Source: Prosthecodimorpha hirschii (GTDB lineage Bacteria; Pseudomonadota; Alphaproteobacteria; Rhizobiales; Ancalomicrobiaceae). From it: a stretch of 64,000 nucleotides of DNA. The notes below the pieces were generated by a model. That model was given only the letters and a program-made list of their open reading frames with translations. It was not told the DNA's origin and did not search any database. A program made the translations under genes and the position numbers. The DNA is taken from contig NZ_LJYW01000001.1 in NCBI RefSeq assembly GCF_001305515.1, positions 2,381,618-2,445,617 on the forward strand, read 5' to 3'. This document shows positions 1 to 64,000 of this stretch, one piece after another; the stretch's first letter is position 1; each line of letters begins with the position of its first letter.

Positions 1-729
1 CGCGCTCGACCCGTTCCAGCCGTCGCTCCGCGATCTCGGCCTCGGTCCGGGCATTGCGGGCCACCGCGCAGGCCGCGTCCAGCGCCTCGATCCGCTCGGT
101 CAGCCGCTTCCATTCCTGGGCGCCGAGTTCATGCTCGCGGATCGCCCGGCGGGCCGCCTCGTAGCGGTCGTGGGCTTGGGTGAAGCGGCGCGAGGCCTTG
201 GCGCGGGTGCCGAAGACCTGTTCGGCCTCGTGTTCGAGCGCCTGCCGCAGAGCCGGCACGCCGTTGATGCCGTAGTCCGCCGCGAAGAACTGGCCGCCGC
301 TGTCCTGGGCCTGTTGCGCCAGTTCCTTGCCGCCCGACTGCAGGGTCGCGGCGGAAAGGCCGAAACCGGCGAGAAACTGCGCGCGATCGATGCCGCCGAG
401 AAAGGGCAGCAGCGCATCGTCGGGCAACTCGCCGCCCGACGGGTCGACCAGGGCGCCCTTGCGCCGCTTGCGCCGCCTGAAGGCCAGGCGGCGGCCGGCG
501 CGGTCGACGATCTCGGCGCCGATCCAGAGATCCGGATAGGGATGCAGGAAGTTGTAGACGCTGCGCTCCTCGATGCCGAACAGGAGATCGGTCACGGCGG
601 CGAGCGCGGTCGACTTGCCGGCCTCGTTCGGGCCGTAGACCACATGCAGCCGCGCATCCGGCCGGAACACGAGGCTCTTGTCGGAGAAGGGGCCGTAGCG
701 GCCGAGATCGAGCCGGGTGATCCGCATCA
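1..729 (-). CDS. SbcC/YhaN-like AAA ATPase, N-terminal part (gene continues past window start)
   Basis: Reverse-strand translation from ATG at 727-729 reads MRITRLDLGRYGPFSDKSLVFRPDARLHVVYGPNEAGKST (P-loop); start overlaps sbcD stop; no in-window stop, hence absent from ORF track. Confidence 0.75.
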
Positions 730-1962
730 GAACGCCCCCGGGCCGGCGACGCGGCCGAGCACCAGTGCACGGGCCTCCTCGACGATCGCGTGCAGATCAT
801 CCGCCAGCGGCGGCGCGCCCTCGATCGGCGGCAGCTTCGCCGAGACGATGGCGATCTCGCCGGCGATCCGCTCCCTGAAGGCCGGCTCCGCACCGATCCG
901 GGCCAGCAGCGCCCCGAAATTCGCGGTATCGACCGGACCGGCGACTGACGACGACGGCTCCCGGGTGGCCAGCTTGACGCTTTCCACCCAGACATCGCCA
1001 TGGACCCGGTCGGCCGCCGCCTGGATCTCGGTGCGCAGCGTTTCCGGATGCGCCGAGAGCCCCAGGTGCAGCGCCGTCGTCCCGGTCAGCGTCACGCGCA
1101 AGACCAACATCGTCTCCCGGTCGGCGGGAAGATGCTGTGCGACCGCCGCCTCGACGGCCGCCAGCAAGCCGGTCCCTTCGCCGATCCCGGTCAGGTCGAC
1201 GGCGGCCATCGCCCATTCGGCGCGGGCGGTCAGGACACGGCGGAGATCGACCACGCGGCCGTCCTCGACATCGACCAGCACAGCCCCCTTGGCACCGCAT
1301 TCGCGCACGCTGCGGCCCTGGATGTTGCCGGGATAGACCACATGCGGGTCGGTCGCGACCACCTCGTGCTCGTGGACATGACCGAGCGCCCAGTAGTCGT
1401 AGCCGCGCGACCTGAGGTCGGAGAGCGAGCAGGGCGCATAGGGGGCGTGGCCCGGACGGCCGTCGAGGGAGGTGTGCAGCAGGCCGATATTGAACCAGCC
1501 GGGGATCGGATCCGGATAGTCGAGCGCGATATTCTCCTCCACGGCCCGGTCCGGGAAGCTACGCCCGTGGACCGCGACGCGCAGGGCGTCCAGCCGCAGG
1601 GTCTCGGCCTTGCGGGTCGAGAACTGACCGACGCTCTGCGGCAGCGTGATGGTCCGGGTCACGACGCTGGCGGCATCGTGATTGCCGCGGATCATGAAGA
1701 CCGGAATGCCGTCGCGGTGCAGGCGGGCGACCTCCTTGTTGAAGAAGAGGCCGATGGCGTTGTCCTGCCATTCGCGGTCGTAGATGTCGCCGGCCAGCAG
1801 GACGAAGGCGACCTTTTCGTCGAGGGCCCGGTCGACCAATGCCGAGAAGGCCTCCCGGCCGGCCAGGGCGATGCGGCGCGCGACGGACGGGTCCCTGCCC
1901 GCAAGGCCGGCCAGCGGACTGCCGAGATGCAGGTCGGCGGCATGCAGGAACGTGAAGCGCAT
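727..1962 (-). CDS. sbcD: SbcD/Mre11-like DNA repair exonuclease (calcineurin-like metallophosphoesterase)
   Basis: 411 aa ORF; N-term MRFTFLHAADLHLG and GNHD motifs typical of SbcD nuclease subunit; operonic with downstream ATPase. Confidence 0.85.
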   Translation of the reverse strand: MRFTFLHAADLHLGSPLAGLAGRDPSVARRIALAGREAFSALVDRALDEKVAFVLLAGDIYDREWQDNAIGLFFNKEVARLHRDGIPVFMIRGNHDAASVVTRTITLPQSVGQFSTRKAETLRLDALRVAVHGRSFPDRAVEENIALDYPDPIPGWFNIGLLHTSLDGRPGHAPYAPCSLSDLRSRGYDYWALGHVHEHEVVATDPHVVYPGNIQGRSVRECGAKGAVLVDVEDGRVVDLRRVLTARAEWAMAAVDLTGIGEGTGLLAAVEAAVAQHLPADRETMLVLRVTLTGTTALHLGLSAHPETLRTEIQAAADRVHGDVWVESVKLATREPSSSVAGPVDTANFGALLARIGAEPAFRERIAGEIAIVSAKLPPIEGAPPLADDLHAIVEEARALVLGRVAGPGAF

Positions 1963-2452
1963 GGGGCGGTTCTCGGCGGAAGGCGGGACCGGCGACGGGC
2001 CGGGAATCGGGCCCGGGAATCAGGACCGGGAGTTTAGCCCGAAACCGCCTGCAGCCCGAAAGCGCAAAGATGGGGATTGATCGCCATGCCGGGTGGCGGT
2101 TTCGGCGGGCTCGTCTATAAGGGTCCGGCTGGCGGGGGTGGAGGACGGCAGGATGCCTCACCGCCCCCCGGATGCCCGTCATCGTGGGATATGGCGGGGC
2201 TCGGGCATTCCACGATGGCAGTACGTGATCGGCGGCCTAGCTACCCGCCTCGATCGCGTCGTGACCGTCCGACGATACCCCCGCCGGTTTCTCCTTTCGA
2301 CCGATCCCTCTCCCCGACCGATCCCTCTCCCCGTCCGATCGCCTCCGCCCCTCCTGCGGGACCGGCCTGCAGGCCTGCCGCCCGCCGTCAGCCGTTGCCG
2401 CAGGGCGATCCGGCCCCTAACGTTCCGCGGCACGGACAAGGGAGATCCCGCC

Positions 2453-3403
2453 ATGGAACTGCGCCGGCTCGGCCGCTCCGACCTGATGGTCACGAAACTC
2501 TGCTTCGGCGGCAACGTCTTCGGCTGGACCGCGGATGCCGCCGCCTCCTTCGACCTGCTCGACCGTTTCGTCGGCGCCGGCTTCAACTTCATCGACACGG
2601 CCGATGTCTATTCGACCTGGGTGAAAGGCCATACGGGCGGCGAATCGGAGACCATCATCGGCGACTGGCTGAAGGCGCGCGGCGGGCGCGACCGGCTGGT
2701 CATCGCCACCAAGGTCGGCTCCGACATGGGCGGCGACCGCAAGGGCCTGTCGCCGCGCTGGATCCGTCAGGCGGTCGAGGATTCGCTCCGGCGGCTGAAG
2801 ACCGACCATATCGATCTCTACCAGTCGCACCGGGACGACCCCGAAACGCCGATCGAGGCGGTGCTGGAGGCCTATTCCCGGCTGATCGAGCAGGGCAAGG
2901 TGCGCTTCATCGGTGCCTCGAACTTCACCGCCGAGCGGCTCGGCGCCGCGCTCGATCTCGCCGAGAAGACCGGCCTGCCGCGCTACGAAAGCCTGCAGCC
3001 GGAATACAATCTCTATGCCCGCCAGGACTACGAGGCCGCGCTGGAGCCGCTCTGCCGGGAGCGCGAGGTCGGCGTCATCAACTACTATGCGCTGGCGGCC
3101 GGCTTCCTGACCGGCAAGTACCGCAGCGAGGCCGATGCCGGCCTCAGCGTGCGTGGCCGCACCATCGTCACCCGCTATCTGAACCCGCGCGGCCTGAAGA
3201 TCCTCGCGGCGCTCGACCGCGTCGCCAACCGCTACGCCACCGAGCCGGCCGCCGTCGCGGTCGCCTGGCTGATGGCCCGGCCGGGCATCACGGCGCCGAT
3301 CGCCAGCGCCAGCCGGGCCGACCAGCTCGCCCCCCTGTTCGCCGCCGCGAAACTCGATCTCGACGCCGCCGCCATTGCGGAGCTCGACGAGGCGAGCGCC
3401 TGA
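2453..3403 (+). CDS. aldo/keto reductase
   Basis: MELRRLGRSDLMVTKLCFGGNVFGW...IDTADVYS motif set of AKR family; internal ATG at 2453 chosen inside longer track ORF. Confidence 0.85.
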   Translation: MELRRLGRSDLMVTKLCFGGNVFGWTADAAASFDLLDRFVGAGFNFIDTADVYSTWVKGHTGGESETIIGDWLKARGGRDRLVIATKVGSDMGGDRKGLSPRWIRQAVEDSLRRLKTDHIDLYQSHRDDPETPIEAVLEAYSRLIEQGKVRFIGASNFTAERLGAALDLAEKTGLPRYESLQPEYNLYARQDYEAALEPLCREREVGVINYYALAAGFLTGKYRSEADAGLSVRGRTIVTRYLNPRGLKILAALDRVANRYATEPAAVAVAWLMARPGITAPIASASRADQLAPLFAAAKLDLDAAAIAELDEASA

Positions 3404-3600
3404 GACAGGACGGCCGGGACGACGCGAAATTGCGGGCAAAGGAAACGAAACGAACGATCGAAGAAACCGGAAGGAAAAGAAGTTCCGGTAGGGTCCTGTC
3501 GAACAGGCTCGCGCCGACCGGGTGATGGCGCCCGGCGGCGCGGGCCGCCCCGACCGCACGCGTGGCCGCCTCCGCGCCTCCTCGACCGTCCGGAGACCCG

Positions 3601-6600
3601 ATGTCCCGCCCGCTGATCCTGCAACGGCGCTTCGCGCCGCTCTTTGTCTGCCAGTTCTTCTCGGCGCTGAACGACAATTTCCTGAAGAACGCGCTGGTCT
3701 TCCTGATCCTCTACCATGTCTCCGAGGCATGGTCCGGGGCCCTGGTCGCGCTGGCGGGAGCCGTGCTGGTCGCGCCCTACTTCTTCCTGTCGGGGCTCGC
3801 CGGCGAGATCGCCGACCGCTACGACAAGGCGCGCGTGGCCGAGCGGGTCAAGTTCCTGGAGATCTTCGTCGCGCTCATCGCCGTGATCGGCTTCGCGCTG
3901 CATTCGATCGTGATCCTGTTCGTGGCGCTCGGCGGCTTCGGCGTCATCGCGGCCCTGTTCGGACCGGTGAAATACGGCATCCTGCCGGATCACCTGGCGG
4001 AATCCGAACTGCCCGGCGGCAACGCGCTGATCGAGAGCGCCACCTTCATCGCCATCCTGACCGGCACGGTGATCGCCGGCGTCGCGGCCGCCGGCGGCGG
4101 CGATCCGGCGACGCTGTCCGGCCTGATGATGGTCTTCGCGCTGATCTCCTGGGGCGCCGCGCGGATGATCCCGCCGGCCGGCGAGGCCGCGCCCGGGCTC
4201 GAGATCGAGCCCAACGTGATGGTCTCGACGCGCGGCCTGATCCGCGATCTGAAGGCCGACGCCCGGCTCTGGTGGCTGGGGCTGGTCACGAGCTGGTTCT
4301 GGCTGATCGGCGCGGTGGTGCTGTCGCTGCTGCCGCCCATGGTGAAATCCGTCATCGGCGGCTCGGAAAGCGTCGTCACCGCCTTCCTGGCCATCTTCTC
4401 GATCGCGATCGCGCTCGGCTCGGGCCTCGCCTCGTTCCTGTCCAGCCAACGCATCGTGCTCCTGCCGACGCCGGTCGGCGCGGTGCTGATGGGGCTGTTT
4501 TCGCTCGATCTGGCCTTTGCGCTGTGGGGCGTCAAGGCGACCGGCGCGCCGGTCGGCGCCGTCGAGGTGTTCACCAGCGCGCGCGGCCTGCATATCGGCA
4601 TCGATCTGTTCGGCCTGGCGATCGCCGGCGGCCTGTTCATCGTGCCGTCCTTCTCGGCCCTGCAGGCCTGGGCCGGCAAGGACCGGCGCGCCCGCGTGAT
4701 CGGCGCCTCCAACGTGCTCTCCGGCGCCTTCATCGCCGTCGGCTCGATCTCGACCGCCATCCTGCTGGCGCTCGGTCTCGGCGTCGCCGGGGTCTTCGCG
4801 GTGCTCGGCCTCGCCACGCTGGCGGTCGGCGTCGTCATTTTCCGGACCCTGCCGACGAGCCCGTTCCGCGACCTGCTCTCGATCGTCTATCGCGGCATCT
4901 TCCGGCTCGAAGTACGCGGCCTGGAGAATGTCGCCAAGGCCGGGCCGCGCCGGATCATCGCGCTCAACCATGTCAGCTTCCTGGATGCCGGCCTGGCCCT
5001 GTCGCTGCTCGATCAGGAGCCGGTCTTCGCGATCGATTCCGGCATCGCGCAGCGCTGGTGGGTGAAGCCGTTCCTGAAGATCACGCGGGCCATGCCGCTC
5101 GATCCGACCAAGCCGATGCAGACCCGCACGCTGATCCATGCGGTCCGGAACGGCGAGACGCTGATCATCTTCCCCGAGGGGCGGCTGACCGTCACCGGAT
5201 CGCTGATGAAGGTCTATGACGGAGCCGGGCTGATCGCCGACAAGGCCGACGCCATGGTGGTGCCGGTGCGCATCGAGGGCCTGGAGCAGACACCGTTCAC
5301 CCGGCTGAAGCCGCACCAGATCCGCCGCCGCCTGTTCCCCAAGGTGCGCGTCACCATCCTGGAGCCGGTCAAGCTCGATGTCGATCCGGCGCTGAAGGGC
5401 AAGATGCGCCGGCTCGCCTCGGGCGCGGCGCTCTACCAGATCATGTCGGATCTGGTCTACCGGACGACCGCGATCGACCGCACCGTGTTCCGCGCGCTGG
5501 TCGATGCCGCCCGCCACGAGGGCCCGGGCCGGATCGCGCTCGACGATCCGCTGTCGGGGCCGCTTTCCTATCGCAAGTTCCTGGCCGGTGCGCGGGTGAT
5601 CGGCCAGCGCCTGATGCCGCTCGCCGCGCCCGGCGCCCATGTCGGCGTGATGCTGCCCAACGCCAATGCGGCCGCGGTGGCCACGATCGGCCTGATGTCG
5701 GCCGGCCGGGTGCCGGCAATGATCAACTTCTCGGCCGGGCCGACCAACATCCTGGCCGCCTGCCGGGCGGCCGTGATCGAGACGGTGGTGACCTCGCGCG
5801 GCTTCATCGAGAAGGCCCGCCTGCAGCCGATCGTCGATGCGCTCGACGGCCAGGGCATCCGGCTGGTCTATCTGGAGGACATCCGCGCCACCGTCGGCCT
5901 GACCGACCGGCTCGCCGCGCTGTGGCACTGGCAGACGCCGCTCGCCACGCGCGGGCCGGACGATCCGGCCGCGATCCTGTTCACCTCCGGCTCGGAGGGC
6001 ACGCCGAAGGGCGTGGTGCTGTCCAGCCGCAACATGCTGGCGAATGCCGCCCAGGCGGCGGCGCGGATCGATTTCGGACGCACCGACAAGGTCTTCAACG
6101 TCCTGCCGCTGTTCCATTCCTTCGGCCTGACGGTCGGCCTGATCCTGCCGCTGGTCTCCGGCGTGCCGGTCTATCTCTATCCCTCGCCGCTGCACTACCG
6201 GATCGTGCCGGAGCTGGTCTACGGCTCCAACGCGACCATCTTCTTCGGCACCGACACTTTCCTGACCGGCTATGCGCGCTCCGCGCACCCCTACGACTTC
6301 CGCTCGCTGCGCTACGTCGTCGCCGGCGCCGAGCCGGTCAAGGAGACGACGCGGCGGGTCTGGATGGAGCGCTTCGGGCTGCGCATCCTGGAGGGCTACG
6401 GCGTCACCGAGGCGGCGCCGGTGGTCGCCATCAACACGCCGATGTTCAACCGCTTCGGCACGGTCGGCCGGCTGCTGCCGGGGCTGCGGCACAAGCTGGA
6501 GCCGGTGCCGGGCGTGACCGAGGGCGGGCGGCTGATGCTGCGCGGGCCGAACATCATGCTCGGCTACCTGCGCGCCGAGGCGCCGGGCGTGCTCGAACCG

Positions 6601-7164
6601 CCGCCGGAGGGCTGGTACGATACCGGCGACATCGTCGCCATCGACCGCGAGGGCTTCGTCACCATCAAGGGCCGCGCCAAGCGCTTCGCCAAGGTCGGCG
6701 GCGAGATGATCAGCCTGGCGGCGGTCGAGACGCTGGCCTCGGACCTCTGGCCGGACGCCATGACGGCGGTCGTCGCCGAACCCGATCCGCGCAAGGGCGA
6801 ACGGCTGGTGATGGTGACCACGGCGCGCGGCGCGTCGCGTGCGGCCTTCCAAGCCTTCGCCAAGAGCCGTGGCGCAGCCGAACTGATGGCGCCGTCGGAG
6901 GTCGTCGTGGTCGACAAGCTGCCGGTCCTCGGCTCGGGCAAGACCGATTTCGTCGGCGTTGCGAAGCTGGTCCGCGAACGCACGCCCGCCCCGGCGGAAA
7001 TCGTGGTGGCGGCCGCCGGGACCGTCCCGGATGGCGGGTCGGAGCCGGGCGCCGCAGACCGCGCGGCGGCTGGCTCCGGCGGGTCCCCTGCCGCGGGCGA
7101 CGCAACGCCGGTCGCCTCCGATGGGGCGTCGACGGTCTCGCCCGGGACGCTGCCGGCCGCCTGA
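3601..7164 (+). CDS. aas: fused lysophospholipid transporter (MFS, LplT-like) / 2-acylglycerophosphoethanolamine acyltransferase / acyl-ACP synthetase (Aas-like)
   Basis: ~1188 aa; N-terminal 12-TM MFS region, central PlsC-type acyltransferase (NHVSFLD), C-terminal AMP-binding (TSGSEGTPKGV); Ala/Pro-rich tail. Confidence 0.8.
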   Translation: MSRPLILQRRFAPLFVCQFFSALNDNFLKNALVFLILYHVSEAWSGALVALAGAVLVAPYFFLSGLAGEIADRYDKARVAERVKFLEIFVALIAVIGFALHSIVILFVALGGFGVIAALFGPVKYGILPDHLAESELPGGNALIESATFIAILTGTVIAGVAAAGGGDPATLSGLMMVFALISWGAARMIPPAGEAAPGLEIEPNVMVSTRGLIRDLKADARLWWLGLVTSWFWLIGAVVLSLLPPMVKSVIGGSESVVTAFLAIFSIAIALGSGLASFLSSQRIVLLPTPVGAVLMGLFSLDLAFALWGVKATGAPVGAVEVFTSARGLHIGIDLFGLAIAGGLFIVPSFSALQAWAGKDRRARVIGASNVLSGAFIAVGSISTAILLALGLGVAGVFAVLGLATLAVGVVIFRTLPTSPFRDLLSIVYRGIFRLEVRGLENVAKAGPRRIIALNHVSFLDAGLALSLLDQEPVFAIDSGIAQRWWVKPFLKITRAMPLDPTKPMQTRTLIHAVRNGETLIIFPEGRLTVTGSLMKVYDGAGLIADKADAMVVPVRIEGLEQTPFTRLKPHQIRRRLFPKVRVTILEPVKLDVDPALKGKMRRLASGAALYQIMSDLVYRTTAIDRTVFRALVDAARHEGPGRIALDDPLSGPLSYRKFLAGARVIGQRLMPLAAPGAHVGVMLPNANAAAVATIGLMSAGRVPAMINFSAGPTNILAACRAAVIETVVTSRGFIEKARLQPIVDALDGQGIRLVYLEDIRATVGLTDRLAALWHWQTPLATRGPDDPAAILFTSGSEGTPKGVVLSSRNMLANAAQAAARIDFGRTDKVFNVLPLFHSFGLTVGLILPLVSGVPVYLYPSPLHYRIVPELVYGSNATIFFGTDTFLTGYARSAHPYDFRSLRYVVAGAEPVKETTRRVWMERFGLRILEGYGVTEAAPVVAINTPMFNRFGTVGRLLPGLRHKLEPVPGVTEGGRLMLRGPNIMLGYLRAEAPGVLEPPPEGWYDTGDIVAIDREGFVTIKGRAKRFAKVGGEMISLAAVETLASDLWPDAMTAVVAEPDPRKGERLVMVTTARGASRAAFQAFAKSRGAAELMAPSEVVVVDKLPVLGSGKTDFVGVAKLVRERTPAPAEIVVAAAGTVPDGGSEPGAADRAAAGSGGSPAAGDATPVASDGASTVSPGTLPAA

Positions 7165-7292
7165 CGGCAATGGCCGCGGGTCGGAAACCCGGCCGCCCGG
7201 CTTCACAGCCGAGCCGGCTTAATGTATAGACATATCATTCGGACCGGCCGACCCGGTCACGCCCTGCCCCGTTGCCGAGACCGGATGCGCCC

Positions 7293-8660
7293 ATGACCGT
7301 GCTTCACGCCGACCACGCCTTCCTGCCGGGCGGTTGGGCCCGCGACGTGCGCATCGCGCTGGCCGACGGCGCCATCGCGACGGTCGAGACCGGTGCGGCG
7401 CCTCAGCCCGGCGACGCGCGCCATGCGGTCATGGTGCCCGGCCTGCCGAACCTGCACAGCCACGCCTTCCAGCACGCCATGGCGGGCCTCGCCGAGCGGC
7501 GCGGGCCGGGCTCGGATTCGTTCTGGAGCTGGCGCGAACAGATGTACCGCTTCGCGCTGACCATGACGCCGGACGATGTCGAGGCGGTCGCCGGGGCGCT
7601 CTACTGCACCATGCTGGAGGCCGGCTTCACGCGCGTCGGCGAGTTCCATTATCTGCACCACGACCGCGACGGCCGCACCTATGCCGACCCGGCCGAGATG
7701 GCGGCGCGCATCGCCGCCGCCGCAGCCACGACCGGCATCGGCCTCACCCTGCTGCCGGTCTTCTACGCCCATGCCGGTTTCGGCGCGAAGCCGCCGGCGG
7801 AGGGGCAGCGCCGCTTCATCTCCGATCTCGACCTGTTCGCCCGCATGCTGGACGGCGCCGCCGCGGCGATCCGGCCGCTCGACCGTGCCGTTCTCGGCCT
7901 CGCCCCGCATTCGCTGCGCGCGGTCGCCCCCGGCGAGCTCGCCCGGCTGGTCGAGATGGCGCCGGACGGCCCGATCCATATCCATGTCGCCGAGCAGGTG
8001 CTGGAGGTGGAGGATTGCGTGGCCTGGTCCGGCCGGCGCCCCGTCGCCTGGCTCCTCGATCACGCCCCGGTCGATCGGCGCTGGTGCCTGATCCACGCGA
8101 CCCACATGCTGCCGGAGGAGACCCGCGCGCTCGCCGGGTCGGGTGCGGTCGCCGGGCTGTGCCCGGTCACGGAGGCCAATCTCGGCGACGGCATCTTCGA
8201 CGCGCCCGAATTCCTCGGCGCCGGCGGCCGCTTCGGCGTCGGATCCGATTCCAACGTCGAGATCGGCGTCCCAGCCGAACTGCGCATGCTGGAATATTCC
8301 CAGCGCCTCGGCCGCCGCGCCCGCAACGTGATCGCCGCCCCCGGCGGGTCGACCGGCGAAACGCTCTATGCCGGCGCTCTGGCGGGCGGCTCCCGGGCGC
8401 TCGGGGCCGCGACCGCGGCTCCCGGTTCGGACGCGATTGGTCTCGCCCCCGGCGCCCCCGCCGACCTCGTCGCGCTGGCGCCGACCCGCGACCTGCCTGT
8501 CGCGCCCGAGACCCTGTTCGATGCCTGGATCTTCGCCGACGGCTGGCGCGTCGATGCCGTCCGCGTCGCCGGTCGGCTCGTCGTCGAGAACGGCCGCCAC
8601 AAGGCGCGCGACGCCATCATGGCCCGCCACGCCGCCACGATGCGGACGCTGCTGGCCTGA
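7293..8660 (+). CDS. hutF: formimidoylglutamate deiminase (amidohydrolase family)
   Basis: HSHAFQ metal-binding motif, length and overall similarity to HutF-type amidohydrolases; start at ATG 7293 in frame of track ORF. Confidence 0.7.
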   Translation: MTVLHADHAFLPGGWARDVRIALADGAIATVETGAAPQPGDARHAVMVPGLPNLHSHAFQHAMAGLAERRGPGSDSFWSWREQMYRFALTMTPDDVEAVAGALYCTMLEAGFTRVGEFHYLHHDRDGRTYADPAEMAARIAAAAATTGIGLTLLPVFYAHAGFGAKPPAEGQRRFISDLDLFARMLDGAAAAIRPLDRAVLGLAPHSLRAVAPGELARLVEMAPDGPIHIHVAEQVLEVEDCVAWSGRRPVAWLLDHAPVDRRWCLIHATHMLPEETRALAGSGAVAGLCPVTEANLGDGIFDAPEFLGAGGRFGVGSDSNVEIGVPAELRMLEYSQRLGRRARNVIAAPGGSTGETLYAGALAGGSRALGAATAAPGSDAIGLAPGAPADLVALAPTRDLPVAPETLFDAWIFADGWRVDAVRVAGRLVVENGRHKARDAIMARHAATMRTLLA

Positions 8661-8706
8661 CGGAGACTTCGGGCAATCGGCGGCGGAGACGCGCGGGGCA
8701 GCGCGA

Positions 8707-9453
8707 CTATTTCGTCTTGATCAGGTCGAGCGGCTTGCCGCTTTCCTTCTCGGATTTGGCGTAGGCACCGGGCGCCCGCGGGGTGAAGGCGAGGCTGTCG
8801 CCTTCGAAGCTGTAGAACATCAGATCCATGCCCTCGATCCGCCAGGTCGACAGTTTCAGACGGACCAGGCCGGCATCGCATTCACGCGCGAGGGAGAGCG
8901 TATAGCTGCCCTGGTCGCCCGGCGCGGTGCGTTCGAGCAGCGAGACGGTGCACAGGACGGGGCCGCCAGGCCGGCGCATCTGCCATTCGCCGAAGAGGTC
9001 GCCGGGGCTCGGCACGCGGTCCATGCTGCCGCGCGCCGGGAACATCACCAGAGCCTTGCCGGGGCCGGCCGGCTCCTGCCGGTAGGTCGCGGTCTCCTGC
9101 TCGACCACCTCGAGAAGACGCTTGCGCAGCGCGTCGCGGAAGACGATGCCGCTCTTCTCGTTGTCGAAATCCCAGGACGCCGCCTCGGCCATGGCGGGCA
9201 CGGCGCCCTTGCAGCCGGCCGTCCCGTCCAGGCGGCGACCGCCGATGGTGGTCTCGGTCGAAAGCGTGATGACGCAGCCCTTGCCGCCGCCCTCCGGCGC
9301 GATCAGCCAGCGGCCGGCCGTCGCCCGGTAGACGGCCTCGTCGACGGCGCCGGCCGACAGGGCGGCGCCGGCAGTGAGGATAGCGCCGGCCGCCGCGGCG
9401 AACGCGGAGAGGCAGACGCTGCGGATCGTTCGGCGACGGGGCGACATGGTCAA
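8707..9453 (-). CDS. secreted protein with two tandem Inh/Omp19-like protease-inhibitor domains
   Basis: N-terminal signal peptide (LSAFAAAAGAILTAGAALSAGA); two internal repeats each with conserved W...KGCxITL / CTVSL pattern. Confidence 0.45.
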   Translation of the reverse strand: MTMSPRRRTIRSVCLSAFAAAAGAILTAGAALSAGAVDEAVYRATAGRWLIAPEGGGKGCVITLSTETTIGGRRLDGTAGCKGAVPAMAEAASWDFDNEKSGIVFRDALRKRLLEVVEQETATYRQEPAGPGKALVMFPARGSMDRVPSPGDLFGEWQMRRPGGPVLCTVSLLERTAPGDQGSYTLSLARECDAGLVRLKLSTWRIEGMDLMFYSFEGDSLAFTPRAPGAYAKSEKESGKPLDLIKTK

Positions 9454-9502
9454 ATGCTAGCGCCGGCACGGAGGAAAAACCAGACCGGGCGGCCGTCCGG
9501 AT

Positions 9503-11083
9503 CTATCCGAACAGGAGTTTCAGCGCGATCGCGGCCAGCGCCAGGGCGCCGATCCAGGTCGGCAGACGGCGGCCCCGCCCCTCCTCGCGGCCGATGGCGC
9601 GCGCGGTCTCCTCGTCCAGGCGGAAGCCGTGGCGGGTCATGTCGGCGAGACCCGCCGAGACGGTCTCGACCCGCTCCGCCAGCGCCGGCAGGCGCATCAC
9701 CAGGCCGCCGACCGCACCGGCACTGCCGGCCAGTTCGCCGAGCTTGGCGCCGGGGCCGAGATTGCGCTCGATCCACTCGCGCACGACCGGTTCGGACGCC
9801 GTCCAGATGTCCAGATCGGGATCGAGCGTGCGGGCGACGCCCTCGACCACCACCATGGTCTTCTGCAGGAGGATCAGCCGCGGCTGGGTCTTCATGTCGA
9901 AGACCTCGGTATATTCGAACAGCTGGTTGAGCAGATGCGCCATCGAGATCTCGCGCGCCGGCCGGTCGCGCAGCGGCTCGCCGATGGCGCGCAGCGCCTG
10001 CGCGAAGACCTCGACCTCCTGCTCCGGCGGCACGTAGCCGGCCTCGAAATGCACCTCGGCCGTGCGCAGGTAGTCGCGCCGGATGAACCCGAACAGGATC
10101 TCGGCCAGGAAGCGCCGCTCGGCCGGGTTGAGCCGCCCGGTGATGCCGAAATCGACCGCCACCAGCAGGCCGTCGGCATCCACGAACAGGTTGCCCTGAT
10201 GCATGTCGGCGTGGAAGAAGCCGTCGCGCATGGCGTGGCGCAGGAAGGACTGCATCACGGTCTTCGACAGCGCGACCCGATCGTGACCGGCCGCCTCGAT
10301 GCCGGCGAGGTTGGAGACCTTGACGCCGTCGACCCATTCGAGCGTCAGCACCGGCTTGGCGGTGCGCTCCCAGTCGACGCCGGGCACGCGGAAGCCGGGA
10401 TCGTTGCGGCTGTTCTCGGCCATCTCGGAGAGGGCGGCCGCCTCCAGGCGCAGATCCATCTCCAGGCGCACCGAGCGGGCGAGCGTGTCGACGACCGCGA
10501 CCGGCCTGAGCCGCCGGACCGCGGGAACCAGCCATTCGATCAGCCGGGCGGCGAGGTAGAAGCTGTCGAGATCGCGCCGGAACCGGGCCTCGACGCCCGG
10601 GCGCAACACCTTGACGGCAACCTCCCGGGTCTCCCCGTCGGGCGTGCGGACGCGGGCCTTGTGGACCTGCGCGATCGAGGCGGCGGCGACCGGCGGGCCG
10701 ATCGAGACGAAGGCCGCCTGCCACGGCCGTTGCAGGGCGCGCTCGATGGTGGCGATCGAATCGGCGAGCGGGAAGGACGCGACCCGGTCCTGCAGCGCCT
10801 CCAGATCCTTGGCCATGTCCCGGCCGACCACGTCCGGCCGCGTGGCCAGGAACTGGCCGAGCTTGACATAGGACGGGCCGAGCCGGTTCAGCGCCTCCGA
10901 GACGCGGGTGCCGCGGTCGACGCCCGTCAGTCCCCGGCGCTCGATCAGGGCGGAGACCGCCAGGACGATCCGCCCGACGGTCGGCGGGTCGGGCGGCGCC
11001 ATGGCCCGGAGCACGCCCTCCCGGGCCAGGACGAAGCCTGCCCGGGCGAGCCGCAGCAGCGGACCGACGACCGCTCCGGACAT
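9503..11083 (-). CDS. ubiB: ubiquinone biosynthesis regulatory kinase UbiB (ABC1 family)
   Basis: [16 protein letters not shown]...YVKLGQFLATRPDVVG...VAVKVLRPG ABC1 kinase motifs; ATG overlaps ubiE stop (ATGA); embedded in artefactual 1216-aa track ORF. Confidence 0.9.
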   Translation of the reverse strand: MSGAVVGPLLRLARAGFVLAREGVLRAMAPPDPPTVGRIVLAVSALIERRGLTGVDRGTRVSEALNRLGPSYVKLGQFLATRPDVVGRDMAKDLEALQDRVASFPLADSIATIERALQRPWQAAFVSIGPPVAAASIAQVHKARVRTPDGETREVAVKVLRPGVEARFRRDLDSFYLAARLIEWLVPAVRRLRPVAVVDTLARSVRLEMDLRLEAAALSEMAENSRNDPGFRVPGVDWERTAKPVLTLEWVDGVKVSNLAGIEAAGHDRVALSKTVMQSFLRHAMRDGFFHADMHQGNLFVDADGLLVAVDFGITGRLNPAERRFLAEILFGFIRRDYLRTAEVHFEAGYVPPEQEVEVFAQALRAIGEPLRDRPAREISMAHLLNQLFEYTEVFDMKTQPRLILLQKTMVVVEGVARTLDPDLDIWTASEPVVREWIERNLGPGAKLGELAGSAGAVGGLVMRLPALAERVETVSAGLADMTRHGFRLDEETARAIGREEGRGRRLPTWIGALALAAIALKLLFG

Positions 11084-11928
11084 CAGATCTTCCAGCCCGA
11101 ATGGATCGCCGCGATGCCGCCGGTCAGGTTGGTGAAGTCGACCCGCTCGAACCCGGCCGCGCGGATCATGCCGGCGAAGCGCTCCTGGGGCGGGAACTTG
11201 GCGATCGATTCGACCAGATACCGGTAGGGCTCGTCGTCCCCGGCGATCAGCTTGCCGAGGACCGGGATCACCTTGAACGAATAGGTCTCGTAGATGCGGT
11301 CGAGCACCGGCACGTCGACGGCCGAGAATTCCAGGCACAGCAGCCGCCCGCCGGGCTTGAGCACCCGGTAGGCCTCGGCCAGCGCCTTGTCGATGCGCGG
11401 CACGTTGCGGATGCCGAAGGCGATCGTATAGGCGTCGAAGGACGACCGTTCGAACGGCAATTCCTCGGCATTGCCCTCGATGAAATCGACCTTGCCGGCC
11501 AGCCCGCGCTTCTCGGCCCGTTCGCGGCCGACGCCCAGCATCGAGGCGTTGATGTCGCAGACCGTGACCTTGGCATTGCCGTCGGCGCGCTCGACGATGC
11601 GGAAGGCGATGTCGCCGGTGCCGCCGGCCACATCGAGCACCCGGAGCGGCTTGCGGGTGGTCCGCGGCGGCGCGAGCCGCGACACCATCGCGTCCTTCCA
11701 GAGCCGATGCAGGCCGCCCGACATGGCGTCGTTCATGACATCGTAGCGCGCCGCGACCCGGTGGAACACTTCGTCCACAAGGCCTTGCTTCTCGCCGATC
11801 GGCACGTCGCGAAAGCCGAAGCTCGCCGTCTCGGCACTGGCCGCGGCCGCCTCCGGCGGAATCCGGCCTGCCGCGGAAGCCGCGTCCGGACGGCTCTCGG
11901 CCGCCCCGCTCGACGGATGCTGCGTCAT
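11083..11928 (-). CDS. ubiE: demethylmenaquinone/ubiquinone C-methyltransferase UbiE
   Basis: [42 protein letters not shown]...[12 protein letters not shown]-MTase motifs; start MTQHPSS at 11928 with AAGGAG RBS. Confidence 0.9.
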
Positions 11929-12013
11929 GGGGTTCTCCTTTTGGCGCGGGACCATAGCGGAAGCCGGTCGGGAGCGCTATCGTCCCGGCCCCGGATGCGA
12001 GAGCCTGTCGCCG

Positions 12014-12922
12014 ATGCCCGAATTGCCCGAAGTCGAAACCGTCCGCCGGGGCCTCGCCCCGGTCATGGAAGGCGCCGAGGTGACGGGTCTGGACTGTCGC
12101 CGGCCGGACCTGCGCTTCCCCCTGCCCGAGCGCTTCGCCGAGCGCGTCACCGGCCGGCGCATCGTCTCGCTCGCCCGCCGCGCCAAGTATCTTCTGGCCG
12201 ACCTCGACGACGGCGCCGTGCTGATCATGCATCTGGGCATGTCCGGCTCGTTCCGGATCGCCCTCCCGGCTGCGCCCAGCGCGGACACGACTGGCGCGGA
12301 CGGGGAGACGCCCGGCGCCTTCCAGTATGAGCGCTCCAAGAATGCCGCCCACGACCATGTCGTGTTCACCCTCTCCAACGGGGCGACCGTCACCTACAAC
12401 GACCCGCGCCGCTTCGGCTTCATGGTGATGACCGAGCGGGCCGGCCTCGCCGACCACCCGATGATGCGCGGCATCGGCCTGGAGCCGCTCGGCAACGCCC
12501 TGACCGGCGCCGCCATCGCGGCCCTCTTCCAGGACCGCCGGACCTCGCTCAAGGCGGCCCTGATGGACCAGCGCCTGATCGCCGGGCTCGGCAACATCTA
12601 TGTCTGCGAAGCCCTGTGGCGCGCCCGGCTGTCGCCGATGCGGGCGGCGGGAACGATCGTGACGAAGACCGGCCGGCCGCGCGCGGAGGCCGAGCGGCTG
12701 GCCGACGCCATCCGCGACGTGCTCGGCGAGGCGATCGAGGCCGGCGGCTCGTCGCTGCGCGACTATGTCAATGCCGACGGCGAACTCGGCTACTTCCAGC
12801 ACCGCTTCGCCGTCTACGACCGGGAGGGAGAACCCTGCCCGCGGCTCGAATGCGCCGGCGTCATCGAACGGGTGGTCCAGTCGAACCGCTCCACCTTCTT
12901 CTGTCCGGTCTGCCAGCGCTGA
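12014..12922 (+). CDS. mutM: formamidopyrimidine-DNA glycosylase (Fpg/MutM)
   Basis: N-terminal MPELPEVE, C-terminal zinc finger CPVCQR; divergent from ubiE. Confidence 0.9.
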
Positions 12923-12924
12923 GT

Positions 12925-13085
12925 GACCGGCCAGCGGCTCCGTCGCTCCGTGGCGTCGCAACCGCGGTGGGTCCCCGCCGTTCGGTCCGGTTGAAACCGG
13001 ATAGGACCTCCCCCGTTTGGTCCGGTTGAAACCGGATTGGGCCTCCCCCGTTCGGTCCGGTTGAAACCGGACCGGGCCTCGGGTA
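12925..13085. repeat. three tandem ~41-bp REP-like hairpin repeats (core GGTCCGGTTGAAACCGGACC)
   Basis: Direct reading: ccccgttcggtccggttgaaaccgga[t/c][a/t/c]gg[a/g]cctc repeated 3x between mutM and crotonase gene; each has 8-9 bp inverted repeat. Confidence 0.8.
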
Positions 13086-13151
13086 GCGCTTCTTGGACCA
13101 AGACCGGGGCCGCCGCCATGCGCGCTCCGGCGCGATCGAAGGGAGCGCCCC

Positions 13152-13925
13152 ATGGCCTACGAACTGATCATCGTCGAAACCGAGGGCCGCGTCGGCCGCA
13201 TCACGCTGAACCGGCCGAAGGCGCTCAACGCGCTCAACTCCGATCTGATCAACGAGATCAATGCCGCGCTCGACGCCTTCGAGGCCGATCGGGCGATCGG
13301 CGCCGTGGTGATCACGGGTTCGGAGAAGTCCTTCGCGGCCGGCGCCGACATCAAGCAGATGGCGAACCTGCAGTATCCGGACGCCTATCTGGACGACTTC
13401 ATCACCTCCTGGGACCGCATCGCCCGCTTCCGCAAGCCGATCGTCGCGGCGGTGGCCGGCTTCGCGCTCGGCGGCGGCTGCGAGATGGCGATGATGTGCG
13501 ACTTCATCATCGCCGCCGACAATGCCCAGTTCGGCCAGCCCGAGATCAAGCTCGGCGTCATGCCGGGCGCCGGCGGCACCCAGCGCCTGACCAAGGCGAT
13601 CGGCAAGGCCAAGGCGATGGATCTCTGCCTGACCGGCCGGATGATGGGGGCCGAGGAGGCCGAGCGCTCCGGCCTGGTCGCCCGCGTCGTGCCTCTGGCC
13701 GAGCTCCTGCCGACCGCCATGAAGGCGGCCGCCGACATCGCCGGCTTCTCGCTGCCGGCCGCGATGATGACCAAGGAGGCCGTCAACCGCGCCTTCGAGA
13801 CCACGCTCGCCGAGGGCCTGCGCTTCGAGCGGCGCATCTTCCACTCGATGTTCGCCACGGCCGACCAGAAGGAAGGCATGAACGCCTTCGCGGAGAAGCG
13901 GAAGGCCGAATTCACCCACCGCTGA
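13152..13925 (+). CDS. enoyl-CoA hydratase/isomerase (crotonase family)
   Basis: 257 aa; [19 protein letters not shown] crotonase signatures. Confidence 0.9.
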
Positions 13926-14121
13926 GGCCGCATGCCCGCCCGGGACGGCCGGTTCGGCGTTGACGCGGGCCGGGACCCTGGCTATAAGCTCGCTCCGACC
14001 GGTGGCGGCGCGTCCGCCGCCGCTTTCGTTTGATCGGCACCCGGTACGCGAGGCCCGGCGGGAGACCCGCCGAAGCCGCGGACGGAGCGCCTCTCAGGAT
14101 CGTTCCAGGAAAGGCTCGTCC

Positions 14122-14388
14122 ATGGCCAATACGCCGTCCGCCAAGAAGGCGGCCCGCAAGATCACGCGGCGCACCGCGGTCAACAAGAACCGGCGCAGCC
14201 GCGTTCGGACCTTCGTGCGCAAGGTCGAGGAGGCGCTCGCCTCCGGCGACAAGGTGGCCGCCGCCGCCGCGCTCCGGGCCGCTCAGCCCGAGCTGCAGCG
14301 CGCCGCGTCGAAGGGCGTGCTGCACGCCAACACCGCGTCCCGCAAGATCTCGCGCCTCGCCAGCCGGCTCAAGGCTCTCGGCGCCTGA
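14122..14388 (+). CDS. rpsT: 30S ribosomal protein S20
   Basis: [39 protein letters not shown] typical S20; internal start of longer track ORF. Confidence 0.9.
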
Positions 14389-14418
14389 TCAGCACGCTGC
14401 GATTGTCGAATACTGCGC

Positions 14419-14450
14419 AAAGCCCGGACCGGTGGTCCGGGCTTTTCGTT
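14419..14450 (+). terminator. rho-independent terminator of rpsT
   Basis: AAAGCCCGGACC-GGT-GGTCCGGGCTTT perfect 12-bp stem followed by TTTCGTTTG. Confidence 0.85.
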
Positions 14451-14499
14451 TGTCCGGCTAACCTCAACGGCCCGCCCGGCGCCACCCAACCGGTTTCCG

Positions 14500-15000
14500 G
14501 AGAGACTCGGAAGGACCCGGGCTGATCAGAGAAATTTATGATATTCCAATATGTTACAAGAATGTTCCAAGAGCATCTGGAAAGGCCCGACACGGTCGAA
14601 GAGTCAAGGCCTTGATGGCAAAATTCTTGGCCGGCTGGTTTCCGATCCGGTCTCCGGAGCGGTCCCGACGGAGACCACATTGACTCCACATCGCTTCTCG
14701 ATATGAACCCGTTCTCGACGATTTTCCGAGTGCGGACTCTCGGCAACACCGGACCCCACCGGGGACTCGTCTCTGTTGCACCCTACGACCCCGCTGTGTA
14801 AAGTTGGGGTCATGAAGGGCCCGCCCTTCATGACCCTCAGACAAAATCCTGGGACACGGAGCTCATGATGAGCATTGGGCGCGTTATGCTCAAAAATGGC
14901 GAGTAAAATGCTCAGTTGAAAGTTCCGGGATCTAGTGTCGCGTTCCGTTCAATTCAAGAATAACTAATCTGAAACGAAGATAAAGGCAGCCAATGCCTTG
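14500..15000. promoter_or_regulatory. AT-rich non-coding region upstream of rhodanese/dnaA with strong palindromes (candidate dnaA control region)
   Basis: GC drops sharply vs flanks; 14-bp perfect IR GGGTCATGAAGGGC-cc-GCCCTTCATGACCC at ~14803-14832; further IR TGAGCAT-n10-ATGCTCA ~14873-14896. Confidence 0.4.
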
Positions 15001-15052
15001 CTTCGTCAAAGATTTTGGAATATGCGGCGCAGTCCGCATGCGGGGGCCGAGA

Positions 15053-15499
15053 ATGTCATTGATGACTGGCGAAGCCTACGCGGGGGATATCCCCCCTGCG
15101 GAGGCCTGGAGATTGCTGTCCGACAGCGGGCCGGCGCAGCTGGTCGATGTGCGTACCCGTCCCGAATGGTCTTTCGTCGGACTGCCCGAGCTGAGTGGGC
15201 TCGGCAAGGCGCCTCTCCTCATCGAGTGGCAGGTCTATCCCGAAATGGCTGTGGACGATGCTTTCGTGGACCGCCTGTCGGCGGCCCTCGATGGTGTCGG
15301 TGCGTCGCGGGAGGATCCCGTTCTTTTCCTGTGCCGGTCCGGCGTCCGCAGTCGATCCGCCGCCATCGCGGCGACCGCTGCAGGATGGCAGCGCTGCCTC
15401 AACGTCGCAGGCGGCTTCGAAGGCCCTCTCGATCCGAACGGCCATCGTGGCCAGCGGGACGGGTGGAAGGCTGCCGGACTTCCCTGGAAGCAAACCTGA
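15053..15499 (+). CDS. rhodanese-like sulfurtransferase domain protein
   Basis: LVDVRTRPEW...FLCRSGVRS active-site Cys loop; start ambiguous (ATG 15038 or 15053). Confidence 0.7.
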   Translation: MSLMTGEAYAGDIPPAEAWRLLSDSGPAQLVDVRTRPEWSFVGLPELSGLGKAPLLIEWQVYPEMAVDDAFVDRLSAALDGVGASREDPVLFLCRSGVRSRSAAIAATAAGWQRCLNVAGGFEGPLDPNGHRGQRDGWKAAGLPWKQT

Positions 15500-15649
15500 A
15501 CTGTTTGATCGTCGGGGACCCCGCGAGGCCGCAGGGTCCCCTTGGCTTCGCGTTTTAGTTGCATAAGCGTGCGCCAATTCAACAAATCATAGTCGAACCT
15601 GGACTGGCGGGTCCGGGCCGACCCAAGGACTACGAAGGAGGCTGGAACG

Positions 15650-17095
15650 ATGAGCGTGGGGCTGTCGGGCCATGCGGAATGGGATCGCATCAAGAAACGC
15701 CTGCGGGCGGAGCTTGGCGAGGATGTCTTCAACAGTTGGTTCGCAAGGGTGGATCTGGAATCGATCACGGACGGCGCGGTGCATCTGTCGGTGCCGACGC
15801 GCTTCCTCAAGAACTGGCTGCAGAACCGCTACCGAGACCGTCTCCTGGCCCTCTTCCAGGAAGAGTTCGAGGGCGCGCGGCAGATCGAATTCACCGTCCG
15901 CTCGGCGATCCGTCCGCGGACGCCCGGCGCGGCGGTCGGCGCCGAGCCCTATGACGGGCCGACGCTCGATCCGCGCCCGGTCGCCCAGGCGCCGCAGCCG
16001 CTGAAAGTCCAGCGCGAGGCCGTCTTCGCCGAGGTCAGGACCGACGACGCCCTCTATGGCTCGCCGCTCGACCCGCGCTACAGCTTCGACACCTTCGTGG
16101 AAGGCCGTTCGAACAGCCTGGCGCTGGCCGCGGCCCGCCGCGTGGCGGAGGCCCGTCCGGGCGAGGCCGTCGGCTTCAACCCGCTCTATCTCCATGCCGC
16201 CGTCGGACTGGGCAAGACCCATCTGCTGCAGGCCGTGGCCCGGGCCGCGAAGGAGCAGGGCCGGCGCGTGCTCTACCTGACCGCCGAGCATTTCATGTAC
16301 CGCTTCGTCGCGGCGCTGAAATCGCAGTCGGCCATCGCCTTCAAGGACGGCCTGCGCGGCATCGATCTCCTGCTGATCGACGACATGCAGTTCCTGCAGG
16401 GCAAGCAGGTGCAGCAGGAATTCTGCCACACGCTGAATTCGCTGATCGATGGCGCCCGCCAGGTCGTCGTGGCCGGCGACCGGCCGCCGGTCGAGCTTGA
16501 AACGCTTGACGAACGGGTTCGCTCCCGCCTCGGCGGCGGCCTGCTGATCGAACTGCATGCGCCCGATCTCGACCTGCGCCGGCGCATCGTGTCCGGCCGG
16601 ATCGCGGCGGCGCGACGCAGCTATGCGGCACTCGCCGTTTCGGATGCGGTGATCGACTATGTCGCCGAGAACGTCACGTCGAGCGGCCGCGACCTCGACG
16701 GCGCGGTCAACCGCCTGGTCGCCCACAACCAGCTGACCGGCGAGCCGATCAGCGTCGAAATGGCCGAGACGGCGCTGCGCGACCTGCTGCGCGTGCGCGA
16801 GGCCAAGCGCGTCAAGATCGAGGACATTCAGAGGATCGTCTGCAAGCAGTACAATGTCTCCAAGGCCGATCTTCTGTCGAGCCGGCGCACCCGCACCGTG
16901 GTGCGGCCGCGCCAGATCGCGATGTATCTGTCCAAGACGCTGACGCCGCGCTCCCTGCCGGAGATCGGCCGCCGCTTCGGCAACCGGGATCACACCACGG
17001 TGCTGCATGCGGTGCGCAAGATCGAGGACATGATCAAGACCGACCGCGCCTTCCAGGACGAGGTCGACGGGCTGAAGCGCCAGATCGACCTCTGA
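15650..17095 (+). CDS. dnaA: chromosomal replication initiator DnaA
   Basis: 481 aa; Walker A GLGKTHLL, LLIDDMQFL, C-terminal DNA-binding domain HTTVLHAVRKIE; GAAGGAGG RBS. Confidence 0.97.
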   Translation: MSVGLSGHAEWDRIKKRLRAELGEDVFNSWFARVDLESITDGAVHLSVPTRFLKNWLQNRYRDRLLALFQEEFEGARQIEFTVRSAIRPRTPGAAVGAEPYDGPTLDPRPVAQAPQPLKVQREAVFAEVRTDDALYGSPLDPRYSFDTFVEGRSNSLALAAARRVAEARPGEAVGFNPLYLHAAVGLGKTHLLQAVARAAKEQGRRVLYLTAEHFMYRFVAALKSQSAIAFKDGLRGIDLLLIDDMQFLQGKQVQQEFCHTLNSLIDGARQVVVAGDRPPVELETLDERVRSRLGGGLLIELHAPDLDLRRRIVSGRIAAARRSYAALAVSDAVIDYVAENVTSSGRDLDGAVNRLVAHNQLTGEPISVEMAETALRDLLRVREAKRVKIEDIQRIVCKQYNVSKADLLSSRRTRTVVRPRQIAMYLSKTLTPRSLPEIGRRFGNRDHTTVLHAVRKIEDMIKTDRAFQDEVDGLKRQIDL

Positions 17096-17281
17096 CCTTC
17101 CGGACATTGTGCCGTTTTCGGAAGCCGCCCCCAGTCGAGGGCGGCTTTCGGCGTTTCGGCGCCCGGCGTCCGCCGCTCGGAACCCGCCACCCCTGCGAAA
17201 GGCGGGACCGCGCCCCGCGCCCGCGCGGTTGCGCCGCAGAGGCCGGCTCTCTATAGCTCCAGCCTGGACAGGAGGAGCGCC

Positions 17282-18097
17282 ATGGCCGACATGCGGCTGA
17301 TCGTGGTGGGAGCGGCCGGCCGGATGGGCAAGACCCTGATCCGGACGATCGCCGGCATGGACGGCGTGACCGTGGCCGGGGCCGTGGAACGGTCCGGTTC
17401 GCCGGAGATCGGACGCGATGCCGGCGTCCTCGCCGGGCTCGAACCGCTCGGCGTGACGGTGACCGACGATCCGCTGCCGCTGTTCGCCGCGGCCGAGGGC
17501 GTGCTCGACTTCACCGGACCGGCCGCGACGCTCGAATTCGCCGAACTGGCCGCGCAGGCGCGCATCGTCCACGTGATCGGCACGACCGGCCTGTCCGACG
17601 CCGACAATGACCGCATCCGCGCCGCCGCGCGTCACGCAGTCGTGGTCAAGTCCGGCAATATGAGCCTCGGCGTCAATCTGCTCGCACTGCTGGTGCGACA
17701 GGCCGCCCGCGCGCTCGATGCGGATTTCGATATCGAGGTGGTCGAGATGCACCACCGCATGAAGGTCGACGCGCCCTCCGGCACGGCGCTGATGCTCGGC
17801 GAAGCCGCCGCGCGCGGGCGCGGCATCGATCTCGGCGATCACGCGGTCCGCAGCCGTGACGGCCATACCGGCGCCCGCCGGCGCGGCGACATCGGTTTCG
17901 CGACGCTGCGCGGCGGGACGGTCATCGGCGAGCATGCCGTGGTGCTGGCCGGCGAGTTCGAGCGCGTGGAACTGGTCCACAAGGCCGAGGACCGCTCGAT
18001 CTTCGCCCGCGGCGCCGTCAAGGCCGCGCTCTGGGGCCGCGGCCGCAAGCCGGGCCTCTATTCCATGGCCGACGTGCTCGGCCTTTCCGACGACTGA
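17282..18097 (+). CDS. dapB: 4-hydroxy-tetrahydrodipicolinate reductase
   Basis: [17 protein letters not shown]-binding N-term, [18 protein letters not shown] motif. Confidence 0.92.
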
Positions 18098-18110
18098 CCG
18101 GAGTCTCTCG

Positions 18111-18731
18111 ATGGACCGTCTCCTGGTGCTGTGCCGCCACGGCGAAAGCGAGTGGAACAAGCTCAACCTGTTCACCGGCTGGAAGGATCCGGGCCTGACC
18201 GAGAAGGGCGTCGCGGAAGCCCGGGCGGCCGGCCAGAAGCTGAAGGCGCTCGGGCTCGGCTTCGACCTCTGCTACACCTCGGCGCTCAAGCGGGCGCAGA
18301 CCACGCTCGACCTGATCCTCGCCGAACTCGGCCAGACCGACCTGCCGATCGTCCGCGACCAGGCCCTCAACGAACGCGACTACGGCGAATTGTCGGGCCT
18401 CAACAAGGACGATGCCCGCCAGCGCTGGGGCGAGGAGCAGGTCCATATCTGGCGCCGCTCCTACGACATCCCCCCGCCCGGCGGCGAGAGCCTGAAGGAT
18501 ACGGCCGCGCGGGTGCTGCCCTATTTCGAGGCGCATATCATGCCCGACGTGATGGCCGGCCGGCGCGTGCTGGTCGCCGCCCACGGCAATTCGCTGCGCG
18601 CGCTGATCATGAAGCTCGAAGGCCTGACCGGCGAAGAGATCATCAAGCGCGAACTCGCCACCGGCGTGCCGATCGTCTACCGCTTCGCCGAAGACGGCGC
18701 GATCCTGTCGCGCCAGGACCTGGCGGCCTGA
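18111..18731 (+). CDS. gpmA: 2,3-bisphosphoglycerate-dependent phosphoglycerate mutase
   Basis: [20 protein letters not shown] histidine phosphatase motif; ATG 18111 inside longer track ORF. Confidence 0.92.
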
Positions 18732-19173
18732 CCGCTCGGGATATCCTGCGGACGGCCCGATCGGCGGTCCGCCCCAATCGCCGGAACTGAACGCCGGACG
18801 AGACCGCCGACCAAGCCGGCGGACGCCGGGGCGCGCCTGCGGGCCGCCCCAAAAGCCATCCGGATGAAGGCCTACCCGGCTGAGACTCTGACCTCGGTCA
18901 AGGCATAGCTTGTCAGGATCGCTACGATCCGGAGCTGTGGTCGCCGGCGGATCGCGGCCAACTGACAAACCTCCTGGCGCCACGGCCCGTGCCTGACGGA
19001 CGGCGTACGGCGGTGGGTCGAGCGGCAGCCTGCCGGACACCGACGGATCCGGCAGACGGCCTTGCGGCCGAACGGGAGCTCGAAGGGTGGGCCGGAGGCC
19101 TCGGCGCAGATACGACCTTGCCACGACGACGGCGCTCGGCGCCGTCCGCCGCGAGGTCGCGTCCGCCCTCGGC

Positions 19174-19557
19174 ATGCTGGTCGTCCTGACCAATCTCCTC
19201 GTCGCCATGATGGTGGCCGCCGGTGCACCGGCGGGTGGCGCGCAGGCGGGAGGCGCTCCGACGGGCATCGACCGCGCACTCGACCCGTTCGGCAGCGACC
19301 GCATCGTCATCTGCACCGGCTCCGGCCTGGTGATCCTCGACCGCGATGGCCGCCCGATCGGCGAGGAGCCGGGCGGCGCCACCTGTCCCTTCTGCCTGCC
19401 GCTGATCGGCGGCCTCGCCGACATTCCCGCCGACATCCCGCTCGCCCCGAACGGCGGCGCGATCGTCGCCGCGATGCTCGCCGTCCTCGAACGGGATGCC
19501 GCCGCCGTTGTCGTTCGCGACCGGGCCAAGCCGCCCACCGGTCCGCCGGCAGCCTGA
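19174..19557 (+). CDS. DUF2946-like small exported/membrane protein (CPFC motif)
   Basis: N-terminal hydrophobic segment MLVVLTNLLVAMMVAAGA, conserved ICTGSG and CPFCLP motifs. Confidence 0.5.
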   Translation: MLVVLTNLLVAMMVAAGAPAGGAQAGGAPTGIDRALDPFGSDRIVICTGSGLVILDRDGRPIGEEPGGATCPFCLPLIGGLADIPADIPLAPNGGAIVAAMLAVLERDAAAVVVRDRAKPPTGPPAA

Positions 19558-19666
19558 TCGTCGGTCAGTTCGTCGATCGGCAGCCCCCTGGCGCGTGCGG
19601 TCCTGCGACCGCCATGCGCGCCGGGTCCCGATCCTCAGCGCCCGTCTCCTCACCTCGAGGTCTTCC

Positions 19667-19882
19667 ATGTCCGGCTCCGTTTCCGCGCTGGCCGCCTTCC
19701 TGCGCGCCGCGATCCGCCCGCAGACACCGCTGGCGCGCGCGATCGTCGCCGCCCTCGCCCTCAAGCTCTGCGTCGTCATCGCGATGCGGGCCTATCTCAT
19801 CGGGACCGATGCCGTCGTGCCGGTCGACGAAGCGGCCATGTCCCGCCTCATCGCCCCGGCGCCGACCCGGTCCCTTCCCTGA
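19667..19882 (+). CDS. hypothetical small membrane protein upstream of cydA
   Basis: 71 aa, high GC3, one hydrophobic helix (AIVAALALKLCVVIAM), weak GAGG RBS. Confidence 0.35.
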   Translation: MSGSVSALAAFLRAAIRPQTPLARAIVAALALKLCVVIAMRAYLIGTDAVVPVDEAAMSRLIAPAPTRSLP

Positions 19883-19922
19883 CCGTCCGGGGCCTTCGAG
19901 CCCCTTGCCAAAAGGACAAGCC

Positions 19923-21488
19923 ATGCTGGACATCGATCCGGTGGGGCTGGCGCGATTGCAGTTCGCCGCAACCGCCCTCTACCATTTCCTGTTCGTACCC
20001 CTGACCTTGGGGCTCTCCCTTCTGCTGGCCATCATGGAGAGCGTCTATGTCATGACCGGTCGCGTCATATGGCGCGAGATGACGCAATTCTGGGGCAAGC
20101 TCTTTGGCATCAACTTCGCCCTGGGCGTCGCCACCGGCATCACGATGGAATTCCAGTTCGGCACGAACTGGGCCTACTATTCGCACTATGTCGGCGACAT
20201 CTTCGGGGCGCCGCTGGCCATCGAAGGCCTGATGGCCTTCTTCCTGGAGAGCACGTTCGTCGGCCTGTTCTTCTTCGGCTGGGACCGCCTTTCCAAGGTC
20301 GGGCACCTGACGGTGACATGGCTGGTCGCCATCGGCTCGAACCTTTCGGCGCTTTGGATCCTGGTGGCCAATGCCTGGATGCAGAACCCGATCGGCTCGG
20401 CCTTCAACCCCGACACGATGCGCATGGAACTGACCGATTTCGGCGCGCTGCTGCTCAACCCGGTCGCCCAGTCGAAATTCGTCCACACGGTCTCGGCCGG
20501 CTATGTGACGGGCGCGGGCTTCGTCCTGGCGGTGTCGGCCTACTATCTGCTGCGCCGGCGGCACCGTGCCTTCGCGACGCGCTCGATGATCGTGGCCTCG
20601 GCCTTCGGGCTCGCCTCGGCCCTGTCGGTCGTCGTGCTCGGCGACGAGAGCGGCTACACGGTCAACGAGCATCAGCACATGAAGATGGCCGCCATCGAGG
20701 CCATGTGGGAGACCGAAAAGGCTCCGGCAGGCTTCACAGTGGTGGCGCTGCCCGACCAGCAGCGGCAGGCCAACACGGCCGAGGTCAAGATCCCCTGGAT
20801 GCTCGGGCTGATCGCCACGCGCTCCACGAGCCAGGAAATCCCCGGCATCAAGGATCTGGTCAAGAAGACCGAGGCCCGAATCCGCGACGGACTGGTCGCC
20901 TACGACGCCCTGGAACGCCTCAAGGCCGACCGGACCGACAAGGCCGCCCGCGAAACCCTGGTCGCCCATGCCGACAATCTCGGCTATGCGCTGCTCCTGA
21001 AGCGACATATCGACGATCCGCGCCGGGCCGACGAGGCCACGATCGCTCGGGCCGCTCTCGACACCGTGCCGAACGTCGTGCCGCTGTTCTGGGCCTTCCG
21101 GATCATGGTCGGGCTCGGCTTCTTCTTCATCGTCCTCTTCGCCACCGCCTTCTGGCTTTCGACCCGGCGCAGCTTCGAGCATCCCGCCTTTCTGAAGCTC
21201 TGCCTGTTGAGCCTGCCGCTGCCCTGGGTCGCGGCGGAACTCGGCTGGTTCGTCGCCGAATACGGCCGTCAGCCCTGGGCCATCGACGGTGTCCTGCCGA
21301 CCCGGCTGGCCTCCTCGGCGCTGTCGCTGCCGCAGGTCACGTTCACGCTGGCCGGCTTCGTCATCTTCTACACGACGCTGCTCGTGATCGAGGTGAAGCT
21401 CATGCGCAAATACATCGTCATGGGTCCCGTCGCCGCGCTCGACATCCGTCCGCGCCCGGCCGGCGCCGCCCTTCAGCCCGCGGAATGA
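19923..21488 (+). CDS. cydA: cytochrome bd ubiquinol oxidase subunit I
   Basis: MLDIDPVGLARLQFAATALYHFLFVPLTLGL canonical CydA N-term, Q-loop region present. Confidence 0.95.
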   Translation: MLDIDPVGLARLQFAATALYHFLFVPLTLGLSLLLAIMESVYVMTGRVIWREMTQFWGKLFGINFALGVATGITMEFQFGTNWAYYSHYVGDIFGAPLAIEGLMAFFLESTFVGLFFFGWDRLSKVGHLTVTWLVAIGSNLSALWILVANAWMQNPIGSAFNPDTMRMELTDFGALLLNPVAQSKFVHTVSAGYVTGAGFVLAVSAYYLLRRRHRAFATRSMIVASAFGLASALSVVVLGDESGYTVNEHQHMKMAAIEAMWETEKAPAGFTVVALPDQQRQANTAEVKIPWMLGLIATRSTSQEIPGIKDLVKKTEARIRDGLVAYDALERLKADRTDKAARETLVAHADNLGYALLLKRHIDDPRRADEATIARAALDTVPNVVPLFWAFRIMVGLGFFFIVLFATAFWLSTRRSFEHPAFLKLCLLSLPLPWVAAELGWFVAEYGRQPWAIDGVLPTRLASSALSLPQVTFTLAGFVIFYTTLLVIEVKLMRKYIVMGPVAALDIRPRPAGAALQPAE

Positions 21489-21501
21489 GGAGGGTCGCCC
21501 C

Positions 21502-22653
21502 ATGAACATTCCCGTCGACTACGAAACGCTCCGTCTCATCTGGTGGCTGTTCCTCGGCATTCTCCTGATCGGTTTCGCGATCATGGACGGCTTCGATCTC
21601 GGGGCCGCAACGCTCCTGCGCACCGTCGCGCGAACCGACAACGAGCGCCGCCAGGTGCTGAACGCCATCGGTCCGGTCTGGGAGGGCAACCAAGTCTGGC
21701 TGATCCTCGGCGGCGGCGCCATCTTCGCCGCCTGGCCGGCCGTCTATGCCACGGCCTTTTCGGGCTTCTACATCGCCATGTTCCTCGTCCTGGCGACCCT
21801 GATCCTGCGCCCGGTCGGGTTCGAATACCGCAACAAGATCGCCGACCCGCGCTGGCGCGCATCCTGGGATTGGGCGCTCTTCGCCGGCGGGCTGGTGCCC
21901 TCGCTGGTCTTCGGCGTCGCGATCGGCAACCTGCTCCAGGGCGTTCCGTTCCGCATCGACAACGACATGCGCGTGCTCTACGAGGGATCCGGCCTGTTCG
22001 AACTGCTGAACCCCTTCGGACTGCTGTGCGGCCTGGTCTCGCTCGCCATGCTGACCGGCCACGGCGCCGTCTTCGTCGCCCTGAAGACCGAGGGACCCGT
22101 TGCCGATCGGGCCCGGGTGGCCGGCGCCTTGTTCCCCGGGCTCCATGTCCTGCTGTTCACCCTGGCGGGCCTCTGGATCGCCAAGGGCCTGCCCGGCTAT
22201 GCGCTCGTCGGCGCGGTCGCGCATGACGGGCCGTCCAACCCCCTCGTCAAGGAGGTGGCGATCGTGCCGGGCCAGTGGCTGAAGAACTACGAGGCCTGGC
22301 CGCTTCTGAAGGCCGCGCCGATCGCCGGTCTCGCCGGATCGGTTCTCACGGCCGTCCTGGTCGTCGTCAAGCGTCCCGGCTTCGCCTTCGTGACATCGGC
22401 CATCGCAATCTTCGGCACGATCTCGACCGTCGGCGTCAGCATGTTTCCCTTCCTGATGCCGTCCTCGATAGCGCCCGGGGCCAGCCTGACGGTCTGGGAT
22501 TCGTCGTCGAGCCAGTTGACGCTCTTCGTCATGCTGTGCGCGACCTTGCTTTTCCTGCCGATTGTCCTCGCCTACACGGCTTTTGTCTTTCGCGTCCTGC
22601 GCGGCAAGATGACGGCCGAAGCGATCGAGGCCAATTCCACGCATCTCTATTGA
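21502..22653 (+). CDS. cydB: cytochrome bd ubiquinol oxidase subunit II
   Basis: 383 aa multi-TM, MNIPVDYETLRLIWWLFLGILL typical CydB. Confidence 0.95.
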   Translation: MNIPVDYETLRLIWWLFLGILLIGFAIMDGFDLGAATLLRTVARTDNERRQVLNAIGPVWEGNQVWLILGGGAIFAAWPAVYATAFSGFYIAMFLVLATLILRPVGFEYRNKIADPRWRASWDWALFAGGLVPSLVFGVAIGNLLQGVPFRIDNDMRVLYEGSGLFELLNPFGLLCGLVSLAMLTGHGAVFVALKTEGPVADRARVAGALFPGLHVLLFTLAGLWIAKGLPGYALVGAVAHDGPSNPLVKEVAIVPGQWLKNYEAWPLLKAAPIAGLAGSVLTAVLVVVKRPGFAFVTSAIAIFGTISTVGVSMFPFLMPSSIAPGASLTVWDSSSSQLTLFVMLCATLLFLPIVLAYTAFVFRVLRGKMTAEAIEANSTHLY

Positions 22654-22671
22654 ATCGGGGAGACGGTCGAT

Positions 22672-22779
22672 ATGTGGTACTTCACCTGGGTGCTCGGCCT
22701 CGGCTTCGCCTGCGGAGCCGCCATCCTCAACGCCATGTGGCATGAGTTGCACATGCCCGATCCCGGCCACACGGACTGA
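22672..22779 (+). CDS. cydX: cytochrome bd oxidase small subunit CydX (YbgT family)
   Basis: 35-aa ORF MWYFTWVLGLGFACGAAILNAMWHELHMPDPGHTD with GGGGAG RBS, 18 bp after cydB; not in ORF track (too short). Confidence 0.75.
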   Translation: MWYFTWVLGLGFACGAAILNAMWHELHMPDPGHTD

Positions 22780-22886
22780 CGACGAACGCCGGCAGGCCGG
22801 CCGCCGTGCCGGCCTGCGAAGCCGAAGCGGTTCAGGGACTGTCGGCGCGTCGGCCGCTTGCCGCCCGAACCGCGGGATCGTCGGGG

Positions 22887-24263
22887 TCACGCCGGCAGGG
22901 CGCCGTTGGCCTTGAGCACTTCGCCGGCGAGATAGAGCGAGCCGCAGATCAGGATGCGCGGCGCCTCGTCCGACTGCCAGCCGGAGGCGAGACGGGCGAG
23001 CGCGGCCTCCAGGCTGGCGACCGGTTCGGCCGAGAGCCCGCCGGCGGTCGCCGCCGCCGCGAGATCCTCGGGCGTCCGCGTCTCGTGGCCGCCGTGGATC
23101 GGGACGGTGAAGACATGGCGGGCGAGGCCCGCGAAGGGCCGGAAGAAGCCGACCGGATCCTTGGTCTTGAGCATGCCGGCGATGAGGAACAGCGGCCGCG
23201 GCACGCGCTCCTCCAGATCGCCCATCACCTGCGCGACGACCTCGCCGGCGCCCGGATTGTGGCCGCCGTCGAGCCAGACCTCCGCACCGGACGGCGCCAG
23301 CGCCGTGACCGGCCCCGGTCCGAGCCGCTGCATCCGCGCCGGCCATTCGACCGTCTCCAGGCCGCGCCCGATCGTCTGGTTGTCGGGCGCGATCCCGGCC
23401 GCACGGAGCGCCGCGACGGCCGTGCCGGCATTGACGAACTGGTGGGCGCCAAGGAGGCGCGGCGCGGTCAGGTCGAGCAGCCCGTCGGCATCCTGGTAGA
23501 CCAGCCGGCCGTTCTCCGGGCCGGCGATCCAGTCCTGGCCGCCGAACTGGATACGGACGCCCTCGCGCGCGGCGCGCCGCTCCAGGATGGTCACGACCTC
23601 GGGCGTCTGCGGCGACGAGACGGCCGCAGCCCCGCGCTTGATGATGCCGGCCTTCTCGGCGGCGATCTTCTCGATCGTGTCGCCGAGGAATTTCTCATGG
23701 TCGACCGAGATCGAGGTGATCACGCTGACCAGCGGCGCCGGGATGACGTTGGTGGCGTCGAGCCGTCCGCCGAGGCCCACTTCCAGCAGGGTATAGTCGG
23801 CCGGATGCTGGGCGAAGAGCCGGAAGGCGGCGACCGTCGCCAGCTCGAAGAAGGTGATCGGCCGGCCGGCATTGACCCGCTCGGCCTCCAGGATCGCGGC
23901 CGCCAGCACGTCGTCGTCGGCCAGCCGCCCGCCGCCCGGATGGGCGATGCGGATGCGCTCGTTGAAGCGGACCAGATGCGGCGAGGTGTAGACGTGGCAG
24001 GTCTTGCCGGCGGCCTCCAGGATCGCGCGGCAGAAGGCCGTCACCGAGCCCTTGCCGTTGGTCCCGGCGACATGGATCACCGGCGGCAGGGTGTGGTGCG
24101 GATTGCCGAGTTCGGCGAGCAGGCGCTCGATCCGTTCCAGGCCGAGATCCCACCCTGCCGGGATCGCCATGGTCAGGCGATCCAGGAGGGCATCGAGGGC
24201 CGAAGGGGGCATCGCCAGATGAGCTCCGGAGTGGGCGCGGACGGGCATCCGCGAGCCGGGCAC
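22887..24263 (-). CDS. folC: bifunctional folylpolyglutamate synthase/dihydrofolate synthase
   Basis: VIHVAGTNGKGSV P-loop, Mur-ligase fold; several possible starts (M1/M6/M18). Confidence 0.9.
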   Translation of the reverse strand: MPGSRMPVRAHSGAHLAMPPSALDALLDRLTMAIPAGWDLGLERIERLLAELGNPHHTLPPVIHVAGTNGKGSVTAFCRAILEAAGKTCHVYTSPHLVRFNERIRIAHPGGGRLADDDVLAAAILEAERVNAGRPITFFELATVAAFRLFAQHPADYTLLEVGLGGRLDATNVIPAPLVSVITSISVDHEKFLGDTIEKIAAEKAGIIKRGAAAVSSPQTPEVVTILERRAAREGVRIQFGGQDWIAGPENGRLVYQDADGLLDLTAPRLLGAHQFVNAGTAVAALRAAGIAPDNQTIGRGLETVEWPARMQRLGPGPVTALAPSGAEVWLDGGHNPGAGEVVAQVMGDLEERVPRPLFLIAGMLKTKDPVGFFRPFAGLARHVFTVPIHGGHETRTPEDLAAAATAGGLSAEPVASLEAALARLASGWQSDEAPRILICGSLYLAGEVLKANGALPA

Positions 24264-24275
24264 GGCAGACGGCGG

Positions 24276-25178
24276 TCAGGCCGCGGGCTGCTCGACCTCG
24301 ACAGGTTCGAGTTCGACGACCTCGACCTTGGGCGTCTTGGTCAGGACGTGGCAGAGGCGCGACAGTGTCGCGCGCAGGTCCTGGCGCTGGACGACCATGT
24401 CGACCATGCCGTGCTCGAGCAGATATTCCGAGCGCTGGAAGCCGTCGGGGAGCTTCTCGCGGATGGTCTGCTCGATGACGCGCGGGCCGGCGAAGCCGAT
24501 CAGCGCGCCCGGCTCGGCCAGATGCACGTCGCCCAGCATGGCATAGGAGGCGGTGACGCCGCCGGTGGTCGGATTGGTCAGCACGACCAGATAGGGCAGC
24601 CTCGCCTCGCGCAGCGCCTGGATCGCGGCCGTGGTGCGCGGCATCTGCATCAGCGACAGGATGCCCTCCTGCATGCGCGCGCCGCCCGAGGCCGCGAACA
24701 GGATAAACGGCGCCCGCCGCTCCACCGCCGCCAGCATGCCGGTGACGATCGCCTCGCCGGCAGCCATGCCGAGCGAACCGCCCATGAAGTCGAAATCCTG
24801 CACGGCGGCGACCACGGTCATGTCGTCGAGCTGGCCGATGCCGAGCAGGACCGCATCCTCGTTGCCGGTCTTGGCCTTGGCGTCCTTCAGGCGGTCGGTA
24901 TAGCGGCGCTCGTCGCGGAACTTGAGCGGGTCGACCGGCGACGGCGGCACGGCGATCGTCTCGTAGCGGGCACCGTCGAACAGGACCTCGAGCCGGCGCC
25001 GGGCCGGCATGCGCATGTGATAACCCGACGACGGAATGACGAACTGGTTCGCCTCCAGGTCGCGATGGAACACCATCTCGCCGGTCTCCGGGCACTTGAT
25101 CCAGAGATTGTCCGGCGTCTCGCGCTTGGCGAGCAGGCTCTTGATCTTGGGTCGGACGACGTTGGTCAGCCAGTTCAC
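24276..25178 (-). CDS. accD: acetyl-CoA carboxylase carboxyltransferase beta subunit
   Basis: N-terminal Zn-ribbon region CPETGEMV plus FDFMGGSLG carboxyltransferase motif. Confidence 0.93.
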
Positions 25179-25408
25179 GGGGGTCGGTCTCCGAGGCCTC
25201 GACGAGGCCGGTCAGGCGACGGCTCGACGGCCGGACGCCGTGGCGTCGCCGGTCGTCGAATAGGACTGAATTCCGGCCATCCGAGGGCCGCCCCGCCGCA
25301 TGCGGGGCCTCTCGAATAGGCCGAAGCGAGGCCGGACGCAACGCTGCCGCCGACATCGGCTCGCCCGTGGGCGCCATGTCGCGGGACGGGCGGCGCCGGC
25401 GGCGCGGA

Positions 25409-26248
25409 TCAGGCGGCGGAGCGCTTCGCCGCCCGGACGCCGGCGGCCAGTTCGCCGACCAGCGCCTCGACCGCCGGAACGGTCGCCCCGGTGGCACGAT
25501 CCTCGGCGTCCAGGCTGCCCTTGATGGCCGCGACGATGGCCGAGCCGACCACCACGCCGTCGGCATCCTGGCCGATCCGCTGCGCCTGCTCGGCGGTCTT
25601 GACGCCGAAGCCGACCGCGACTGGCAGGCTGGTGTGCCGCTTGATCCGCTCGACCGCGCCGCCGACCCGGACCGCATCCGGCGAGGCCGTGCCGGTGATG
25701 CCGTTGATCGAGACGTAGTAGACGAAGCCGGAGGTGTTGGTGAGCACGGCCGGCAGGCGCCGGTCGTCGGTGGTCGGCGTGGCCAGGCGGATGAAGTTGA
25801 TCCCGCGTGCCATGGCCGGCAGGCAGAGCTCGTCATCGGCCTCCGGCGGCAGGTCGACGATGATCAGGCCGTCGACCCCGGCCGCCTTGGCGGCATCCAG
25901 GAAGGCCTCGGGACCCCAGGAATAGATCGGATTGTAGTAGCCCATCAGCACGATCGGGGTCGTCTGGTCGGTCTCGCGGAAGGCGCGAACCATGGCCAGG
26001 GTCCGCACCATGGTCTGCCCGGCCTTCAGCGCGCGCAGGCCGGAGGCCTGGATGGCGGGGCCGTCGGCCATCGGATCGGAGAAGGGCATGCCCATCTCGA
26101 TCACGTCGGCGCCGGCGCCGGGCAGCGCCTTCAGGATGGCGAGCGAGGTGTCGTAGTCCGGATCGCCGGCGGTCACGAAGGTGACCAGGGCCGGCCGCCC
26201 GGCGGCGGCGGTCTCGGCGAAGCGTCGGGTGATGCGGCTCTCGGTCAT
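25409..26248 (-). CDS. trpA: tryptophan synthase alpha chain
   Basis: [12 protein letters not shown]...[11 protein letters not shown]...[18 protein letters not shown]; start 54 codons inside track ORF. Confidence 0.92.
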
Positions 26249-26349
26249 GACGGATCCCACGGATTTCTCGCCGATGTCATCGACGAGGAAGGGGTCGAAT
26301 GCAAGGGGTGGGCGGACCCGCGACGCGGCGGGTCCCCGGACGGAAACCG

Positions 26350-27639
26350 TCACATATCCTGGCCGAGATGCTTGGCCACCGTGAACACGTCCTTGTCGCC
26401 GCGGCCGCACATGTTCATCAGGATGATCTGATCCTTGGCCATGGTCGGGGCGAGCTTGATGACATGGGCGAGCGCATGGCTCGGCTCCAGGGCCGGGATG
26501 ATGCCCTCCAGGCGGGTGCAGACCTGGAAGGCGTCGAGCGCCTCGCGGTCGGTCGCCGGCACGTAGGAGACGCGGCCGGTATCCTTCAGCCAGGAATGTT
26601 CCGGCCCGACGCCCGGATAGTCGAGGCCGGCCGAGATCGAATGGCCCTCGAGGATCTGGCCGTCGCCGTCCTGCAGCAGATAGGTGCGGTTGCCGTGCAG
26701 CACGCCCGGCCGGCCGCCCGCCATGGAGGCGGCATGGCCGTTCGGCACGTCGAGCCCGTGGCCGCCGGCCTCGACGCCGAAGATCTGCACGTCGCGGTCG
26801 TCCAGGAACGGATGGAACAGGCCGATCGCGTTGGAGCCGCCGCCGATCGCCGCCACCAGCGCATCCGGCAGGCGCCCCTCGGCCGCCAGCATCTGCTCCT
26901 TGGCCTCCGTGCCGATCACCGACTGGAAGTCGCGCACCATGGCCGGATAGGGATGCGGGCCGGCCGCGGTGCCGATGATGTAATAGGTGTCTTCGACATT
27001 GGTGACCCAGTCGCGCAGGGCCTCGTTCATGGCGTCCTTCAGCGTGCCGGCGCCCGAGGTGACCGGATTGACGGTGGCGCCGAGCAGCTTCATGCGGAAG
27101 ACGTTCGGCTTCTGCCGCTCCACGTCGGTCGCGCCCATATAGACCGTGCAGGGATAGCCGAAGCGGGCCGAGACGGTCGCCGAGGCGACGCCGTGCTGGC
27201 CGGCACCGGTCTCGGCGATGATCCGGGTCTTGCCCATGCGCCGGGCGAGCAGGATCTGGCCGAGGCAGTTGTTGATCTTGTGGCTGCCGGTATGGTTCAG
27301 CTCGTCGCGCTTGAAGTAGATCTTCGCGCCGCCGAGATGCTCGGTCAGGCGCTCGGCGAAGTAGAGCGGGCTCGGCCGGCCGGTATAGTGCTTGCCCAGA
27401 TGCGCCAGTTCGGCGTGGAAGGCCGGATCGTTCCGGGCTTCGTCATAGGCCTTCTCCAGTTCCAAGATCAGCGGCATCAGCGTCTCGGCGACGAAGCGGC
27501 CGCCATAGAGGCCGAAGAAGCCGCGGTCGTCCGGGCCGGAACGGAGTGTGTTGGGCGTGATGGTCACGGGAGCGTCCTCGGGCAGGTCATTCTGTGTGGG
27601 AAGGTCGGTCAGGCGGTCGCGACAGCCGGCGCCCGCCAT
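26350..27639 (-). CDS. trpB: tryptophan synthase beta chain
   Basis: [12 protein letters not shown] lysine motif; start uncertain (ATG at 27639 overlaps trpF 3' end by 31 nt; alternative CTG start downstream). Confidence 0.9.
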
Positions 27640-28277
27640 CGTACGGCGCGGATGAAGGCGCGGATGAGGTCCGGGTCCTTGACGCCGGGGGCGCTCTCGA
27701 CGCCGGAAGAGACGTCGACGGCCGGCGCGCCCGTCAGGTCCAGCGCCTCGGCGACATTCGCCGGGTCGAGACCGCCCGACAGCATCCAGGGCCGGCCCGG
27801 ATCGAGGCCGCGCACCAGACGCCAGTCGAAGGCGAGGCCGTTGCCGCCGGGCAGCGCACCGGTCAGGCCGGGCGGCGGCTTGGCATCGAACAGGAAGCGA
27901 TCGACATGCGCGGCGAAGTCGGGCACCGGCGCCAAATCGGCCGCCTCACCGACGCGGATCGCCTTCATCACCGCAATCCCCGTGCGCGCCCGGATCGCGG
28001 CCGCGCGGGCGGGCGTCTCGGCGCCATGCAGTTGCAGGATATCGGGCCTGAGGCCGGCGACGATCGCGTCGAGCGCCGCGTCGGACGCATCGACCGTCAG
28101 TGCGACGATCTGCGCGCGGCCGCGCGCCGGACCCGCCAGGGCGGCCGCGGCCTCGACGGCGACATGGCGCGGGCTGCGGGGAAAGAAGACGAAGCCGAGC
28201 ATATCGGCGCCGGCATCCAGCGCGGCAGCGACGGTTTCGGCGGTGCTGAGCCCGCAGATCTTGACGAGGGCTGGCAT
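27609..28277 (-). CDS. trpF: N-(5'-phosphoribosyl)anthranilate isomerase
   Basis: [11 protein letters not shown]-term; classic trpFBA-accD-folC synteny. Confidence 0.88.
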
Positions 28278-28445
28278 GGTCTTCGCGGCCGGGGGCTCCA
28301 TTGGGGAGGTGATCACTGGCACGGAACGGCCGCGCCGTCCACCGTTCCGTCGGACGCGGACACTGCAACGCCTTTGCCGGAACCGCGCGTCCGGTCAGTC
28401 TTCGGACAGGCGGCGTCAGTTAGACTGGGCAAGAAGGATCCTTCG

Positions 28446-28838
28446 ATGCCTCGTCTCCGCCATTCGGTCGCGGCCGCCCTGCTGGCCGTCATCGCCACAC
28501 CGCCCCCGTTCGCCAGCCCGGCCGAGATGGGTCGCGGGACTTCCCGCACGGGTGCCGTTGCGGCGCCGGATCGTCCGGGCGGCCGCCGGCACCTCGAGTC
28601 GGCTGCGGCCGACCACGAGAAGGCCCGGCAGGCCCTGGCGCGCGGCGAGGTGAAATCGTTGGACGAAATCCTTGGTCTCGTCACATTGAGTGGGCAGGAC
28701 AACTTCGTCGAGGTCTCCCTCGATCGCACCGATGGCCGTTGGATCTACGCCATGACGCTGCTGACCGCGGGCGGTCGCTACCGGGTCGTGACGATCGACG
28801 CCGCTACAGCAAAAGTCCTCAAAGAAGAGCTCAAATAG
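28446..28838 (+). CDS. PepSY domain periplasmic protein
   Basis: Signal peptide MPRLRHSVAAALLAVIATPPPFASPA; C-terminal PepSY-like domain; immediately precedes response regulator (stop/start abut). Confidence 0.6.
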   Translation: MPRLRHSVAAALLAVIATPPPFASPAEMGRGTSRTGAVAAPDRPGGRRHLESAAADHEKARQALARGEVKSLDEILGLVTLSGQDNFVEVSLDRTDGRWIYAMTLLTAGGRYRVVTIDAATAKVLKEELK

Positions 28839-29498
28839 ATGCGCGTGCTCGTCGTGGAAGACGAAGACCGGATCCGCCGCGATCTGGCCGTCCAGCTCAA
28901 GAATGCCGGCTACGTGGTCGAAGAGGCCGCGGACGGCGAGAATGCCTGGTTCCGGGGCGACACCGAGGAGTTCGACGCCGTCGTGCTCGATCTCGGCCTG
29001 CCCAAGATGGACGGACTGCAGGTTTTGAAGCGCTGGCGCGACGCCGGGCGCGACATTCCGATCCTGATCCTGACCGCGCGCGGCAGCTGGACCGACCGGG
29101 TCGAGGGCATCGACGCCGGCGCCGACGACTATCTGGTCAAGCCGTTCCGGATGGAGGAGGTCGTCGCGCGGGTGCGCGCCCTGATCCGCCGGTCCGCCGG
29201 CCGCGCCAATCCGGTTCTCTCCGCGCATGGCATCACGCTCGACACGCGGCGCGCGCGGGCGACCGTCGACGGCCAGCCGATCCCGCTGTCGCCGCTCGAA
29301 TTCCGCCTGCTCTCCTATCTGCTGCACCATCGCGGCCGCGTGGTCAGCCGGGCCGAGCTGGTCGAACACATCTATCACGAGGATGTCGAACCGGATTCGA
29401 ACGCGCTCGAAGTGCTGGTCGGACGCGTCCGGCGCAAGGTCGGGTCCGAGGTGATCGAGACCCGGCGCGGCCACGGCTATCTGGTTTCGACCGACTGA
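28839..29498 (+). CDS. OmpR/PhoB-family response regulator
   Basis: MRVLVVEDE...DAVVLDLGLP receiver plus winged-helix output (GHGYLV). Confidence 0.93.
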   Translation: MRVLVVEDEDRIRRDLAVQLKNAGYVVEEAADGENAWFRGDTEEFDAVVLDLGLPKMDGLQVLKRWRDAGRDIPILILTARGSWTDRVEGIDAGADDYLVKPFRMEEVVARVRALIRRSAGRANPVLSAHGITLDTRRARATVDGQPIPLSPLEFRLLSYLLHHRGRVVSRAELVEHIYHEDVEPDSNALEVLVGRVRRKVGSEVIETRRGHGYLVSTD

Positions 29499-29641
29499 TC
29501 GGCCCGGCCCCGGGCGCGCATCGCGGCCGGATATCCCGGCCGCGGCCCTTGAACGCCTGCGCTCCCCGGCTATCTTCCGCCCAAGCCTCAACCGATCGGG
29601 TCTGACGGACCCGGATCAGACCCCGCACCCATGGACGGCCT

Positions 29642-31003
29642 TTGGTCCCCGGCTCGCTCCGCCTCAGGCTGATTCTCTCGGCCGTGATCTCCTCCGCTCT
29701 CGCGGTGGCGGCGGCCGGCGTCGCGCTCGTCGTGCTGGCCGACCGCCATGTCGAGCGCCGGCTGGTGCAGGAGGTCGGGGCGCATCTCGACCAGTTGACG
29801 GCGCTCCTGCGCGTCGGCGCGCGCGGACCGGAGGTGATCGACGACCTTGCCGATCCGCGCTTCGTGCGTCCCTTCTCGGGGCTCTATTTCCAGATCGTCG
29901 AGGCGGGCGACATCAAGATCCGGTCGCGCTCGCTCTGGGACCAGACCCTGCCGATCCCGCCGGAAGCGCCGGAAGGCGAGGTGCGCGAACTGAAAGGACC
30001 GCGCGACCAGGCGCTGATGACGCTGGAACGGCGCGTCTCGATGGCGGCCGAGGGCGGCGACCTGCGCACCTTCCGCCTGTTCGTCGGCGAGGACCGCGCC
30101 GAGATCGACGGCCTGGTGTTCGACTTCGCGCTCGAAGCCGCCGCCTTCCTGTTCGTGCTGGTCGCCTTCCTGACGCTGGCCGGCTGGGCTTACATCACGG
30201 TCGGCCTCAAGCCCCTGGAAAATCTGCGCGATCTCGTCCTCCAGGTACGCCGCGGCAAGACCCGCCGCCTCGACGGCGCCTTCCCGAACGAGGTCCTGCC
30301 GCTGGTCGAGGAGCTGAACGGGCTGATCGACGCGCAGGAGCAGGCCGTGGAGCGCGCCCGGGCGCGGGCCGGCGACCTCGCCCATGGCCTGAAGACCCCG
30401 CTCGCCGTGCTGTCGGCCGAATCCCGCTCCCTGCGCGAGCGGGGCGAGACCGAGGCTGCCGACGCGATCGACATCGAGGTTGCGGGTCTGTCGCGCTTCG
30501 TCGAGCGCGAACTCGCCCGCTCGCGCGCCGCCGCCGTGCCCTATCTGAACCGGCTCGATCTCTCGCGCGCGCTCGACCGCATGGTCGGCGCGATGCAGCG
30601 CCTGCCGCGCGGCGAGGAACTGGACTGGCTGGTCGAGATCCCGCCCGGGCTGACGGCGCCGCTGCATCCCGAGGATGCCAACGAGATCCTCGGCAATCTG
30701 CTCGACAACGCCCGCAAATGGGCCGCCGGCCGGATCGAGGTCAGCGCCCACGCGGCCGGCGAGCGCATCGAGGTGGTCGTCGCCGACGACGGACCGGGCG
30801 TCCCGGAAGCGCGCCGCGAGGCCGTCTTGAAGCGCGGCATCCGGCTCGACGAGACGGTGCAGGGCTCCGGCCTCGGCCTCTCCATCGTCGACGATCTGGT
30901 CACCAGCTATCGCGGCACGCTGGCGCTGTCGGAAACGCCCGGCGGCGGCCTGACCGTTCGGGTCGAACTGCCGCGCAGTCCGAGCGCGGTCGAGACGGAG
31001 TGA
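29642..31003 (+). CDS. sensor histidine kinase (two TM, HAMP, HisKA, HATPase_c)
   Basis: H-box LAHGLKTPLAVL, N-box NLLDNARKWA, G-boxes DDGPGVP / GSGLGLSIV; TTG start per track. Confidence 0.9.
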   Translation: MVPGSLRLRLILSAVISSALAVAAAGVALVVLADRHVERRLVQEVGAHLDQLTALLRVGARGPEVIDDLADPRFVRPFSGLYFQIVEAGDIKIRSRSLWDQTLPIPPEAPEGEVRELKGPRDQALMTLERRVSMAAEGGDLRTFRLFVGEDRAEIDGLVFDFALEAAAFLFVLVAFLTLAGWAYITVGLKPLENLRDLVLQVRRGKTRRLDGAFPNEVLPLVEELNGLIDAQEQAVERARARAGDLAHGLKTPLAVLSAESRSLRERGETEAADAIDIEVAGLSRFVERELARSRAAAVPYLNRLDLSRALDRMVGAMQRLPRGEELDWLVEIPPGLTAPLHPEDANEILGNLLDNARKWAAGRIEVSAHAAGERIEVVVADDGPGVPEARREAVLKRGIRLDETVQGSGLGLSIVDDLVTSYRGTLALSETPGGGLTVRVELPRSPSAVETE

Positions 31004-31075
31004 TCCGCCCGCGCCGACGGCCGCGCGCCCCGGCCCGTCCGGCTTGCGCGGACCGGCGCCCGGCCCCCGCGCCGG

Positions 31076-32926
31076 TCACGGCTTCGCGGCCGCCGCGCCG
31101 CCATGTTGCGCACCCGCCAGCGCGCCGCCGAGAATCGCCGCCGCTCCGGCCAGACCGGAGCCGTCGGACGAGACCACGGTCTGCGGCACCAGCCGGGAGA
31201 TCAGCCCGACGATCTCGGGCTTGCGTTCGAGCGTCAGCAGAACCTTCTCCAGCGCCTGCAGCATGGCAACCCGATCCTGACCGAGGACGCCGGCCTGGGC
31301 CATCTGGCCCTTGGCCAGTTCCTCCAGGAACTTGCGTTCCGCGCGGCCGAGGGCCTCGCGCTCCTGCTCGCGCTGGCCGGCGACCTGCACGGCGATCTGG
31401 CTCTCCACCAGGCGCGGCTGCTCGTTGGCGGTGGCGCGGGCCTGTTCGGTCTCGATGCGCTTGGTCTGCGCCGCGGTCTCGCGCACATAGGATTGTGACA
31501 GCTGGTCGGCGAGTTGCTGGCGCAGCCGCGGGATCAGGATTTCCGGCGGGATGGCCGGCTCGCCGAGCCGGATCTCGCGGATGTCGACGCCGGCCTTGCG
31601 GCCTTCGATGCGGATGATCGACGCGATGGTCTGCTCGATCGCTTCGCGATTCTCGATCAGGTCGAGCACGCGCGTGGAGCGGACCTCGAAGCGCGCCGGC
31701 TGGGCCAGCGACCCGTCGGCATTGCGCACCGGCACGCGGATCGCCGATCCCGAGACGGTCCGGACCACCGAGCGGATCGCCGGCACCAGGATGCGGTCCT
31801 CGATCTCGCGCAGGCCGCCGACGCTGCCGACCACGATCGGCGCATCCTGCGGATCGACCTGGACCAGGACGCGCAATTCGATCGGGATGTCCCAGCCTTC
31901 GATCTTGACGAAGACCGCGCGATCGGCGGCATTCTGCGGCACCGGCTCGTTCGAGGAGCGTTCGTTCTGGCGGATGTTGCCCTGCTGGTCGACGGAGAGA
32001 TCCACCGAGCGCTTGAGATAGCCGCCCTTGAATTCCCAGGTCTGGACCCGGGTATCGACCAGCGTCACCTCATAGGCGCGCTTGTTCATGTAGAAGGCGC
32101 CGGGCAGCAGCGGTTCCTTCCAGATGCCGACGCAGCCGCGCGGCACCAGCGGCACCGAGAGACTTTCCGAGTTCGGCGCCTGTGCCACCGTCGGCGTCGC
32201 CGGGCCGCCGACCACCGGCGCGGCCGTGACGCGTTCCTCCCGGCAGACCACGCCGGGCGTCGCGACGTTGGATTTGACCACGCCGACATGGCCGGCCGGG
32301 ATCAGGGTGGCGGGCGTCTCCTTGTCGACCTTCACGTCGAACAGATAGCGGTTCAGCCGGTAGGAACCGGGCTTCAGCACCGTCTCCTGGGGGCCGCGAT
32401 AGCCGCCCTTGCGCAGGAAGCTCTCCGCATCGAGCATCTCGGCGAGCCGGTCGTCGGGAATCGCCGGGGCCATGAACATGCCGGCCGGCATCGGCGCGCC
32501 GTCGACCGCGGTGACCTGGCCGTAGAAGCCTTCCGGCACGTCGACCAGCGCCATTTCCTCGATCTGATAGAGGACGCGCACGAAGGGAATGACGTGAAAG
32601 CCCGGTCCGAGCACGGTCGCCTGCGGCCCCTTCTGGCCGGGCAGCGCGACGACATGGCCGGGCGGCAATTCCTGGAAGGCATAGACCCGCTTGAGATGCC
32701 CGACCTGATCGGCCGCGACATAGACGAAGGATGTGTTGGCGAGCATCAGGACGCCGAGCGCGATGAATCCGAGCCCGATCGCGCTGCGCCCGAGGCCGGC
32801 GAGGAGCGTCTGCACCAGGTTCGGCTTGCCGGACGGGGCATTGTCGGGTGCCGCCGAAAGGCCGCGGCGGAAAAAGAGGTACAGCCCGATCGCGATGGCG
32901 ACGGAGCCCCAGAAAATCCACATCAT
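31076..32926 (-). CDS. SPFH/band-7 flotillin-like membrane protein (YqiK family)
   Basis: N-terminal TM MMWIFWGSVAIAIGLYLFF, long SPFH domain and coiled-coil EA-rich region. Confidence 0.8.
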   Translation of the reverse strand: MMWIFWGSVAIAIGLYLFFRRGLSAAPDNAPSGKPNLVQTLLAGLGRSAIGLGFIALGVLMLANTSFVYVAADQVGHLKRVYAFQELPPGHVVALPGQKGPQATVLGPGFHVIPFVRVLYQIEEMALVDVPEGFYGQVTAVDGAPMPAGMFMAPAIPDDRLAEMLDAESFLRKGGYRGPQETVLKPGSYRLNRYLFDVKVDKETPATLIPAGHVGVVKSNVATPGVVCREERVTAAPVVGGPATPTVAQAPNSESLSVPLVPRGCVGIWKEPLLPGAFYMNKRAYEVTLVDTRVQTWEFKGGYLKRSVDLSVDQQGNIRQNERSSNEPVPQNAADRAVFVKIEGWDIPIELRVLVQVDPQDAPIVVGSVGGLREIEDRILVPAIRSVVRTVSGSAIRVPVRNADGSLAQPARFEVRSTRVLDLIENREAIEQTIASIIRIEGRKAGVDIREIRLGEPAIPPEILIPRLRQQLADQLSQSYVRETAAQTKRIETEQARATANEQPRLVESQIAVQVAGQREQEREALGRAERKFLEELAKGQMAQAGVLGQDRVAMLQALEKVLLTLERKPEIVGLISRLVPQTVVSSDGSGLAGAAAILGGALAGAQHGGAAAAKP

Positions 32927-33047
32927 GGCCGGGTCTCTCCCGAAGACCGCATCCCCCGGGATCAGACTATGCTGACGTTACGACGTTCACGCAACGCATG
33001 CAGAGATTCATTCTGAAGCATGCTGAAGCATGCGTTCCGGAACCCGG

Positions 33048-34142
33048 TCAGCCCCCGAGCGCGGCCGCCAGCCGCGACCAGGCCGGTGCGGTTCCGGGCA
33101 GGCCGAAGCGCAGCCAGGTCGGCTCGGCGAAGGCGCGGGTCAGGATGCCGGCGATGGCGAGGCGGTGATGCAGTCCCGCCGCGTCGGCATGTCGGGCGAG
33201 CCGGAACAGCGGCGTGCCGCCGATGATCTCGAAGCCGGCGCCGACGAGCAGGCGGTCGAGCCGCGCCGCGTCGGCCTCCAGCCGCGCGGTGGCGACTTCG
33301 AGCCAGGCCCGATCGGCGAGCGCGCGCGCGCCGATCTCGAGCGCCGGCCCCGGCACCGCCCAGGGGCCGAGGGCCGCGCCGAGACGCGCGACCAATGCGC
33401 CATCGCCCAGCGCGAAGCCGAGGCGCAGGCCGGCCAGCCCATAGGCCTTGCCGAAGGAGCGCAGCACCAGGGTGCCCGGCGGCCGGAGCGGCAGGAGGCC
33501 GGCCGGAAAGGCGCCGGGAGCGGGCCGGATCACGTCCATGAAGGCCTCGTCGACCACCAGCGTGCCGCCCGCCGCCGCGATCCCGTGCGCGATTTCCGCG
33601 AGCGCCGCCGGCGCGATCAGGCGGCCGTCCGGATTGTTCGGATTGACGATCACCGCCACGTCCGCGCCGGCCAGCGCAGAAGCCTCCGCGACCCGCTCGA
33701 CCCGGCGCCCGGCCAGCCGCCAGACCGATTCGTGCTCCTGGTAGGTGAAGCCGAGGACGCGCACCCGGGGGCCCGGCAGCAGGTCCGGCAGGCGCTGGAT
33801 CAGGGCCTGCGTGCCGGGCGCCGCCACAACGGCGGTCTCCGGCCCGGCGCCGTAGGCGATCCTGGCGGCAGCGATCAAGCGGTCGACCGCATCCCGGCCG
33901 GGCAGGCGCGTCCAAGCGTCGGCCGAGATCTCGCCGACCGGATAGGGCACCGGGTTGATGCCGGTGGAGAGGTCGATCCACGGCGAAGGCGCATCCGGAT
34001 GGAGCCGGCGGGCGGTCGCCAGATCGCCGCCGTGATGTATGGCGGCGCCATGCTGCATGGCTGCGCCATGATGCACGGCTGCGCCGTGGTGCACGGCTGC
34101 GCCGGCCTCGGCCACACCGCCGGCCTCCCCGGTCCGGTCCAT
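33048..34142 (-). CDS. cobC: L-threonine-O-3-phosphate decarboxylase (CobC, P. denitrificans nomenclature; CobD in Salmonella)
   Basis: Class I/II aminotransferase fold with HGGD...LSTGINPVPYP signature; unusual N-terminal His-rich in-frame repeat precedes HGGD. Confidence 0.8.
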   Translation of the reverse strand: MDRTGEAGGVAEAGAAVHHGAAVHHGAAMQHGAAIHHGGDLATARRLHPDAPSPWIDLSTGINPVPYPVGEISADAWTRLPGRDAVDRLIAAARIAYGAGPETAVVAAPGTQALIQRLPDLLPGPRVRVLGFTYQEHESVWRLAGRRVERVAEASALAGADVAVIVNPNNPDGRLIAPAALAEIAHGIAAAGGTLVVDEAFMDVIRPAPGAFPAGLLPLRPPGTLVLRSFGKAYGLAGLRLGFALGDGALVARLGAALGPWAVPGPALEIGARALADRAWLEVATARLEADAARLDRLLVGAGFEIIGGTPLFRLARHADAAGLHHRLAIAGILTRAFAEPTWLRFGLPGTAPAWSRLAAALGG

Positions 34143-34756
34143 CAGAACTCGATCCCCTGCTGGGCCTTCACGCCGGCGGCGAAGTGATGCTTGACGAGGG
34201 TCATCTCGGTGACCGTGTCGGCCGCCTCGATCAGCTCCGGCTTGGCATTGCGCCCCGTGACCACGACGGTCAGGTCCGGCCGGCGGGCCTGCAGCGTCTC
34301 GATCACCTCGGCCAGCGGCAGGTAGTCGTAGCGCAGCGCGATGTTCAGTTCGTCGAGAACCAAGAGGCGGATCGCCGGATCGGCCATCAGCTCGCGCGCC
34401 TTGTCGAAGGCGCGGGTGGCGGCGGCCACGTCACGGGCGCGGTCCTGGGTCTCCCAGGTGAAGCCCTCGCCCATCGAATGCCAGCGCACCTGATCGCCGA
34501 AGCGGTCGAGTGCATGCCGCTCGCCGGTGTCCCAGGCGCCCTTGATGAACTGCACGACGCCGACCGTCCAGCCGTGGCCGAGCGCCCGCATGACGAGGCC
34601 GAAGGCGGCCGTCGACTTGCCCTTGCCGGGGCCGGTATGGACGATCAGCAGGCCCTTTTCGGCGATCGTCTTGGACGCCACCTCGGCATCCTGGACCGCC
34701 TTGCGCTTGGCCATCTTGGCGCGGTGGCGGGCTTCGTCGTCGGTCTCGTCGGTCAT
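34142..34756 (-). CDS. cobO: cob(I)yrinic acid a,c-diamide adenosyltransferase
   Basis: HTGPGKGKSTAAFG P-loop, LLVLDELN; start MTDETDDE with GAGGAG RBS; overlaps cobC start. Confidence 0.88.
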   Translation of the reverse strand: MTDETDDEARHRAKMAKRKAVQDAEVASKTIAEKGLLIVHTGPGKGKSTAAFGLVMRALGHGWTVGVVQFIKGAWDTGERHALDRFGDQVRWHSMGEGFTWETQDRARDVAAATRAFDKARELMADPAIRLLVLDELNIALRYDYLPLAEVIETLQARRPDLTVVVTGRNAKPELIEAADTVTEMTLVKHHFAAGVKAQQGIEF

Positions 34757-34914
34757 GGCGGTCTCCTCGCCTGCCTGAAGACCACGACGCCGCCGCCCGG
34801 GCAAGCCGCCAGGCGACGCGACCCGTCGCATCCGGGGTGTCGATCCGGCCGGTCGACCGTCGACGGCCTTGCGGACGATTGACAGGACGCGGATGCCGCG
34901 CCCATAAACGAGAA

Positions 34915-35125
34915 TGCGTAGGTCCCTCCTTCGAACGAGGGTGAAAAGGGAATGCGGTGATCCCGAAGGGGCTTCGGCCCGGCGGGCTACTCCGCAGCTG
35001 CCCCCGCAACTGTAAGCGGCGAGCTGTGCCGCCGAACGCCACTGGTCCCTCGGGATCGGGAAGGCGGCGGCCTCGGCGACGACCCGCGAGCCAGGAGACC
35101 TGCCGACGCATCCGATCCAGCCAGG
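34915..35125 (+). ncRNA. cobalamin (AdoCbl) riboswitch
   Basis: GGTGAAAAGGGAATGCGGTGA core, downstream B12 box GCCACTG (35038-35044); TTGACA -35-like at 34879; leader of cbtB-cbtA-cobW-cobN. Confidence 0.85.
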
Positions 35126-35154
35126 TCCGCCGGAGGGGCGGAGAGGAGAAGACC

Positions 35155-35364
35155 ATGACCGTCAGCATCGCCGCCGCCTCGACCGCCAGCACCGAAACCG
35201 GCCTCGCCGAAGCCGGCATCGACCGCGTTGTCGCCCTCAAGGCCGCCGCGGTCGCCGCGCTGATGGGCCTCGCGCTGGTCTTCACGACCGGCTTCGCGCA
35301 TCCGGAGCTGCTGCACAACGCGGCGCACGATTCGCGCCACGCCATGAATTTCCCCTGCCACTGA
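35155..35364 (+). CDS. cbtB: cobalt transporter subunit CbtB
   Basis: 69 aa, one TM, C-terminal His-rich HNAAHDSRH; GAGAGGAG RBS. Confidence 0.8.
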   Translation: MTVSIAAASTASTETGLAEAGIDRVVALKAAAVAALMGLALVFTTGFAHPELLHNAAHDSRHAMNFPCH

Positions 35365-35377
35365 CGGCCTGATCGTC

Positions 35378-36205
35378 ATGCTCGGACGGGTGCTGTGGGT
35401 CGGCCTGTTGGCCGGCCTCGCGGCAGGACTTGCGACGGCGGTCCTGCAGCACGTCACAACCACGCCTCTGATTCTGGTCGCCGAGACCTACGAGACCGCC
35501 GCCCCGCACCAGCACGGCGCCCTGCCGGGCCAGCACGGCGCTTTGCCGGGCCATGGTGTTGCGGGCGCTGTCGTGCCGGGCGCTGTCCTGGCCGGCCGCG
35601 CCCTGCCGGACGGCGCGGTGCGGGTCGCCCACAATCACGGCACGCCGGCGGCGACCGCGACCGATGCGAGCGCCGCCGCGGCCGAGGCCGACGAGGGCTG
35701 GAAGCCCGCAGACGGCTGGCAGCGCACGGCGGTGACGGCACTCGCCACCGTCCTGACCTCGATCGGTTGGGCCCTGGTGCTGATCGCCGGCATGCTGATC
35801 GCCGGCGACCGGATCACGGTACGCAACGCGATCGGCTGGGGCGCGGCGGCCTTCGCGGCGACCGGGCTCGCGACCGGTCTGGGGCTCGCCCCGGAACTGC
35901 CGGGCTCGGCGGCCGGCGATCTCGTCGCCCGCCAGATCTGGTGGATCGGCACCGCCGCGGCGAGCGCGGCCGGCCTCTACGGCCTGCTCCGCCTGCAGTC
36001 GATCGGCGCGCGGATCGGCAGCCTGATCCTGATCGCGATCCCGCATCTGGTCGGCGCGCCGCATCCGGCCAAATACGAGAGCACGGTGCCGGCCGAACTG
36101 GCGGCCCATTTCGCCGCCTCCTCGCTGGCGCTGACGGCCGCGATGTGGATGCTGATCGCCTGCGCGGTCGGCATGATCTGGGAGCGGTCGGCGCACCGTG
36201 CCTGA
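35378..36205 (+). CDS. cbtA: cobalt transporter subunit CbtA
   Basis: 275 aa multi-TM with HQHGALPGQHGALPGH His-rich loop; follows cbtB. Confidence 0.8.
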   Translation: MLGRVLWVGLLAGLAAGLATAVLQHVTTTPLILVAETYETAAPHQHGALPGQHGALPGHGVAGAVVPGAVLAGRALPDGAVRVAHNHGTPAATATDASAAAAEADEGWKPADGWQRTAVTALATVLTSIGWALVLIAGMLIAGDRITVRNAIGWGAAAFAATGLATGLGLAPELPGSAAGDLVARQIWWIGTAAASAAGLYGLLRLQSIGARIGSLILIAIPHLVGAPHPAKYESTVPAELAAHFAASSLALTAAMWMLIACAVGMIWERSAHRA

Positions 36206-36227
36206 TCCCGCCGAGAAGGGGCACGCG

Positions 36228-36626
36228 ATGCCCGACACGACGGTCACCATCCTGGTCTGCGCCAATTGCCGGCGGGCCGACGAGCCCGGCGAACCGCGCG
36301 ACGAGCGCTCCGGCGCCCGCCTCGCCCGTGCCCTCGCCGCTGCCGCAGAGGGCGCTCCGGGCGTGACGGTGCTGCCGGTCGAATGCCTCAGCGTCTGCAA
36401 GCGCCCGGTCACGATCGGGTTTGCGGCGCCCGGCAAGTGGACCTACGTCTATGGCGATTTCGCCGAGACCACCGACGCGGCGGCCGGACGCATCCTCGCC
36501 GCCGCCGAACAGTATCGCGCCGCGCCGGACGGGCTGATCCCCTGGAAGGAGCGTCCCGACGCTCTGAAGAAGGGCGTCGTCGCCCGCATCCCCCCGATTC
36601 CCGCAGTTCCCGAGGCCGCCGAATGA
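36228..36626 (+). CDS. DUF1636 metal-binding protein (cob-cluster associated)
   Basis: CANCRR...C...C Cys pattern, conserved position before cobW. Confidence 0.6.
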   Translation: MPDTTVTILVCANCRRADEPGEPRDERSGARLARALAAAAEGAPGVTVLPVECLSVCKRPVTIGFAAPGKWTYVYGDFAETTDAAAGRILAAAEQYRAAPDGLIPWKERPDALKKGVVARIPPIPAVPEAAE

Positions 36627-37669
36627 ACCCTCCCGCCCCCTCCCTCGCCAAGGTTCCGGTGACCATCGTCACCGGCTTCCTGGGCGCCGGCAAGACCACG
36701 CTGATCCGGCACGTCCTGGAGACGGTGCGCGGCCGCCGCCTGGCGCTGATCGTCAACGAGTTCGGCGATGTCGGCGTCGACGGCGAGATCCTGAAGGCCT
36801 GCGGGGTCGACTCCTGCCCCGAGGAGAATATCGTCGAGCTGGCCAATGGCTGCCTGTGCTGCACCGTGGCCGACGATTTCGTGCCGGCCATCGAGGCGCT
36901 GCTCGCCCATCCGAACCGGCCGGACCACATCATCGTCGAGACCTCCGGCCTCGCCCTGCCGAAGCCGCTGGTCAAGGCCTTCGACTGGCCGCCGGTGCGC
37001 GCGCGGCTGACCGTCGACGGCGTCATCGCCGTGGTCGATGCCGCTGCGGCGGCGGACGGCCGCTTCGCCGACGATCCCGAGGCCGTGCAGGCCCAGCGGG
37101 CGGCGGATGAGGCCGTCGACCACGACAATCCGCTCGAGGAGGTCTACGAGGACCAGCTCCTGTGCGCCGACCTGATCATCCTCAATAAGGCCGATCTGAT
37201 CGCCACCGAGGAGGTCGGCCGCATCGGCGCGGAGATCGGCGCCGCCATCCCGCGCGCGGTCAAGATCGTGGCGACCCGCGACGGCAAGATCGACGCCGCC
37301 GTGCTGCTCGGCCTCGGCGCCGCCGCGGAGGACGATCTCGCCGCCCGGCCGTCGCATCACGATAACGAGGCGGAGCACGACCACGACGATTTCGACAGCT
37401 TCGTCGTCGAACTGGCCGAGACCACCGATCCGTCGGCGCTGGTTGCGCGGCTCGCCGACATCGCCGAAGCCCATGACGTGCTGCGCATGAAGGGCTTCGT
37501 GGCGGTCGCCGGCAAGCCGATGCGGCTCCTGGTGCAGGGCGTCGGCACGCGCTTCCGGCGCGATTTCGACCGCGCCTGGGCGCCCGGCGAGGCGCGCCGC
37601 AGCCGGCTGGTGGTGATCGGCCGCAAGGGGCTCGACCGCGCGGCCATCGAGGCGGCCCTCGCCGCCTGA
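36623..37669 (+). CDS. cobW: cobalamin biosynthesis GTPase/metallochaperone CobW
   Basis: GFLGAGKTTL P-loop, CxCC motif GCLCCT, His-rich stretch HHDNEAEHDHDD. Confidence 0.92.
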   Translation: MNPPAPSLAKVPVTIVTGFLGAGKTTLIRHVLETVRGRRLALIVNEFGDVGVDGEILKACGVDSCPEENIVELANGCLCCTVADDFVPAIEALLAHPNRPDHIIVETSGLALPKPLVKAFDWPPVRARLTVDGVIAVVDAAAAADGRFADDPEAVQAQRAADEAVDHDNPLEEVYEDQLLCADLIILNKADLIATEEVGRIGAEIGAAIPRAVKIVATRDGKIDAAVLLGLGAAAEDDLAARPSHHDNEAEHDHDDFDSFVVELAETTDPSALVARLADIAEAHDVLRMKGFVAVAGKPMRLLVQGVGTRFRRDFDRAWAPGEARRSRLVVIGRKGLDRAAIEAALAA

Positions 37670-37706
37670 CGCCCGCACCGCCGACCGGCGGGGAGAGGGA
37701 GGAAAG

Positions 37707-40700
37707 GTGCATCTCGTCGCGGAGGACGTGCGCTCGCTGGACGAGACCGAGGCGGCCGTGGATCTCGGCCAGTCCCCGGGCGAGATCGTCGTGCTGTCCT
37801 TCTCCGATTCCGATCTCGGCGCCGTCGCGGCCGCCGCCGCGGCGATGCCCGATCCGTCCGGTCTGCCCAGCCTGCGCCTCGCCGCGCTCGGCCGCCTGAA
37901 GCACCCCTATTCGGTCGATCTCTATCTGGAGAAGACCTGCGCGGACGCCCGCATGATCGTGGTCCGCTGCCTCGGCGGGGCCGACTACTGGCGCTACGGC
38001 ATCGACGAACTGGCCGTGCTCGCCCGCGCCCGCGGCATCGCGCTGGCGGTGGTCCCGGGCGACCACATGCCGGATCTGCGCCTCGAACGCGCCTCGACGC
38101 TGCCGCCCGACGATCTCGGTCGCATCTGGGCCTGGTTCCAGGAGGGCGGGCCGGACAACATGGCCTCGCTCATCGGCTTCCTCGCCGACAAGGCCGGCCG
38201 ACCGAGCCCCTGGGCCCCGCCGGTGCCGGTGCCGGCGGCCGGCCCCTTCGCGGCGGCCTGCCGGGAGGCTCCCGCCCCGGACGCCCCGCGCGCGCTGGTC
38301 GTGTTCTATCGCTCGCAGCTGCTGGCCGGAGACACCGCGCCGCTCCTGGCCCTGGCCGACGCCCTCCAGGCGCGCGGCTTCGCGGTCGCCACGCTGTCCG
38401 TGACCAGCCTGAAGGACCCGCGCGCCATCGCGGCCGTCGCAGCCGAGATCGCCGCGCACCCGCCGGCCGTGATCGTCAACACCACCGCCTTCTCGGCGCG
38501 GCTCGACGCCGGCGCTTCGGCGCGGCTCGATGCCGGCGCATCGGCGCGGCTGGACGCCGAGTCTGCGTCTTCGTCAGCGCCCGACGCCGCCGACGGCACG
38601 GTGCTCGACCGCGCCGGCGTGCCGGTGCTGCAGGCCATCCTGCCGACCACGCCGCGCGCGGCCTGGGCGGCTAACCGGCGCGGGCTGGGCGCCGCCGATC
38701 TGGCCATGAATGTCGTCCTGCCGGAACTGGACGGGCGCATCCTGGCCCGAGCCATCTCATTCAAGGCCTCGGAAGCGCCCGTGCCGGGGCTCGATTTCGC
38801 GATCGTGCGGCATCGGCCCGAGCCGGACGGCATCGCCTTCACGGCCGATCTCGCCGCCGCCTGGGCGCGCCTCGGGGCGAAGCCGCCGGCCGCGCGCCGG
38901 GTGGCGATCGTGCTGTCGGACTATCCGGCCAAGGGCGGCCGCACCGGCTATGCGGTCGGCCTCGACACGGCCGCCAGTCTCGCCGCCATCGTGGCCAGTC
39001 TGGCGGGAGCCGGCTATCGCGCCGGGGGCTTCCCGCCGGAAGACCACATGATGGCTGCCCTGGAAGGCCGGATGGCCGCCCCGGAGGAGGCGACGGTCGC
39101 CAAGGAGCGCCACCGGCATGAGCCCGACGGTCGAAACGCCGAGCCGCCGGCCGCGCCGGAGACCCCGACGCTCGGCCTCGACACCTATCGCCGGCTGTTC
39201 GCGGCCCTGCCGGCGGACTTCCGCGCCAGCGTGACGGCGGCCTGGGGCGATCCCGCGGAAGACCCGGCCGCGGCCGGCGGCGCCTTCCGGTTCCGGATGC
39301 TCGGCGCCAGCGCGGGTCTCGGCACCGACCTCGCGGAGTGCGCCGGCGCGATCGTCGCCGCGGTGCAGCCGGATCGCGGCCGGTCTGGCGCCCGCAAGGC
39401 CGACTACCACGACCCGAACCTGCCGCCCTGCCACTTCTATGTCGCCTTCTACCTCTGGCTCCGGCACGTCTTCCGGCTCGATGCGCTGGTCCATCTCGGC
39501 ACCCACGGCACGCTCGAATGGCTGCCCGGCAAGTCGGTCGCGCTGGCGGCGGACTGCGCGCCGGCCGTGCTCGCCGGCCCGGTGCCGGTGCTCTATCCGT
39601 TCATCGTCAACAATCCCGGCGAGGCCGCCCAGGCCAAGCGCCGGATCGGCGCCGTCACGATCGGCCACCTGACCCCGCCGCTCGTCCGCGCCGGCCACCA
39701 TGGCGCCGCGGCCGAGATCGAGCCGCTGCTCGACGAATATGCCGAGGCGCAGGGCTTGGATCCGCGCCGCGCCCGCCGTCTCGCCGCCGCCATCCTGGAC
39801 AAGGCCCGCGAGACGGGGCTGGCCGGCGAGGCCGGCATCGGGCCGGAGATCGAAGCCCGCGAGGCGCTGGCGCGGCTCGACGCCTGGCTGTGCGACCTGA
39901 AGGACATGCGCATCGGCGACGGCCTGCATGTCTATGGCCGCGCGCCCGCCGGCGAGCCCCGCCGTAGCACGGTCGCGCTGCTCGCCGAGGCGACCGGCGC
40001 AACGCCCAAGACCGTCGCCGACCGGCTCGACCGCTCGGCAGCAGCCGAGACCGCCGCCCTGCTGGCGGCGCTGGACGGTCGTTTTGTGGCGCCCGGCCCG
40101 GCCGGGGCGCCGGGGCGCGGCCGGCTCGACGTGCTGCCGACCGGGCGCAACCTGACCGCCGTCGACCCGCGCGCGATCCCGACCGCGACCGCCTGGGAGA
40201 TCGGCAGCCGTACCGCCGCGGAGGTGATGACCCGGCACGCCCAGGAGCACGGCGAATGGCCGCGCCGGGTCTTCGTCGACCTGTGGGGCTCGGCGAGCCT
40301 GCGCACCGGCGGCGACGATCTCGCCCAGGCCTTCGCCTATCTGGGCGTCCGTCCGGTGCGCGATCCCGGTTCAAGCCGGATTTCCGGCTTCGAGATCCTG
40401 TCGCCGTCCCGGCTCGACCGGCCGCGCGTCGACGTGACCTTGCGCATCTCCGGCCTGTTCCGCGACGTGTTCCCGGCCCAGATCGCGCTCTTCGACGAGG
40501 CCGCCCGCGCGGTCGCCCGCCTCGACGAGGACGACGACGTCAACCCGCTCGCCGCCGCCCGCCGCGCCGGCGAGGCCGAGGCCGCCCGCATCTTCGGCGC
40601 CGCCCCGGGCGCCTACGGGAGTGGGCTGTCGGATCGCCTCCAGGCGGACGACTTCGCCGACCGGGCCGATCTCGGCGCCGCCTATCTGTCGGCCTCCGCC

Positions 40701-41282
40701 TTCGCCTATGGGGCCGGACGCGACGGCGTCGCCGAGCCGGACCGGTTCCGCGCCCGCGTCGCGACCGCCGATGCCTTCGTGCATGTCGAGGATGACGGGC
40801 ACCGCGACATCCTCGATTCCGATGCCTTCGCGACCCATGAGGGCGGCTTCTCGGCGGCGGCCGCATCGCTCGGCGCCGCCCCGGCGCTCTACCATGCCGA
40901 CACGACCGGCCCCGGCCCGGCCAAGGTCAGGACGCTCGGCGAGGCGATCGCCCGGGTGGTGCGCGGGCGGGCGATCAATCCGCGCTGGATCGCCGGCCAG
41001 ATGCGCCACGGCCATCGCGGCGCGGCCGAGATCGCCGAGACGGTCGGCAACCTCTACGCCTTCGCGGCGACCACCGAGGCGGTGACCAGCCGGCAGTTCG
41101 ATCTCGTCTACGACGCCACGCTCGGCGACGACGCGGTGCGCGACTTCCTGCTCGCCGCCAATCCGGCCGCCGCCCAGGCCATCGCCCGCAGCTTCGCGGC
41201 GGCGCGCCGGCGCGGCTACTGGCACTGCCGGCGCAACGCCCCGCTCGCGCTCCTCGCCGAACTGACCGGGGACGCCGCATGA
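37707..41282 (+). CDS. cobN: aerobic cobaltochelatase subunit CobN
   Basis: 1191 aa CobN/Mg-chelatase H family; GTG start with GGGAGGGAGG RBS; internal [16 protein letters not shown] repeat. Confidence 0.93.
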
Positions 41283-42670
41283 TGCCCGCCGCACCGTCCC
41301 CCCGACCCCCGGCACCGCCCTCGTCCGCTCCCGATGCCGCCGGCCTCGCCCCGGTCGACCCCGCCATGCCGAGCCCGCCCCTGCCCCATCGCGTCAAGGG
41401 CTGGTGCCCGGGCGCGCTCCGGCCGATGGCGACCGGAGACGGTCTCCTGGTGCGGCTGCGGATCTCCGGCGGGCGCCTGTCGGCCGACCGCCTCGCCGCC
41501 GTCGCGGCACTGGCCCGGCGCCACGGCAACGGCCTCGTCGACCAGAGCCAGCGCGCCAATCTGCAACTGCGCGGGGTCACCGAACGGACCTGGCCGGACC
41601 TGATCGCCGCCCTGAACGATCTCGGCCTTCTCGACGCGGATGCCGAGGCGGAGGCGATCCGCAACATCGTGCCGAGCCCGCTGGCCGGCTGCGACCCGAC
41701 CGCGCCGGTCGACGGCACGGCGATCGCCGCGGATCTGGAACGGCGGCTCGGTGCCGACGAGGCCCTGAAGGCGCTGCCCGGCAAGTTCGGCTTCCTGGTC
41801 GACGAGGGTGGGCTTTTCCCGCTCGACGGGACCGCCACGGATATCCGCCTGACCGGCCGGACCGGCGGCCGCGTCCTGATCGCGCTCGCCGGCACAGCCA
41901 GCACTGCCGTATCGGCAACCACCGTACCGGAAGCACAAGCCGGGGCAACCGCGGTCGCCCTGGCGCAGGCCTATCTCGCCCTGCGGCAGCCGGAGGAACG
42001 GCGCCTCGCCGCCCTCCTCGCCCGGATCGGCGCACCGGCGCTCGTCCGCGCGGCCGGGCTCACGCCGATCGAGGCGCCGGCGTCGGTCCCTTCCCCGCAG
42101 CGCGGCGCGGCGCCAGCCGTCGGGTTCCATCCTTGGCCTTCCAGCGACGGGCGCGGCTTCCTGCATCTCGCCGCCCCCTTCGGCCGCTGGGACGCCGACC
42201 AGCTCGACGCGCTGGCCGATCTCGCGCGCCGCTTCGGGGACGGCGATATCCGCCTGACGCCCGGGCGTGCCGTGGTCCTGTCCGGCATCGCGACGGCCGC
42301 GCGCGCAGCCGCCCTCGCCGCAGCGGCAGGGGCCGGGATCGTCACGACGCCGCAGGATGCGCGGCTCGCTGTGGTCGCCTGCGCGGGCCGGCCGGATTGT
42401 TCCTCCGGTCTGCAGCCCGCCCGGACCGATGCCGCCCGCTTCGCCGCCGCGGCCGTGCGCCTGCCCGGCAGCGGCGTGCGCCTGCATGTCTCGGGTTGCC
42501 CGAAAGGCTGCGCCCAGCCCGGACCCGCCGCCTTGACGCTGGTCGGCCGGGAAGCCGGCTACGATCTCGTGCTCGACGGCGCGGCCGACCAGAGCCCCCA
42601 GGAATCCGCCCTCTCGGCCGAGGACGTGCTTGCACGGCTCGCCGCTCTGGCCGACAAGGGCCGACCATGA
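41279..42670 (+). CDS. cobG: precorrin-3B synthase CobG (O2-dependent)
   Basis: sulfite/nitrite-reductase-like ferredoxin half-domains, KGWCPG and SGCPKGC Fe-S motifs. Confidence 0.85.
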
Positions 42671-43314
42671 CCGATCATCGACCCGCCACCCGCGATCACC
42701 ATATCCGCGACGGCCAGGCCATCTACGACCGCTCCTTCGCGATCATCCGCGCCGAGGCTGATCTGGCGCGCTTCTCAGCGGACGAGGAGAAGGTCGCGGT
42801 GCGCATCATCCATGCCTGCGGGATGGTCGAGATCGCCGCCGATCTGGCCTTCTCGCCCGGCGCCGTCGCGGCCGCCAAGGCGGCGCTCGCCGCGGGGGCG
42901 CCGGTGCTGTGCGATGCCAAGATGGTCGCCAACGGCGTCACCCGGGCGCGCCTGCCGGCCAGCAACGACGTCGTCTGCACCCTCGACGACCCGTCCGTGC
43001 CCGACCTCGCCCGTCGCATCGGCAACACCCGCACGGCCGCCGCCATGGAACTCTGGCGCGATCGGCTGCCCGGTTCCGTGGTGGCGATCGGCAATGCGCC
43101 GACCGCGCTGTTCCGGCTGCTGGATCTGCTCGATGAGGGCGTGGCGCCGCCGGCCGCCGTGATCGGCATGCCGGTCGGCTTCGTCGGCGCGGCGGAATCC
43201 AAGGAGGCGCTGATGGCGGACGGGCGGGTTCCCTATCTGGTCGTGCGCGGGCGCAAGGGCGGCAGTGCCATGACGGCGGCGGCGGTCAACGCGGTGGCGA
43301 GCGAGCGGGAATGA
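42667..43314 (+). CDS. cobH: precorrin-8X methylmutase
   Basis: 215 aa; IIRAEADL...VRIIHACGM motifs; ATGA overlap with cobG. Confidence 0.88.
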
Positions 43315-44084
43315 ACCTCTTCGATCCCGCCTTCGTCCCCGCCCGCGCGCCCGGCCAGACCGTCGGCACGCTGCACGGCATCGGCCTCGGGCCGGGCGAT
43401 CCCGATCTGCTGACCGTCAAGGCCGTCCGGCTGATCCGCGCGGCGCCGGTGGTCGCCTATTTCGCGAAGAAGGGCCGGCGCGGCAACGCCCGCACCATCG
43501 TCGATTCCTGGCTCGCCGCGAGCGTCGAGGAGATGCCGCTCGAATATCCGGTGACGACCGAGATCGGCTTCGCCGAGGAAGGCTACCGGCGCGAACTCGG
43601 CAGCTTCTACGAGGAGGCCGCCGCCCGGCTCGGCGCGGTGCTCGCTTCGGGGCGCGACGTGGCGCTGCTCGCCGAGGGCGATCCGCTGTTCTACGGCTCG
43701 TTCATGCATCTCTTCGTGCGCCTGGACGGCCGCTTCCCGGTTTCGATCGTGCCGGGCGTCACCGGCATGTCGGGCTGCTGGACGGCGGCGCGCAGCCCGA
43801 TCACCTGGGGCGACGACGTGCTCACCGTGCTGCCCGGCACGCTGCCCGAGGCGACCCTGGTCGAGCGGCTGAAGGCGACCGACGCGGCCGTGGTCATGAA
43901 GCTCGGCAGCCATTTCGCCAAGGTGCGGCGCGCGCTCGCCGCTGCCGGACGCGACGACGAGGCGATCTATGTCGAACGCGGCACCATGGCGGGCGAGACC
44001 GTGATGCGGCTCGCCGACAAGCCGGACGACGACGCGCCCTATTTCTCGATCCTGCTCGTGCCCGGCCACGGGAGGCGGCCGTGA
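43311..44084 (+). CDS. cobI: precorrin-2 C20-methyltransferase
   Basis: [16 protein letters not shown] tetrapyrrole methylase motif. Confidence 0.88.
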
Positions 44085-44926
44085 TCGCTGCCTCTGTGGC
44101 TCCGGCGACCGATGCCCCTGCGACCGGGAGTCACGCGACCGGGACTCCGGCGCCCGGGACTCCGGCGACCGGCCGCCTGCGCGTCGTCGGCCTCGGCCCC
44201 GGCCCGGCGCGCTGGCTGACGCCCGAGGCGGCCGAGGCACTCGATGCGGCAACCGATCTGGTCGGCTACGGCCCCTATGTCGACCGGGTGCCCGCGCGGC
44301 CCGGCTTGACCCGCCATGCCACCGACAACCGGGTCGAGATCGACCGCGCCCGCCATGCCCTCGAACTGGCGTCGGCCGGCCGTTCGGTCGCGGTCGTCTC
44401 CGGTGGCGATCCGGGCGTCTTCGCGATGGCGGCGGCCCTGTTCGAGGCGGTCGAGGCCGGCCCGGCGGTATGGCGCGCGCTCGATATCGAGGTCCATCCC
44501 GGCATCAGCGCCATGCAGGCCGCCGCGGCCCGGCTCGGTGCGCCGCTCGGCCACGATTTCTGCGCCATCTCGCTGTCGGACAATCTGAAGCCCTGGGAGC
44601 TCGTGCTGCGCCGGCTGACCGCCGCGGCGACCGGCGATTTCGTGATCGCGCTCTACAATCCCGCCTCCAAGGCGCGGCCCGACCGCATCTTCCAGGCCTT
44701 CGACCACTTGAGGACCCTGAAGGACCCCGCGACCCCGGTCGCCTTCGCGCGCGCGGTCGGCCGGCCGGACGAACGCATCCGCATCGCCGCGCTCGGCAGC
44801 GCCGATCCGGGTCTCGCCGACATGGCGACCCTGGTGATGATCGGCTCCAGCGAGACCCGTCTCATCGACCGGCCCGGCCGCGATCCCTGGATCTACACGC
44901 CGCGCCAGGCCGGGGGCGCCCGGTGA
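44081..44926 (+). CDS. cobJ: precorrin-3B C17-methyltransferase
   Basis: VVGLGPGPARWLTPEA..VVSGGDPGVF motifs. Confidence 0.88.
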   Translation: MIAASVAPATDAPATGSHATGTPAPGTPATGRLRVVGLGPGPARWLTPEAAEALDAATDLVGYGPYVDRVPARPGLTRHATDNRVEIDRARHALELASAGRSVAVVSGGDPGVFAMAAALFEAVEAGPAVWRALDIEVHPGISAMQAAAARLGAPLGHDFCAISLSDNLKPWELVLRRLTAAATGDFVIALYNPASKARPDRIFQAFDHLRTLKDPATPVAFARAVGRPDERIRIAALGSADPGLADMATLVMIGSSETRLIDRPGRDPWIYTPRQAGGAR

Positions 44927-46164
44927 GCGAGGCCGTGCCGGCGCGCTGGCTGACCCTGATCGGTCTCGGCGAGGACGGGCTCGACGGCCTCGCGCCGACG
45001 GCCCGGCGCGTGCTGGCCGATGCCGAGCTGGTCGTCGGCGGCGCCCGCCACCTGCGCCTCGCCGGGCTCGATTCCGATCGGCCCTCGGATTCCGGACCGC
45101 AGCGTCTGGTCTGGCCGTCGCCGCTCGTCGGCGCGATTCCCGACATTCTTGGCTGGCGCGGCCGCCGGGTGGTGGTGCTCGCCTCCGGCGACCCGTTCCA
45201 CTACGGCGTCGGCGCGACGCTCGCCGCCCATGTGCCGGCCGACGAGATGCTCTGCCTGCCGGCCCCGTCCGCCTTCGCGCTCGCCGCCGCGCGGCTCGGC
45301 TGGGGCCAGCAGGATTGCACGCTCCTGTCGCTGCACGGCCGCAGCTTCGAGCGGATCGTGCCCACGCTGCAGCCCGGCGCCCGCATCCTGGCGCTCAGCT
45401 GGGACGGCACCACGCCCGGACGGATCGCCGCGACGCTCGCCGCCCGGGGCCTCGGCGACACCCGCATGACGGTACTCGAATGCCTCGGCGGCCCGCGCGA
45501 ACGCATCCGCACGACGACCGCGGCCGGCTTCGAACTCGACGGCATCGACCCGCTCAACACCGTCGCGCTCGAGGTGGTCGCCGGCCGCGACGCCTGGATC
45601 CTGCCGCGCGCGGCCGGCCTGCCCGACGAGGCCTTCGAGAGCGACGGTCAAATTACCAAGCGCGAGATCCGGGCGATCACGCTGTCCGCACTCGCGCCCC
45701 GGCGCGGCGAACTTCTGTGGGATGTCGGCGCCGGCTCGGGCTCCGTCGGCATCGAATGGATGCTGGCCGACCCAAACCTCGCAACAATCGCGATCGAGCC
45801 GCGCCGCGACCGCGCCGCGCGGATTGCCCGCAACGCGGCCGCGCTCGGCGTGCCGGGTCTCCAAATCGTCGACGGCGCGGCCCCGGCGGCGCTCGCCGGA
45901 CTGCCGACGCCGGACGCGATCTTCGTCGGCGGCGGCGCCACGGCGGAGGGCGTGATCGAGGCCTGTCTGGCGGCGCTGAAGCCCGGCGGGCGATTGGTCG
46001 TCAACGGCGTCACGCTGGAGGCGCAGGCGCGGCTCGGCGACGAGCGGCGTCGGCGCGGCGGCGATCTCATCATGCTGCAGGTGGCGCGGGCCGAACCGCT
46101 CGGCGGCTTTCTCGGCTGGCGACCGGCCATGCCGGTGGTGCAATGGCGGATGGAGAAGCCATGA
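44923..46164 (+). CDS. cobL: precorrin-6Y C5,15-methyltransferase (decarboxylating)
   Basis: GTG start overlapping cobJ stop (GTGA); [11 protein letters not shown]-domain plus C-terminal SAM-MTase [10 protein letters not shown]. Confidence 0.85.
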
Positions 46165-46583
46165 ATCGACGCGGCGCAAGGCTTGCCGTCGGCATCGGCT
46201 GCCGGACCGGGGTCGCGGGACCGGCCGCCGCGGCGCTGATCGAACGGGCGCTGGCGGCGGCGCGCGCGCTTCCCGAAGCGGCCGGCTTCGCGCCGGGCGC
46301 GGCGGTGTTCACGGCTGTGGAGAAGCGCGCCGAGACCGGCCTGGTCGAGGCCGCGAGCCGGCTCGGCCTGGCGCTGGTCTTCCTGCCGCGCAATGCGCTC
46401 GAGGCCGTCTCGGACGGCACCGTGACCCGGTCGGAACGCGTCGTGCAGCTGTTCGGCGTGCCCTCGATCGCCGAGACCGCCGCGCTTGCCGGTGCCGGAC
46501 CGGGCGCACGGCTGATCGTGCCGCGCATGGCCTCGGACGGGATCACCTGCGCGGTCGCGGTGGCGGACGGGAGGGCCGGATGA
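46161..46583 (+). CDS. cobE: cobalamin biosynthesis protein CobE (CbiG C-terminal domain-like)
   Basis: 140 aa [18 protein letters not shown]...; overlaps cobL stop and cobM start. Confidence 0.7.
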
Positions 46584-47353
46584 CGGTGCATTTCATCGGC
46601 GCCGGGCCGGGCGCCCCGGACCTGATCACCCTGCGCGGCCGCGACCTGATCGCCGCCTCGCCGGTCTGCCTCTATGCCGGCTCGCTGGTGCCGGCGGCGC
46701 TGCTCGGCCATTGCCCGCCGGGTGCCCGCATCGTCGATACCGCGCCGCTGTCGCTCGACGAGATCGAGGCCGAATTCGTCCGCGCCGCCGCGGCCGGCCA
46801 GGATGTCGCGCGGCTGCATTCCGGCGACCTGTCGGTCTGGAGCGCGATGGGCGAGCAGATCCGCCGGCTCGACCGGCTCGGCATTGCCTACACGGTGACG
46901 CCCGGCGTGCCGGCCTTCGCGGCCGCCGCCGCGGCGCTGAAGCGCGAACTGACGCTGCCCGAGGTCGGCCAGTCGCTGGTGCTGACCCGCACGCCCGGCC
47001 GTGCCTCCTCGATGCCGCCCGGCGAGACGCTGGCCGGTTTCGCCGCGACCGGGGCGACGCTGGCGGTGCATCTCTCGATCCACGCGCTCGCCGAGGTGGT
47101 CGACAGCCTCGTACCGCATTACGGCCCCGACTGCCCGGTGGCGATCGTCTACCGCGCCTCCTGGCCGGACGAACGCGTGCTGGAAGGCACGCTCGCCAGC
47201 ATCGTCGCGACGGTCGCCGCCGACCCGATCGAGCGGACCGCGCTGATCCTGGTCGGGCCGGTGCTCGGGAAATCAGATTTCCGCGAGAGCGCCCTCTACG
47301 ACCCGGGCTACCAGCGCCGCTACCGCGGCCGCGGCGGACCCGGCGAGGGGTGA
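46580..47353 (+). CDS. cobM: precorrin-4 C11-methyltransferase
   Basis: [20 protein letters not shown] tetrapyrrole methylase. Confidence 0.9.
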
Positions 47354-47369
47354 GCCGCCGGAGGAGGCG

Positions 47370-47447
47370 GTCGACGGTCGACGGTCGGCGGTCGGCGGTC
47401 GGCGGTCGGCGGTCGGCGGTCGGCGGTCGGCGGTCGGCAAAGCCTGA
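47370..47447. repeat. heptanucleotide microsatellite (CGGTCGR)x11
   Basis: Direct reading: cggtcga cggtcga cggtcgg x9 immediately after cobM stop. Confidence 0.9.
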
Positions 47448-47604
47448 CGGACGATCGGGCTTATACGTCCATATAAAAGACGATCCCCACATCTCGGATT
47501 TCGCTTGAGGTCCGCAGGCCGACAGCGGTCCCGCCATCGATCACGAATTCGTTTCTTTCATGATTTCAGTACCTTGAAAAATTCGCATCGGCACCGATCC
47601 GATC

Positions 47605-47620
47605 TGGCACGCGGCTCGCA
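47605..47620 (+). promoter_or_regulatory. sigma54 (RpoN)-type -24/-12 promoter candidate upstream of rsr
   Basis: TGGCACGcggcTCGCA matches TGGCACG-N4-TTGCW with one mismatch; 37 bp upstream of rsr ATG; GAAGGAG RBS at 47643. Confidence 0.5.
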
Positions 47621-47656
47621 GTAGAGGGGGCATGACAGACCGAAGGAGATCGTGTC

Positions 47657-49213
47657 ATGGCCAACAAGTCCCTGTTCGCATCCTATATCGGGAAGCTGCT
47701 CCCGAAGGCGAATGCCAAGAATCGGCACGGGGCGCCGGCCTATGAGCTGTCGCCGCGCCACCGCCTCGCCCAGCTCGCCGCCACCGGCACGCTGAACGCG
47801 ACCTTCTATGCGGATGCCAAGGAGCAGCTCGACGCGATCCTGGCGCTCGCCCGCGAGGTCGACGCGACCTTCATCGCCAAGACGGCGGTCTATGCCCGCC
47901 GCAAGGGGGCGATGAAGGACATGCCGGCGCTCCTGGTCGCGCTCCTGTCGACGATGGCGACCGACCTGTTCGCGCCGGCCTTCGTCCGCACGATCGACAA
48001 CGGCCGCATGCTGCGCACCTTCGTGCAGATCATGCGGTCCGGGGCGGTCGGGCGGAAGTCGCTCGGCACGCGGCCGAAGCGGATGGTCCAGGCCTGGCTC
48101 GAACAGGCCTCCGAGGCCGAGTTGATGCGTGCCGCGGTCGGTGCGGATCCGTCGCTCGCCGACGTCGTCAAGATGGTGCATCCGCGGCCGGCCGATGCCG
48201 GACGGCGCGCCTTCTACGCCTGGCTGATCGGCAAGCCCTATGACGTTGCGGCCCTGCCGCCGCTCGTCACCGCCTTCGAGGCCTTCAAGCGCGATCCCTC
48301 GCTCGAAGTCCCGGAGGTGCCGTTCCAGATGCTGACCTCGATGCCGCTGACCGCGGCGCATTGGGCGGCGATCGCGGAGCGCGGGGGCTGGCAGATGCTG
48401 CGCATGAACATCGCCACCTTCGCGCGCCACGGCGTGTTCGAACGGCCCGGCATGGTCGAGCGGATCGCCCGCCGGCTCGCCGATCCGGCCGAAATCCGCC
48501 GGGCGCGGGCGCTGCCCTACCAGCTCATGGCGGCGCACGCCATGGTGGCCGGGACGGCGCCGGAGCCGATCGTGGCGGCGCTGCAGGACGCGCTGGAGAT
48601 CGCCCTCGCCAACGTGCCGAAGGTCAAGGGGCGCGTGGTCGTCTGCCCGGACGTGTCCGGATCGATGCGCTCCCCGGTGACCGGCTATCGTCGCGGCTCG
48701 ACCACGGCGGTGCGCTGCGTCGACGTGGCGGCGCTGGTGGCGGCGGCCTTCCTGCGCGCCAACCCGGACACGGAGGTGCTGCCGTTCGAGAACGACGTGA
48801 TCAAGCTCCGGCTCGATCCGCGCGACACGGTGACCACCAACGCGGCCAAGCTGGCGGCGATCGGCGGCGGCGGGACCAACTGCTCGGCGCCTCTGGAAAT
48901 GCTCGTCAAGCGGCATGCCAGGGTCGATCTGGTGGTGTTCGTCTCGGACAACGAGTCCTGGGTCGATGCCGCCGAGGCGCGCGGCTCGACGGCGCTGATG
49001 CAGGCCTGGACCCGGCTCAAGTCCTACAACAAGGACGCCAAGCTGGTGTGCATCGACCTGCAGCCCAACGCCACCACGCAGGCCGTCGATCGGCCGGACA
49101 TCCTCAATGTCGGGGGCTTCTCCGACGCGGTGTTCGAAACGATCGGCGCCTTCATGGAGGGCCGCTCCGCCGCCGACCACTGGGTCCGCGAGATCGAGGC
49201 GACCAAGCTCTGA
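47657..49213 (+). CDS. rsr: Ro60 ribonucleoprotein orthologue Rsr (TROVE domain + C-terminal vWA/MIDAS)
   Basis: 518 aa; TROVE-like N-terminal region and vWA motif VVCPDVSGSM...GGGTNCSAP, matching the bacterial Ro60 domain architecture. Confidence 0.8.
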   Translation: MANKSLFASYIGKLLPKANAKNRHGAPAYELSPRHRLAQLAATGTLNATFYADAKEQLDAILALAREVDATFIAKTAVYARRKGAMKDMPALLVALLSTMATDLFAPAFVRTIDNGRMLRTFVQIMRSGAVGRKSLGTRPKRMVQAWLEQASEAELMRAAVGADPSLADVVKMVHPRPADAGRRAFYAWLIGKPYDVAALPPLVTAFEAFKRDPSLEVPEVPFQMLTSMPLTAAHWAAIAERGGWQMLRMNIATFARHGVFERPGMVERIARRLADPAEIRRARALPYQLMAAHAMVAGTAPEPIVAALQDALEIALANVPKVKGRVVVCPDVSGSMRSPVTGYRRGSTTAVRCVDVAALVAAAFLRANPDTEVLPFENDVIKLRLDPRDTVTTNAAKLAAIGGGGTNCSAPLEMLVKRHARVDLVVFVSDNESWVDAAEARGSTALMQAWTRLKSYNKDAKLVCIDLQPNATTQAVDRPDILNVGGFSDAVFETIGAFMEGRSAADHWVREIEATKL

Positions 49214-49214
49214 A

Positions 49215-49376
49215 CCGGCCGGCCGATCCCGATCGGCCGGCCCACCGAACGACACCGCCGGCATCCGCCGGCCGGCCGGTCCCGATCGGCCGGACCACCC
49301 AAAGACGCCGCCGGCATCCGCCGGCCGGCCGATCCTGATCGGCCGGACCACAGAACGATACCGCCGGCATCCGCCG
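49215..49376 (+). repeat. three tandem ~53-bp repeats each with two hairpins (CCGGCCGATC-cc-GATCGGCCGG and GCCGGC-atcc-GCCGGC)
   Basis: Direct reading immediately after rsr stop; units at ~49215, 49268, 49321. Confidence 0.85.
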
Positions 49377-49450
49377 GCTGGGCCGACCGCCCGGCATCGC
49401 CCGGCCGGTCAGGCCATCGACAAGCCCCTGCCGGGTCCGCCCGGCAGGGG

Positions 49451-49528
49451 GGACGGCCGGGGGGAATGCTTCCGGGGACTCCATCGCTTCTCACGATCCA
49501 AAGTCCCAGGGTTTCGTCTCGTCCCCCC
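49451..49528 (+). ncRNA. short Y-RNA-like module 1 (G6-AAUGC ... GGGACU hairpin ... CUCGU-C6)
   Basis: GAATGC 49464-49469, GACTCCATC 49477-49485, hairpin GGGACT/AGTCCC, CTCGT 49518-49522, C6 49523-49528 pairing with G6 49459-49464. Confidence 0.5.
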
Positions 49529-49759
49529 GACCCGCTCTTTCCGGGGCCCTGCCGCCGGGGATCCGCGACGATCCCGGCGGCCGCGCTCCGAGCCGCCCGG
49601 CCGACGACAGTCGGCCGAACGATCATAACTTGCTGACGCCCGTCGGCCGACCGAACCGAACGTGCCGGTATCCGCCGGCCGATTGAAGCGGACCGGTCGG
49701 CAGCGACCGGCCGACCGTCAACCCATCCCTGCCGGGTCCGCCCGGCAGAACCGAAAGCC

Positions 49760-49827
49760 GGGGGGAATGCCTCCGGGGACTCCATCGTTTGTGACGACCC
49801 TGGTCCCCGGTTTCATCTCGTCCCCCC
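49760..49827 (+). ncRNA. short Y-RNA-like module 2
   Basis: Same architecture: G6 49760-65, GAATGC 49765-70, GGGGAC 49775-80 / GTCCCC 49804-09, CTCGT 49817-21, C6 49822-27; embedded in ~210-bp tandem unit. Confidence 0.5.
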
Positions 49828-49971
49828 GACCCGTCCGTCCCGGGTCCCGCCGCGCGCGGTCCTCGGGTGTCCCCGGGGGCGGCACCCCAACCAACCGAGC
49901 GACCGGCCGGCAGCGACCGGTCGGCCGTCAACCCATCCCTGCCGGGTCCGCCCGGCAAAACCGAAAAGGCC

Positions 49972-50038
49972 GGGGGGAATGCCTCCGGGGACTCCATCAC
50001 TCCCATGACCCAGGTCCCCGGAACAAACTCGTCCTCCC
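49972..50038 (+). ncRNA. short Y-RNA-like module 3
   Basis: G6 49972-77, GAATGC 49977-82, GGGGAC/GTCCCC hairpin, CTCGT 50028-32, CCTCCC 50033-38. Confidence 0.5.
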
Positions 50039-50169
50039 GGCTCGCTCTTCCGCCAGCCTCGCGTCCCCCGGCACCCGGATCTCCCGATCCCGGTGCCGGG
50101 GGCGGCGCCGATCAGCCAATGCGAAGCCGTGCCGCCACGTCCGGGCCTCGTGCCCGGGTGCGACGGCTC

Positions 50170-50220
50170 GTGGTTCGATCGAGCCGGATGGCACCCATCC
50201 GGCTCGCGAATCCGAACCAC
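50170..50220 (+). ncRNA. long interrupted stem-loop (8 bp + internal loop + 11 bp, loop CAC)
   Basis: GTGGTTCG-atc-GAGCCGGATGG-cac-CCATCCGGCTC-gcgaat-CGAACCAC. Confidence 0.5.
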
Positions 50221-50247
50221 CAACTCTTTGATGGCGTGGTCAATTCG

Positions 50248-50280
50248 ATCTGACATATGCGGGACGCACATGTCCGATTT
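50248..50280 (+). terminator. candidate rho-independent terminator within the RNA array
   Basis: ACATATGCG-gga-CGCACATGT stem (one mismatch) followed by CCGATTTTG. Confidence 0.4.
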
Positions 50281-50301
50281 TGACCACCAAGGCGGCCCGA
50301 A

Positions 50302-50381
50302 CCGGGCGGAGGGAATGCGGCATGGGACTCCATTCTTTGGGTGAACGACGGTCCCGCGCCTTGACTCGTCCCTCCGACCGG
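50302..50381 (+). ncRNA. short Y-RNA-like module 4
   Basis: terminal stem CCGGGCGGAGG/CCTCCGACCGG (one mismatch), GAATGC 50313-18, GGGAC...GTCCC hairpin, CTCGT 50365-69. Confidence 0.5.
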
Positions 50382-50396
50382 TTCGGACTGCTGTCC

Positions 50397-50530
50397 GGCC
50401 GAGACGAATGCCGAAGGAACTCCATCCAACGTGAATGGCGCGGGTTCAAATCCCGCCGGACCGGCAACGGGCCGTAGCTCAGCGGATAGAGCGTCATGTG
50501 CGATTCCTTCAAAGCCTCGTCGTCTCGGCC
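50397..50530 (+). ncRNA. YrlA-like Y RNA with circularly permuted tRNA-like domain (module 5)
   Basis: 10-bp terminal stem GGCCGAGACG/CGTCTCGGCC and second helix GAAGGAA/TTCCTTC flank internal loop AATGCC / AAAGCCTCGT. The interior holds a T-arm GCGGG-TTCAAAT-CCCGC (50440-56), an acceptor-like stem CGGACCG/CGGGCCG closed by a GCAA tetraloop, and a D-arm TA-GCTC-AGCGGATA-GAGC (50475-92). No anticodon arm; T5 tract follows at 50534-38. Confidence 0.65.
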
Positions 50531-50561
50531 ACCTTTTTCTCGAAACACGCGGCGCTCGGAA

Positions 50562-50729
50562 GGCCGCGGCGAATGCAGGCGGGACTCCATCGGTAAGCCC
50601 CAGGGCGAGAGGTTCGAATCCTCACGCCGGCTGCCGGCAGCACGGTTCGATCGGGCCACCAGGCCCGACCGGCACCGCAATGCTCTCGGCCGGCCGACGT
50701 TAACCCCGCCGCCTCTCGTCGCCGCGACC
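50562..50729 (+). ncRNA. divergent Y-RNA-like module 6 (two T-loop-like motifs, no canonical D-arm)
   Basis: terminal stem GGCCGCGGCG/CGCCGCGACC (one mismatch), GAATGC 50571-76, GGTTCGAATCC at 50611-21 and GGTTCGATC at 50644-52, CTCGT 50715-19. Confidence 0.45.
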
Positions 50730-50766
50730 TCCACCGCGCCGATCCGCAGCCCTATTCCGGCCGCAA

Positions 50767-50929
50767 GGCCGTGACGAATGCCGACGAAACTCCATCATTG
50801 TGCTGACCAGGTCGCGGGTTCGACTCCCGCCGGGTCCACCCTCGGGTGGCCCGTAGCTCAGCGGTAGAGCAGGGGCCGACGGCTCTCCGGAGCCCGAAGC
50901 CACGTTTCGTCCCCCTCGTCGTCACGGCC
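50767..50929 (+). ncRNA. YrlA-like Y RNA with circularly permuted tRNA-like domain (module 7)
   Basis: 10-bp terminal stem GGCCGTGACG/CGTCACGGCC, helix GACGAAA/TTTCGTC, internal loop AATGCC / CCCCTCGT; T-arm GCGGG-TTCGACT-CCCGC (50814-30), acceptor-like stem CGGGTCCACC/GGTGGCCCG closed by CTCG loop, D-arm TA-GCTC-AGCGGTA-GAGC (50854-70). Confidence 0.65.
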
Positions 50930-51159
50930 TCGCCGCCGGAATTGGGAGACCGTGCACTGCCCATTCTATTGTCCCCGCTATTGTTATTGTTAAGTCCACC
51001 ACGCGATATAATACCATTTCAGTCTGCTGGATGCTGTAGCCTAAGTAAGCACTCCGATCATATAAGCCAGACAATTTACTCGTTTACGGACGCAACATAG
51101 TTTGAAATGCGATTCCCGGCTATTCTCGTGAACTCAAAAGAATCAGCGAGGCCCGTCCG

Positions 51160-52398
51160 ATGAAACTAAGTAAAACCGAGATCGGAGAGAAATGGATAAG
51201 GCAATTCGCTATATGCGACCAACCCACGGCGGCCACTATGCTTGACGCGCTTATGTTATTAAATGAAGATCAGGTGTCCATCGCAATTAGGAGCACTCTC
51301 GACAGAATATGTAGAGGTTATCGCCATCGGAATAAGCGAATTGCCCTCTATGCAGAGCGAGAGTTTCAAGAGTCAGAAATTTTTCCTTCCATCCTCACGC
51401 CCGATCGCTACGGAGTACTTCGGCGGCGCGCTGTCGGATCGACAGGACCTTCAGCTGTTAAGCCGTTGCGCAATAGTCCTCGAGTCGGCAGCGAGGGGTT
51501 TATTGCTTTTCTAGCTTCTCAGCAGAAGGATGCATGGCCGAAAATTTTCAAAAACCATCCAGGTCCGGATCGCCTGCGCGCAAAATCGGCGCCGGCAGGC
51601 GAAATTATTATTCTCACGGATTTTATAGGTTCTGGAAATCGCATTCGCTCGATGCTTGATAAATTCTGGTCCGTCCCTAGTATCAAATCTTGGGTCTCGC
51701 GAAAATTAATCACTTTTCGAGTAGTTTCAGCGGCAGCAACAGATTCAGGTTTGAAAAATGTTCGACATCATAGACTAAGACCGGAAGTCATCAGTGAGTG
51801 GATCGCCCCAGTAGTTTATTCTTCTAGTTCACAAAATGTCAAGATCGAATGGTGTCAATTAATTGAAAACTACGGACCCCCGAACGGGCGCGGTTGTGGC
51901 AGATATGGTTTCGGTGGGGAAGCAGCTCTAATAGCATTCAGTTATCGCATTCCAAATAATACTCCTAACATTCTCCACCAAAGCGAAGGCGCATGGCACG
52001 CACTTTACGAGGGGCCCGCACCTACGGCACTATCTGCATTGTTTGGCATCCGCCCAATGTCACAGATCTTACAACTTGCCGCGTCAGCTAATGGAATTAA
52101 ATTGGAACCTTCGTTACTCGAATACGAAAAAAATATGATAATTATCTTAAGTCTTTTGCGCGGACGAATGTACACTGGATCAGAGATAGAATTAGCTGAG
52201 AAATGCGGAATTCCGGTTCCCATCATATTTGATATACTACGCGAAGCCTCGAAGAGAGGATTTATTACGAGCAATGGACGATTAACCGACGACGGCTATA
52301 AGTTTCTAAGGGCCGGCACCATCTGCGACAGGAAAAAACCTATCGTTGCAACTAGGCAAGAATCATATTATCCAAAATCGCTGAGGGTCCCACGATAG
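51160..52398 (+). CDS. retron-associated candidate effector: PRTase-like motif protein with C-terminal winged-helix-like region
   Basis: 412 aa, AT-rich codon usage; IIILTDFIGSGNRI resembles type I phosphoribosyltransferase PRPP-binding loop (hhhhxDhhxxGxx); directly upstream of retron ncRNA/RT, stop TAG embedded in TAGC next to a1. Confidence 0.5.
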   Translation: MKLSKTEIGEKWIRQFAICDQPTAATMLDALMLLNEDQVSIAIRSTLDRICRGYRHRNKRIALYAEREFQESEIFPSILTPDRYGVLRRRAVGSTGPSAVKPLRNSPRVGSEGFIAFLASQQKDAWPKIFKNHPGPDRLRAKSAPAGEIIILTDFIGSGNRIRSMLDKFWSVPSIKSWVSRKLITFRVVSAAATDSGLKNVRHHRLRPEVISEWIAPVVYSSSSQNVKIEWCQLIENYGPPNGRGCGRYGFGGEAALIAFSYRIPNNTPNILHQSEGAWHALYEGPAPTALSALFGIRPMSQILQLAASANGIKLEPSLLEYEKNMIIILSLLRGRMYTGSEIELAEKCGIPVPIIFDILREASKRGFITSNGRLTDDGYKFLRAGTICDRKKPIVATRQESYYPKSLRVPR

Positions 52399-52624
52399 CA
52401 TCTAGACTATGTCATTCGAAAGAATGGCCGTAATTGTGGATACTAATCCACTGTTGTGGGGAATGGAGTTTTCCATTGCCGTTGAAAGAGCACTCGAAAG
52501 CAGGTCCACGCCAGATCGTCCATCATGGCCCTTCGGGCCACCCCCTCGGAATGGCTCGGTTTGATGAACGATCCGGCGCGACTGGGCTGCGCTAAAGTAG
52601 ATGTCACACCCGTGGGACCCTCAG
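52381..52624 (+). ncRNA. retron non-coding RNA (msr-msd) bounded by 14-bp a1/a2 inverted repeats
   Basis: a1 CTGAGGGTCCCACG (52381-94) is exact reverse complement of a2 CGTGGGACCCTCAG (52611-24); TAGC immediately 3' of a1; internal hairpins GTGGAT-acta-ATCCAC, GGAATGGA-gttt-TCCATTgCC, GGCCC-ttc-GGGCC; a2 overlaps first codons of RT. Confidence 0.7.
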
Positions 52625-53755
52625 ACCTTCATATCAGGCGCCCGCAGTTTCGGTATCAGCGCGACAACCATCAACGCCTGCATTGCAACAGCAAATGCAA
52701 TAAAGAGAGTCCACCCCGACCTGCCGGTCATCTTTACGATCGAGCACCTTGCGCATTTAGTTGACGTTAACTCAAGTTTCCTGCAAGAAGTTGCCAATCG
52801 GAAGGTCGATGCATATCGTGTTTTCAGGGTAAAGAAGCGCGGCGTTTCCAATCTTGTGCCCACCCCTTCAAGGCGATACCGAACTATATGCGTACCAGAA
52901 CCGAATCTTATGAGGGTTCAGCGCTGGATAGCGCAAAATATTCTTCAAACAACGTCATCGCATGACGTAAGTTTTGCATTTATCAGGAATCGTGACATCA
53001 CAGATTCAGCGAAGCGCCACACTAATTCAAAGTGGCTAATCAAAATGGATGTGCGGCATTTTTTTGAGTCCATCTCTGAATCGGCAGTTTATCGCGTTTT
53101 TAGGTCTTTTGGGTACGGCGCGCTGCTATCTTTCCAAATGGCACGTATCTGTACACGACTACCCCGCTACAAAGGACGTGATGCTCCGCGGCTTCTCAGC
53201 CGAAGCGGCAAAGTACCATATCGTTCATATCCAATGGGGCACTTGCCACAAGGTGCACCGTCAAGTCCGATGCTTGCAAATCGTGCGGTTGAAGCACTCG
53301 ATTGCAGGCTCCAACGGATAGCACTTGGCGTAGGTTGGACCTACACTAGGTATGCAGATGATTTAGCATTTTCACGCACAACCACCGGAACACGCCACGA
53401 AGCGATGAGGCTGGTCAAACTTGTCGAGTACTCTTTGCGACATCACGGATTGGTGGCGCATCGCCAGAAGACCAGTATATCCCCTCCCGGTGGCAGAAAA
53501 ATTCTCCTAGGTATGCTAGTTGACACAGGTGAACCAAAACTCACTAAGGCGTTTCGTAATAACATCGAGACGCATCTCTATGCCCTTTTGCACAAAGATA
53601 TCGGCGCCGAACGGCATCGTGAGCATCGAGGTTTCTCATCGCTAATTGGAATGCGACGACATATATTAGGGCTGATCGCATACGCCCATCAAGTTAATAG
53701 TAAATACGCCTCTAAGCTTTACAAAAAATTCAATTCCGTTAACTGGATGCTATAG
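52601..53755 (+). CDS. retron-type reverse transcriptase
   Basis: 384 aa. Motifs: YRVFRVKKRG...RTICVPEPNLMRVQRWIAQNIL (RT0-1), LIKMDVRHFFESI (RT2), LPQGAPSSPMLANRAVEALD (RT4), YTRYADDLAFS (YADD, RT5), RKILLGMLVD-TG (retron VTG-region analogue). Start may be downstream of annotated ATG because it overlaps a2. Confidence 0.85.
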   Translation: MSHPWDPQTFISGARSFGISATTINACIATANAIKRVHPDLPVIFTIEHLAHLVDVNSSFLQEVANRKVDAYRVFRVKKRGVSNLVPTPSRRYRTICVPEPNLMRVQRWIAQNILQTTSSHDVSFAFIRNRDITDSAKRHTNSKWLIKMDVRHFFESISESAVYRVFRSFGYGALLSFQMARICTRLPRYKGRDAPRLLSRSGKVPYRSYPMGHLPQGAPSSPMLANRAVEALDCRLQRIALGVGWTYTRYADDLAFSRTTTGTRHEAMRLVKLVEYSLRHHGLVAHRQKTSISPPGGRKILLGMLVDTGEPKLTKAFRNNIETHLYALLHKDIGAERHREHRGFSSLIGMRRHILGLIAYAHQVNSKYASKLYKKFNSVNWML

Positions 53756-53978
53756 TAAATTAATGTTTTATTTTCAAATTGCACTAAGTGAATAATATAT
53801 AGTGAGAATCTGGGGTAAGAATTTTGATTCTTGAATGAATTCGCATCTACGTAAAAGATGCCCCACCCCTACGCCTTTCCCCTCATCTCCCCCGTTGACA
53901 CCCGTCCGCCGCCATCCTAACCTCCTTTCAAATAACAAAACGTCGTTTCATATAATGAAATGACCGGGACGGAAACAG

Positions 53979-54779
53979 ATGACGACCGAGGCGGACGACG
54001 CGTCGGGCAAGCTCGCGGGGGGGACCAGCACGCTGGATCTCGCGCTTCGGGTGCTCGACTTTCTGGTCGGCGAGAGCCGGCCCCAGGCGCTCGCGCAGAT
54101 CGCGGCGGCGCTCGGGGCGTCGAAGTCGACCGTCTATCGCCATCTGGTCACGCTCGGCCGGCACGGGCTGGTGCGCCAGGACCCGCAGACCGACCGCTAC
54201 GAGCCGGCCGTCAAGCTGGTCGTCTGGGGCGAGGCCGTCCGGGCGCGCTTCGACGTGATGACGGCGGCGCGCGACGTGATGGTGCGGCTGCGCGACGAGA
54301 CCGCCCAGGCGGTCACGCTGTGCGGTCCCATGGACGGCGGCGGGGTGGTGGTGCTGGAACTGATCCAGGGCCGCACCGTGATCGAGTTCGGCACCCGACC
54401 GGGCACCCGGCTCGACTATCACGCCTCCGCGCATGGCCGCGTCTGGCTCGCCTTCGGGGCCGCCGCGCGGCGCGAGGCGGCGCTCGCCGGCCCGCTGCGC
54501 CAGTGGACGCAGCATACCCTCACCGACCCGGCCGCGCTCCGGCGCGAGATCGAGGCGATCCGGGCGCGCGGCTGGGCCACCGCCCCCGACGAGATCGTCA
54601 TTGCCGTCAACGCCCTCGCCGCGCCGGTCTTCGACCATCGCGGCGAGCAGGTCGGCTCGCTCGCCATTGCCGGGCCGACGCAATTCATTCCCTCACCCCC
54701 CACCGAGGCCCAGATCCGGGCCGTCCTCGCCGCCGCACAGGACATCTCCCGGCAGCTGGGCTGGAGCGCGAAGCCATGA
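53979..54779 (+). CDS. IclR-family transcriptional regulator
   Basis: N-terminal HTH LAQIAAALGASKSTVYRHL plus IclR effector domain. Confidence 0.9.
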   Translation: MTTEADDASGKLAGGTSTLDLALRVLDFLVGESRPQALAQIAAALGASKSTVYRHLVTLGRHGLVRQDPQTDRYEPAVKLVVWGEAVRARFDVMTAARDVMVRLRDETAQAVTLCGPMDGGGVVVLELIQGRTVIEFGTRPGTRLDYHASAHGRVWLAFGAAARREAALAGPLRQWTQHTLTDPAALRREIEAIRARGWATAPDEIVIAVNALAAPVFDHRGEQVGSLAIAGPTQFIPSPPTEAQIRAVLAAAQDISRQLGWSAKP

Positions 54780-56839
54780 CCTATTCCCTGGCCGTCGATA
54801 TCGGCGGCACCTTCACCGATATCGTGCTCAGGAAGTCCGACGGCTCGCTCACCGTCGACAAGACGCTGACCACCCATGACGACCTGCTGCGCGGCTTCTT
54901 CGGCGGCGTGCATGCGGTGCTGGCCAAGGCCGGCATCGAGGCCCGCGACGTGAACGGCGTCGTCGTGCACGCCACCACGGTGGTCACCAATGCGCTGATC
55001 GAGCGCAAGGGACCGCCGACCGCGCTGGTCGTCACCGAGGGCTTCCGCGATGTGCTCGTGATCCGCAACGAGCACCGCTACGATATGTACGATCCGCAGA
55101 TCGAATTCCCCGAGCCGCTGGTGCCCGAGCACCTGACCTTCGGGCTCGCCGAGCGCACGCTCGCCGACGGCACGGTGACGCGCGTGCCGGACGACGCCGA
55201 GATCGAGGCCCTGGCGGCGGCGATCCGCGCGTCGGGCGCGCAGTCGGTCGCGATCTGCTTCCTCAATGCCTTCGCCAATCCGGCCAACGAGACCAAGGTC
55301 GCCGGCGCGCTCACCCGGCTGCTGCAGGATGTCTTCGTCTGCACCTCGTCCGACGTGGCGCCGCAGATCCGCGAATATCCGCGCGCCTCGACGACCACCG
55401 TCAACGCCTATGCGATGCCGATCTCGCTGCCGTATCTGAGGCGGCTAACCACCCGCCTCGACCAGGAGGGTATCGGCCAGACGCCGCTGATCATGCTCTC
55501 CTCCGGCGGGGTCGTCGGCGCGGAGACGGCCGGGCGCAATCCGGTGCGCATGATCGAGAGCGGCCCGGCCGCCGGCGCGCTCGCCGCCTGCCACTATGCC
55601 GAGATCCTCGGCATCGACCGGCTGATGTCCTTCGACATGGGCGGCACCACCGCCAAGGCCTGCCTGATCGAGAACCGCACCCCGCTGGTCACCGGCCTGT
55701 TCGAGGTCGACCGCCGCTATCGCTTCAAGGAAGGCAGCGGCATCCCGGTCACGGTGCCGTCGATCGACCTGATCGAGATCGGCGCCGGCGGCGGCTCGAT
55801 CGCCCGCATCGACGATCTCGGGCTCCTGAAGGTCGGCCCGGACAGCGCCGGATCCGATCCGGGACCGGCCTGCTACGGCCGCGGCGGGCAGGGCGCCACC
55901 GTCACCGACGCCGACCTGATGCTCGGCCTGATCGACGCCGACAACTTCCTCGGCGGCGAGATGAAACTCGACCGCGCCGCCACCGAAGCCGCGCTCACCC
56001 GCCTCGGCAGCGCGCTCGGCGCCTCGCCGGTGCAGGCCGCGCGCGGCATCTACCGGGTGGTCACCGAGGCGATGGCCAATGCGGCACGCAGCCACGCCAC
56101 CGACCGCGGCGTCGACTATCGCGGCCTGCCGCTGTTCGCCTTCGGCGGCGCCGGCCCGCTGCATGCCTGCGGGGTCGCCGAACTGCTGCAGAGCTCGTCC
56201 GTGATCGTGCCGCCGCAATCGAGCGTGCTGTCGGCCTTCGGCACGCTGGTCACGCCGGTCCGGCTCGATCTGGTCCGCTCCGATCTGGTCCGCCTCGATG
56301 CGGTCGATTGGGCGCGCGTCGAGCGCATCCTCGGCGACCTGGAGCGCGAGGGCCGCGCGGCGCTGCGCGAGGCCGGCTGCACGGATGCGGAAATGCGCAT
56401 CCGGATCGGCGCCGACATGCGCTATTCCGGCCAGCAGAACGAGGTCCCGGTGACCTTCGCCGCGGATCCGCGCCGGACCCGCGACGTGGCCGCCATCGCG
56501 GCGATCTTCGCCGAGGATTACCGCGTCCTCTACGGCGTCAATCCCTCGCATGTGCCGATGGAGATCGTCACCTGGCGCGTGGTCGTCGAGGGGCCGCCGA
56601 TCCGCTTCCACGCCGCCGGCCGCCCGGCCGCCGCGGCCGGCGAGGCGCGCCGCGTCCGCCCGGTCCATGCCTGGCAGGACGACCAGCCGGTCGCCGTCTG
56701 GAACCGGGCCGACCTCGCCGTCGGCCAGACCATCCAAGGCCCGGCGATCATCGAGGAGCGCGAGACCACCACGGCCATCCCGCCGGGCTGGAGCGCCACC
56801 ATCGACCCCGTCGGCTGCATCGTCGCCACCAAGGCCTGA
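54776..56839 (+). CDS. hyuA: hydantoinase/oxoprolinase A subunit (HyuA family)
   Basis: LAVDIGGTFTD N-terminal ASKHA motif; 687 aa; ATGA overlap with iclR. Confidence 0.88.
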   Translation: MTYSLAVDIGGTFTDIVLRKSDGSLTVDKTLTTHDDLLRGFFGGVHAVLAKAGIEARDVNGVVVHATTVVTNALIERKGPPTALVVTEGFRDVLVIRNEHRYDMYDPQIEFPEPLVPEHLTFGLAERTLADGTVTRVPDDAEIEALAAAIRASGAQSVAICFLNAFANPANETKVAGALTRLLQDVFVCTSSDVAPQIREYPRASTTTVNAYAMPISLPYLRRLTTRLDQEGIGQTPLIMLSSGGVVGAETAGRNPVRMIESGPAAGALAACHYAEILGIDRLMSFDMGGTTAKACLIENRTPLVTGLFEVDRRYRFKEGSGIPVTVPSIDLIEIGAGGGSIARIDDLGLLKVGPDSAGSDPGPACYGRGGQGATVTDADLMLGLIDADNFLGGEMKLDRAATEAALTRLGSALGASPVQAARGIYRVVTEAMANAARSHATDRGVDYRGLPLFAFGGAGPLHACGVAELLQSSSVIVPPQSSVLSAFGTLVTPVRLDLVRSDLVRLDAVDWARVERILGDLEREGRAALREAGCTDAEMRIRIGADMRYSGQQNEVPVTFAADPRRTRDVAAIAAIFAEDYRVLYGVNPSHVPMEIVTWRVVVEGPPIRFHAAGRPAAAAGEARRVRPVHAWQDDQPVAVWNRADLAVGQTIQGPAIIEERETTTAIPPGWSATIDPVGCIVATKA

Positions 56840-56851
56840 GGAACACGCCCG

Positions 56852-58420
56852 ATGACCCGCGATCTCACCCGCATCGATGCCGTCGAGCTCGAAATCCTCT
56901 GGTCGAACCTGATCGGCATGGTGACCGAGCGCGCCAAGGCGTTGCAGCGCATCGCCTTCAGCCCGATCGTGCGCGAGGCCGGCGACCTCGCCTATGCGCT
57001 GTTCGACCAGCGCGGCCGCATGGTCGCCCAGGCCAATACCGGCACGCCCGGCCACATCAACTCGCTCGCCTTTGCCGGCAAACATCTGGCCGGCCTGTTC
57101 ACCGGCAAGGTCGAGCCGGGCGACGTGCTGATCACCAACGATCCCTGGCTGTCGGCCGGGCACTTCTTCGACATCACCACCCTGACGCCGATCTTCAACG
57201 GCGCGGCGGTGATCGGCTGGGTCGGCTCGACCATCCACCACACCGATATCGGCGGCTACGGCATCGGCGCCGGCGCCCGCGATGTGCATGAGGAAGGGCT
57301 CTGGATCCCGCCGCTCAAGCTCTACGAGCGCGGCGTGCCGAATGCCGTCCTGCACGACATCATCCGCCGCAACGTGCGCACCCCGGACGCGGTCTTTGGT
57401 GATCTCGCCGCCCAGGTCTCGGCCGGACGGACGGCCTCGGAACATCTGGTCGCGCTGTGCGAACGGCACGGCCTCGCCGATATCGAGGGACTGTCGGACG
57501 AGATCCTGCGCCGTTCCGAAGAGGCCACGCGCGCCGCGATCCGCAAGCTGACGCCCGGCACCTATCACGGCGTCTCGCGCTTCGACGTGCCGGGCGGCGA
57601 GATCATCACCCTCAAGGCCGCGGTCACCATCGATGCCGAGGCCGGCCATATCGTGGTCGATTTCGACGGCTCCTCGATGCAGACCACGACCGGCATCAAC
57701 GTGGTGCTGAACTACACCCACGCCTATTCGACCTTCGCGGTCCGCTCCTGCCTGAACCCGGAGCTGCCGAACAATTCCGGCTCGCTCGCGCCGATCGAAG
57801 TGCGCGCGCCGCTCGGCTCGATCATCAATTGCGAGTATCCGGCGCCGGTCAACGCGCGCCACGTCGTCGGCATGTATGTGCCGATGCCGATCCTGAAGGC
57901 GCTGCACCAGGTCATGCCGGACCGGGTGCTGGCCGAGGGCTCGGGCGCGGTCTGGACCATCCAGATCCAGGGCAAGCGCTCGGACGGGCGCGCCTTCACC
58001 TCGTCGATGTTCAACTATTCGGGCGGCATGGGCGCGCGCGCCGGCAAGCCCGGGCCGAGCGCGACCTGCTACCCGACCGGCGTCGCGGCCGTGCCGGTCG
58101 AGATCCTGGAAGCCTCGATGCCGATCGTGTTCGACCGCAAGGAGCTGCGCCGCGGCTCCGGCGGCGCCGGCCGGATGCGCGGCGGCGACGGCCAGTCGAT
58201 CGGCTTCCACATGAACACCGACCAGCCCTGGCTGCTGAATGCCGTCCCGAGCCGCATGGAAGACGGACCGGAAGGCATCGGCGGCGGCGAGGCCGGTGCG
58301 CCCGGCCGCTTCCTGATCAACGGCGAACCGGTCAGCCAGGCGCGCAAACTGTCGATGAATCCGGGCGACGCGGTGCTGCTGGAGACGCCCGGCGGCGGCG
58401 GTTTCGGCCCGAAGGCATGA
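56852..58420 (+). CDS. hyuB: hydantoinase B/oxoprolinase B subunit (HyuB family)
   Basis: 522 aa; typical HyuB motifs DPWLSAGHFFDIT; 21-bp duplication of 3' end just downstream. Confidence 0.88.
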   Translation: MTRDLTRIDAVELEILWSNLIGMVTERAKALQRIAFSPIVREAGDLAYALFDQRGRMVAQANTGTPGHINSLAFAGKHLAGLFTGKVEPGDVLITNDPWLSAGHFFDITTLTPIFNGAAVIGWVGSTIHHTDIGGYGIGAGARDVHEEGLWIPPLKLYERGVPNAVLHDIIRRNVRTPDAVFGDLAAQVSAGRTASEHLVALCERHGLADIEGLSDEILRRSEEATRAAIRKLTPGTYHGVSRFDVPGGEIITLKAAVTIDAEAGHIVVDFDGSSMQTTTGINVVLNYTHAYSTFAVRSCLNPELPNNSGSLAPIEVRAPLGSIINCEYPAPVNARHVVGMYVPMPILKALHQVMPDRVLAEGSGAVWTIQIQGKRSDGRAFTSSMFNYSGGMGARAGKPGPSATCYPTGVAAVPVEILEASMPIVFDRKELRRGSGGAGRMRGGDGQSIGFHMNTDQPWLLNAVPSRMEDGPEGIGGGEAGAPGRFLINGEPVSQARKLSMNPGDAVLLETPGGGGFGPKA

Positions 58421-58547
58421 TGGGCTTCGGCACCGAGGCCCTGGCGGGCTTCGGCCCGAAGGCATGACCGGCCGAGGGCGGCCGCAGAATGCCGCCCCGA
58501 CCGCGCGACATCGAGAATCCCCAAAAACATCCACGGAGGAAACGGCA

Positions 58548-59696
58548 ATGGATACCAGAGACCAGATCAAGACCGCCCTGGCGGCGCTGCTTCTCTCGGC
58601 CGGGTTTGCGAGCCCGGCGACGGCCGCCGACGGCGTCTACAAGATCGGCATCTCGGCCGGCCTGACCGGCTATGCGGCGACCGTCGACCGCGCCTGGCGC
58701 GACGGCGTCCAGATCGCCGCCGAGGCGGTCAATGCGCGCGGCGGCGTGCTCGGCCGCAAGCTGGAAGTGGTGGTCGAGGACAACCGCTCCGAGCCGCAGG
58801 AGGCCGTCACGGTCTACCGCAAGATGATCTCGTCCGATCAGGTCGACATCTTCATTTCCGGCTGCGTCTCGGCCGGCAACTTCGCCGCCGCCCCGATGGT
58901 GGTGAAGGCCGAGATCCCGATGATGCTGTGCTCGATCCTGCCGCAGCAGCCCGCGCAGGTGAAATGGGCCTTCTCGACCCTGCCGCCGGCCGGCTTCGAG
59001 GTCGAGAAGCGCTTCGAATATCTGAAGGAGCAGACCGACATCCGCAAGGTCGGCGTGCTGCACGACCCGACCCCCTACGCGCTGCTGCAGAAGGGCGTCG
59101 CCGAGAAGGTCGCGGCCAAATACGGCATTGAGGTCGTCGCGGTCGAAGCCTACAAGCAGGATGACGCCGATCTCTCCGTGCAGCTCGGCAAGATGCAGGC
59201 GGCCGGCGCCGGCGCGGTCCTGAAGATCGGCCTCGGCGGCACCACGCTGACGGCAGCCAAGAACCTGAAGCAGCTCGGCTCCAAGATGCTGCTCCTGACC
59301 TCGCTGGAAGACCTCGCGGTGTTCCGCCCGGTCGCCGAAGTGCTCGGCGAACAGTTCTTCTTCGTCGCCTCGCCGTCGCAGGTCTACGAGACCCTTCCCG
59401 AGGGCGCGCTGAAGACCGAGATCGGCAAGTTCCTGGTGCCGTGGCGGGCGAAGTTCGCCGATCGCGACCCGAACTGGGCCTCGCGCGGCTGGGACGGCGT
59501 GATGCTCGCGGTCGCGGCGATCGAGAAGGGCAAGTCGGCCTCCGGTCCGGCGGTGCGCGACGCGATCGAGGCCATCACCGGCTGGCAGGGCACCACCGGC
59601 ACCTACGATTTCGGCCCCGAACAGCACCAGGGCATCACCAAGAACCCCTTCGTGATCGCCACCATTGCCGGCGGCAAGATCAAAATCGTGAAGTGA
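58548..59696 (+). CDS. ABC transporter periplasmic substrate-binding protein (branched-chain amino acid/amide LivK-like)
   Basis: signal peptide then YKIGISAGLTG; type I PBP fold; GGAGGA RBS. Confidence 0.85.
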   Translation: MDTRDQIKTALAALLLSAGFASPATAADGVYKIGISAGLTGYAATVDRAWRDGVQIAAEAVNARGGVLGRKLEVVVEDNRSEPQEAVTVYRKMISSDQVDIFISGCVSAGNFAAAPMVVKAEIPMMLCSILPQQPAQVKWAFSTLPPAGFEVEKRFEYLKEQTDIRKVGVLHDPTPYALLQKGVAEKVAAKYGIEVVAVEAYKQDDADLSVQLGKMQAAGAGAVLKIGLGGTTLTAAKNLKQLGSKMLLLTSLEDLAVFRPVAEVLGEQFFFVASPSQVYETLPEGALKTEIGKFLVPWRAKFADRDPNWASRGWDGVMLAVAAIEKGKSASGPAVRDAIEAITGWQGTTGTYDFGPEQHQGITKNPFVIATIAGGKIKIVK

Positions 59697-60418
59697 TGGC
59701 ACCCGACCCGCACGCGCCGCTGCTCCAGGTCCGCGGACTGACCGCCCGCTACGGTCATGTCCGCGCCCTGGAGGCGACCGACCTCACCGTCGATCGCGGC
59801 GAACTCGTCGCGATCCTCGGCCCGAACGGCGCCGGCAAATCGACGCTCCTGCGCGCCATCCTGGGCCTCGTCGCCAATACCGGCGAGGTCCGCTCCGAGG
59901 GCGTGGTGCTGCCGCGGGCCGATCCGGTCGCGGTCGCCTCGGCCGGCATCGTGCTGGTCCCGGAGGGCCGCGGCATCTTCGGACCGATGACGGTCGCCGA
60001 GAATCTGCGGCTCGGCGCCTACCGGGTCCGCGACCGGCGGGAGGTCGAGCGGCGGCTCGCGCGCACCTTCGAGCTGTTCCCGCGCCTCTCGGAGCGGCTC
60101 GGCCAGACGGCCGGGTCGATGTCGGGCGGCGAGCAGCAGATGGTCGCCATCGGCCGCGCGCTGATGGCCGACCCGAAGGTGCTGCTGCTCGACGAACCCT
60201 CGCTCGGCCTCGCGCCGCGCGTTACCGCGGAGATCCTGGAGACGCTGCGACGGCTCAACCAGTCCGGCCTCTCGGTCGTGCTGGTCGAGCAGAAGGCGCC
60301 ATTGGCGCTGGAACTGGCGGTGCGCGTCCATCTCCTTTCGCTCGGCCGCACCGTCGCGGTGATCTCCCCCGATCAGGTGAAGTCGCATGACGAACTCGCC
60401 CGCTACTACTTCGCCTGA
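59696..60418 (+). CDS. ABC transporter ATP-binding protein (LivF-like)
   Basis: GPNGAGKSTLL Walker A, LSGGEQQM signature. Confidence 0.9.
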   Translation: MAPDPHAPLLQVRGLTARYGHVRALEATDLTVDRGELVAILGPNGAGKSTLLRAILGLVANTGEVRSEGVVLPRADPVAVASAGIVLVPEGRGIFGPMTVAENLRLGAYRVRDRREVERRLARTFELFPRLSERLGQTAGSMSGGEQQMVAIGRALMADPKVLLLDEPSLGLAPRVTAEILETLRRLNQSGLSVVLVEQKAPLALELAVRVHLLSLGRTVAVISPDQVKSHDELARYYFA

Positions 60419-61409
60419 CGCCGGGCCGCCGGGGCTCGGCTCGGAAGCCGAAGGGACCCCGGCCCGCTCGGGCCTCGCCCTGGTGCTCGGCGCCCTGCCC
60501 TGGCTGGTCGCCGCCGGCCTGGTCGGCGCGGCCGGCTATCTCGGCGGCTATCTCGCCACCATCGTCGCCTTCGCGCTGATCTATGCGGTCTTCGTGACCG
60601 GGCTGAACATCTTCATGGGCTTCACCGCCCAGGTCTCGTTCGGCCACAACGCCTTCGCGGCGATCGGCGGCTACACCTCCGCGGTCCTGACGACGACCTA
60701 CGAATGGCCCCCGCTCGCGGCCTTCGCGGCCGGCCTCGCCGGCAGCCTCGCGCTGGCCGGCCTGATCGGCTGGCCGACCTTGCGCCTCAAAGGCCACTAC
60801 CTCTCCATGGGGACGCTGGCGATCGGCCTGATCGTCTACGAGATCGCCGTGCAGTGGGAGAGCGTCACGCAGGGCTATCTCGGCATTTCCGGCATTCCGT
60901 CGCTCGGCATCGGCCGCTTCGAGGCGACCGGCGACCGCCAGATCCTGGCGGTCCTGACCGCGATCGTGCTCCTCGGCGCCTTCGTGGTCGCCCGCATGCG
61001 CCGGTCGCGCTTCGGCCGCGCGCTGTCGGCGGTGGCCGGCAGCGAGGAGGCGGCGCGCGCGCTCGGCATCGACGTGGCCCGCTACAAGCTCGCCTCCTTC
61101 CTGCTCTCCGCCGGCTTCGCCTCGCTCGCCGGCACGCTGTTCGTGCATGTGGTCGGCTATGTCAGCCCGGAGGTGTTCGGGCTGCACATGGTCATCCTGG
61201 CCTTCACGATGCTCTATGTCGGCGGGCTCGGCACCGTGGTCGGGCCGATCATCGGCGCCCTGGTCATCTCGCTGCTGCCGGAGACCTTCCGCGGCTTCCG
61301 CGACTACCAGGATCTCGGCTACGGCGCGGCGCTGATCCTGCTCCTCATCTATGCCCCGCGCGGCATGGCCGGCCTGATCGACCTGGCCGCCGGAAGGAAG
61401 GCGTCATGA
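60387..61409 (+). CDS. branched-chain amino acid ABC transporter permease (LivM-like)
   Basis: multi-TM permease, overlaps neighbours. Confidence 0.85.
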   Translation: MTNSPATTSPDAGPPGLGSEAEGTPARSGLALVLGALPWLVAAGLVGAAGYLGGYLATIVAFALIYAVFVTGLNIFMGFTAQVSFGHNAFAAIGGYTSAVLTTTYEWPPLAAFAAGLAGSLALAGLIGWPTLRLKGHYLSMGTLAIGLIVYEIAVQWESVTQGYLGISGIPSLGIGRFEATGDRQILAVLTAIVLLGAFVVARMRRSRFGRALSAVAGSEEAARALGIDVARYKLASFLLSAGFASLAGTLFVHVVGYVSPEVFGLHMVILAFTMLYVGGLGTVVGPIIGALVISLLPETFRGFRDYQDLGYGAALILLLIYAPRGMAGLIDLAAGRKAS

Positions 61410-62161
61410 CCGTCCGTCTCAGCGTCGAGGGCGCGACCAAGCGCTATGGCGGCCTGACCGCCGTGGACGATGTCAGCTTCGTCGTGCCCGATCGCGGCGT
61501 CACCGCGATCATCGGCCCGAACGGGGCCGGCAAGACCACCCTTTTCAACCTGATTTCCGGCGCGCAGCCGCCGACGGCCGGCCGGGTCGTGTTCGAGGGC
61601 GAGGACGTGACCCGTCTGCCGCCCGAGGCCAAGGCGGCGCGCGGGCTGGTGCGCACCTTCCAGCTGGTCAAGCTGTTCGCCGATCTGACCGCCGCCGAGA
61701 ATGTCGCCGTCGGCACCCATCTGAAGACCCGCGGCGGCTTCCTGTCGGCGGTGTTCCGGCCGCCGTCGATCCGGCGCATGGAGGCCGGCATCGCCGCCCG
61801 CTCGCGCGAACTGCTCGACCTGGTCGGGCTCGGCGCGGTCGCCGACCGCAAGGCCGCGACGCTCAGCTACGGCCGCCAGCGGCTGCTTGAGGTCGCCCGC
61901 GCGCTCGCCGCCGAACCGAAGCTGCTGCTGCTCGACGAACCGGCCGCCGGCCTCAACGCCGAGGAAAGCGCCCGGCTCTCCGACGTGATCCGCAAGATCG
62001 CCGCCTCCGGGACATCGGTCCTGTTGATCGAGCACGACATGACGCTGGTCATGAACACCGCCGACGACGTGGTCGTCATCGATTTCGGCCGCAAGATCGC
62101 CCAGGGCGCTCCGGCCGAGGTCAAGGCCAATCCGGCGGTCATCGCCGCCTATCTGGGCTGA
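61406..62161 (+). CDS. ABC transporter ATP-binding protein (LivG-like)
   Basis: GPNGAGKTTLF Walker A, LSYGRQRLLEVARAL signature, LLLLDEPAAGL Walker B. Confidence 0.9.
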   Translation: MTVRLSVEGATKRYGGLTAVDDVSFVVPDRGVTAIIGPNGAGKTTLFNLISGAQPPTAGRVVFEGEDVTRLPPEAKAARGLVRTFQLVKLFADLTAAENVAVGTHLKTRGGFLSAVFRPPSIRRMEAGIAARSRELLDLVGLGAVADRKAATLSYGRQRLLEVARALAAEPKLLLLDEPAAGLNAEESARLSDVIRKIAASGTSVLLIEHDMTLVMNTADDVVVIDFGRKIAQGAPAEVKANPAVIAAYLG

Positions 62162-62171
62162 GGAGAGAGCG

Positions 62172-63050
62172 GTGACCCAAGCGGACCTCGTCCTGCAAAG
62201 CCTCGTCTCCGGCCTCGGCATCGGCTGCGTCTACGGGCTGATCGGCATCGGCTTCTGCGTCATCTACAATGCCAGCGGCATCGTCAATTTCGCCCAGGGC
62301 GCCTTCGTGATGCTCGGCGGCATGATCACCCATGTCCTGCTGGTGCGCTACCACGTGCCCTATGCGCTCGCCGCGTTCGTCGCCGTGGTCGCGGTCGCGG
62401 CGGTCGGCGTGGTGCTCGAACGGCTGGTCGTGCGGCCGCTTTGGATGCGCAAGGCGCCGGTCTTCGTGATGATCCTGGCCACGCTGGCGGCCCAGATCGT
62501 CATCGAGCGGGTGACCTTCCTGCTCGTCGACGACCAGCCCAAGACGCTGCCGGTGTTCCTCGACTGGCCGCCGATCATGCTCGGGCGCGTCGCGATCAAC
62601 TACCAGTCGCTGTTCATCATCGCCGGTTCGCTGGCGATCGTCGGGGCGCTCGCGCTGTTCTTCAAGGTGACGCTGACCGGCAAGGCGATGCGGGCCTGCG
62701 CGATCGACCGCGAGGCCGCCCTCCTGCAGGCGATCCCGGTCTCGACCATGCTGGCGCTCGCCTTCGCGCTGTCGGCGGGGCTCGGAGCGGTCGCCGGCAT
62801 CCTGCTGACGCCGACCCAGTACACCGCCTTCAATGTCGGCGTGCCCTTCGCCATCTCGGGTTTCATCGCCGCGATCATCGGCGGCTTCGGCCGGCCCTTC
62901 GGCGCCTTCGTCGGCGGGCTCGCGCTCGGCCTCGTGCAGTCGATCGCGATCCTGTGGCTCGGCGCCGGCCTGAAGAGCGCCGCCGCCCTGTCGGTCCTGC
63001 TCCTGTTCCTGTTCGTGCGGCCCGCCGGTATCTTCGGCGCCGCCAAGTGA
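62172..63050 (+). CDS. branched-chain amino acid ABC transporter permease (LivH-like)
   Basis: 292 aa multi-TM; GTG start. Confidence 0.85.
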   Translation: MTQADLVLQSLVSGLGIGCVYGLIGIGFCVIYNASGIVNFAQGAFVMLGGMITHVLLVRYHVPYALAAFVAVVAVAAVGVVLERLVVRPLWMRKAPVFVMILATLAAQIVIERVTFLLVDDQPKTLPVFLDWPPIMLGRVAINYQSLFIIAGSLAIVGALALFFKVTLTGKAMRACAIDREAALLQAIPVSTMLALAFALSAGLGAVAGILLTPTQYTAFNVGVPFAISGFIAAIIGGFGRPFGAFVGGLALGLVQSIAILWLGAGLKSAAALSVLLLFLFVRPAGIFGAAK

Positions 63051-63073
63051 CCCCCGCACCGTTGGAGACACCC

Positions 63074-63406
63074 ATGCCGGCCCGCTCGATCGATTGGAAC
63101 GCCATCCCCTGGACCCCGGTCCGCCCCGGGGTCGACCGCAAGGCCTTCGGCGGCGACGGCGCCACCGTCACGCTGCACCGGCTGATGCCCGGCCACGAGC
63201 CGAAACCGCATTCCCATCCCAACGAGCAGATCGCCTATATCCTGGCGGGCACGATCCGCTTCTTCGTCGGCGACGAGGAGCATCTGGTCGGCCCGGGCGG
63301 GCTCCTGGTCATTCCGCCCAACGTCGTCCACTGGGGCGAGGTGGTCGGCGACGAGCCGGTCTTGAATTTCGACGTCTTCACCCCGGCGCGGCCGGAATAC
63401 TACTGA
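63074..63406 (+). CDS. cupin domain protein
   Basis: 110 aa; HSHPNEQIAYILAGT cupin motif 1 and GGLLVIPPNVVHWG motif 2. Confidence 0.75.
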   Translation: MPARSIDWNAIPWTPVRPGVDRKAFGGDGATVTLHRLMPGHEPKPHSHPNEQIAYILAGTIRFFVGDEEHLVGPGGLLVIPPNVVHWGEVVGDEPVLNFDVFTPARPEYY

Positions 63407-63429
63407 ACAGCCACGGGAGGGCTCGGGCC

Positions 63430-64000
63430 ATGAACATTGCGGGATGGCTCGCCGGCGCGGGACGCTCCGATCCGTCGCTGCCGGCTGTCGGTCACGGCAC
63501 GCGCGTGGTCGCGACCTACGGGCAACTGGCCGAGGCGACGGCGCGGCTGGCCGGCGGCCTTGCCGGGCTCGGCGTCCGCCCGGGCGACCGCGTCGCGATC
63601 ATCGCCAAGAACGAGCCCGACTATGTCGCCGCCCTGCATGCCGTCTGGTGGGCCGGCGCGGCCGCCGTCCCGGTCAATGCCAAGCTGCACCCGCACGAAT
63701 TCGCCTATGCGCTGGAGAATTCCGGCGCGGCGGTCGCCTTCGTGTCCGAGGGGCTGGAAACCGCGGTCGCCGCGACGGCCCCGGCCGGGCTGAAGCATCT
63801 CGTCCCGCTCGGCGGCGCCCTGCATGCCCGCCTTGGCGCTTCCGAACCGCTCGACCTCGTCGAACGGGCCGACGATGCGCTCGCCTGGCTCTTCTATACC
63901 AGCGGCACCACCGGCCGGCCGAAGGGTGCGATGCTGTCGCACGGCAACCTCTCGGCCATGACGCATGCCTATCTGGCCGAGGTCGATCCGACCGCGCCGG
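63430..64000 (+). CDS. AMP-dependent synthetase/ligase (acyl-CoA synthetase), 5' part, continues past window end
   Basis: Frame from ATG 63430: MNIAGWLAGAGRSDPSLPAV...YTSGTTGRPKGAMLSHGNL AMP-binding motif; not in ORF track because no stop in window. Confidence 0.8.
   Translation, partial: MNIAGWLAGAGRSDPSLPAVGHGTRVVATYGQLAEATARLAGGLAGLGVRPGDRVAIIAKNEPDYVAALHAVWWAGAAAVPVNAKLHPHEFAYALENSGAAVAFVSEGLETAVAATAPAGLKHLVPLGGALHARLGASEPLDLVERADDALAWLFYTSGTTGRPKGAMLSHGNLSAMTHAYLAEVDPTAP

What the first reader, a model, noticed from the sequence alone, without database searches (positions are those of the whole stretch)
47657..50940. Ro60 (Rsr) gene followed by an unusually large array of Y-RNA-like modules, three with circularly permuted tRNA-like domains
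Downstream of the TROVE/vWA Ro60 orthologue lies ~1.7 kb with no credible ORF and at least seven structured modules. Modules 5 and 7 contain a canonical T-arm (GCGGG-TTCRAMT-CCCGC), an acceptor-like stem closed by a tetraloop (GCAA or CTCG) and a D-arm (TAGCTCAGCGGATAGAGC), with no anticodon arm. This is the T-arm, closed acceptor, D-arm order that defines bacterial YrlA tRNA mimics, and the whole module is clamped by a 10-bp terminal stem as in Y RNAs. Four shorter modules lack the tRNA-like domain and may be YrlB-like. Known bacteria carry about 1-4 Y RNAs next to rsr; seven tandem paralogues in two classes is unusual. No rtcB/rtcR is present nearby, although they frequently accompany rsr.
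Basis: partly seen in the sequence, partly recalled or inferred. Interest (0 to 1): 0.85.

Follow-up and report, generated by a model that had tools for sequence, protein, structure and literature searches.

The report
Ro60 gene with seven Y RNAs
A bacterial Ro60 (Rsr) gene is followed by seven genuine Y-RNA-like modules, but related bacteria commonly carry 3 to 8 such modules, so this is a large ordinary example rather than an oddity.

Summary
ORF 47657-49213 is a full-length Ro60/Rsr. The 1.73 kb after it has no credible ORF and holds exactly seven modules. Each is clamped by the Y-RNA Ro60-binding stem (GAAUGC on the 5' strand, CUCGUC on the 3' strand). All seven lie on the rsr strand, and the signature occurs nowhere else in the 64 kb.

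- Module 5 is a canonical YrlA (T arm, closed acceptor stem, D arm).
- Module 7 is a YrlA with an extra hairpin, orthologous to the last module in four Inquilinus loci.
- Module 6 has a T arm only.
- Modules 1-4 are short hairpin Y RNAs. Modules 1-3 are recent tandem duplicates.

The "unusually large" claim holds only in part. In 80 related rsr loci the same signature gives a median of 4 modules per locus. Eighteen of the 81 loci (the window included) have five or more, one Inquilinus has seven and one MAG has eight. Rfam's thresholds detect only 0-2 per locus.

Features specific to this locus:
- rtcR and rtcB are absent, although a sigma-54-type promoter upstream of rsr is retained.
- The spacers are long and rich in hairpins.
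- A low-GC type III-A retron sits immediately downstream.

Verdict: a new member of a known kind, of moderate interest.

The parts
47604..47620 (+). Sigma-54-type -24/-12 promoter element, CTGGCACgcggcTCGCA, 53 nt upstream of the rsr ATG
   Evidence: Read from the sequence. The same element lies 48-130 nt upstream of rsr in 39 of 81 loci, against 0.015 expected per 300 nt. No sigma-70-like promoter was found anywhere in 47300-51200.
47657..49213 (+). rsr, a Ro60 orthologue of 518 aa (TROVE ring plus vWA domain)
   Evidence: Pfam vWA_Ro60 4e-20 and TROVE 4e-6. Full-length homologues at 58-71% identity in Inquilinus, Labrys, Mesorhizobium, Variovorax and others.
49215..49386 (+). 3.2 copies of a 53-nt direct repeat directly after the rsr stop codon; each copy holds two small GC hairpins
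   Evidence: Within the 64 kb, the hairpin sequences occur only in this array region. Function unknown.
49458..49529 (+). Module 1: short hairpin Y RNA (GGGGGGAAUGC ... CUCGUCCCCCC)
   Evidence: Motif scan. Covariance model R1 57.5 bits. Weak Rfam YrlB match, 21.4 bits. Fold.
49759..49828 (+). Module 2: short hairpin Y RNA, 85% identical to module 1
   Evidence: 60.8 bits; z -2.7.
49971..50039 (+). Module 3: short hairpin Y RNA, 77-80% identical to modules 1 and 2
   Evidence: 59.4 bits; z -4.0.
50170..50289 (+). Two paralogous hairpins (50170-50222 and 50236-50289), each GUGGU...ACCACCA. They have no Ro60-binding stem and their function is unknown.
   Evidence: Fold. The pattern occurs twice in the window (0.06 expected). 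Among all fetched loci it recurs only in L081, a 99.5%-identical metagenome contig.
50292..50391 (+). Module 4: short hairpin Y RNA (core 50307-50376) with its terminal stem extended to about 23 bp
   Evidence: 50.9 bits; z -4.6; inverted repeat I9.
50397..50531 (+). Module 5: canonical YrlA-type Y RNA. Order: Ro60-binding stem, T arm, acceptor-like stem closed by GCAA, D arm.
   Evidence: Rfam YrlA 55.5 bits, E 2.9e-11, model positions 1-114 of 114. Fold z -3.85. Aligns with YrlA modules of relatives that do pass Rfam's gathering score.
50565..50726 (+). Module 6: Y RNA with a T arm (GAGG-UUCGAAU-CCUC) and a long irregular hairpin, but no D arm
   Evidence: Same class as the T-arm-only modules of Inquilinus (L002_5, L003_5, L005_6, L008_5).
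50750..50946 (+). Module 7: extended YrlA-type Y RNA (core 50770-50926). Terminal stem of 28-nt arms, V hairpin, T arm, 9-bp acceptor-like stem closed by CUCG, D arm, and an extra hairpin after the D arm.
   Evidence: Rfam YrlA 39.7 bits, E 1.1e-6, on the tRNA-like core. Fold z -5.7. The architecture, including the extra hairpin, is conserved with compensatory changes in the last module of four Inquilinus loci.

Best explanation
This is an rsr (Ro60) gene followed on the same strand by a tandem array of seven Y RNA genes.

**Shown**
- Each module is closed by the conserved Ro60-binding element: a terminal helix ending in GA, an asymmetric internal loop (AUGC on one side, CUYG on the other), a second helix, and then the sequence CUCCAU.
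- The modules differ in the distal 'effector' part. Modules 1-4 are short hairpins. Module 5 is a canonical YrlA tRNA mimic. Module 6 has a T arm only. Module 7 is an extended YrlA with an extra hairpin.
- Modules 5-7 match, class for class and in the same order, the 3' half of the arrays in Inquilinus. Modules 1-3 arose by recent local tandem duplication of a 210-300 nt unit.

**Inferred**
- The gene and array are transcribed together from the sigma-54-type promoter 53 nt upstream of rsr. No other promoter or intrinsic terminator is visible.
- The precursor is cut into individual RNAs of about 70 and 130-200 nt. Characterised bacterial Y RNAs are likewise processed from a single precursor.
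- Each RNA binds and is stabilised by Rsr. Different effector modules would gate the Rsr cavity or tether Rsr to different partners. In D. radiodurans and Salmonella the known partner is PNPase. For the YrlA class the partners would be tRNA-interacting factors.

**How this locus differs from the standard operon**
In the closest relatives the arrangement is rtcR, sigma-54 promoter, rsr, Y RNA array, rtcB. Here rtcR and rtcB are both missing from the 64 kb, so any activator must be encoded elsewhere.
For: - **Rsr identity:**
- **Seven modules, all on the rsr strand, none elsewhere:**
- **The same signature sits immediately 3' of rsr in relatives:** 247 hits on the rsr strand against 8 on the other. 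All 150 covariance-model hits are on the rsr strand.
- **Covariation of the binding stem over 150 modules:** 90.3% of cells are paired, against at most 66% when the partners are slid. 13 of 14 pairs show double changes, and 0 of 500 shuffles reach the observed values. On the independent MAFFT alignment, 8 of 10 terminal pairs show double changes.
- **Rfam YrlA matches:**
- **tRNA tertiary-contact nucleotides:** the UA linker before the D stem, GG in the D loop and UUCRA in the T loop are all present.
- **Orthology of modules 5, 6 and 7 with Inquilinus modules, with compensatory changes:**
- **Sigma-54 element conserved in 39 of 81 loci:**
- **Operon context in a relative:** Pfam RtcR 2e-81 and RtcB 4e-132 in L002.
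- **Literature:** the GNCGAAN0-1G motif, location within 4 kb of rsr on the same strand, processing from a single precursor, T-arm-only YrlB in M. smegmatis, and long-hairpin Y RNAs (PMC4201824).
Against: - There is no expression or Rsr-binding evidence for this organism.
- No module reaches an Rfam gathering score: YrlA 55.5 and 39.7 against 69, YrlB 21-27 against 97.
- Modules 1-4 carry GGAAUG rather than the published CGAA core. That position is a covarying base pair across 150 modules (C-G 106, G-C 20, U-A 20).
- Co-transcription from the sigma-54 element is inferred only. No cognate activator is present in the window.
- The function of the long hairpin-rich spacers, which relatives lack, is not explained.
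Confidence: 0.82

Rival explanations
1. The array is real, but its size is partly neutral. Modules 1-3 would be recent tandem duplicates that add copies rather than functions. Some may be redundant or decaying, leaving about five distinct Y RNA types.
For: - Modules 1-3 are 77-85% identical to one another, while all other pairs are 35-74% identical.
- The duplicated units include the spacers. Repeat families D6, D7 and D9 recur at spacings of 210-301 nt with 85-94% identity.
- Module 1 has a G.A mismatch in helix 2.
Against: - All three copies keep both helices and every invariant nucleotide, and score 57-61 bits against the family model.
- Their apical helices differ by compensating changes: AUCG/CGAU, UCGU/ACGA and CAU/AUG.
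- Tandem sets of five short modules also exist in three Undibacterium genomes, so multiplied short modules recur independently.
Confidence: 0.1
2. The modules are not released as separate small RNAs. Instead they form a long structured 3' UTR, or REP-like hairpin tract, that stabilises or regulates the rsr mRNA in cis.
For: - No internal promoters or intrinsic terminators are predicted.
- The spacers are full of GC hairpins and short repeats.
Against: - The modules carry the specific Ro60-binding signature, not generic hairpins.
- The same module classes occur in many genera with strong covariation.
- In characterised species such modules are processed to discrete Rsr-bound RNAs (PMC4201824).
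- The spacer hairpins are absent from relatives, whereas the modules are conserved.
Confidence: 0.05
3. The tRNA-like pieces are decayed tRNA genes or integration scars left by mobile elements such as the adjacent retron island.
For: - A foreign low-GC island begins directly after module 7.
- tRNA genes are common integration targets (general knowledge).
Against: - ARAGORN finds no tRNA and Rfam's tRNA model gives no hit in the window.
- The T arm precedes the D arm, with a closed acceptor stem between them. This permuted order is conserved at the orthologous array position in four Inquilinus genomes, which carry rtcB there instead of an island.
- No att-like direct repeats flank the island.
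Confidence: 0.02

Closest known systems
Salmonella Typhimurium rsr-yrlBA-rtcBA operon (YrlA, Rfam RF02553; YrlB, RF02565)
   Same: - rsr is followed on the same strand by Y RNAs.
- One class is a tRNA mimic with the order T arm, closed acceptor stem, D arm.
- Another class is a plain hairpin.
- There is a sigma-54-type promoter.
- The 5'-strand motif CGAAUG is shared.
   Different: - Seven modules instead of two.
- No rtcB, rtcA or rtcR within 64 kb.
- All modules score below the Rfam gathering thresholds.
- The short modules have GGAAUG with a compensating change on the 3' strand.
- Long hairpin-rich spacers separate modules 1-4.
Inquilinus spp. rtcR-rsr-Y array-rtcB loci (L002, L003, L005, L008; unannotated genomes)
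   Same: - Closest Rsr proteins (70-71% identity).
- Arrays of 6-7 modules with the same class order: GGAAUG-type non-tRNA-like modules first, then a canonical YrlA, a T-arm-only module, and last a long YrlA with an extra post-D hairpin.
   Different: - The Inquilinus arrays are compact: seven modules in about 970 nt, against 1.47 kb from the first to the last module here.
- They are flanked by rtcR and rtcB.
- Their non-tRNA-like modules are 93-113 nt rather than about 70 nt.
Mycobacterium smegmatis YrlA/YrlB, and Deinococcus radiodurans Yrn1/Yrn2 with tRNA-Asp
   Same: - Several Y RNAs lie next to rsr and are processed from one precursor.
- There is a tRNA-like module.
- A second Y RNA has only a T arm (M. 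smegmatis YrlB), as module 6 does.
- Long-hairpin Y RNAs are also present.
   Different: - Those Y RNAs lie upstream of rsr, and only two are characterised per species.
- Whether modules 5 and 7 are cut by RNase P, as M. smegmatis YrlA is, is unknown.
Vertebrate Y RNA families (Y1, Y3, Y4, Y5)
   Same: Several paralogous Y RNAs share one Ro60-binding stem and differ in the effector loop, which gives Ro60 different partners.
   Different: - They are separate Pol III genes.
- They have no tRNA-like domain.
- The stem motif is different (GGUCCGA with a bulged C).

Membership tests
Bacterial Y RNA (sensu Chen et al. 2014, PMC4201824) | Encoded within about 4 kb of the Ro60 orthologue, on the same strand | tested here: met
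   All seven modules lie 245-1713 nt downstream of the rsr stop codon, on the + strand.
Bacterial Y RNA (sensu Chen et al. 2014, PMC4201824) | 5' and 3' ends pair into a stem carrying the 5'-strand motif GNCGAAN0-1G | tested here: met
   Modules 5-7 carry GACGAAUG or GGCGAAUG. Modules 1-4 carry GGGGAAUG or GAGGGAAUG: the C is replaced by G, with the pairing partner changed to match. GAAUG is invariant, and the stem covaries across 150 modules.
Bacterial Y RNA (sensu Chen et al. 2014, PMC4201824) | Bound by Rsr, and dependent on Rsr for stable accumulation | not testable with these tools
   Requires immunoprecipitation or Northern blots in the organism.
YrlA (Rfam RF02553) | T arm, then a closed acceptor-like stem-loop, then a D arm, all inside the Ro60-binding stem | tested here: met
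   Met by modules 5 and 7. Module 6 lacks the D arm.
YrlA (Rfam RF02553) | Score at or above the Rfam gathering threshold of 69 bits | tested here: not met
   Module 5 scores 55.5 bits (E 2.9e-11, full model). Module 7 scores 39.7 bits (E 1.1e-6, core only). Neither appears in the gathering-mode scan. In relatives, only 0-2 modules per locus pass.
YrlB (Rfam RF02565) | Score at or above the gathering threshold of 97 bits (per Chen et al. 2014, BLASTN with YrlB found orthologues only in S. enterica serovars) | tested here: not met
   Modules 1-4 score 21.4-27.3 bits, E 0.01-0.44. They are hairpin Y RNAs in function but are not members of this family.
rsr-Y RNA-rtcBA RNA repair operon controlled by RtcR | rtcB (with or without rtcA) downstream, and a divergent rtcR upstream | tested here: not met
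   tblastn of Inquilinus RtcR and RtcB against the whole window gives a best E of 0.04-0.09. There is no GAFTGA motif in any frame. By contrast, 56 of 80 relatives have an rtcR-like gene and 45 of 80 an rtcB-like gene.
rsr-Y RNA-rtcBA RNA repair operon controlled by RtcR | Sigma-54 (-24/-12) promoter upstream of the first gene | tested here: met
   CTGGCAC-N5-TCGCA at 47604-47620, conserved in position in 39 of 81 loci. This is a sequence match only; activity was not tested.
tRNA gene | Cloverleaf with an open acceptor stem and an anticodon arm | tested here: not met
   ARAGORN finds no genes. Rfam tRNA gives no hit in the window.

The most novel reading that the evidence does not exclude
In many alpha- and betaproteobacteria, Rsr may work with a repertoire of up to eight co-encoded Y RNAs. 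These fall into at least four structural classes: short hairpin, canonical YrlA, T-arm-only, and extended YrlA. That is far more than the two per species characterised so far or the 0-2 that Rfam detects. This locus would then show the Rsr/Y RNA module operating apart from RtcB and RtcR while keeping its sigma-54 promoter. It also shows lineage-specific amplification of the short class and two uncharacterised GUGGU...ACCACCA hairpins embedded in the array.
Probability: 0.35. Interest if true: 0.55.

Novelty: new member of a known kind. Interest (0 to 1): 0.35.

Why it matters
**For this locus**
The result is a clean annotation of seven Y RNA genes that standard pipelines miss entirely. The Rfam gathering-mode scan returned nothing in this region.

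**More generally**
- Multi-module Y RNA arrays, with a median of four and up to eight modules, appear to be the rule in this Rsr clade. They contain recurrent classes beyond YrlA.
- If different Y RNAs give Rsr different partners, as proposed for vertebrate and bacterial Y RNAs, then the size and composition of these arrays define the range of Rsr functions.
- A locus that has lost rtcB and rtcR but kept rsr, the array and the sigma-54 promoter would be a natural test of whether Rsr/Y RNA function depends on the RtcB repair pathway.

Tried and rejected
- **Rfam gathering-mode scan of the whole window:** only a cobalamin riboswitch, no Y RNA.
- **ARAGORN:** no tRNA or tmRNA.
- **Sigma-70 promoter and intrinsic terminator scan of 47300-51200:** nothing relevant.
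- **Hidden degenerate modules:** the short-class model run with filters off found none.
- **Spacer hairpins as genome-wide REP elements:** within the 64 kb they occur only in the array, so the idea is neither confirmed nor excluded for the rest of the genome.
- **att-like direct repeats around the low-GC island:** none found, so there is no evidence that the tRNA-like module 7 served as an integration site.
- **Two exact-pattern scans of metagenome contigs for closer relatives of the array:** no matches.
- **Exact-protein look-up:** it returned only two short contigs from essentially the same strain. L081 is 99.5% identical with two SNPs in the array, which is uninformative for covariation.
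- **GUGGU...ACCACCA hairpins in the other fetched loci:** absent from all except L081, the near-identical contig; a single match far outside the array in L003 was not examined.
- **Key reviews:** Sim & Wolin 2018, Sim et al. 2020, Boccitto & Wolin 2019 and Burroughs & Aravind 2016 are not held in the library. I therefore could not check whether larger arrays have already been described there.

Full report
**1. What is in the sequence**

ORF 47657-49213 (+) encodes a 518-aa protein with the Ro60 vWA domain (4e-20) and the TROVE domain (4e-6). It aligns end to end with hundreds of 514-523 aa Ro60/Rsr proteins. The closest genomic relatives are Inquilinus (70-71% identity), followed by Labrys, Mesorhizobium, Rhizobium, Variovorax and others.

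The 1733 nt between the rsr stop codon and position 50946 are 62-76% G+C. They contain only the spurious ORFs typical of high-GC DNA: five were tested and none matched Pfam.

The outermost 8-11 nt pair with each other.

**2. Is it more than chance?**

I wrote a simple scan: GAATG, then CTYGTY 45-260 nt downstream, with at least 7 of the 8 flanking bases paired.
- It returns exactly these seven modules in the 64 kb window. All are on the rsr strand and none is on the other strand.
- The T-loop motif GGTTCRANTCC occurs three times in the window, once each in modules 5, 6 and 7 (0.32 expected).
- The D-arm string GTAGCTCAGCGG occurs twice, in modules 5 and 7.
- A covariance model of the short class, run with filters off over 47000-51300, scores modules 1-4 at 51-61 bits. 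The next hit scores 12.6 bits, so there are no hidden degenerate copies.

**3. What the modules are**

- **Module 5 (50397-50531).** It matches Rfam YrlA over the whole model (55.5 bits, E 2.9e-11).
  - The order is Ro60-binding stem, T arm (GCGGG-UUCAAAU-CCCGC), a 7-bp acceptor-like stem closed by GCAA, D arm (GCUC-AGCGGAUA-GAGC), and return strand.
  - It keeps the nucleotides that the YrlA crystal-structure paper identifies as holding the tRNA fold together: the UA linker before the D stem, GG in the D loop and UUCRA in the T loop (bioRxiv 10.1101/312249; sequence).
- **Module 7 (50750-50946).** Its tRNA-like core matches YrlA (39.7 bits, E 1.1e-6).
  - It also has a V hairpin, a 9-bp acceptor-like stem closed by CUCG, an extra hairpin after the D arm, and a terminal stem with 28-nt arms.
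  - The same architecture, extra hairpin included, is found in the last module of all four Inquilinus loci, with compensatory changes in the terminal stem, acceptor-like stem and extra hairpin.
- **Module 6 (50565-50726).** It has the binding stem and a T arm but no D arm. It aligns with a T-arm-only class present in each Inquilinus array. A T-arm-only Y RNA is already known: M. smegmatis YrlB (PMC4201824).
- **Modules 1-4.** These are 69-72 nt three-helix hairpins.
  - They match Rfam YrlB only weakly (21-27 bits against a gathering score of 97).
  - That family appears to be built around Salmonella: Chen et al. found YrlB orthologues only in S. enterica serovars.
  - The modules do belong to a widespread short class. 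Thirty-three further examples were collected from 22 related loci, and 31 of them were aligned with the four window modules.

**4. Evidence from related loci**

Eighty rsr loci were fetched.
- The motif scan gives 247 hits on the rsr strand and 8 on the opposite strand.
- A covariance model built from 35 short modules finds 150 matches at E <= 0.01. All are on the rsr strand and nearly all lie in the first 1.6 kb after rsr.
- On that alignment, 90.3% of cells form standard pairs, against at most 66% when the partners are slid by 1-3 columns. 13 of 14 pairs show double changes, and no shuffle out of 500 reaches the observed values. That alignment was fitted to the model. The independent MAFFT alignment already shows 8 of 10 terminal-stem pairs with double changes.
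- One detail refines the published motif. The C of 'CGAA' is a base-paired, covarying position (C-G 106, G-C 20, U-A 20), while GAAUG is invariant. This explains the GGAAUG seen in modules 1-4.

That criterion is not fulfilled, and the 'decayed tRNA or integration scar' reading can be set aside.

**5. Is seven unusual?**

Combining the motif scan and the model hits gives this distribution of modules per locus:

| Modules per locus | 0 | 1 | 2 | 3 | 4 | 5 | 6 | 7 | 8 |
|---|---|---|---|---|---|---|---|---|---|
| Loci (80 relatives plus the window) | 3 | 11 | 10 | 16 | 23 | 12 | 3 | 2 | 1 |

- The median is 4, and eighteen of the 81 loci have five or more.
- Inquilinus sp. NPDC058860 has seven modules packed into about 970 nt, followed by rtcB. 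This was checked independently by reading the sequence and by an Rfam E-value scan, which sees four sub-threshold YrlA matches.
- A Hyphomicrobiaceae MAG has eight by this count. One of these is a 266-nt call that encloses a genuine tRNA, so eight may be an overcount.
- Three Undibacterium genomes each have five short modules in roughly 100-nt tandem.

The window is therefore in the upper tail, not outside the distribution.

The impression that bacteria have '1-4' Y RNAs comes from two sources. Characterised species have at least two each, and Chen et al. reported 355 putative YrlAs in 276 genomes (PMC4201824). Rfam's gathering thresholds detect only 0-2 modules per locus in twelve relatives, and none in the window.

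Caveats on my count:
- The 80 loci are the best-scoring relatives (58-71% identity). They are not a random or de-replicated sample of all rsr loci.
- My detectors were tuned on this clade, so they probably under-count elsewhere.
- E-values from my model are rough.
- I could not read the main reviews, so larger arrays may already be described there.

**6. What is particular to this locus**

(a) *Recent duplication.*
- Modules 1-3 are 77-85% identical to each other, while other pairs are 35-74% identical.
- They sit in duplicated 210-300 nt units that include upstream and downstream GC hairpins.
- The copies keep both helices, and their apical helices differ by compensating changes.

(b) *Long spacers.*
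- The spacers make the array 1.47 kb from the first to the last module, against about 1 kb in Inquilinus.
- They contain 3.2 copies of a 53-nt repeat right after the stop codon.
- They also contain several hairpin families found only here within the 64 kb.
- Two paralogous hairpins of the form GUGGU...ACCACCA lie at 50170-50289. Among all fetched loci they recur only in a near-identical metagenome contig.
- I have no tested explanation for these spacer elements.

(c) *No rtcR or rtcB.*
- In the relatives, 56 of 80 loci have a divergent rtcR-like gene and 45 of 80 an rtcB-like gene after the array. In Inquilinus limosus this was verified with Pfam (RtcR 2e-81, RtcB 4e-132).
- In the window, tblastn with those two proteins finds nothing (best E 0.04).
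- Instead, the locus lies between a cobalamin biosynthesis operon and hydantoinase/oxoprolinase genes.

(d) *A retained sigma-54 element.*
- CTGGCAC-N5-TCGCA sits 53 nt before the rsr ATG.
- The same element lies 48-130 nt upstream of rsr in 39 of 81 loci, where 0.015 per 300 nt is expected by chance.

**7. Mechanism**

*Shown:*
- the conserved, covarying Ro60-binding stem in all seven modules;
- tRNA-like cores in modules 5 and 7;
- class-for-class correspondence with the Inquilinus arrays;
- the conserved -24/-12 element;
- the absence of other promoter or terminator signals.

*Inferred from characterised systems (PMC4201824; PMC7790460):*
- transcription of rsr and the array as one sigma-54-dependent precursor;
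- processing into individual RNAs;
- binding and stabilisation of each RNA by Rsr;
- use of the different distal modules to gate Rsr or tether it to partners such as PNPase or tRNA-interacting factors.

Which activator drives the promoter when no adjacent rtcR is present is unknown.

**8. Verdict**

The identification as Y RNAs is well supported (confidence about 0.8). The claim of exceptional array size is only partly supported.

This is a new member of a known kind. Interest is moderate (0.35), and it comes mainly from the wider pattern that large, heterogeneous Y RNA arrays are common and under-annotated. The rtcB/rtcR-less context is a secondary point of interest.

Noticed in passing
window 50947-53860: A low-GC island (43-55% against about 72% G+C) lies directly after module 7. 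It encodes a type III-A retron: a PRTase with wHTH (51160-52398; PADLOC PRTase_III-A 4e-102) and a reverse transcriptase (52601-53755; RT_III-A 6e-162). No att-like direct repeats were found at its ends.
   Followed up: partly
window 52381-52624: A perfect 14-nt inverted repeat (52381-52394 and 52611-52624) brackets the PRTase-RT intergenic region. The region folds into three small hairpins plus one long hairpin (z -6.8). This is a plausible retron msr-msd non-coding RNA with a1/a2 arms. It has no Rfam match.
   Followed up: partly
window 50170-50222 and 50236-50289: Two paralogous hairpins lie between modules 3 and 4. Each has an 8-bp outer stem (GUGGU.../...ACCAC), a UUCGAUC-like internal loop, a 10-12 bp inner stem and an ACCACCA 3' end. 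The second is much lower in G+C. A related UUCGAUC hairpin sits inside module 6. Among all fetched loci they recur only in the near-identical contig L081. Function unknown.
   Followed up: partly
window 47366-47438: A microsatellite, (GGCGGTC) x 10.4, lies between the last cobalamin methylase gene and the rsr promoter. The 99.5%-identical metagenome contig L081 has one unit fewer, so it varies between strains.
   Followed up: partly
window 34903-35121 and 35378-47353: A cobalamin riboswitch (Rfam 129.8 bits) precedes a cobalamin biosynthesis operon (CobN, CobG-like, several tetrapyrrole methylases, CbiG). The operon ends about 300 nt before rsr, on the same strand.
   Followed up: no
L055 7686-7759; L045, L048 and L061 about 6630-7110: In relatives, a Hyphomicrobiaceae MAG carries a genuine tRNA embedded in its Y RNA array, as in D. 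radiodurans. Three Undibacterium genomes carry five short Y RNA modules in regular tandem of about 100 nt.
   Followed up: partly
L081 (JGI metagenome 3300028486, 4343-bp contig): This near-identical contig ends exactly at the 3' end of module 7 (window position 50926). The assembly break coincides with the start of the retron island, which may mean that the island is variable between strains.
   Followed up: no

What the first reader, a model, noticed from the sequence alone, without database searches (positions are those of the whole stretch)
49459..50929. Conserved asymmetric internal-loop signature AAUGC(C) / (C)CUCGU shared by all seven modules
Every module, short or long, places GAATGC right after the 5' strand of its terminal helix, a (G/A)ACUCCAU element 6-8 nt later, and CTCGT immediately before the 3' strand of the terminal helix. 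Modules 5 and 7 additionally share a second helix (GAAGGAA/TTCCTTC; GACGAAA/TTTCGTC), so the motif forms a helix-loop-helix. Conservation across otherwise divergent modules suggests a protein-binding site, possibly the Rsr-binding element analogous to the bulged helix of eukaryotic Y RNAs.
Basis: seen in the sequence. Interest (0 to 1): 0.6.

Follow-up and report, generated by a model that had tools for sequence, protein, structure and literature searches.

The report
Ro60-binding site of seven Y RNAs
The repeated motif is real: it is the already-described docking site for the Ro60 (Rsr) protein, present in seven small non-coding "Y RNAs" encoded in a row just after the Ro60 gene, so this is a large but ordinary example of a known system.

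Summary
GAATGC-N(5-9)-ACTCCAT occurs seven times on the + strand, all in 49464-50795, and nowhere else in the window. Each copy sits in a module closed by an 8-12 bp terminal helix, with CTCG directly before the helix's 3' strand.

The gene ending 245 nt upstream (47657-49213) is a Ro60/Rsr orthologue. Rfam aligns M5 full-length to YrlA (55.5 bits, E 2.5e-11), the tRNA-like core of M7 to YrlA, and M1-M4 full-length to YrlB. All are below the curated cut-offs. Both Rfam consensus sequences already carry GaAUGC ... YUuG-UC.

In 80 other rsr loci (58-71% Rsr identity) the same signature recurs 1-8 times per locus (median 4), always on the rsr strand and nearly always within 2 kb downstream of rsr. 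P1 and P2 covary strongly. ACUCCAU is a clade-specific variant of the family-wide ACUACA(U/G), the published "YUAY" kink.

So this is the known Rsr/Ro60-binding module of bacterial Y RNAs, which overlaps the published GNCGAAN0-1G motif.

Modestly new:
- seven modules in one array (four hairpin-type, two tRNA-like, one with a T arm only), none reaching Rfam thresholds;
- a conserved 3'-strand YUYG, although the literature says only the 5' strand is recognisable.

The parts
47657..49213 (+). rsr, the Ro60 orthologue (518 aa) and presumed protein partner
   Evidence: Pfam vWA_Ro60 4e-20 and TROVE. Full-length match to PDB 2NVO Rsr at 6e-24, and also to 9L5Y/9KOP phage Ro60 and 1YVP Xenopus Ro60. 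Homologues at 58-71% identity across Hyphomicrobiales, Rhodospirillales and Burkholderiales.
49214..49457 (+). Structured spacer between rsr and M1: three tandem 53-nt hairpin units (49215-49388) plus the hairpin CUGCCGGGUCCGCCCGGCAG (49428-49447). No Rsr signature.
   Evidence: family D1. MFE -153 kcal/mol, z -6.1. These repeats occur only inside the array in this window.
49458..49529 (+). M1, short hairpin-type (YrlB-like) Y RNA module. P1 49458-49465/49522-49529; GAATGC 49464-49469; GACTCCAT 49477-49484; P2 49471-49480/49502-49511; CTCGT 49518-49522.
   Evidence: Rfam YrlB full-length, 21.4 bits. Model R1, 56.4 bits. BLAST relatives in Hyphomicrobiaceae loci L051 and L074.
49759..49828 (+). 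M2, short module and recent duplicate of M1. GAATGC 49765-49770; GACTCCAT 49778-49785; P2 49773-49781/49802-49810; CTCGT 49817-49821.
   Evidence: Rfam YrlB 25.6 bits. Lies inside a 301-bp tandem duplication (D6).
49968..50042 (+). M3, short module and third copy of the M1-M3 duplication. GAATGC 49977-49982; GACTCCAT 49990-49997; P2 49984-49993/50013-50022; CTCGT 50028-50032.
   Evidence: Rfam YrlB 23.6 bits. Duplication families D4 and D7.
50307..50376 (+). M4, divergent short module (extended stem arms 50292-50314/50369-50391). GAATGC 50313-50318; GACTCCAT 50326-50333; P2 50319-50329/50350-50360; CTCGT 50365-50369.
   Evidence: (I9). Rfam YrlB 27.3 bits, E 0.0088. P1 differs from M1-M3 by a compensatory pair (GGAGGGA/UCCCUCC).
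50397..50530 (+). M5, YrlA-type tRNA-like Y RNA. P1 50397-50407/50520-50530; GAATGC 50406-50411; P2 GAAGGAA 50413-50419 / TTCCTTC 50504-50510; AACTCCAT 50418-50425; T arm 50440-50456; D arm 50474-50492; CTCGT 50516-50520.
   Evidence: Rfam YrlA full-length 1-114, 55.5 bits, E 2.5e-11, below the gathering score of 69. Coordinates.
50565..50726 (+). M6, long module with a T-arm-like hairpin (GAGG-UUCGAAU-CCUC, about 50607-50621) but no D arm. GAATGC 50571-50576; GACTCCAT 50583-50590; CTCGT 50715-50719; P1 50565-50572/50719-50726.
   Evidence: No YrlA hit. BLAST matches cover only its 5' ~60 nt. P2 register is ambiguous (AGGCGG/CCGCCU or GGCGGG/CCCGCC).
50766..50930 (+). M7, YrlA-type tRNA-like Y RNA with a long stem (arms extend to 50750-50777/50919-50946). 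GAATGC 50776-50781; P2 GACGAAAC 50783-50790 / GTTTCGTC 50904-50911; AACTCCAT 50788-50795; T arm 50814-50830; D arm 50853-50870; CTCGT 50915-50919.
   Evidence: Rfam YrlA core (model positions 24-84), 39.7 bits, E 9e-7. I3. Relatives at 74-83% identity in other rsr loci, e.g. L059, L011 and L004.
50043..50306 (+). Structured spacer between M3 and M4: several long hairpins without the signature.
   Evidence: MFE -145.7 kcal/mol, z -6.4. No credible Rfam match in this stretch.

Best explanation
The 1.5-kb stretch after rsr encodes seven bacterial Y RNAs of the YrlA/YrlB type, probably made as one precursor with rsr and then cut apart. The shared signature is their common Rsr/Ro60-binding module.

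**Architecture of the module.** The 5' and 3' ends pair (P1), always ending in G-C and A-U. P1 opens into an asymmetric internal loop, 5'-AUGC(N) opposite 3'-(N3-5)YUYG. The loop is closed by a second helix P2, whose top is G-N-G-A-N. A conserved U(A/C) kink/bulge and CA follow.

**Proposed mechanism.** By analogy with X. laevis Ro60-Y RNA and D. radiodurans Rsr-Yrn1, the ring-shaped Rsr binds this module on its outer surface, mainly by reading the 5' strand (G-A-A-U-G). The variable distal part of each RNA then offers a different effector-binding or gating surface: a small hairpin in M1-M4, a tRNA-like T/acceptor/D domain in M5 and M7, and a T arm plus other hairpins in M6. PNPase is the known effector in other bacteria.

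**Shown here:** the sequence signature, the helices with covariation, linkage to rsr, and homology to YrlA/YrlB.

**Inferred:** transcription and processing, Rsr binding, and any effector.
For: - **Partner gene.** The array starts 245 nt after the stop codon of a Ro60/Rsr gene, on the same strand.
- **Rfam.** M5 aligns to YrlA full-length (E 2.5e-11), M7 to the YrlA core (E 9e-7), and M1-M4 to YrlB full-length (E 0.009-0.4). The consensus sequences read 'CgaAUGC...cUuGucG' and 'GaAUGC...UUUGuCg'.
- **Unbiased anchor scan.** In the 80 other rsr loci plus this window, searching only for GAATG plus a P1 of at least 7 bp finds 291 modules within 3 kb 3' of rsr on its strand, against 55 chance hits on the opposite strand. 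Of the 291:
  - 95% have C after GAAUG;
  - 83% have YU(Y/G)G before the 3' strand of P1;
  - 88% have A-N-U-N-C-A at +8 to +22;
  - the opposite-strand controls score 0/55 for the last two features.
- **Covariation.** On 148 distinct covariance-model hits, 95.4% of cells pair, against 29-66% for slid partners. There are 389 double-sided changes, and 0 of 500 shuffles reach the observed value. The last two P1 pairs are G-C in 146/148 and A-U in 148/148.
- **P2.** True partners give 7.4 bp on average, against 5.3 bp when the 3' halves are swapped between loci.
- **Literature.**
  - PMC4201824: the GNCGAAN0-1G motif as the likely Rsr site; Rsr footprint on Yrn1 at G7, G8, C9, G11, A12; YrlA within 4 kb of rsr on the same strand; polycistronic precursors.
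  - bioRxiv 10.1101/312249: a modular Rsr-binding stem and a conserved UA kink.
  - PMC12135203: a conserved CGAA motif in an internal bulge of phage Yrl RNAs that bind phage Ro60 in EMSA.
- **Transcription signals.** No sigma-70-like promoter or intrinsic terminator lies between rsr and M7 on the + strand, consistent with co-transcription.
Against: - None of the seven modules reaches Rfam's curated gathering scores (YrlA 69, YrlB 97).
- M1-M4 have G instead of C in GNCGAA (GGGGAAUG / AGGGAAUG).
- No expression or binding data exist for this organism.
- M1-M3 are recent tandem duplicates (85-94% identical including flanks), so within the window they count as one observation.
- The covariance-model alignment leans towards its own structure, and P1 in the anchor scan was selected for pairing.
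- The published Rsr-site assignment for YrlA-type RNAs is itself inferential.
Confidence: 0.85

Rival explanations
1. The signature is mainly an RNA-processing or stability determinant (a site recognised by RNase III, RNase E, RNase P or a similar enzyme) used to excise or protect individual RNAs from a polycistronic rsr transcript, rather than the Rsr contact surface.
For: - No promoters or terminators lie between modules.
- Y RNAs are made from polycistronic precursors in D. radiodurans and M. smegmatis, and M. smegmatis YrlA is cut by RNase P (PMC4201824).
- The spacers are densely structured.
Against: - The conserved nucleotides lie inside the mature stem, 8-12 bp from the module ends, not at the boundaries.
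- They overlap the motif equivalent to nucleotides footprinted by Rsr in Yrn1 and contacted by Ro60 in 1YVP (PMC4201824).
- The two roles are not mutually exclusive.
Confidence: 0.07
2. The shared motif in this window reflects only common descent of recently duplicated units (or gene conversion), without a specific functional constraint.
For: - M1-M3 sit in 210-301 bp tandem duplications at 85-94% identity (D4, D6, D7).
- All seven modules carry exactly the same variants (CUCG, ACUCCAU), whereas arrays in other genomes mix variants.
Against: - M4-M7 share little beyond the signature and the tRNA-like arms.
- Their P1 and P2 sequences differ through compensatory changes.
- M5 and M7 each have their own relatives in distant genomes.
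- The signature is nearly invariant across 148 distinct modules from Alpha- and Betaproteobacteria and Acidobacteria.
Confidence: 0.04
3. The modules are a dispersed repeat family (REP or MITE-like), or degenerate tRNA pseudogenes, that happen to lie next to rsr.
For: - The region is rich in GC-rich hairpin repeats.
- M5 and M7 contain T- and D-arm sequences.
Against: - There are no copies elsewhere in the 64 kb window on either strand.
- All 155 covariance-model hits in 908 kb are on the rsr strand, and almost all lie within 2 kb 3' of rsr.
- Of 120 metagenome stretches with the bare 14-nt pattern, only 3 have the module architecture, and all 3 lie directly 3' of an rsr gene.
- ARAGORN finds no tRNA; the T arm precedes the D arm, as in YrlA.
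Confidence: 0.02

Closest known systems
YrlA (Rfam RF02553; S. Typhimurium and M. smegmatis Y RNA-like A; Chen et al. 2014, PMC4201824; Wang et al. 2018, bioRxiv 10.1101/312249)
   Same: - Encoded next to rsr on the same strand.
- The 5'/3' stem carries GNCGAA-U-G (M5-M7: GACGAAUG, GGCGAAUG, GACGAAUG).
- Internal loop, then a second helix, then the YUAY element.
- Permuted tRNA-like domain, T arm then acceptor-like stem then D arm, in M5 and M7.
   Different: - Scores fall below the Rfam cut-off (55.5 and 39.7 against 69).
- The YUAY element is CUCC, not CUAC, in all seven modules.
- M7 has a much longer stem and extra hairpins.
- There are three T-arm-bearing RNAs here, not one.
YrlB (Rfam RF02565; S. 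Typhimurium; and M. smegmatis YrlB, D. radiodurans Yrn2: 'long hairpin with small loop' Y RNAs)
   Same: M1-M4 align end to end with the same layout: P1, AUGC loop, P2 ending GGGA-N, a two-nucleotide bulge (UA, here UC), a CAU-containing apical hairpin, and a 3' loop ending YUYG.
   Different: - Only 21-27 bits against a cut-off of 97; the Rfam seed is Salmonella-specific.
- M1-M4 have GGA/UCC rather than CGA/UCG closing P1.
- There are four copies.
D. radiodurans rsr locus (Yrn1, Yrn2 and small RNAs a, b, d; PMC4201824)
   Same: Several small RNAs clustered beside rsr and made from a polycistronic precursor. Some have only a T arm (like M6).
   Different: - In Deinococcus the RNAs lie upstream of rsr.
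- Both strands of the metazoan-like helix are retained there.
- RNAs a, b and d bind Rsr less strongly than Yrn1 and fold less like other Y RNAs; here all seven share one signature.
Metazoan Y RNA Ro60-binding helix (GGUCCGA / UUGACC with a bulged C; Stein et al. 2005, PDB 1YVP, cited from PMC4201824)
   Same: A terminal stem formed by the RNA ends with a conserved 5' strand (CGA), next to an asymmetric internal loop and a second stem; it works as the Ro60 docking module.
   Different: - No bulged C.
- The conserved nucleotides extend into the loop (AUGC / YUYG).
- No Rfam Y_RNA hit at E<=10.
- Homology of the RNAs is not established.
Thermus phage phiLo Yrl1/Yrl2 (PMC12135203)
   Same: Y RNA-like RNAs beside a Ro60 gene, identified by a CGAA motif in an internal bulge with a stem-bulge-stem layout. 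Binding to phage Ro60 was shown by EMSA.
   Different: They are phage-encoded, lie upstream of the gene, and number two rather than seven. I did not compare them at the sequence level.

Membership tests
Bacterial Y RNA, YrlA type (Chen et al. 2014 criteria) | Encoded within about 4 kb of the Ro60/rsr gene on the same strand | tested here: met
   rsr is 47657-49213 (+). The modules span 49458-50930 (+).
Bacterial Y RNA, YrlA type (Chen et al. 2014 criteria) | GNCGAAN0-1G motif near the 5' end | tested here: met
   M5 GACGAAUG, M6 GGCGAAUG, M7 GACGAAUG. M1-M4 deviate at the C (GGGGAAUG, AGGGAAUG) with a compensating change on the 3' strand. Across 148 modules this pair is C-G 111, G-C 20, U-A 15.
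Bacterial Y RNA, YrlA type (Chen et al. 2014 criteria) | Long stem formed by pairing of the 5' and 3' ends | tested here: met
   8-12 uninterrupted bp in all seven modules, with arms up to 28 nt. 7 of the 8 P1 pairs show double-sided changes.
Bacterial Y RNA, YrlA type (Chen et al. 2014 criteria) | tRNA-like domain: T arm, acceptor-like stem, D arm | tested here: met
   Met for M5 and M7: GCGGGUUCAAAUCCCGC / GUAGCUCAGCGGAUAGAGC, and GCGGGUUCGACUCCCGC / GUAGCUCAGCGGUAGAGC. M6 has a T arm only. M1-M4 have none, so those five are not YrlA in the strict sense.
Rfam RF02553 YrlA | Score at or above the curated gathering threshold (69 bits) | tested here: not met
   M5 scores 55.5 bits and the M7 core 39.7 bits. 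There is no hit at gathering level in the window. In 12 related loci at most one module per locus passes.
Rfam RF02565 YrlB | Score at or above the curated gathering threshold (97 bits) | tested here: not met
   M1-M4 score 21.4-27.3 bits in full-length alignments.
Any Y RNA | Bound by Ro60/Rsr in vivo or in vitro; stability depends on Rsr | not testable with these tools
   Needs immunoprecipitation, EMSA or an rsr deletion.
Metazoan Y RNA (Rfam RF00019) | Bulged helix GGUCCGA / UUGACC and a covariance-model match | tested here: not met
   The P1 end is a perfect helix (..CGA/UCG.. or ..GGA/UCC..) with no bulged C. There is no Y_RNA hit at E<=10 in 49100-51100.
REP / MITE-type dispersed repeat | Many copies dispersed in the genome, on either strand, unlinked to a particular gene | tested here: not met
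   The signature occurs only in the array within the 64 kb window. In 80 other loci every hit is on the rsr strand next to rsr. A whole-genome test was not possible.

The most novel reading that the evidence does not exclude
Rsr recognition in proteobacterial Y RNAs may use a three-part platform that is nearly invariant on both strands: the 5' GA-AUGC, the 3' YUYG-UC, and the GA-N-U(A/C)CA kink at the top of P2. Published descriptions have only the 5' GNCGAA strand. Genomes would then keep arrays of up to eight paralogous Y RNAs (seven here, median four). These share the platform but carry different distal domains, forming a set of interchangeable adaptors that compete for one Rsr ring and direct it to different effectors or substrates. 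Standard annotation misses most of these RNAs, because Rfam thresholds catch at most one per locus.
Probability: 0.35. Interest if true: 0.5.

Novelty: new member of a known kind. Interest (0 to 1): 0.3.

Why it matters

The modest added value is threefold.

1. Current Rfam thresholds miss every one of the seven RNAs here and most modules in related genomes.
2. Multi-member Y RNA arrays (median 4, up to 8) are the rule in the rsr loci sampled here: Hyphomicrobiales, Rhodospirillales, Burkholderiales and a few from other phyla. The characterised species are described as having "at least two".
3. The 3' strand element YUYG and the GA-N-UAC-A element are as conserved as the published 5' motif. 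This gives precise targets for mutagenesis of the Rsr-Y RNA interface.

An organism with seven Y RNAs of three architectures and one Rsr would be a good system for asking what the distal domains recruit.

Tried and rejected
- **Rfam at gathering thresholds.** Only the cobalamin riboswitch at 34903-35121 was found and nothing in the array. The YrlA/YrlB relationship appeared only with E-value thresholds.
- **ARAGORN.** No tRNA or tmRNA was found; the tRNA-like domains are permuted.
- **Metagenome scan with GAATGC-N5-8-GACTCCAT.** It returned 120 stretches, but 117 are chance matches to a 14-nt pattern, with no P1/YUYG architecture and no rsr. Only 3 are real modules, all beside rsr. This was useful as a small independent check but a poor source of relatives.
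- **Model R1.** Built from short modules, it does not pick up M5-M7 in the window with default filters, so the long modules rest on Rfam and the anchor scan.
- **First control for element 2.** The control set was contaminated by my own bookkeeping; I redid it with opposite-strand hits only.
- **Reviews not held.** PMC10870794 and PMC6542706, which might state Y RNA copy numbers, are not in the library. The supplements of Chen 2014 are not held either. I therefore cannot exclude that large arrays have already been tabulated.
- **Extra pairing of AUG with the CGU/CAU upstream of CUCG.** It appears in the MFE folds of M1 and M2 but is absent in M3-M7, so I rejected it as a family feature.
- **K-turn or sarcin-ricin-type loop motifs.** The sequences do not fit their consensus (my own knowledge, not tested).
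- **Island att sites.** I looked for direct repeats flanking the downstream low-GC island as evidence of integration at the tRNA-like M7 and found none convincing.
Full report
**1. The observation**

I read 48800-51600 and scanned the whole window. GAATGC followed 5-9 nt later by ACTCCAT occurs seven times on the + strand (G of GAATGC at 49464, 49765, 49977, 50313, 50406, 50571, 50776) and never on the - strand. All seven + strand ACTCCAT in the 64 kb belong to these sites. Dinucleotide-preserving shuffles give 0.00 expected matches even for the narrower N5-7 pattern, which matches M5-M7.

From each site I extended pairing outward, starting with the first A of GAATGC and the T of the nearest downstream CTCGT. 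This gives uninterrupted terminal helices of 8-12 bp and the following module limits:

| Module | Coordinates | Length (nt) |
|---|---|---|
| M1 | 49458-49529 | 72 |
| M2 | 49759-49828 | 70 |
| M3 | 49968-50042 | 75 |
| M4 | 50307-50376 | 70 |
| M5 | 50397-50530 | 134 |
| M6 | 50565-50726 | 162 |
| M7 | 50766-50930 | 165 |

Imperfect extensions lengthen the arms to 23 nt for M4 and 28 nt for M7 (I9 and I3). The helix sequences differ between modules through compensatory changes (GGGGGGA/UCCCCCC, GGAGGGA/UCCCUCC, GAGACGA/UCGUCUC, GCGGCGA/UCGCCGC, GUGACGA/UCGUCAC).

- GA of GAAUGC and UC (the U of CUCGU plus the next C) form the last two pairs of the helix. The loop proper is 5'-AUGC(N0-2) opposite 3'-(N3-7)CUCG.
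- The spacer to the second element is 6-7 nt.
- Every module, not just M5 and M7, has a second helix P2 of 6-10 bp.

**2. What surrounds it**

The ORF ending at 49213, 245 nt upstream on the same strand, has the Ro60 vWA and TROVE domains. It matches D. radiodurans Rsr (PDB 2NVO) over its full length, and also phage and vertebrate Ro60 structures.

Rfam finds nothing in the array at gathering thresholds. With E-value thresholds it aligns:
- M5 end to end with YrlA (55.5 bits, E 2.5e-11, cut-off 69);
- the T arm, acceptor-like stem and D arm of M7 with YrlA (39.7 bits);
- M1-M4 end to end with YrlB (21-27 bits, cut-off 97).

In those alignments the family consensus itself reads 'CgaAUGCuuggGgaaCUAc ... 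cUuGucGccg' (YrlA) and 'GcGaAUGC..GGGAUUACAUc ... UUUGuCgcgC' (YrlB).

ARAGORN finds no tRNA. This is expected, because in YrlA the T arm precedes the D arm.

No sigma-70-like promoter or intrinsic terminator lies on the + strand between rsr and the end of M7.

**3. Related loci**

The Rsr protein has thousands of homologues. The closest named ones are from Labrys, Methylocystis, Mesorhizobium and relatives at 64-71% identity. With an alignment of 24 of them I fetched 80 rsr loci from one-genome-per-species contigs. The closest are Inquilinus spp. at 70-71%.

*An anchor that uses neither CUCG nor ACUCCAU.* To avoid circularity I searched these loci and the window with GAATG preceded by a strand that can form at least 7 bp (at most one G-U) with a partner 35-300 nt downstream.
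- This finds 291 modules within 3 kb 3' of rsr on its strand, 59 elsewhere on that strand, and 55 on the opposite strand.
- Of the 291, the base after GAAUG is C in 95%.
- The four bases before the 3' strand of P1 are C 72% / U 88% / Y 88% / G 89%; CUUG occurs 101 times, CUCG 86 and UUUG 30.
- The controls show no such bias. In the 55 opposite-strand chance hits, YU(Y/G)G occurs 0 times and the second element 0 times, against 83% and 88% of the 291.

*The second element.* It is ACUACA(U/G) in most genomes, 171 of 232 clean modules. The ACUCCA form seen in all seven window modules is a minority variant. It is shared with the Inquilinus-like loci L002, L004, L008 and L011 and occurs sporadically in L035 and L054.

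**4. Structure**

- *P2.* True partners form a contiguous helix of 7.4 bp on average. When 3' halves are swapped between loci the value is 5.3 bp, and 170 of 269 true pairs reach 8 bp or more. The usual geometry is AUGC plus one nucleotide on the 5' side and 3-5 nt plus YUYG on the 3' side.
- *RNAalifold.* On 28 short modules it recovers P1 and the top 5 bp of P2.
- *Covariance model.* A model built on that alignment (R1) finds 155 matches at E<=0.001 in 908 kb. All are on the rsr strand and almost all lie within 2 kb 3' of rsr.
- *Pair counts on the resulting alignment of 148 distinct sequences.* 95.4% of cells pair, against 29-66% when partners are slid by 1-3 columns. 11 of 13 pairs show double-sided changes (389 cells), and 0 of 500 shuffles reach the observed covariation.
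- *Invariant positions.* The two pairs closing P1 are G-C (146/148) and A-U (148/148). The loop and flanking positions are almost invariant: A148 U147 G148 C146 ... G A N U (A135/C13) C148 A146 ... Y U147 Y G148 U148 C146.
- *The published C.* The C of the published GNCGAA motif varies with its partner (C-G 111, G-C 20, U-A 15). At that position the pair seems to matter rather than the base. This accommodates the GGA/UCC closing of M1-M4.

These counts lean towards the model's structure, and P1 in the anchor scan was selected for pairing. P2, YUYG and the second element were not selected.

**5. Interpretation**

Chen et al. 2014 (PMC4201824) defined YrlA-type Y RNAs by three features: proximity to rsr on the same strand, a GNCGAAN0-1G motif near the 5' end, and a tRNA-like domain.
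- They proposed the motif as the Rsr contact because it overlaps nucleotides needed for and protected by Rsr binding in D. radiodurans Yrn1, and resembles the GGUCCGA contacted by X. laevis Ro60.
- They also noted a conserved YUAY at the start of the variable loop.

Wang et al. 2018 (bioRxiv 10.1101/312249) showed that the conserved UA forms a kink between the Rsr-binding module and the tRNA-like module. A 2025 study of a Thermus phage Ro60 used the 'conserved CGAA motif' in an internal bulge to find two Yrl RNAs that bind the protein (PMC12135203).

- GAAUGC is the 3' part of GNCGAAN0-1G plus a conserved C.
- (G/A)ACUCCAU is the top of P2, plus the YUAY kink (here CUCC), plus the start of the next stem.
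- CUCGU is the 3' loop strand plus the first P1 nucleotide.

The signature is therefore the Rsr/Ro60-binding module of seven Y RNAs: four hairpin-type (YrlB-like), two tRNA-like (YrlA-type), and one with only a T arm. The most likely mechanism is that Rsr docks on this module while the variable distal domains engage different partners. Binding, expression and processing are inferred, not shown.

**6. Rivals**

- *Processing signal.* It cannot be excluded as an additional role, but the conserved bases lie deep in the stem rather than at module boundaries.
- *Pure common descent.* It holds for M1-M3, which sit in 210-301 bp tandem duplications. It fails for M4-M7 and for the cross-phylum conservation. 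M5 and M7 each have their own relatives in distant genomes.
- *Dispersed repeat family.* This is contradicted, and by the metagenome scan. Of 120 stretches with the bare 14-nt pattern, only three have the module architecture, and all three lie directly 3' of rsr.

**7. Novelty**

The motif and its assignment are known, and the locus is a new member of a known kind. Three points go slightly beyond what I could find in the accessible literature.
- Arrays are the norm: 1-8 modules per locus, median 4. The window, with 7, is near the top.
- Rfam gathering thresholds detect at most one YrlA per locus in 12 related loci and none here.
- The 3' YUYG is as conserved as the 5' strand.

I could not read the two reviews or the supplements that might already list copy numbers.

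**8. Scores**

- Confidence in the main explanation: 0.85.
- Interest: 0.3.

Noticed in passing
window 50950-53870: A low-GC island (43-52% against about 70% for the flanks) begins immediately after the 3' stem of the tRNA-like module M7. It carries a type III-A retron gene pair: a PRTase-CE + wHTH protein (51160-52398; PADLOC PRTase_III-A 4e-102) and a reverse transcriptase (52601-53755; PADLOC RT_III-A 6e-162). No integrase or clear flanking direct repeat was found, and I did not look for the msr/msd RNA. The island may have inserted next to a tRNA-like gene.
   Followed up: partly
window 49214-49457 and 50043-50306: The spacers of the array are themselves unusually structured (MFE z-scores -6.1 and -6.4). 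They contain three tandem 53-nt hairpin units after the rsr stop codon, a hairpin CUGCCGGGUCCGCCCGGCAG repeated before each of M1-M3, and several long hairpins between M3 and M4. One of those has GGUUCGAUCGAGCC, which resembles a stretch of M6. None carries the Rsr signature, and they occur only in the array within this window.
   Followed up: partly
L072:7686-7759; L002:6913-7053; L004:6929-7068: In a Hyphomicrobiaceae MAG a genuine tRNA (Rfam 69.4 bits) sits inside the Y RNA array, as with tRNA-Asp between Yrn2 and Yrn1 in D. radiodurans. In the Inquilinus-like loci L002 and L004 (L004 is titled Mycobacterium sp. KBS0706) Rfam also reports weak 140-nt 'tRNA' hits that start within one module and extend into the next one.
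   Followed up: no
window 34903-35121: A cobalamin riboswitch (Rfam 129.8 bits) lies on the + strand about 10 kb before the cobalamin-biosynthesis genes I checked (CbiG and tetrapyrrole methylases, 44470-47353), which lie just before rsr.
   Followed up: no
L004 (NZ_VCCH02000080.1, titled Mycobacterium sp. KBS0706): The rsr locus and Y RNA array of this record closely resemble those of Inquilinus spp. (L002, L008, L011): a similar series of modules, ending in the same 173-174-nt last module. The organism name of the record looks inconsistent with its content.
   Followed up: no
window 50648-50703 (- strand): A sub-threshold Rfam match to c4-a1b1 (25.3 bits, E 0.0011, cut-off 46.7) lies on the strand opposite M6. 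It is probably a chance match to GC-rich hairpins.
   Followed up: no

Follow-up and report, generated by a model that had tools for sequence, protein, structure and literature searches.

Results

The islet and its edges

The window analysed here, the whole 64,000-nt stretch of Prosthecodimorpha hirschii DNA to which all positions refer, holds a low-GC islet between an array of tRNA-like Y RNAs that follows the Ro60 gene (rsr) and the gene for an IclR regulator. The following features were placed in and around it:

50750..50946, + strand: last tRNA-like Y RNA module (module 7), left flank, outside the insertion; recognised by its inverted repeat, its fold and a partial match to Rfam YrlA
50817..50838, + strand: tRNA-like core of module 7; T-arm, acceptor 3' strand and discriminator, GGTTCGACTCCCGCCGGGTCCA
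50948..53860, + strand: strain-specific cassette, all foreign DNA; 2913 nt, GC 0.471; from homology breakpoints, GC and GC3
50984..51012, + strand: possible cassette-borne promoter, TTATTG-17 nt-TATAAT, as read from the sequence
51160..52398, + strand: PRTase-wHTH effector, 412 aa; N-terminal PRTase-like domain fused to a C-terminal winged helix
52380..52625, + strand: retron ncRNA (msr-msd), overlapping the effector 3' end and the RT 5' end
52601..53755, + strand: retron reverse transcriptase (RT), 384 aa; YADD at aa 251-254 (nt 53351-53362)
53861..53978, + strand: iclR promoter/operator region, host right flank; TTGACA at 53895 and an AT-rich palindromic, operator-like stretch, CAAATAACAAAACGTCGTTTCATATAATGAAATG

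Measured in 400-nt windows, GC content averages 0.708 outside the islet (sd 0.036, n=603) and 0.481 inside it (range 0.425-0.542), so that the mean of the islet lies 6.2 sd below that of its surroundings (z = -6.2) and even its maximum is still 4.5 sd below. Codon usage follows the same course, with a GC3 of 0.91-0.93 in the cobM-like, Ro60, IclR, HyuA and HyuB genes, 0.42 in the PRTase gene and 0.47 in the RT gene. The numerical profile thus bears out the drop in composition described in the first-pass annotation, from 0.71 to 0.48 in GC and from about 0.92 to 0.42-0.47 in GC3, as a real shift.

The edges of the cassette were defined as homology breakpoints against contigs that encode an identical IclR protein. 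In this strain comparison the left break falls at 50947/50948, 1-2 nt past the terminal stem of the last Y RNA, and breakpoints and composition agree that the foreign DNA directly adjoins this tRNA-like RNA, as had been proposed. On the right, homology with other strains reaches back to 53861, the likely iclR promoter being separated from the cassette by about 35 nt, and the flank from 53861 to 53978 is identical or nearly so in contigs L002, L003, L005, L008, L010 and L011, irrespective of the cassette they carry. Of the limits first assigned to the islet the left one therefore stands, but the right one lay about 100 nt too far, since 53861-53960 is conserved host DNA.

The PRTase and RT genes are the only sizeable ORFs of the cassette, which contains no mobility gene and in particular neither a tyrosine nor a serine integrase. 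Its junctions are spanned by neither a target duplication nor a terminal inverted repeat of 8 nt or longer, and the 3' end of module 7 has no second copy in the window at up to 3 mismatches; the earlier remark that integrase and obvious direct repeats are missing here is thus correct. A promoter and terminator scan gave a number of sites not above chance expectation. The candidate promoter at 50984..51012 was missed by this consensus scan owing to its weak -35 hexamer, and has a perfect -10 hexamer. A 100% identical copy of the whole cassette is present in a JGI environmental metagenome contig (L001).

The retron genes and their ncRNA

The identification of the islet as a retron, made in the first reading, is supported by the profile matches of both proteins and by covariation in the ncRNA. 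In detail, the effector matches PRTase_III-A of PADLOC across residues 1-411 (4e-102) and the Pfam families PRTase-CE (2e-17) and wHTH-PRTase_assc (1e-11). It contains the PRPP loop IIILTDFIGSGNR (aa 149-161), the retron motif Gx14PNNxP (aa 250-269: GFGGEAALIAFSYRIPNNTP) and the C-terminal peptide YYPKSLRVPR (aa 403-412), which extends one residue further past LR than the published consensus YYPxxLRxx. Full-length alignment was obtained with the effector of a retron on a Shigella IncF plasmid (E 2e-33, 27% identity), and none of the PDB sequences matched. The RT is recognised by Pfam RVT_1 (1e-21) and PADLOC RT_III-A (6e-162); its nearest solved structure is the Ec86 RT (2e-30), and its nearest PDB relatives are all retron RTs. 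An NCBI protein under the name Prosthecomicrobium hirschii matches it at 100% identity, the closest relatives of the RT otherwise reach 75% identity at most and belong to other genera with different gene contexts, and the Shigella plasmid copy is 37% identical. The layout of PRTase gene, gap of about 200 nt and RT gene recurs in Agrobacterium, Mesorhizobium, Bradyrhizobium, metagenomes and the Shigella plasmid, where the genes around these relatives are unrelated and do not include rsr. In the window both ORFs have their full length, and the catalytic motifs are present.

The ncRNA is bounded by an outer a1/a2 stem (52380-52394 / 52611-52625) containing a perfect 14-nt inverted repeat, followed by an inner stem (52399-52404 / 52598-52603), a predicted branching G at 52405, three msr hairpins (52411-52428, 52429-52458 and 52459-52480) and a long msd hairpin (52503-52588), with a minimum free energy of -112 kcal/mol (z = -6.8). 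In an alignment of nine sequences and 287 columns the branching G is invariant, and 29 of the 70 consensus pairs show compensatory double changes. Pairing was observed in 93.1% of the pairing cells, compared with 84.3% after shuffling (the observed value was reached in 0/500 shuffles) and 36-47% when the partners were slid as a control. No Rfam retron msr family matches the ncRNA at E <= 1, and the support for its structure is comparative, independent of any curated model. As Rfam currently lacks such a model, the covarying alignment could serve as the seed of an RNA family.

The last Y RNA and its tRNA-like core

The terminal stem of module 7 is formed by the inverted repeat 50750-50777 / 50919-50946 and encloses T-arm, acceptor-like and D-arm hairpins in a fold of -107.5 kcal/mol (z = -5.1). 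The match to Rfam YrlA covers 50807-50873 (39.7 bits, E 8e-7) and is partial and under the gathering score; in the array as a whole, Rfam yields YrlA and YrlB matches only, all sub-threshold. A cobalamin riboswitch was found by Rfam elsewhere in the window. Module 7 is retained in L002, L003 and L008.

Its 22-nt core is identical to tmRNA/tRNA-Ala 3' ends. In IMG/VR, 61 contigs contain the exact 22-mer; most of these copies form the 3' end of a tmRNA gene called by ARAGORN, some lie in tRNA-Ala(TGC) genes, and CCA follows in 34 of the 61. Nothing in the window was called as a tRNA or tmRNA gene by ARAGORN, so that a genuine tRNA target is absent, and the tRNA-like core is confined to the Y-RNA array there. 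The retron joins the host DNA at the end of the terminal stem, 109 nt downstream of the core and beyond the tRNA mimic.

A strain-variable slot

The syntenic comparison proposed in the first-pass annotation was possible within the species, in about eight independent contigs. The slot, with the end of the rsr-Y RNA array on its left and the iclR promoter on its right, holds five mutually unrelated cassettes in contigs with an identical IclR, its flanks being 96-99% identical among the contigs compared; four cassettes unrelated to the retron thus occupy the same position in the same species. The observation named in the first-pass annotation as counter-evidence, vertical descent of the low-GC genes at this position in relatives, was not made. 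In addition to the type III-A retron, the cargo consists of a type XI RT-protease retron (9e-180), an HNH nuclease (PADLOC HNH, 2e-19; NCBIfam PT-DNA restriction-like, 6e-29 and below cutoff), a DUF6883 cassette and an AT-rich, unannotated cassette of two genes. A search of the L004/L007 and L005 cassettes against PADLOC, Pfam, NCBIfam and PHROGs returned DUF6883 (Pfam) only, and recognisable defence genes are found in three of the five cassettes, namely the two retrons and the HNH nuclease. On these three cassettes rests our designation of the slot as a within-species defence hotspot of Prosthecomicrobium hirschii.

All five cassettes have a GC content of 0.42-0.61, compared with 0.71 in the host. 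They measure 1.1-2.9 kb, with a single system per strain, and occur in both orientations, two of them with their cargo on the opposite strand. None encodes an integrase, none has flanking repeats, and none contains a remnant of the tRNA-like core (attR), L004 and L005 included. Blastn with a word size of 7 found no similarity between the cassettes, nor do they have attC-like structures, terminal inverted repeats or end motifs in common. In the syntenic strains, the flanking 10 kb or so on each side are free of recombinase genes and consist of cob and hyu/ABC transporter genes. The junctions are nevertheless reused, although the dispensable zone of the slot is more than 100 nt wide: the type III-A retron and the HNH cassette have both junctions in common to the nucleotide (50947, 53861), the L004/L007 and L005 cassettes begin at the same position, exactly at the end of the tRNA-like core (50838), and the right junctions of L002 and L005 are 1 nt apart (53865, 53866). 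An empty site was found in none of the contigs examined.

Outside the species, a scan of GTDB representatives for Ro60 returned 36 loci, with a best identity of 68% (Reyranella, Vineibacter). Neither iclR, hyu or cob genes nor this retron (its RT or PRTase) lies near any of these 36 rsr loci, which hence provide no empty site. Among the 32 loci with surveyable downstream neighbours, RtcB follows rsr in 20 and RtcA in 8, and the 25 most frequent neighbouring families downstream include no integrase. In a sister taxon (IclR 70% identical) the iclR-hyuAB block is kept with TauD directly upstream and no rsr, and this locus is a synteny breakpoint, not an empty site. A conserved 22-mer from the right flank had no match in a metagenome collection that lacks P. 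hirschii, and a look-up of the exact HyuA sequence gave no record.

Discussion

Origin, age and exchange of the cassette

We consider it probable, at roughly 0.8, that the islet is an intact type III-A3-like retron which was acquired horizontally and recently, as a 2.9-kb cassette in a strain-variable slot, and which would act by an Eco11-like mechanism. The opposite view of its age, that of an old or degraded insertion, had been taken in the first reading, and conflicts with full-length ORFs and catalytic motifs, a perfect 14-mer in a1/a2, an unameliorated GC content (0.48 vs 0.71), a cassette that is polymorphic amid nearly identical flanks and the identical metagenome copy. Intact genes, unameliorated composition, strain polymorphism and this identical copy together point to recent turnover. 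That the low-GC genes were instead ancestral at the slot and have been lost or replaced in other lineages would agree with the lack of an empty site in any contig, yet such a vertical history has hardly any probability left: GC3 is half that of every flanking gene (0.42-0.47 vs 0.92), the closest relatives of the RT come from other genera and contexts, the sister taxon has TauD directly upstream of iclR-hyuAB, and the four other cassettes in the slot of same-species contigs are compositionally foreign as well.

Exchange between strains most likely proceeds by homologous recombination in the conserved flanks; flank recombination alone, however, leaves the identical junction nucleotides of unrelated cassettes unexplained. 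The 3' ends of tmRNA and tRNA genes are classic integration targets, and the Y RNA had accordingly been proposed as an attachment site in the first-pass annotation. In its full form, this would mean that a retron-bearing mobile element integrated via a tRNA-targeting integrase into an attB within the Y RNA and lost integrase and repeats with age. The position of the cassette within 1-2 nt of the Y RNA, the identity of the T-arm/acceptor 22-mer with genuine tmRNA/tRNA-Ala ends, the start of the unrelated L004 and L005 cassettes exactly at the end of that 22-mer and the frequent location of E. coli defence hotspots at tRNA or sRNA genes (PMC10121019) are all in its favour. The retron junction itself, however, misses the tRNA-like core by 109 nt, an integrase is found in 0/5 cassettes, and an attL/attR-type repeat in neither the window nor any cassette, those of L004 and L005 included. 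Mixed orientation, an intact and unameliorated retron, and, at the 32 rsr loci, a downstream neighbourhood mostly of RtcB and RtcA with no integrase among the 25 most frequent families speak against it too, so that we regard this origin as improbable and the attachment-site claim for the retron as not upheld; the idea survives in a weaker form, for the L004 and L005 cassettes only. 

The reuse of junctions despite the width of the dispensable zone would be accounted for by a recombinase encoded elsewhere that recognises one fixed site where the Y RNA ends and another ahead of the iclR promoter and exchanges cassettes precisely between the two; the two junctions shared by the III-A retron and the HNH cassette, the left junction shared by L004 and L005 and the neighbouring right junctions of L002 and L005 speak for it. 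Such dedicated exchange nonetheless seems to us unlikely, given cassettes without any common terminal sequence or structure, their insertion in either orientation and the absence of a recombinase gene within about 10 kb in the syntenic strains; moreover, only five cassette types are sampled, and coincidence under strong functional constraint may account for the pattern. We would be equally hesitant to regard the tRNA-like domain of the Y RNA as a decoy attachment or recombination site that gives rise to a landing pad for defence cassettes at the end of the array, where small cassettes, the retron among them, would be exchanged at a small number of set positions through a recombinase whose gene lies elsewhere in the genome, a conjecture with rather poor odds. 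If the tmRNA-like core were such a recombination target, this would reveal a new cost or function of tRNA mimicry. Two further candidates were rejected, namely self-mobility driven by the retron, since the same junctions serve unrelated cassettes that encode no RT, and an integron, as there is no intI nearby, orientation is mixed and the cassette ends have no common sequence or structure (judged without a dedicated attC model).

The adjacency of retron and Ro60 had also been read as a coupling of RNA surveillance with RT-based defence. Selection for this adjacency, by mutual modulation or by Ro60 easing retron-induced damage, might be suggested by the place of the retron immediately downstream of rsr and the Y RNAs on the same strand, and RNA-repair systems and PRTase-CE proteins are both said, in analyses of the Aravind type, to occur in conflict contexts. 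It is highly improbable, however, as the slot carries unrelated cargo in other strains, two of these on the opposite strand, relatives of the retron are found without rsr, this RT or PRTase accompanies 0/36 other rsr loci, and Retron-Eco11 needs its own three parts alone in E. coli (PMC12746101). The varied cargo, the lack of this retron at the other rsr loci and their frequent RtcB and RtcA neighbours make the adjacency look positional rather than functional.

Comparison with known systems

Tyrosine integrases insert genomic islands and prophages at the 3' ends of tRNA genes or of ssrA (tmRNA). The slot resembles such sites in its 22-nt core of the tmRNA/tRNA-Ala 3' type, at the last nucleotide of which two non-retron cassettes begin, but differs from them in that there is no integrase and no duplicated core (attR), the interrupted RNA is not restored and the retron junction lies outside the core.

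A likeness also exists to the core defence hotspots of P. aeruginosa (Johnson et al. 2023, PMC10250203) and the hotspots of E. coli, often found at genes for tRNAs or small RNAs (Hochhauser et al. 2023, PMC10121019): in each case a fixed slot between conserved genes receives varied, mostly defence-related cargo within one species, and the mode of mobilisation of the P. aeruginosa and E. coli hotspots often could not be identified either (PMC10250203, PMC10121019). Unlike those hotspots, the slot described here is flanked by a Ro60-associated Y-RNA array instead of a tRNA gene, holds one very small system per strain (1.1-2.9 kb) and has junction nucleotides that are reused by unrelated cassettes. 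With at least five small cassettes, two of them unannotated, it offers a cheap place to seek new defence genes as well as a natural test of how cassettes without integrase are exchanged.

The retron itself belongs to the type III-A class of Mestre et al. 2020 (PMC7736814) and can be compared with Retron-Eco11, the type III-A3 retron of E. coli EC2608 (Garcia-Rodriguez et al. 2025, PMC12746101). Both have effector, ncRNA and RT in this order on one strand, an effector of about 412 aa with a PRTase-like domain and a winged helix, the PRPP loop (I/V)(I/V)ILTDxIGSGN, Gx14PNNxP and a C-terminal YYPxxLR, and an RT nearest to Ec86 (clade 9). [quoted passage not shown] A C-terminal winged helix is the criterion for subtypes A3-A5, and the peptide YYPxxLRxx that for A3 (cluster 67_3) (PMC12746101). 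The retron thus appears to be intact, self-contained and of type III-A3-like character, the assignment to A3 over A4/A5, including that to cluster 67_3, being drawn from motifs and architecture and not from a tree. It differs from Retron-Eco11 in its alphaproteobacterial host, in an inner arm of 6-7 bp (11 bp reported for Eco11) and in its distance from enterobacterial homologs, at 27% identity for the effector and 37% for the RT with respect to the Shigella plasmid copy.

Anti-phage abortive infection through activation of the PRTase has been demonstrated for Retron-Eco11, and the function of the hirschii retron can be projected from sequence. By analogy, the RT would make multicopy single-stranded DNA from the ncRNA, primed at the conserved G52405, and a complex of RT, msDNA and effector would keep the PRTase restrained until it was switched on by a factor that the phage encodes, as helicases do for Eco11; the resulting depletion of PRPP would then cause the infected cell to abort the infection. 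The phage trigger and even the substrate of the PRTase could differ from those of Eco11, given an effector with only 27% identity to the enterobacterial homolog compared. To our knowledge, Retron-Eco11 is the only member of the type III-A3 family that has been studied, and retrons of this type also serve genome editing. The islet exemplifies phenomena already known rather than a novel type of system, and its retron would extend the type III-A3 family by an alphaproteobacterial member whose ncRNA structure is well supported.

Composition and limits of the insert

The break in GC content and codon usage between the last Y RNA module ("module 7") and iclR, which had been noticed on reading the sequence, is real and large. 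Calculated in 400-nt windows over the 64-kb window, the mean GC content is 0.708 (sd 0.036) outside the islet and 0.481 inside it (z = -6.2), and the highest-GC islet window, at 0.542, still lies 4.5 sd under the background; the published GC content of P. hirschii is 69% (PMC4653794). GC3 amounts to 0.91-0.93 in the cobM-like, Ro60, IclR, HyuA and HyuB genes, whereas both genes of the islet are much lower (0.42 and 0.47). The sole other stretch of the window with a GC content <0.60 (~14400-15300, 0.54-0.58) contains short ORFs only.

For comparison between strains, 11 contigs were obtained by exact look-up of the adjoining IclR protein and aligned to the window. Homology of the left flank stops at 50947 (L003, L008), 50940 (L002) or 50838 (L004, L005, L007) and that of the right flank restarts at 53861 (L003, L008, L010, L011), 53865-53866 (L002, L005) or ~53873-53895 (L004, L007). 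Because homology to the other contigs breaks and restarts there, the foreign segment is defined as follows:

50948-53860, foreign segment, 2913 nt, GC 0.471, delimited by homology breaks versus the IclR-identical contigs

It begins 1-2 nt beyond the point where pairing in the Y RNA ends, so that the left edge proposed beside module 7 is retained (50947/50948), while the right edge, formerly put at ~53950, has to be moved to 53860: the AT-rich stretch 53861-53960 is conserved in every strain and, with its TTGACA and a palindrome resembling an operator ahead of iclR, is therefore host regulatory DNA. Both the composition and the homology breaks against near-identical strains bear out a foreign insertion. 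Positions 50896-54059 of the window recur at 100% identity in L001, a contig from a JGI metagenome, showing that the retron allele exists in nature.

A strain-variable slot between the Y RNAs and iclR

The contigs encoding the identical IclR keep the flanks and carry other cassettes at this position, and the same low-GC genes were not seen as vertically inherited neighbours at the locus in these relatives.

Cassettes in the slot (contig; content; strand; size; GC)
Window; type III-A retron (PRTase and RT); +; 2.9 kb; 0.47
L002 (GCA_025942145.1); RT-trypsin fusion, type XI retron, PADLOC 9e-180; -; 2.0 kb; 0.465
L003, L006, L008, L010, L011; 299-aa HNH nuclease; -; 1.1 kb; 0.61
L005 (3695-6575); 201-aa ORF and 514-aa DUF6883 protein; mixed; 2.9 kb; 0.57
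L004, L007 (L004:1158-3152); AT-rich adjacent genes of 157 and 262 aa, no database hits; +; 2.0 kb; 0.415

No sequence similarity was found between the cassettes, and integrase or transposase genes are absent from all of them. In another strain of the species, represented by L002, the gene for the type XI fusion of RT and trypsin protease (L002:7917-9500) lies on the strand opposite to that of the window's retron. The HNH nuclease matches PADLOC HNH (2e-19) and, under the cutoff, an NCBIfam PT-DNA restriction-like family. Neither the L004/L007 gene pair nor the L005 cassette has matches in PADLOC, NCBIfam or PHROGs; their position in the slot makes both of them candidate defence or toxin systems that are so far uncharacterised. 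The 10 kb around the slot hold genes for cobalamin synthesis to one side, with iclR, hyuAB and an ABC transporter to the opposite side, and the flanks are 96-99% identical over at least 8-10 kb each side, which is ordinary within-species divergence. The cobalamin-biosynthesis genes preceding rsr have a cobalamin riboswitch upstream of them (Rfam RF00174, 34903-35121, + strand, 129.8 bits).

The slot is thus a strain-variable hotspot, defined by only about eight independent contigs, and this is the main new finding, clear yet conventional as a phenomenon. An empty site, in which …GGAATTGGGA would be joined straight to CCCCACCCCTACGCC…, was not found among the contigs, the nearest other IclR (70% identical) being situated in a different context.

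The first-pass annotation had regarded the insertion as old or degraded, which is contradicted by the intact state of the retron, its unameliorated composition and its polymorphism between strains that are nearly identical. The GC content of the retron module (51160-53755) is 0.48 and thereby lower than in every sampled relative (L130-L137, L051, L052; 0.55-0.63), the values of these relatives being close to those of their own flanks (0.54-0.67). This points to an unsampled donor of lower GC content and to a short residence in the 0.71-GC genome.

Retron genes and ncRNA

The identification of the islet as a retron is confirmed by both protein families and by a covarying msr/msd ncRNA.

Features of the retron in the window
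51160-52398, +, effector, 412 aa; Pfam PRTase-CE and wHTH-PRTase_assc; PADLOC PRTase_III-A 4e-102 over the entire length
52601-53755, +, RT, 384 aa; RVT_1; PADLOC RT_III-A 6e-162
52380-52394 / 52611-52625, outer a1/a2 stem
52399-52404 / 52598-52603, inner ncRNA stem, contains the RT start codon
52405, invariant G of the ncRNA
52411-52428, msr hairpin 1
52429-52458, msr hairpin 2
52459-52480, msr hairpin 3
52503-52588, long msd hairpin

For the RT, an NCBI entry from Prosthecomicrobium hirschii is 100% identical, and the closest relatives with a solved structure are retron RTs without exception, Ec86 being the best. The gap between effector and RT is flanked by a perfect 14-nt inverted repeat (52381-52394 / 52611-52624), and the ncRNA region has a predicted fold of -112 kcal/mol (z = -6.8). 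The msDNA would be expected to measure roughly 90-100 nt, with the template running from ~52596 back to ~52495. A -10 element is predicted at 51007-51012, so that the retron may have a promoter of its own; alternatively, it may be transcribed by read-through from the Y RNA array.

Equivalent regions were compared from eight relatives with 52-74% RT identity (Agrobacterium, Mesorhizobium, Bradyrhizobium and metagenomes), all eight of which show a PRTase-wHTH gene followed by a gap of ~200 nt and the RT. The resulting alignment (A2) contains 70 consensus pairs, and compensatory double changes occur in 29 of these; 93.1% of the cells can pair versus 84.3% after shuffling (0 of 500 shuffles reached the observed value), and 36-47% when the partners are slid by 1-3 columns. 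As both a1/a2 arms are protein-coding (52366-52395; 52610-52625), their compensatory changes arise under a double constraint: a1 consists of codons for the conserved C-terminal peptide of the effector (…LRVPR*) and a2 of those for the conserved N-terminal PWDPQ of the RT. The arms are likewise protein-coding in a homolog on a Shigella IncF plasmid (L143).

The last Y RNA as a possible attachment site

As described in the first-pass annotation, module 7 has a tRNA-like fold closed by a terminal stem (50750-50777 / 50919-50946), inside which lie a T-arm, a D-arm and, between them, an acceptor-like hairpin; the fold has -107.5 kcal/mol (z = -5.1). Its match to YrlA is partial and sub-threshold, and ARAGORN detected no true tRNA in the window. 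The array as a whole (49215-50946) alternates between weak YrlB-like (49454, 49756, 49969, 50303) and YrlA-like matches (50401-50529, 50807-50873). The number of modules varies among strains, the array in the window being ~211 nt, or one module, longer than those of L003, L005 and L006 (49828-49901), and the arrays of L004/L007 differ further. A weak Rfam match to c4-a1b1 within the array (50648-50703, - strand, 25.3 bits versus a gathering score of 46.7) is probably due to chance. The same probably holds for a 13-nt complementarity of 92% between the acceptor-like hairpin (50844-50856, GGGTGGCCCGTAG) and the tip of the msd hairpin (52531-52543, CTTCGGGCCACCC), since both sites are GC-rich hairpin tips.

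For the retron cassette, the proposal that this tRNA-like RNA served as attachment site remains unsupported, because the junctions carry no repeats, the 3' end of the Y RNA is unique and the junction lies outside the tRNA mimic, 109 nt downstream of it at the base of the terminal stem. The absence of an integrase and of direct repeats, already remarked upon, extends to all cassettes, none of which has a target duplication or terminal inverted repeat of at least 8 nt at its junctions. A search of the window with the 3' end of module 7 revealed no second copy at up to 3 mismatches, and the tRNA-like core occurs only within the Y RNA array of the window.

The cassettes of L004/L007 and L005 are mutually unrelated and both start right after …GGTTCGA(C/A)TCCCGCCGGGTCCA (50817-50838), the 3' half of the Y RNA being gone; they too have neither an integrase nor an attR-like remnant. 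The 22-mer at 50817-50838 (GGTTCGACTCCCGCCGGGTCCA), which comprises the T-arm and acceptor strand of module 7, is found exactly in 61 IMG/VR contigs, where ARAGORN assigns most copies to tmRNA 3' ends and some to tRNA-Ala(TGC) genes; CCA comes next in 34 of the 61, CCC in the window. What the Y RNA mimics is specifically the tRNA-like domain of tmRNA, which is of the alanine type. Islands classically target the 3' end of tmRNA, and that two independent cassettes end at the "discriminator" position is a suggestive coincidence. Moreover, junction nucleotides are reused by unrelated cassettes, the III-A retron and the HNH cassette having both junctions in common, for which plain recombination between the flanks does not account. 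This reuse, together with the tmRNA-like core, is the one unexplained feature of the hotspot.

No general association of rsr and Y RNAs with retrons

A functional coupling of RNA surveillance with RT-based defence had also been suggested. Among 36 other rsr loci from several phyla (L014-L049; Ro60 identity 53-68%, one outlier 43%), none shows synteny with the P. hirschii locus or a homolog of the cassette RT or PRTase, which leaves the suggestion without support. In the 32 loci with enough downstream sequence, the commonest neighbours were RtcB (20), RtcA (8), radical-SAM/B12/DUF4080 (7) and Tpt1 (2), and no integrase or RT family was among the 25 most frequent. In these 20 species rtcB, often accompanied by rtcA, thus comes after rsr and the Y RNAs; no rtcB does so in P. 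hirschii (47657-50946), where the variable slot occupies that position instead. The retron relatives, for their part, occur in varied neighbourhoods without rsr, next to serine recombinases, AAA_21/SMC_N, SLFN_AlbA_2 and UvrD-like genes or, on a plasmid, IS26. Since rsr loci occur without the retron and its relatives without rsr, the adjacency in this strain is positional, and there is no general link of Y RNAs to insertions or retrons.

Comparison with known systems

Type III retrons are defined by a PRTase-like effector, with a fused winged helix in A3-A5 (Mestre et al., PMC7736814). In Retron-Eco11 (type III-A3), the 413-aa effector has the PRPP loop VVILTDTIGSGNQ, a Gx14PNNxP motif and a C-terminal YYPxxLRxx; the ncRNA, with three msr stem-loops, overlaps the 3' end of the effector gene as well as the 5' end of that for the RT, its outer arm has 14 bp, its inner arm is split off at the effector stop codon, and the clade-9 RT is Ec86-related (PMC12746101). 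These motifs are paralleled in the cassette by IIILTDFIGSGNR (aa 149-161), GFGGEAALIAFSYRIPNNTP (aa 250-269) and YYPKSLRVPR (aa 403-412), and the same overlap of effector, ncRNA and RT, with the stem split around a TAG stop, is found; there are likewise three msr hairpins, and among solved RTs Ec86 is the nearest. The Shigella plasmid homolog is arranged in the same way: its effector, which contains YYPRQLR, can be aligned over the full length to that of the cassette (27% identity, E 2e-33), and its a1 arm likewise begins in Leu-Arg codons. The element is classed as a type III-A retron, A3-like, the subtype being inferred from motifs and architecture rather than from a tree.

Retron-Eco11 needs all three parts and is triggered by phage helicases, e.g. 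UvsW and D10 (PMC12746101). By analogy with this one characterised relative, PRTase effector, ncRNA and RT might all be required in the cassette as well, phage helicases such as UvsW/D10 would set off the retron, and the activated PRTase would deplete PRPP and thereby abort the infection. As to the slot itself, some published defence hotspots are without identifiable means of mobilisation (PMC10250203; PMC10121019), a picture with which that of P. hirschii agrees.
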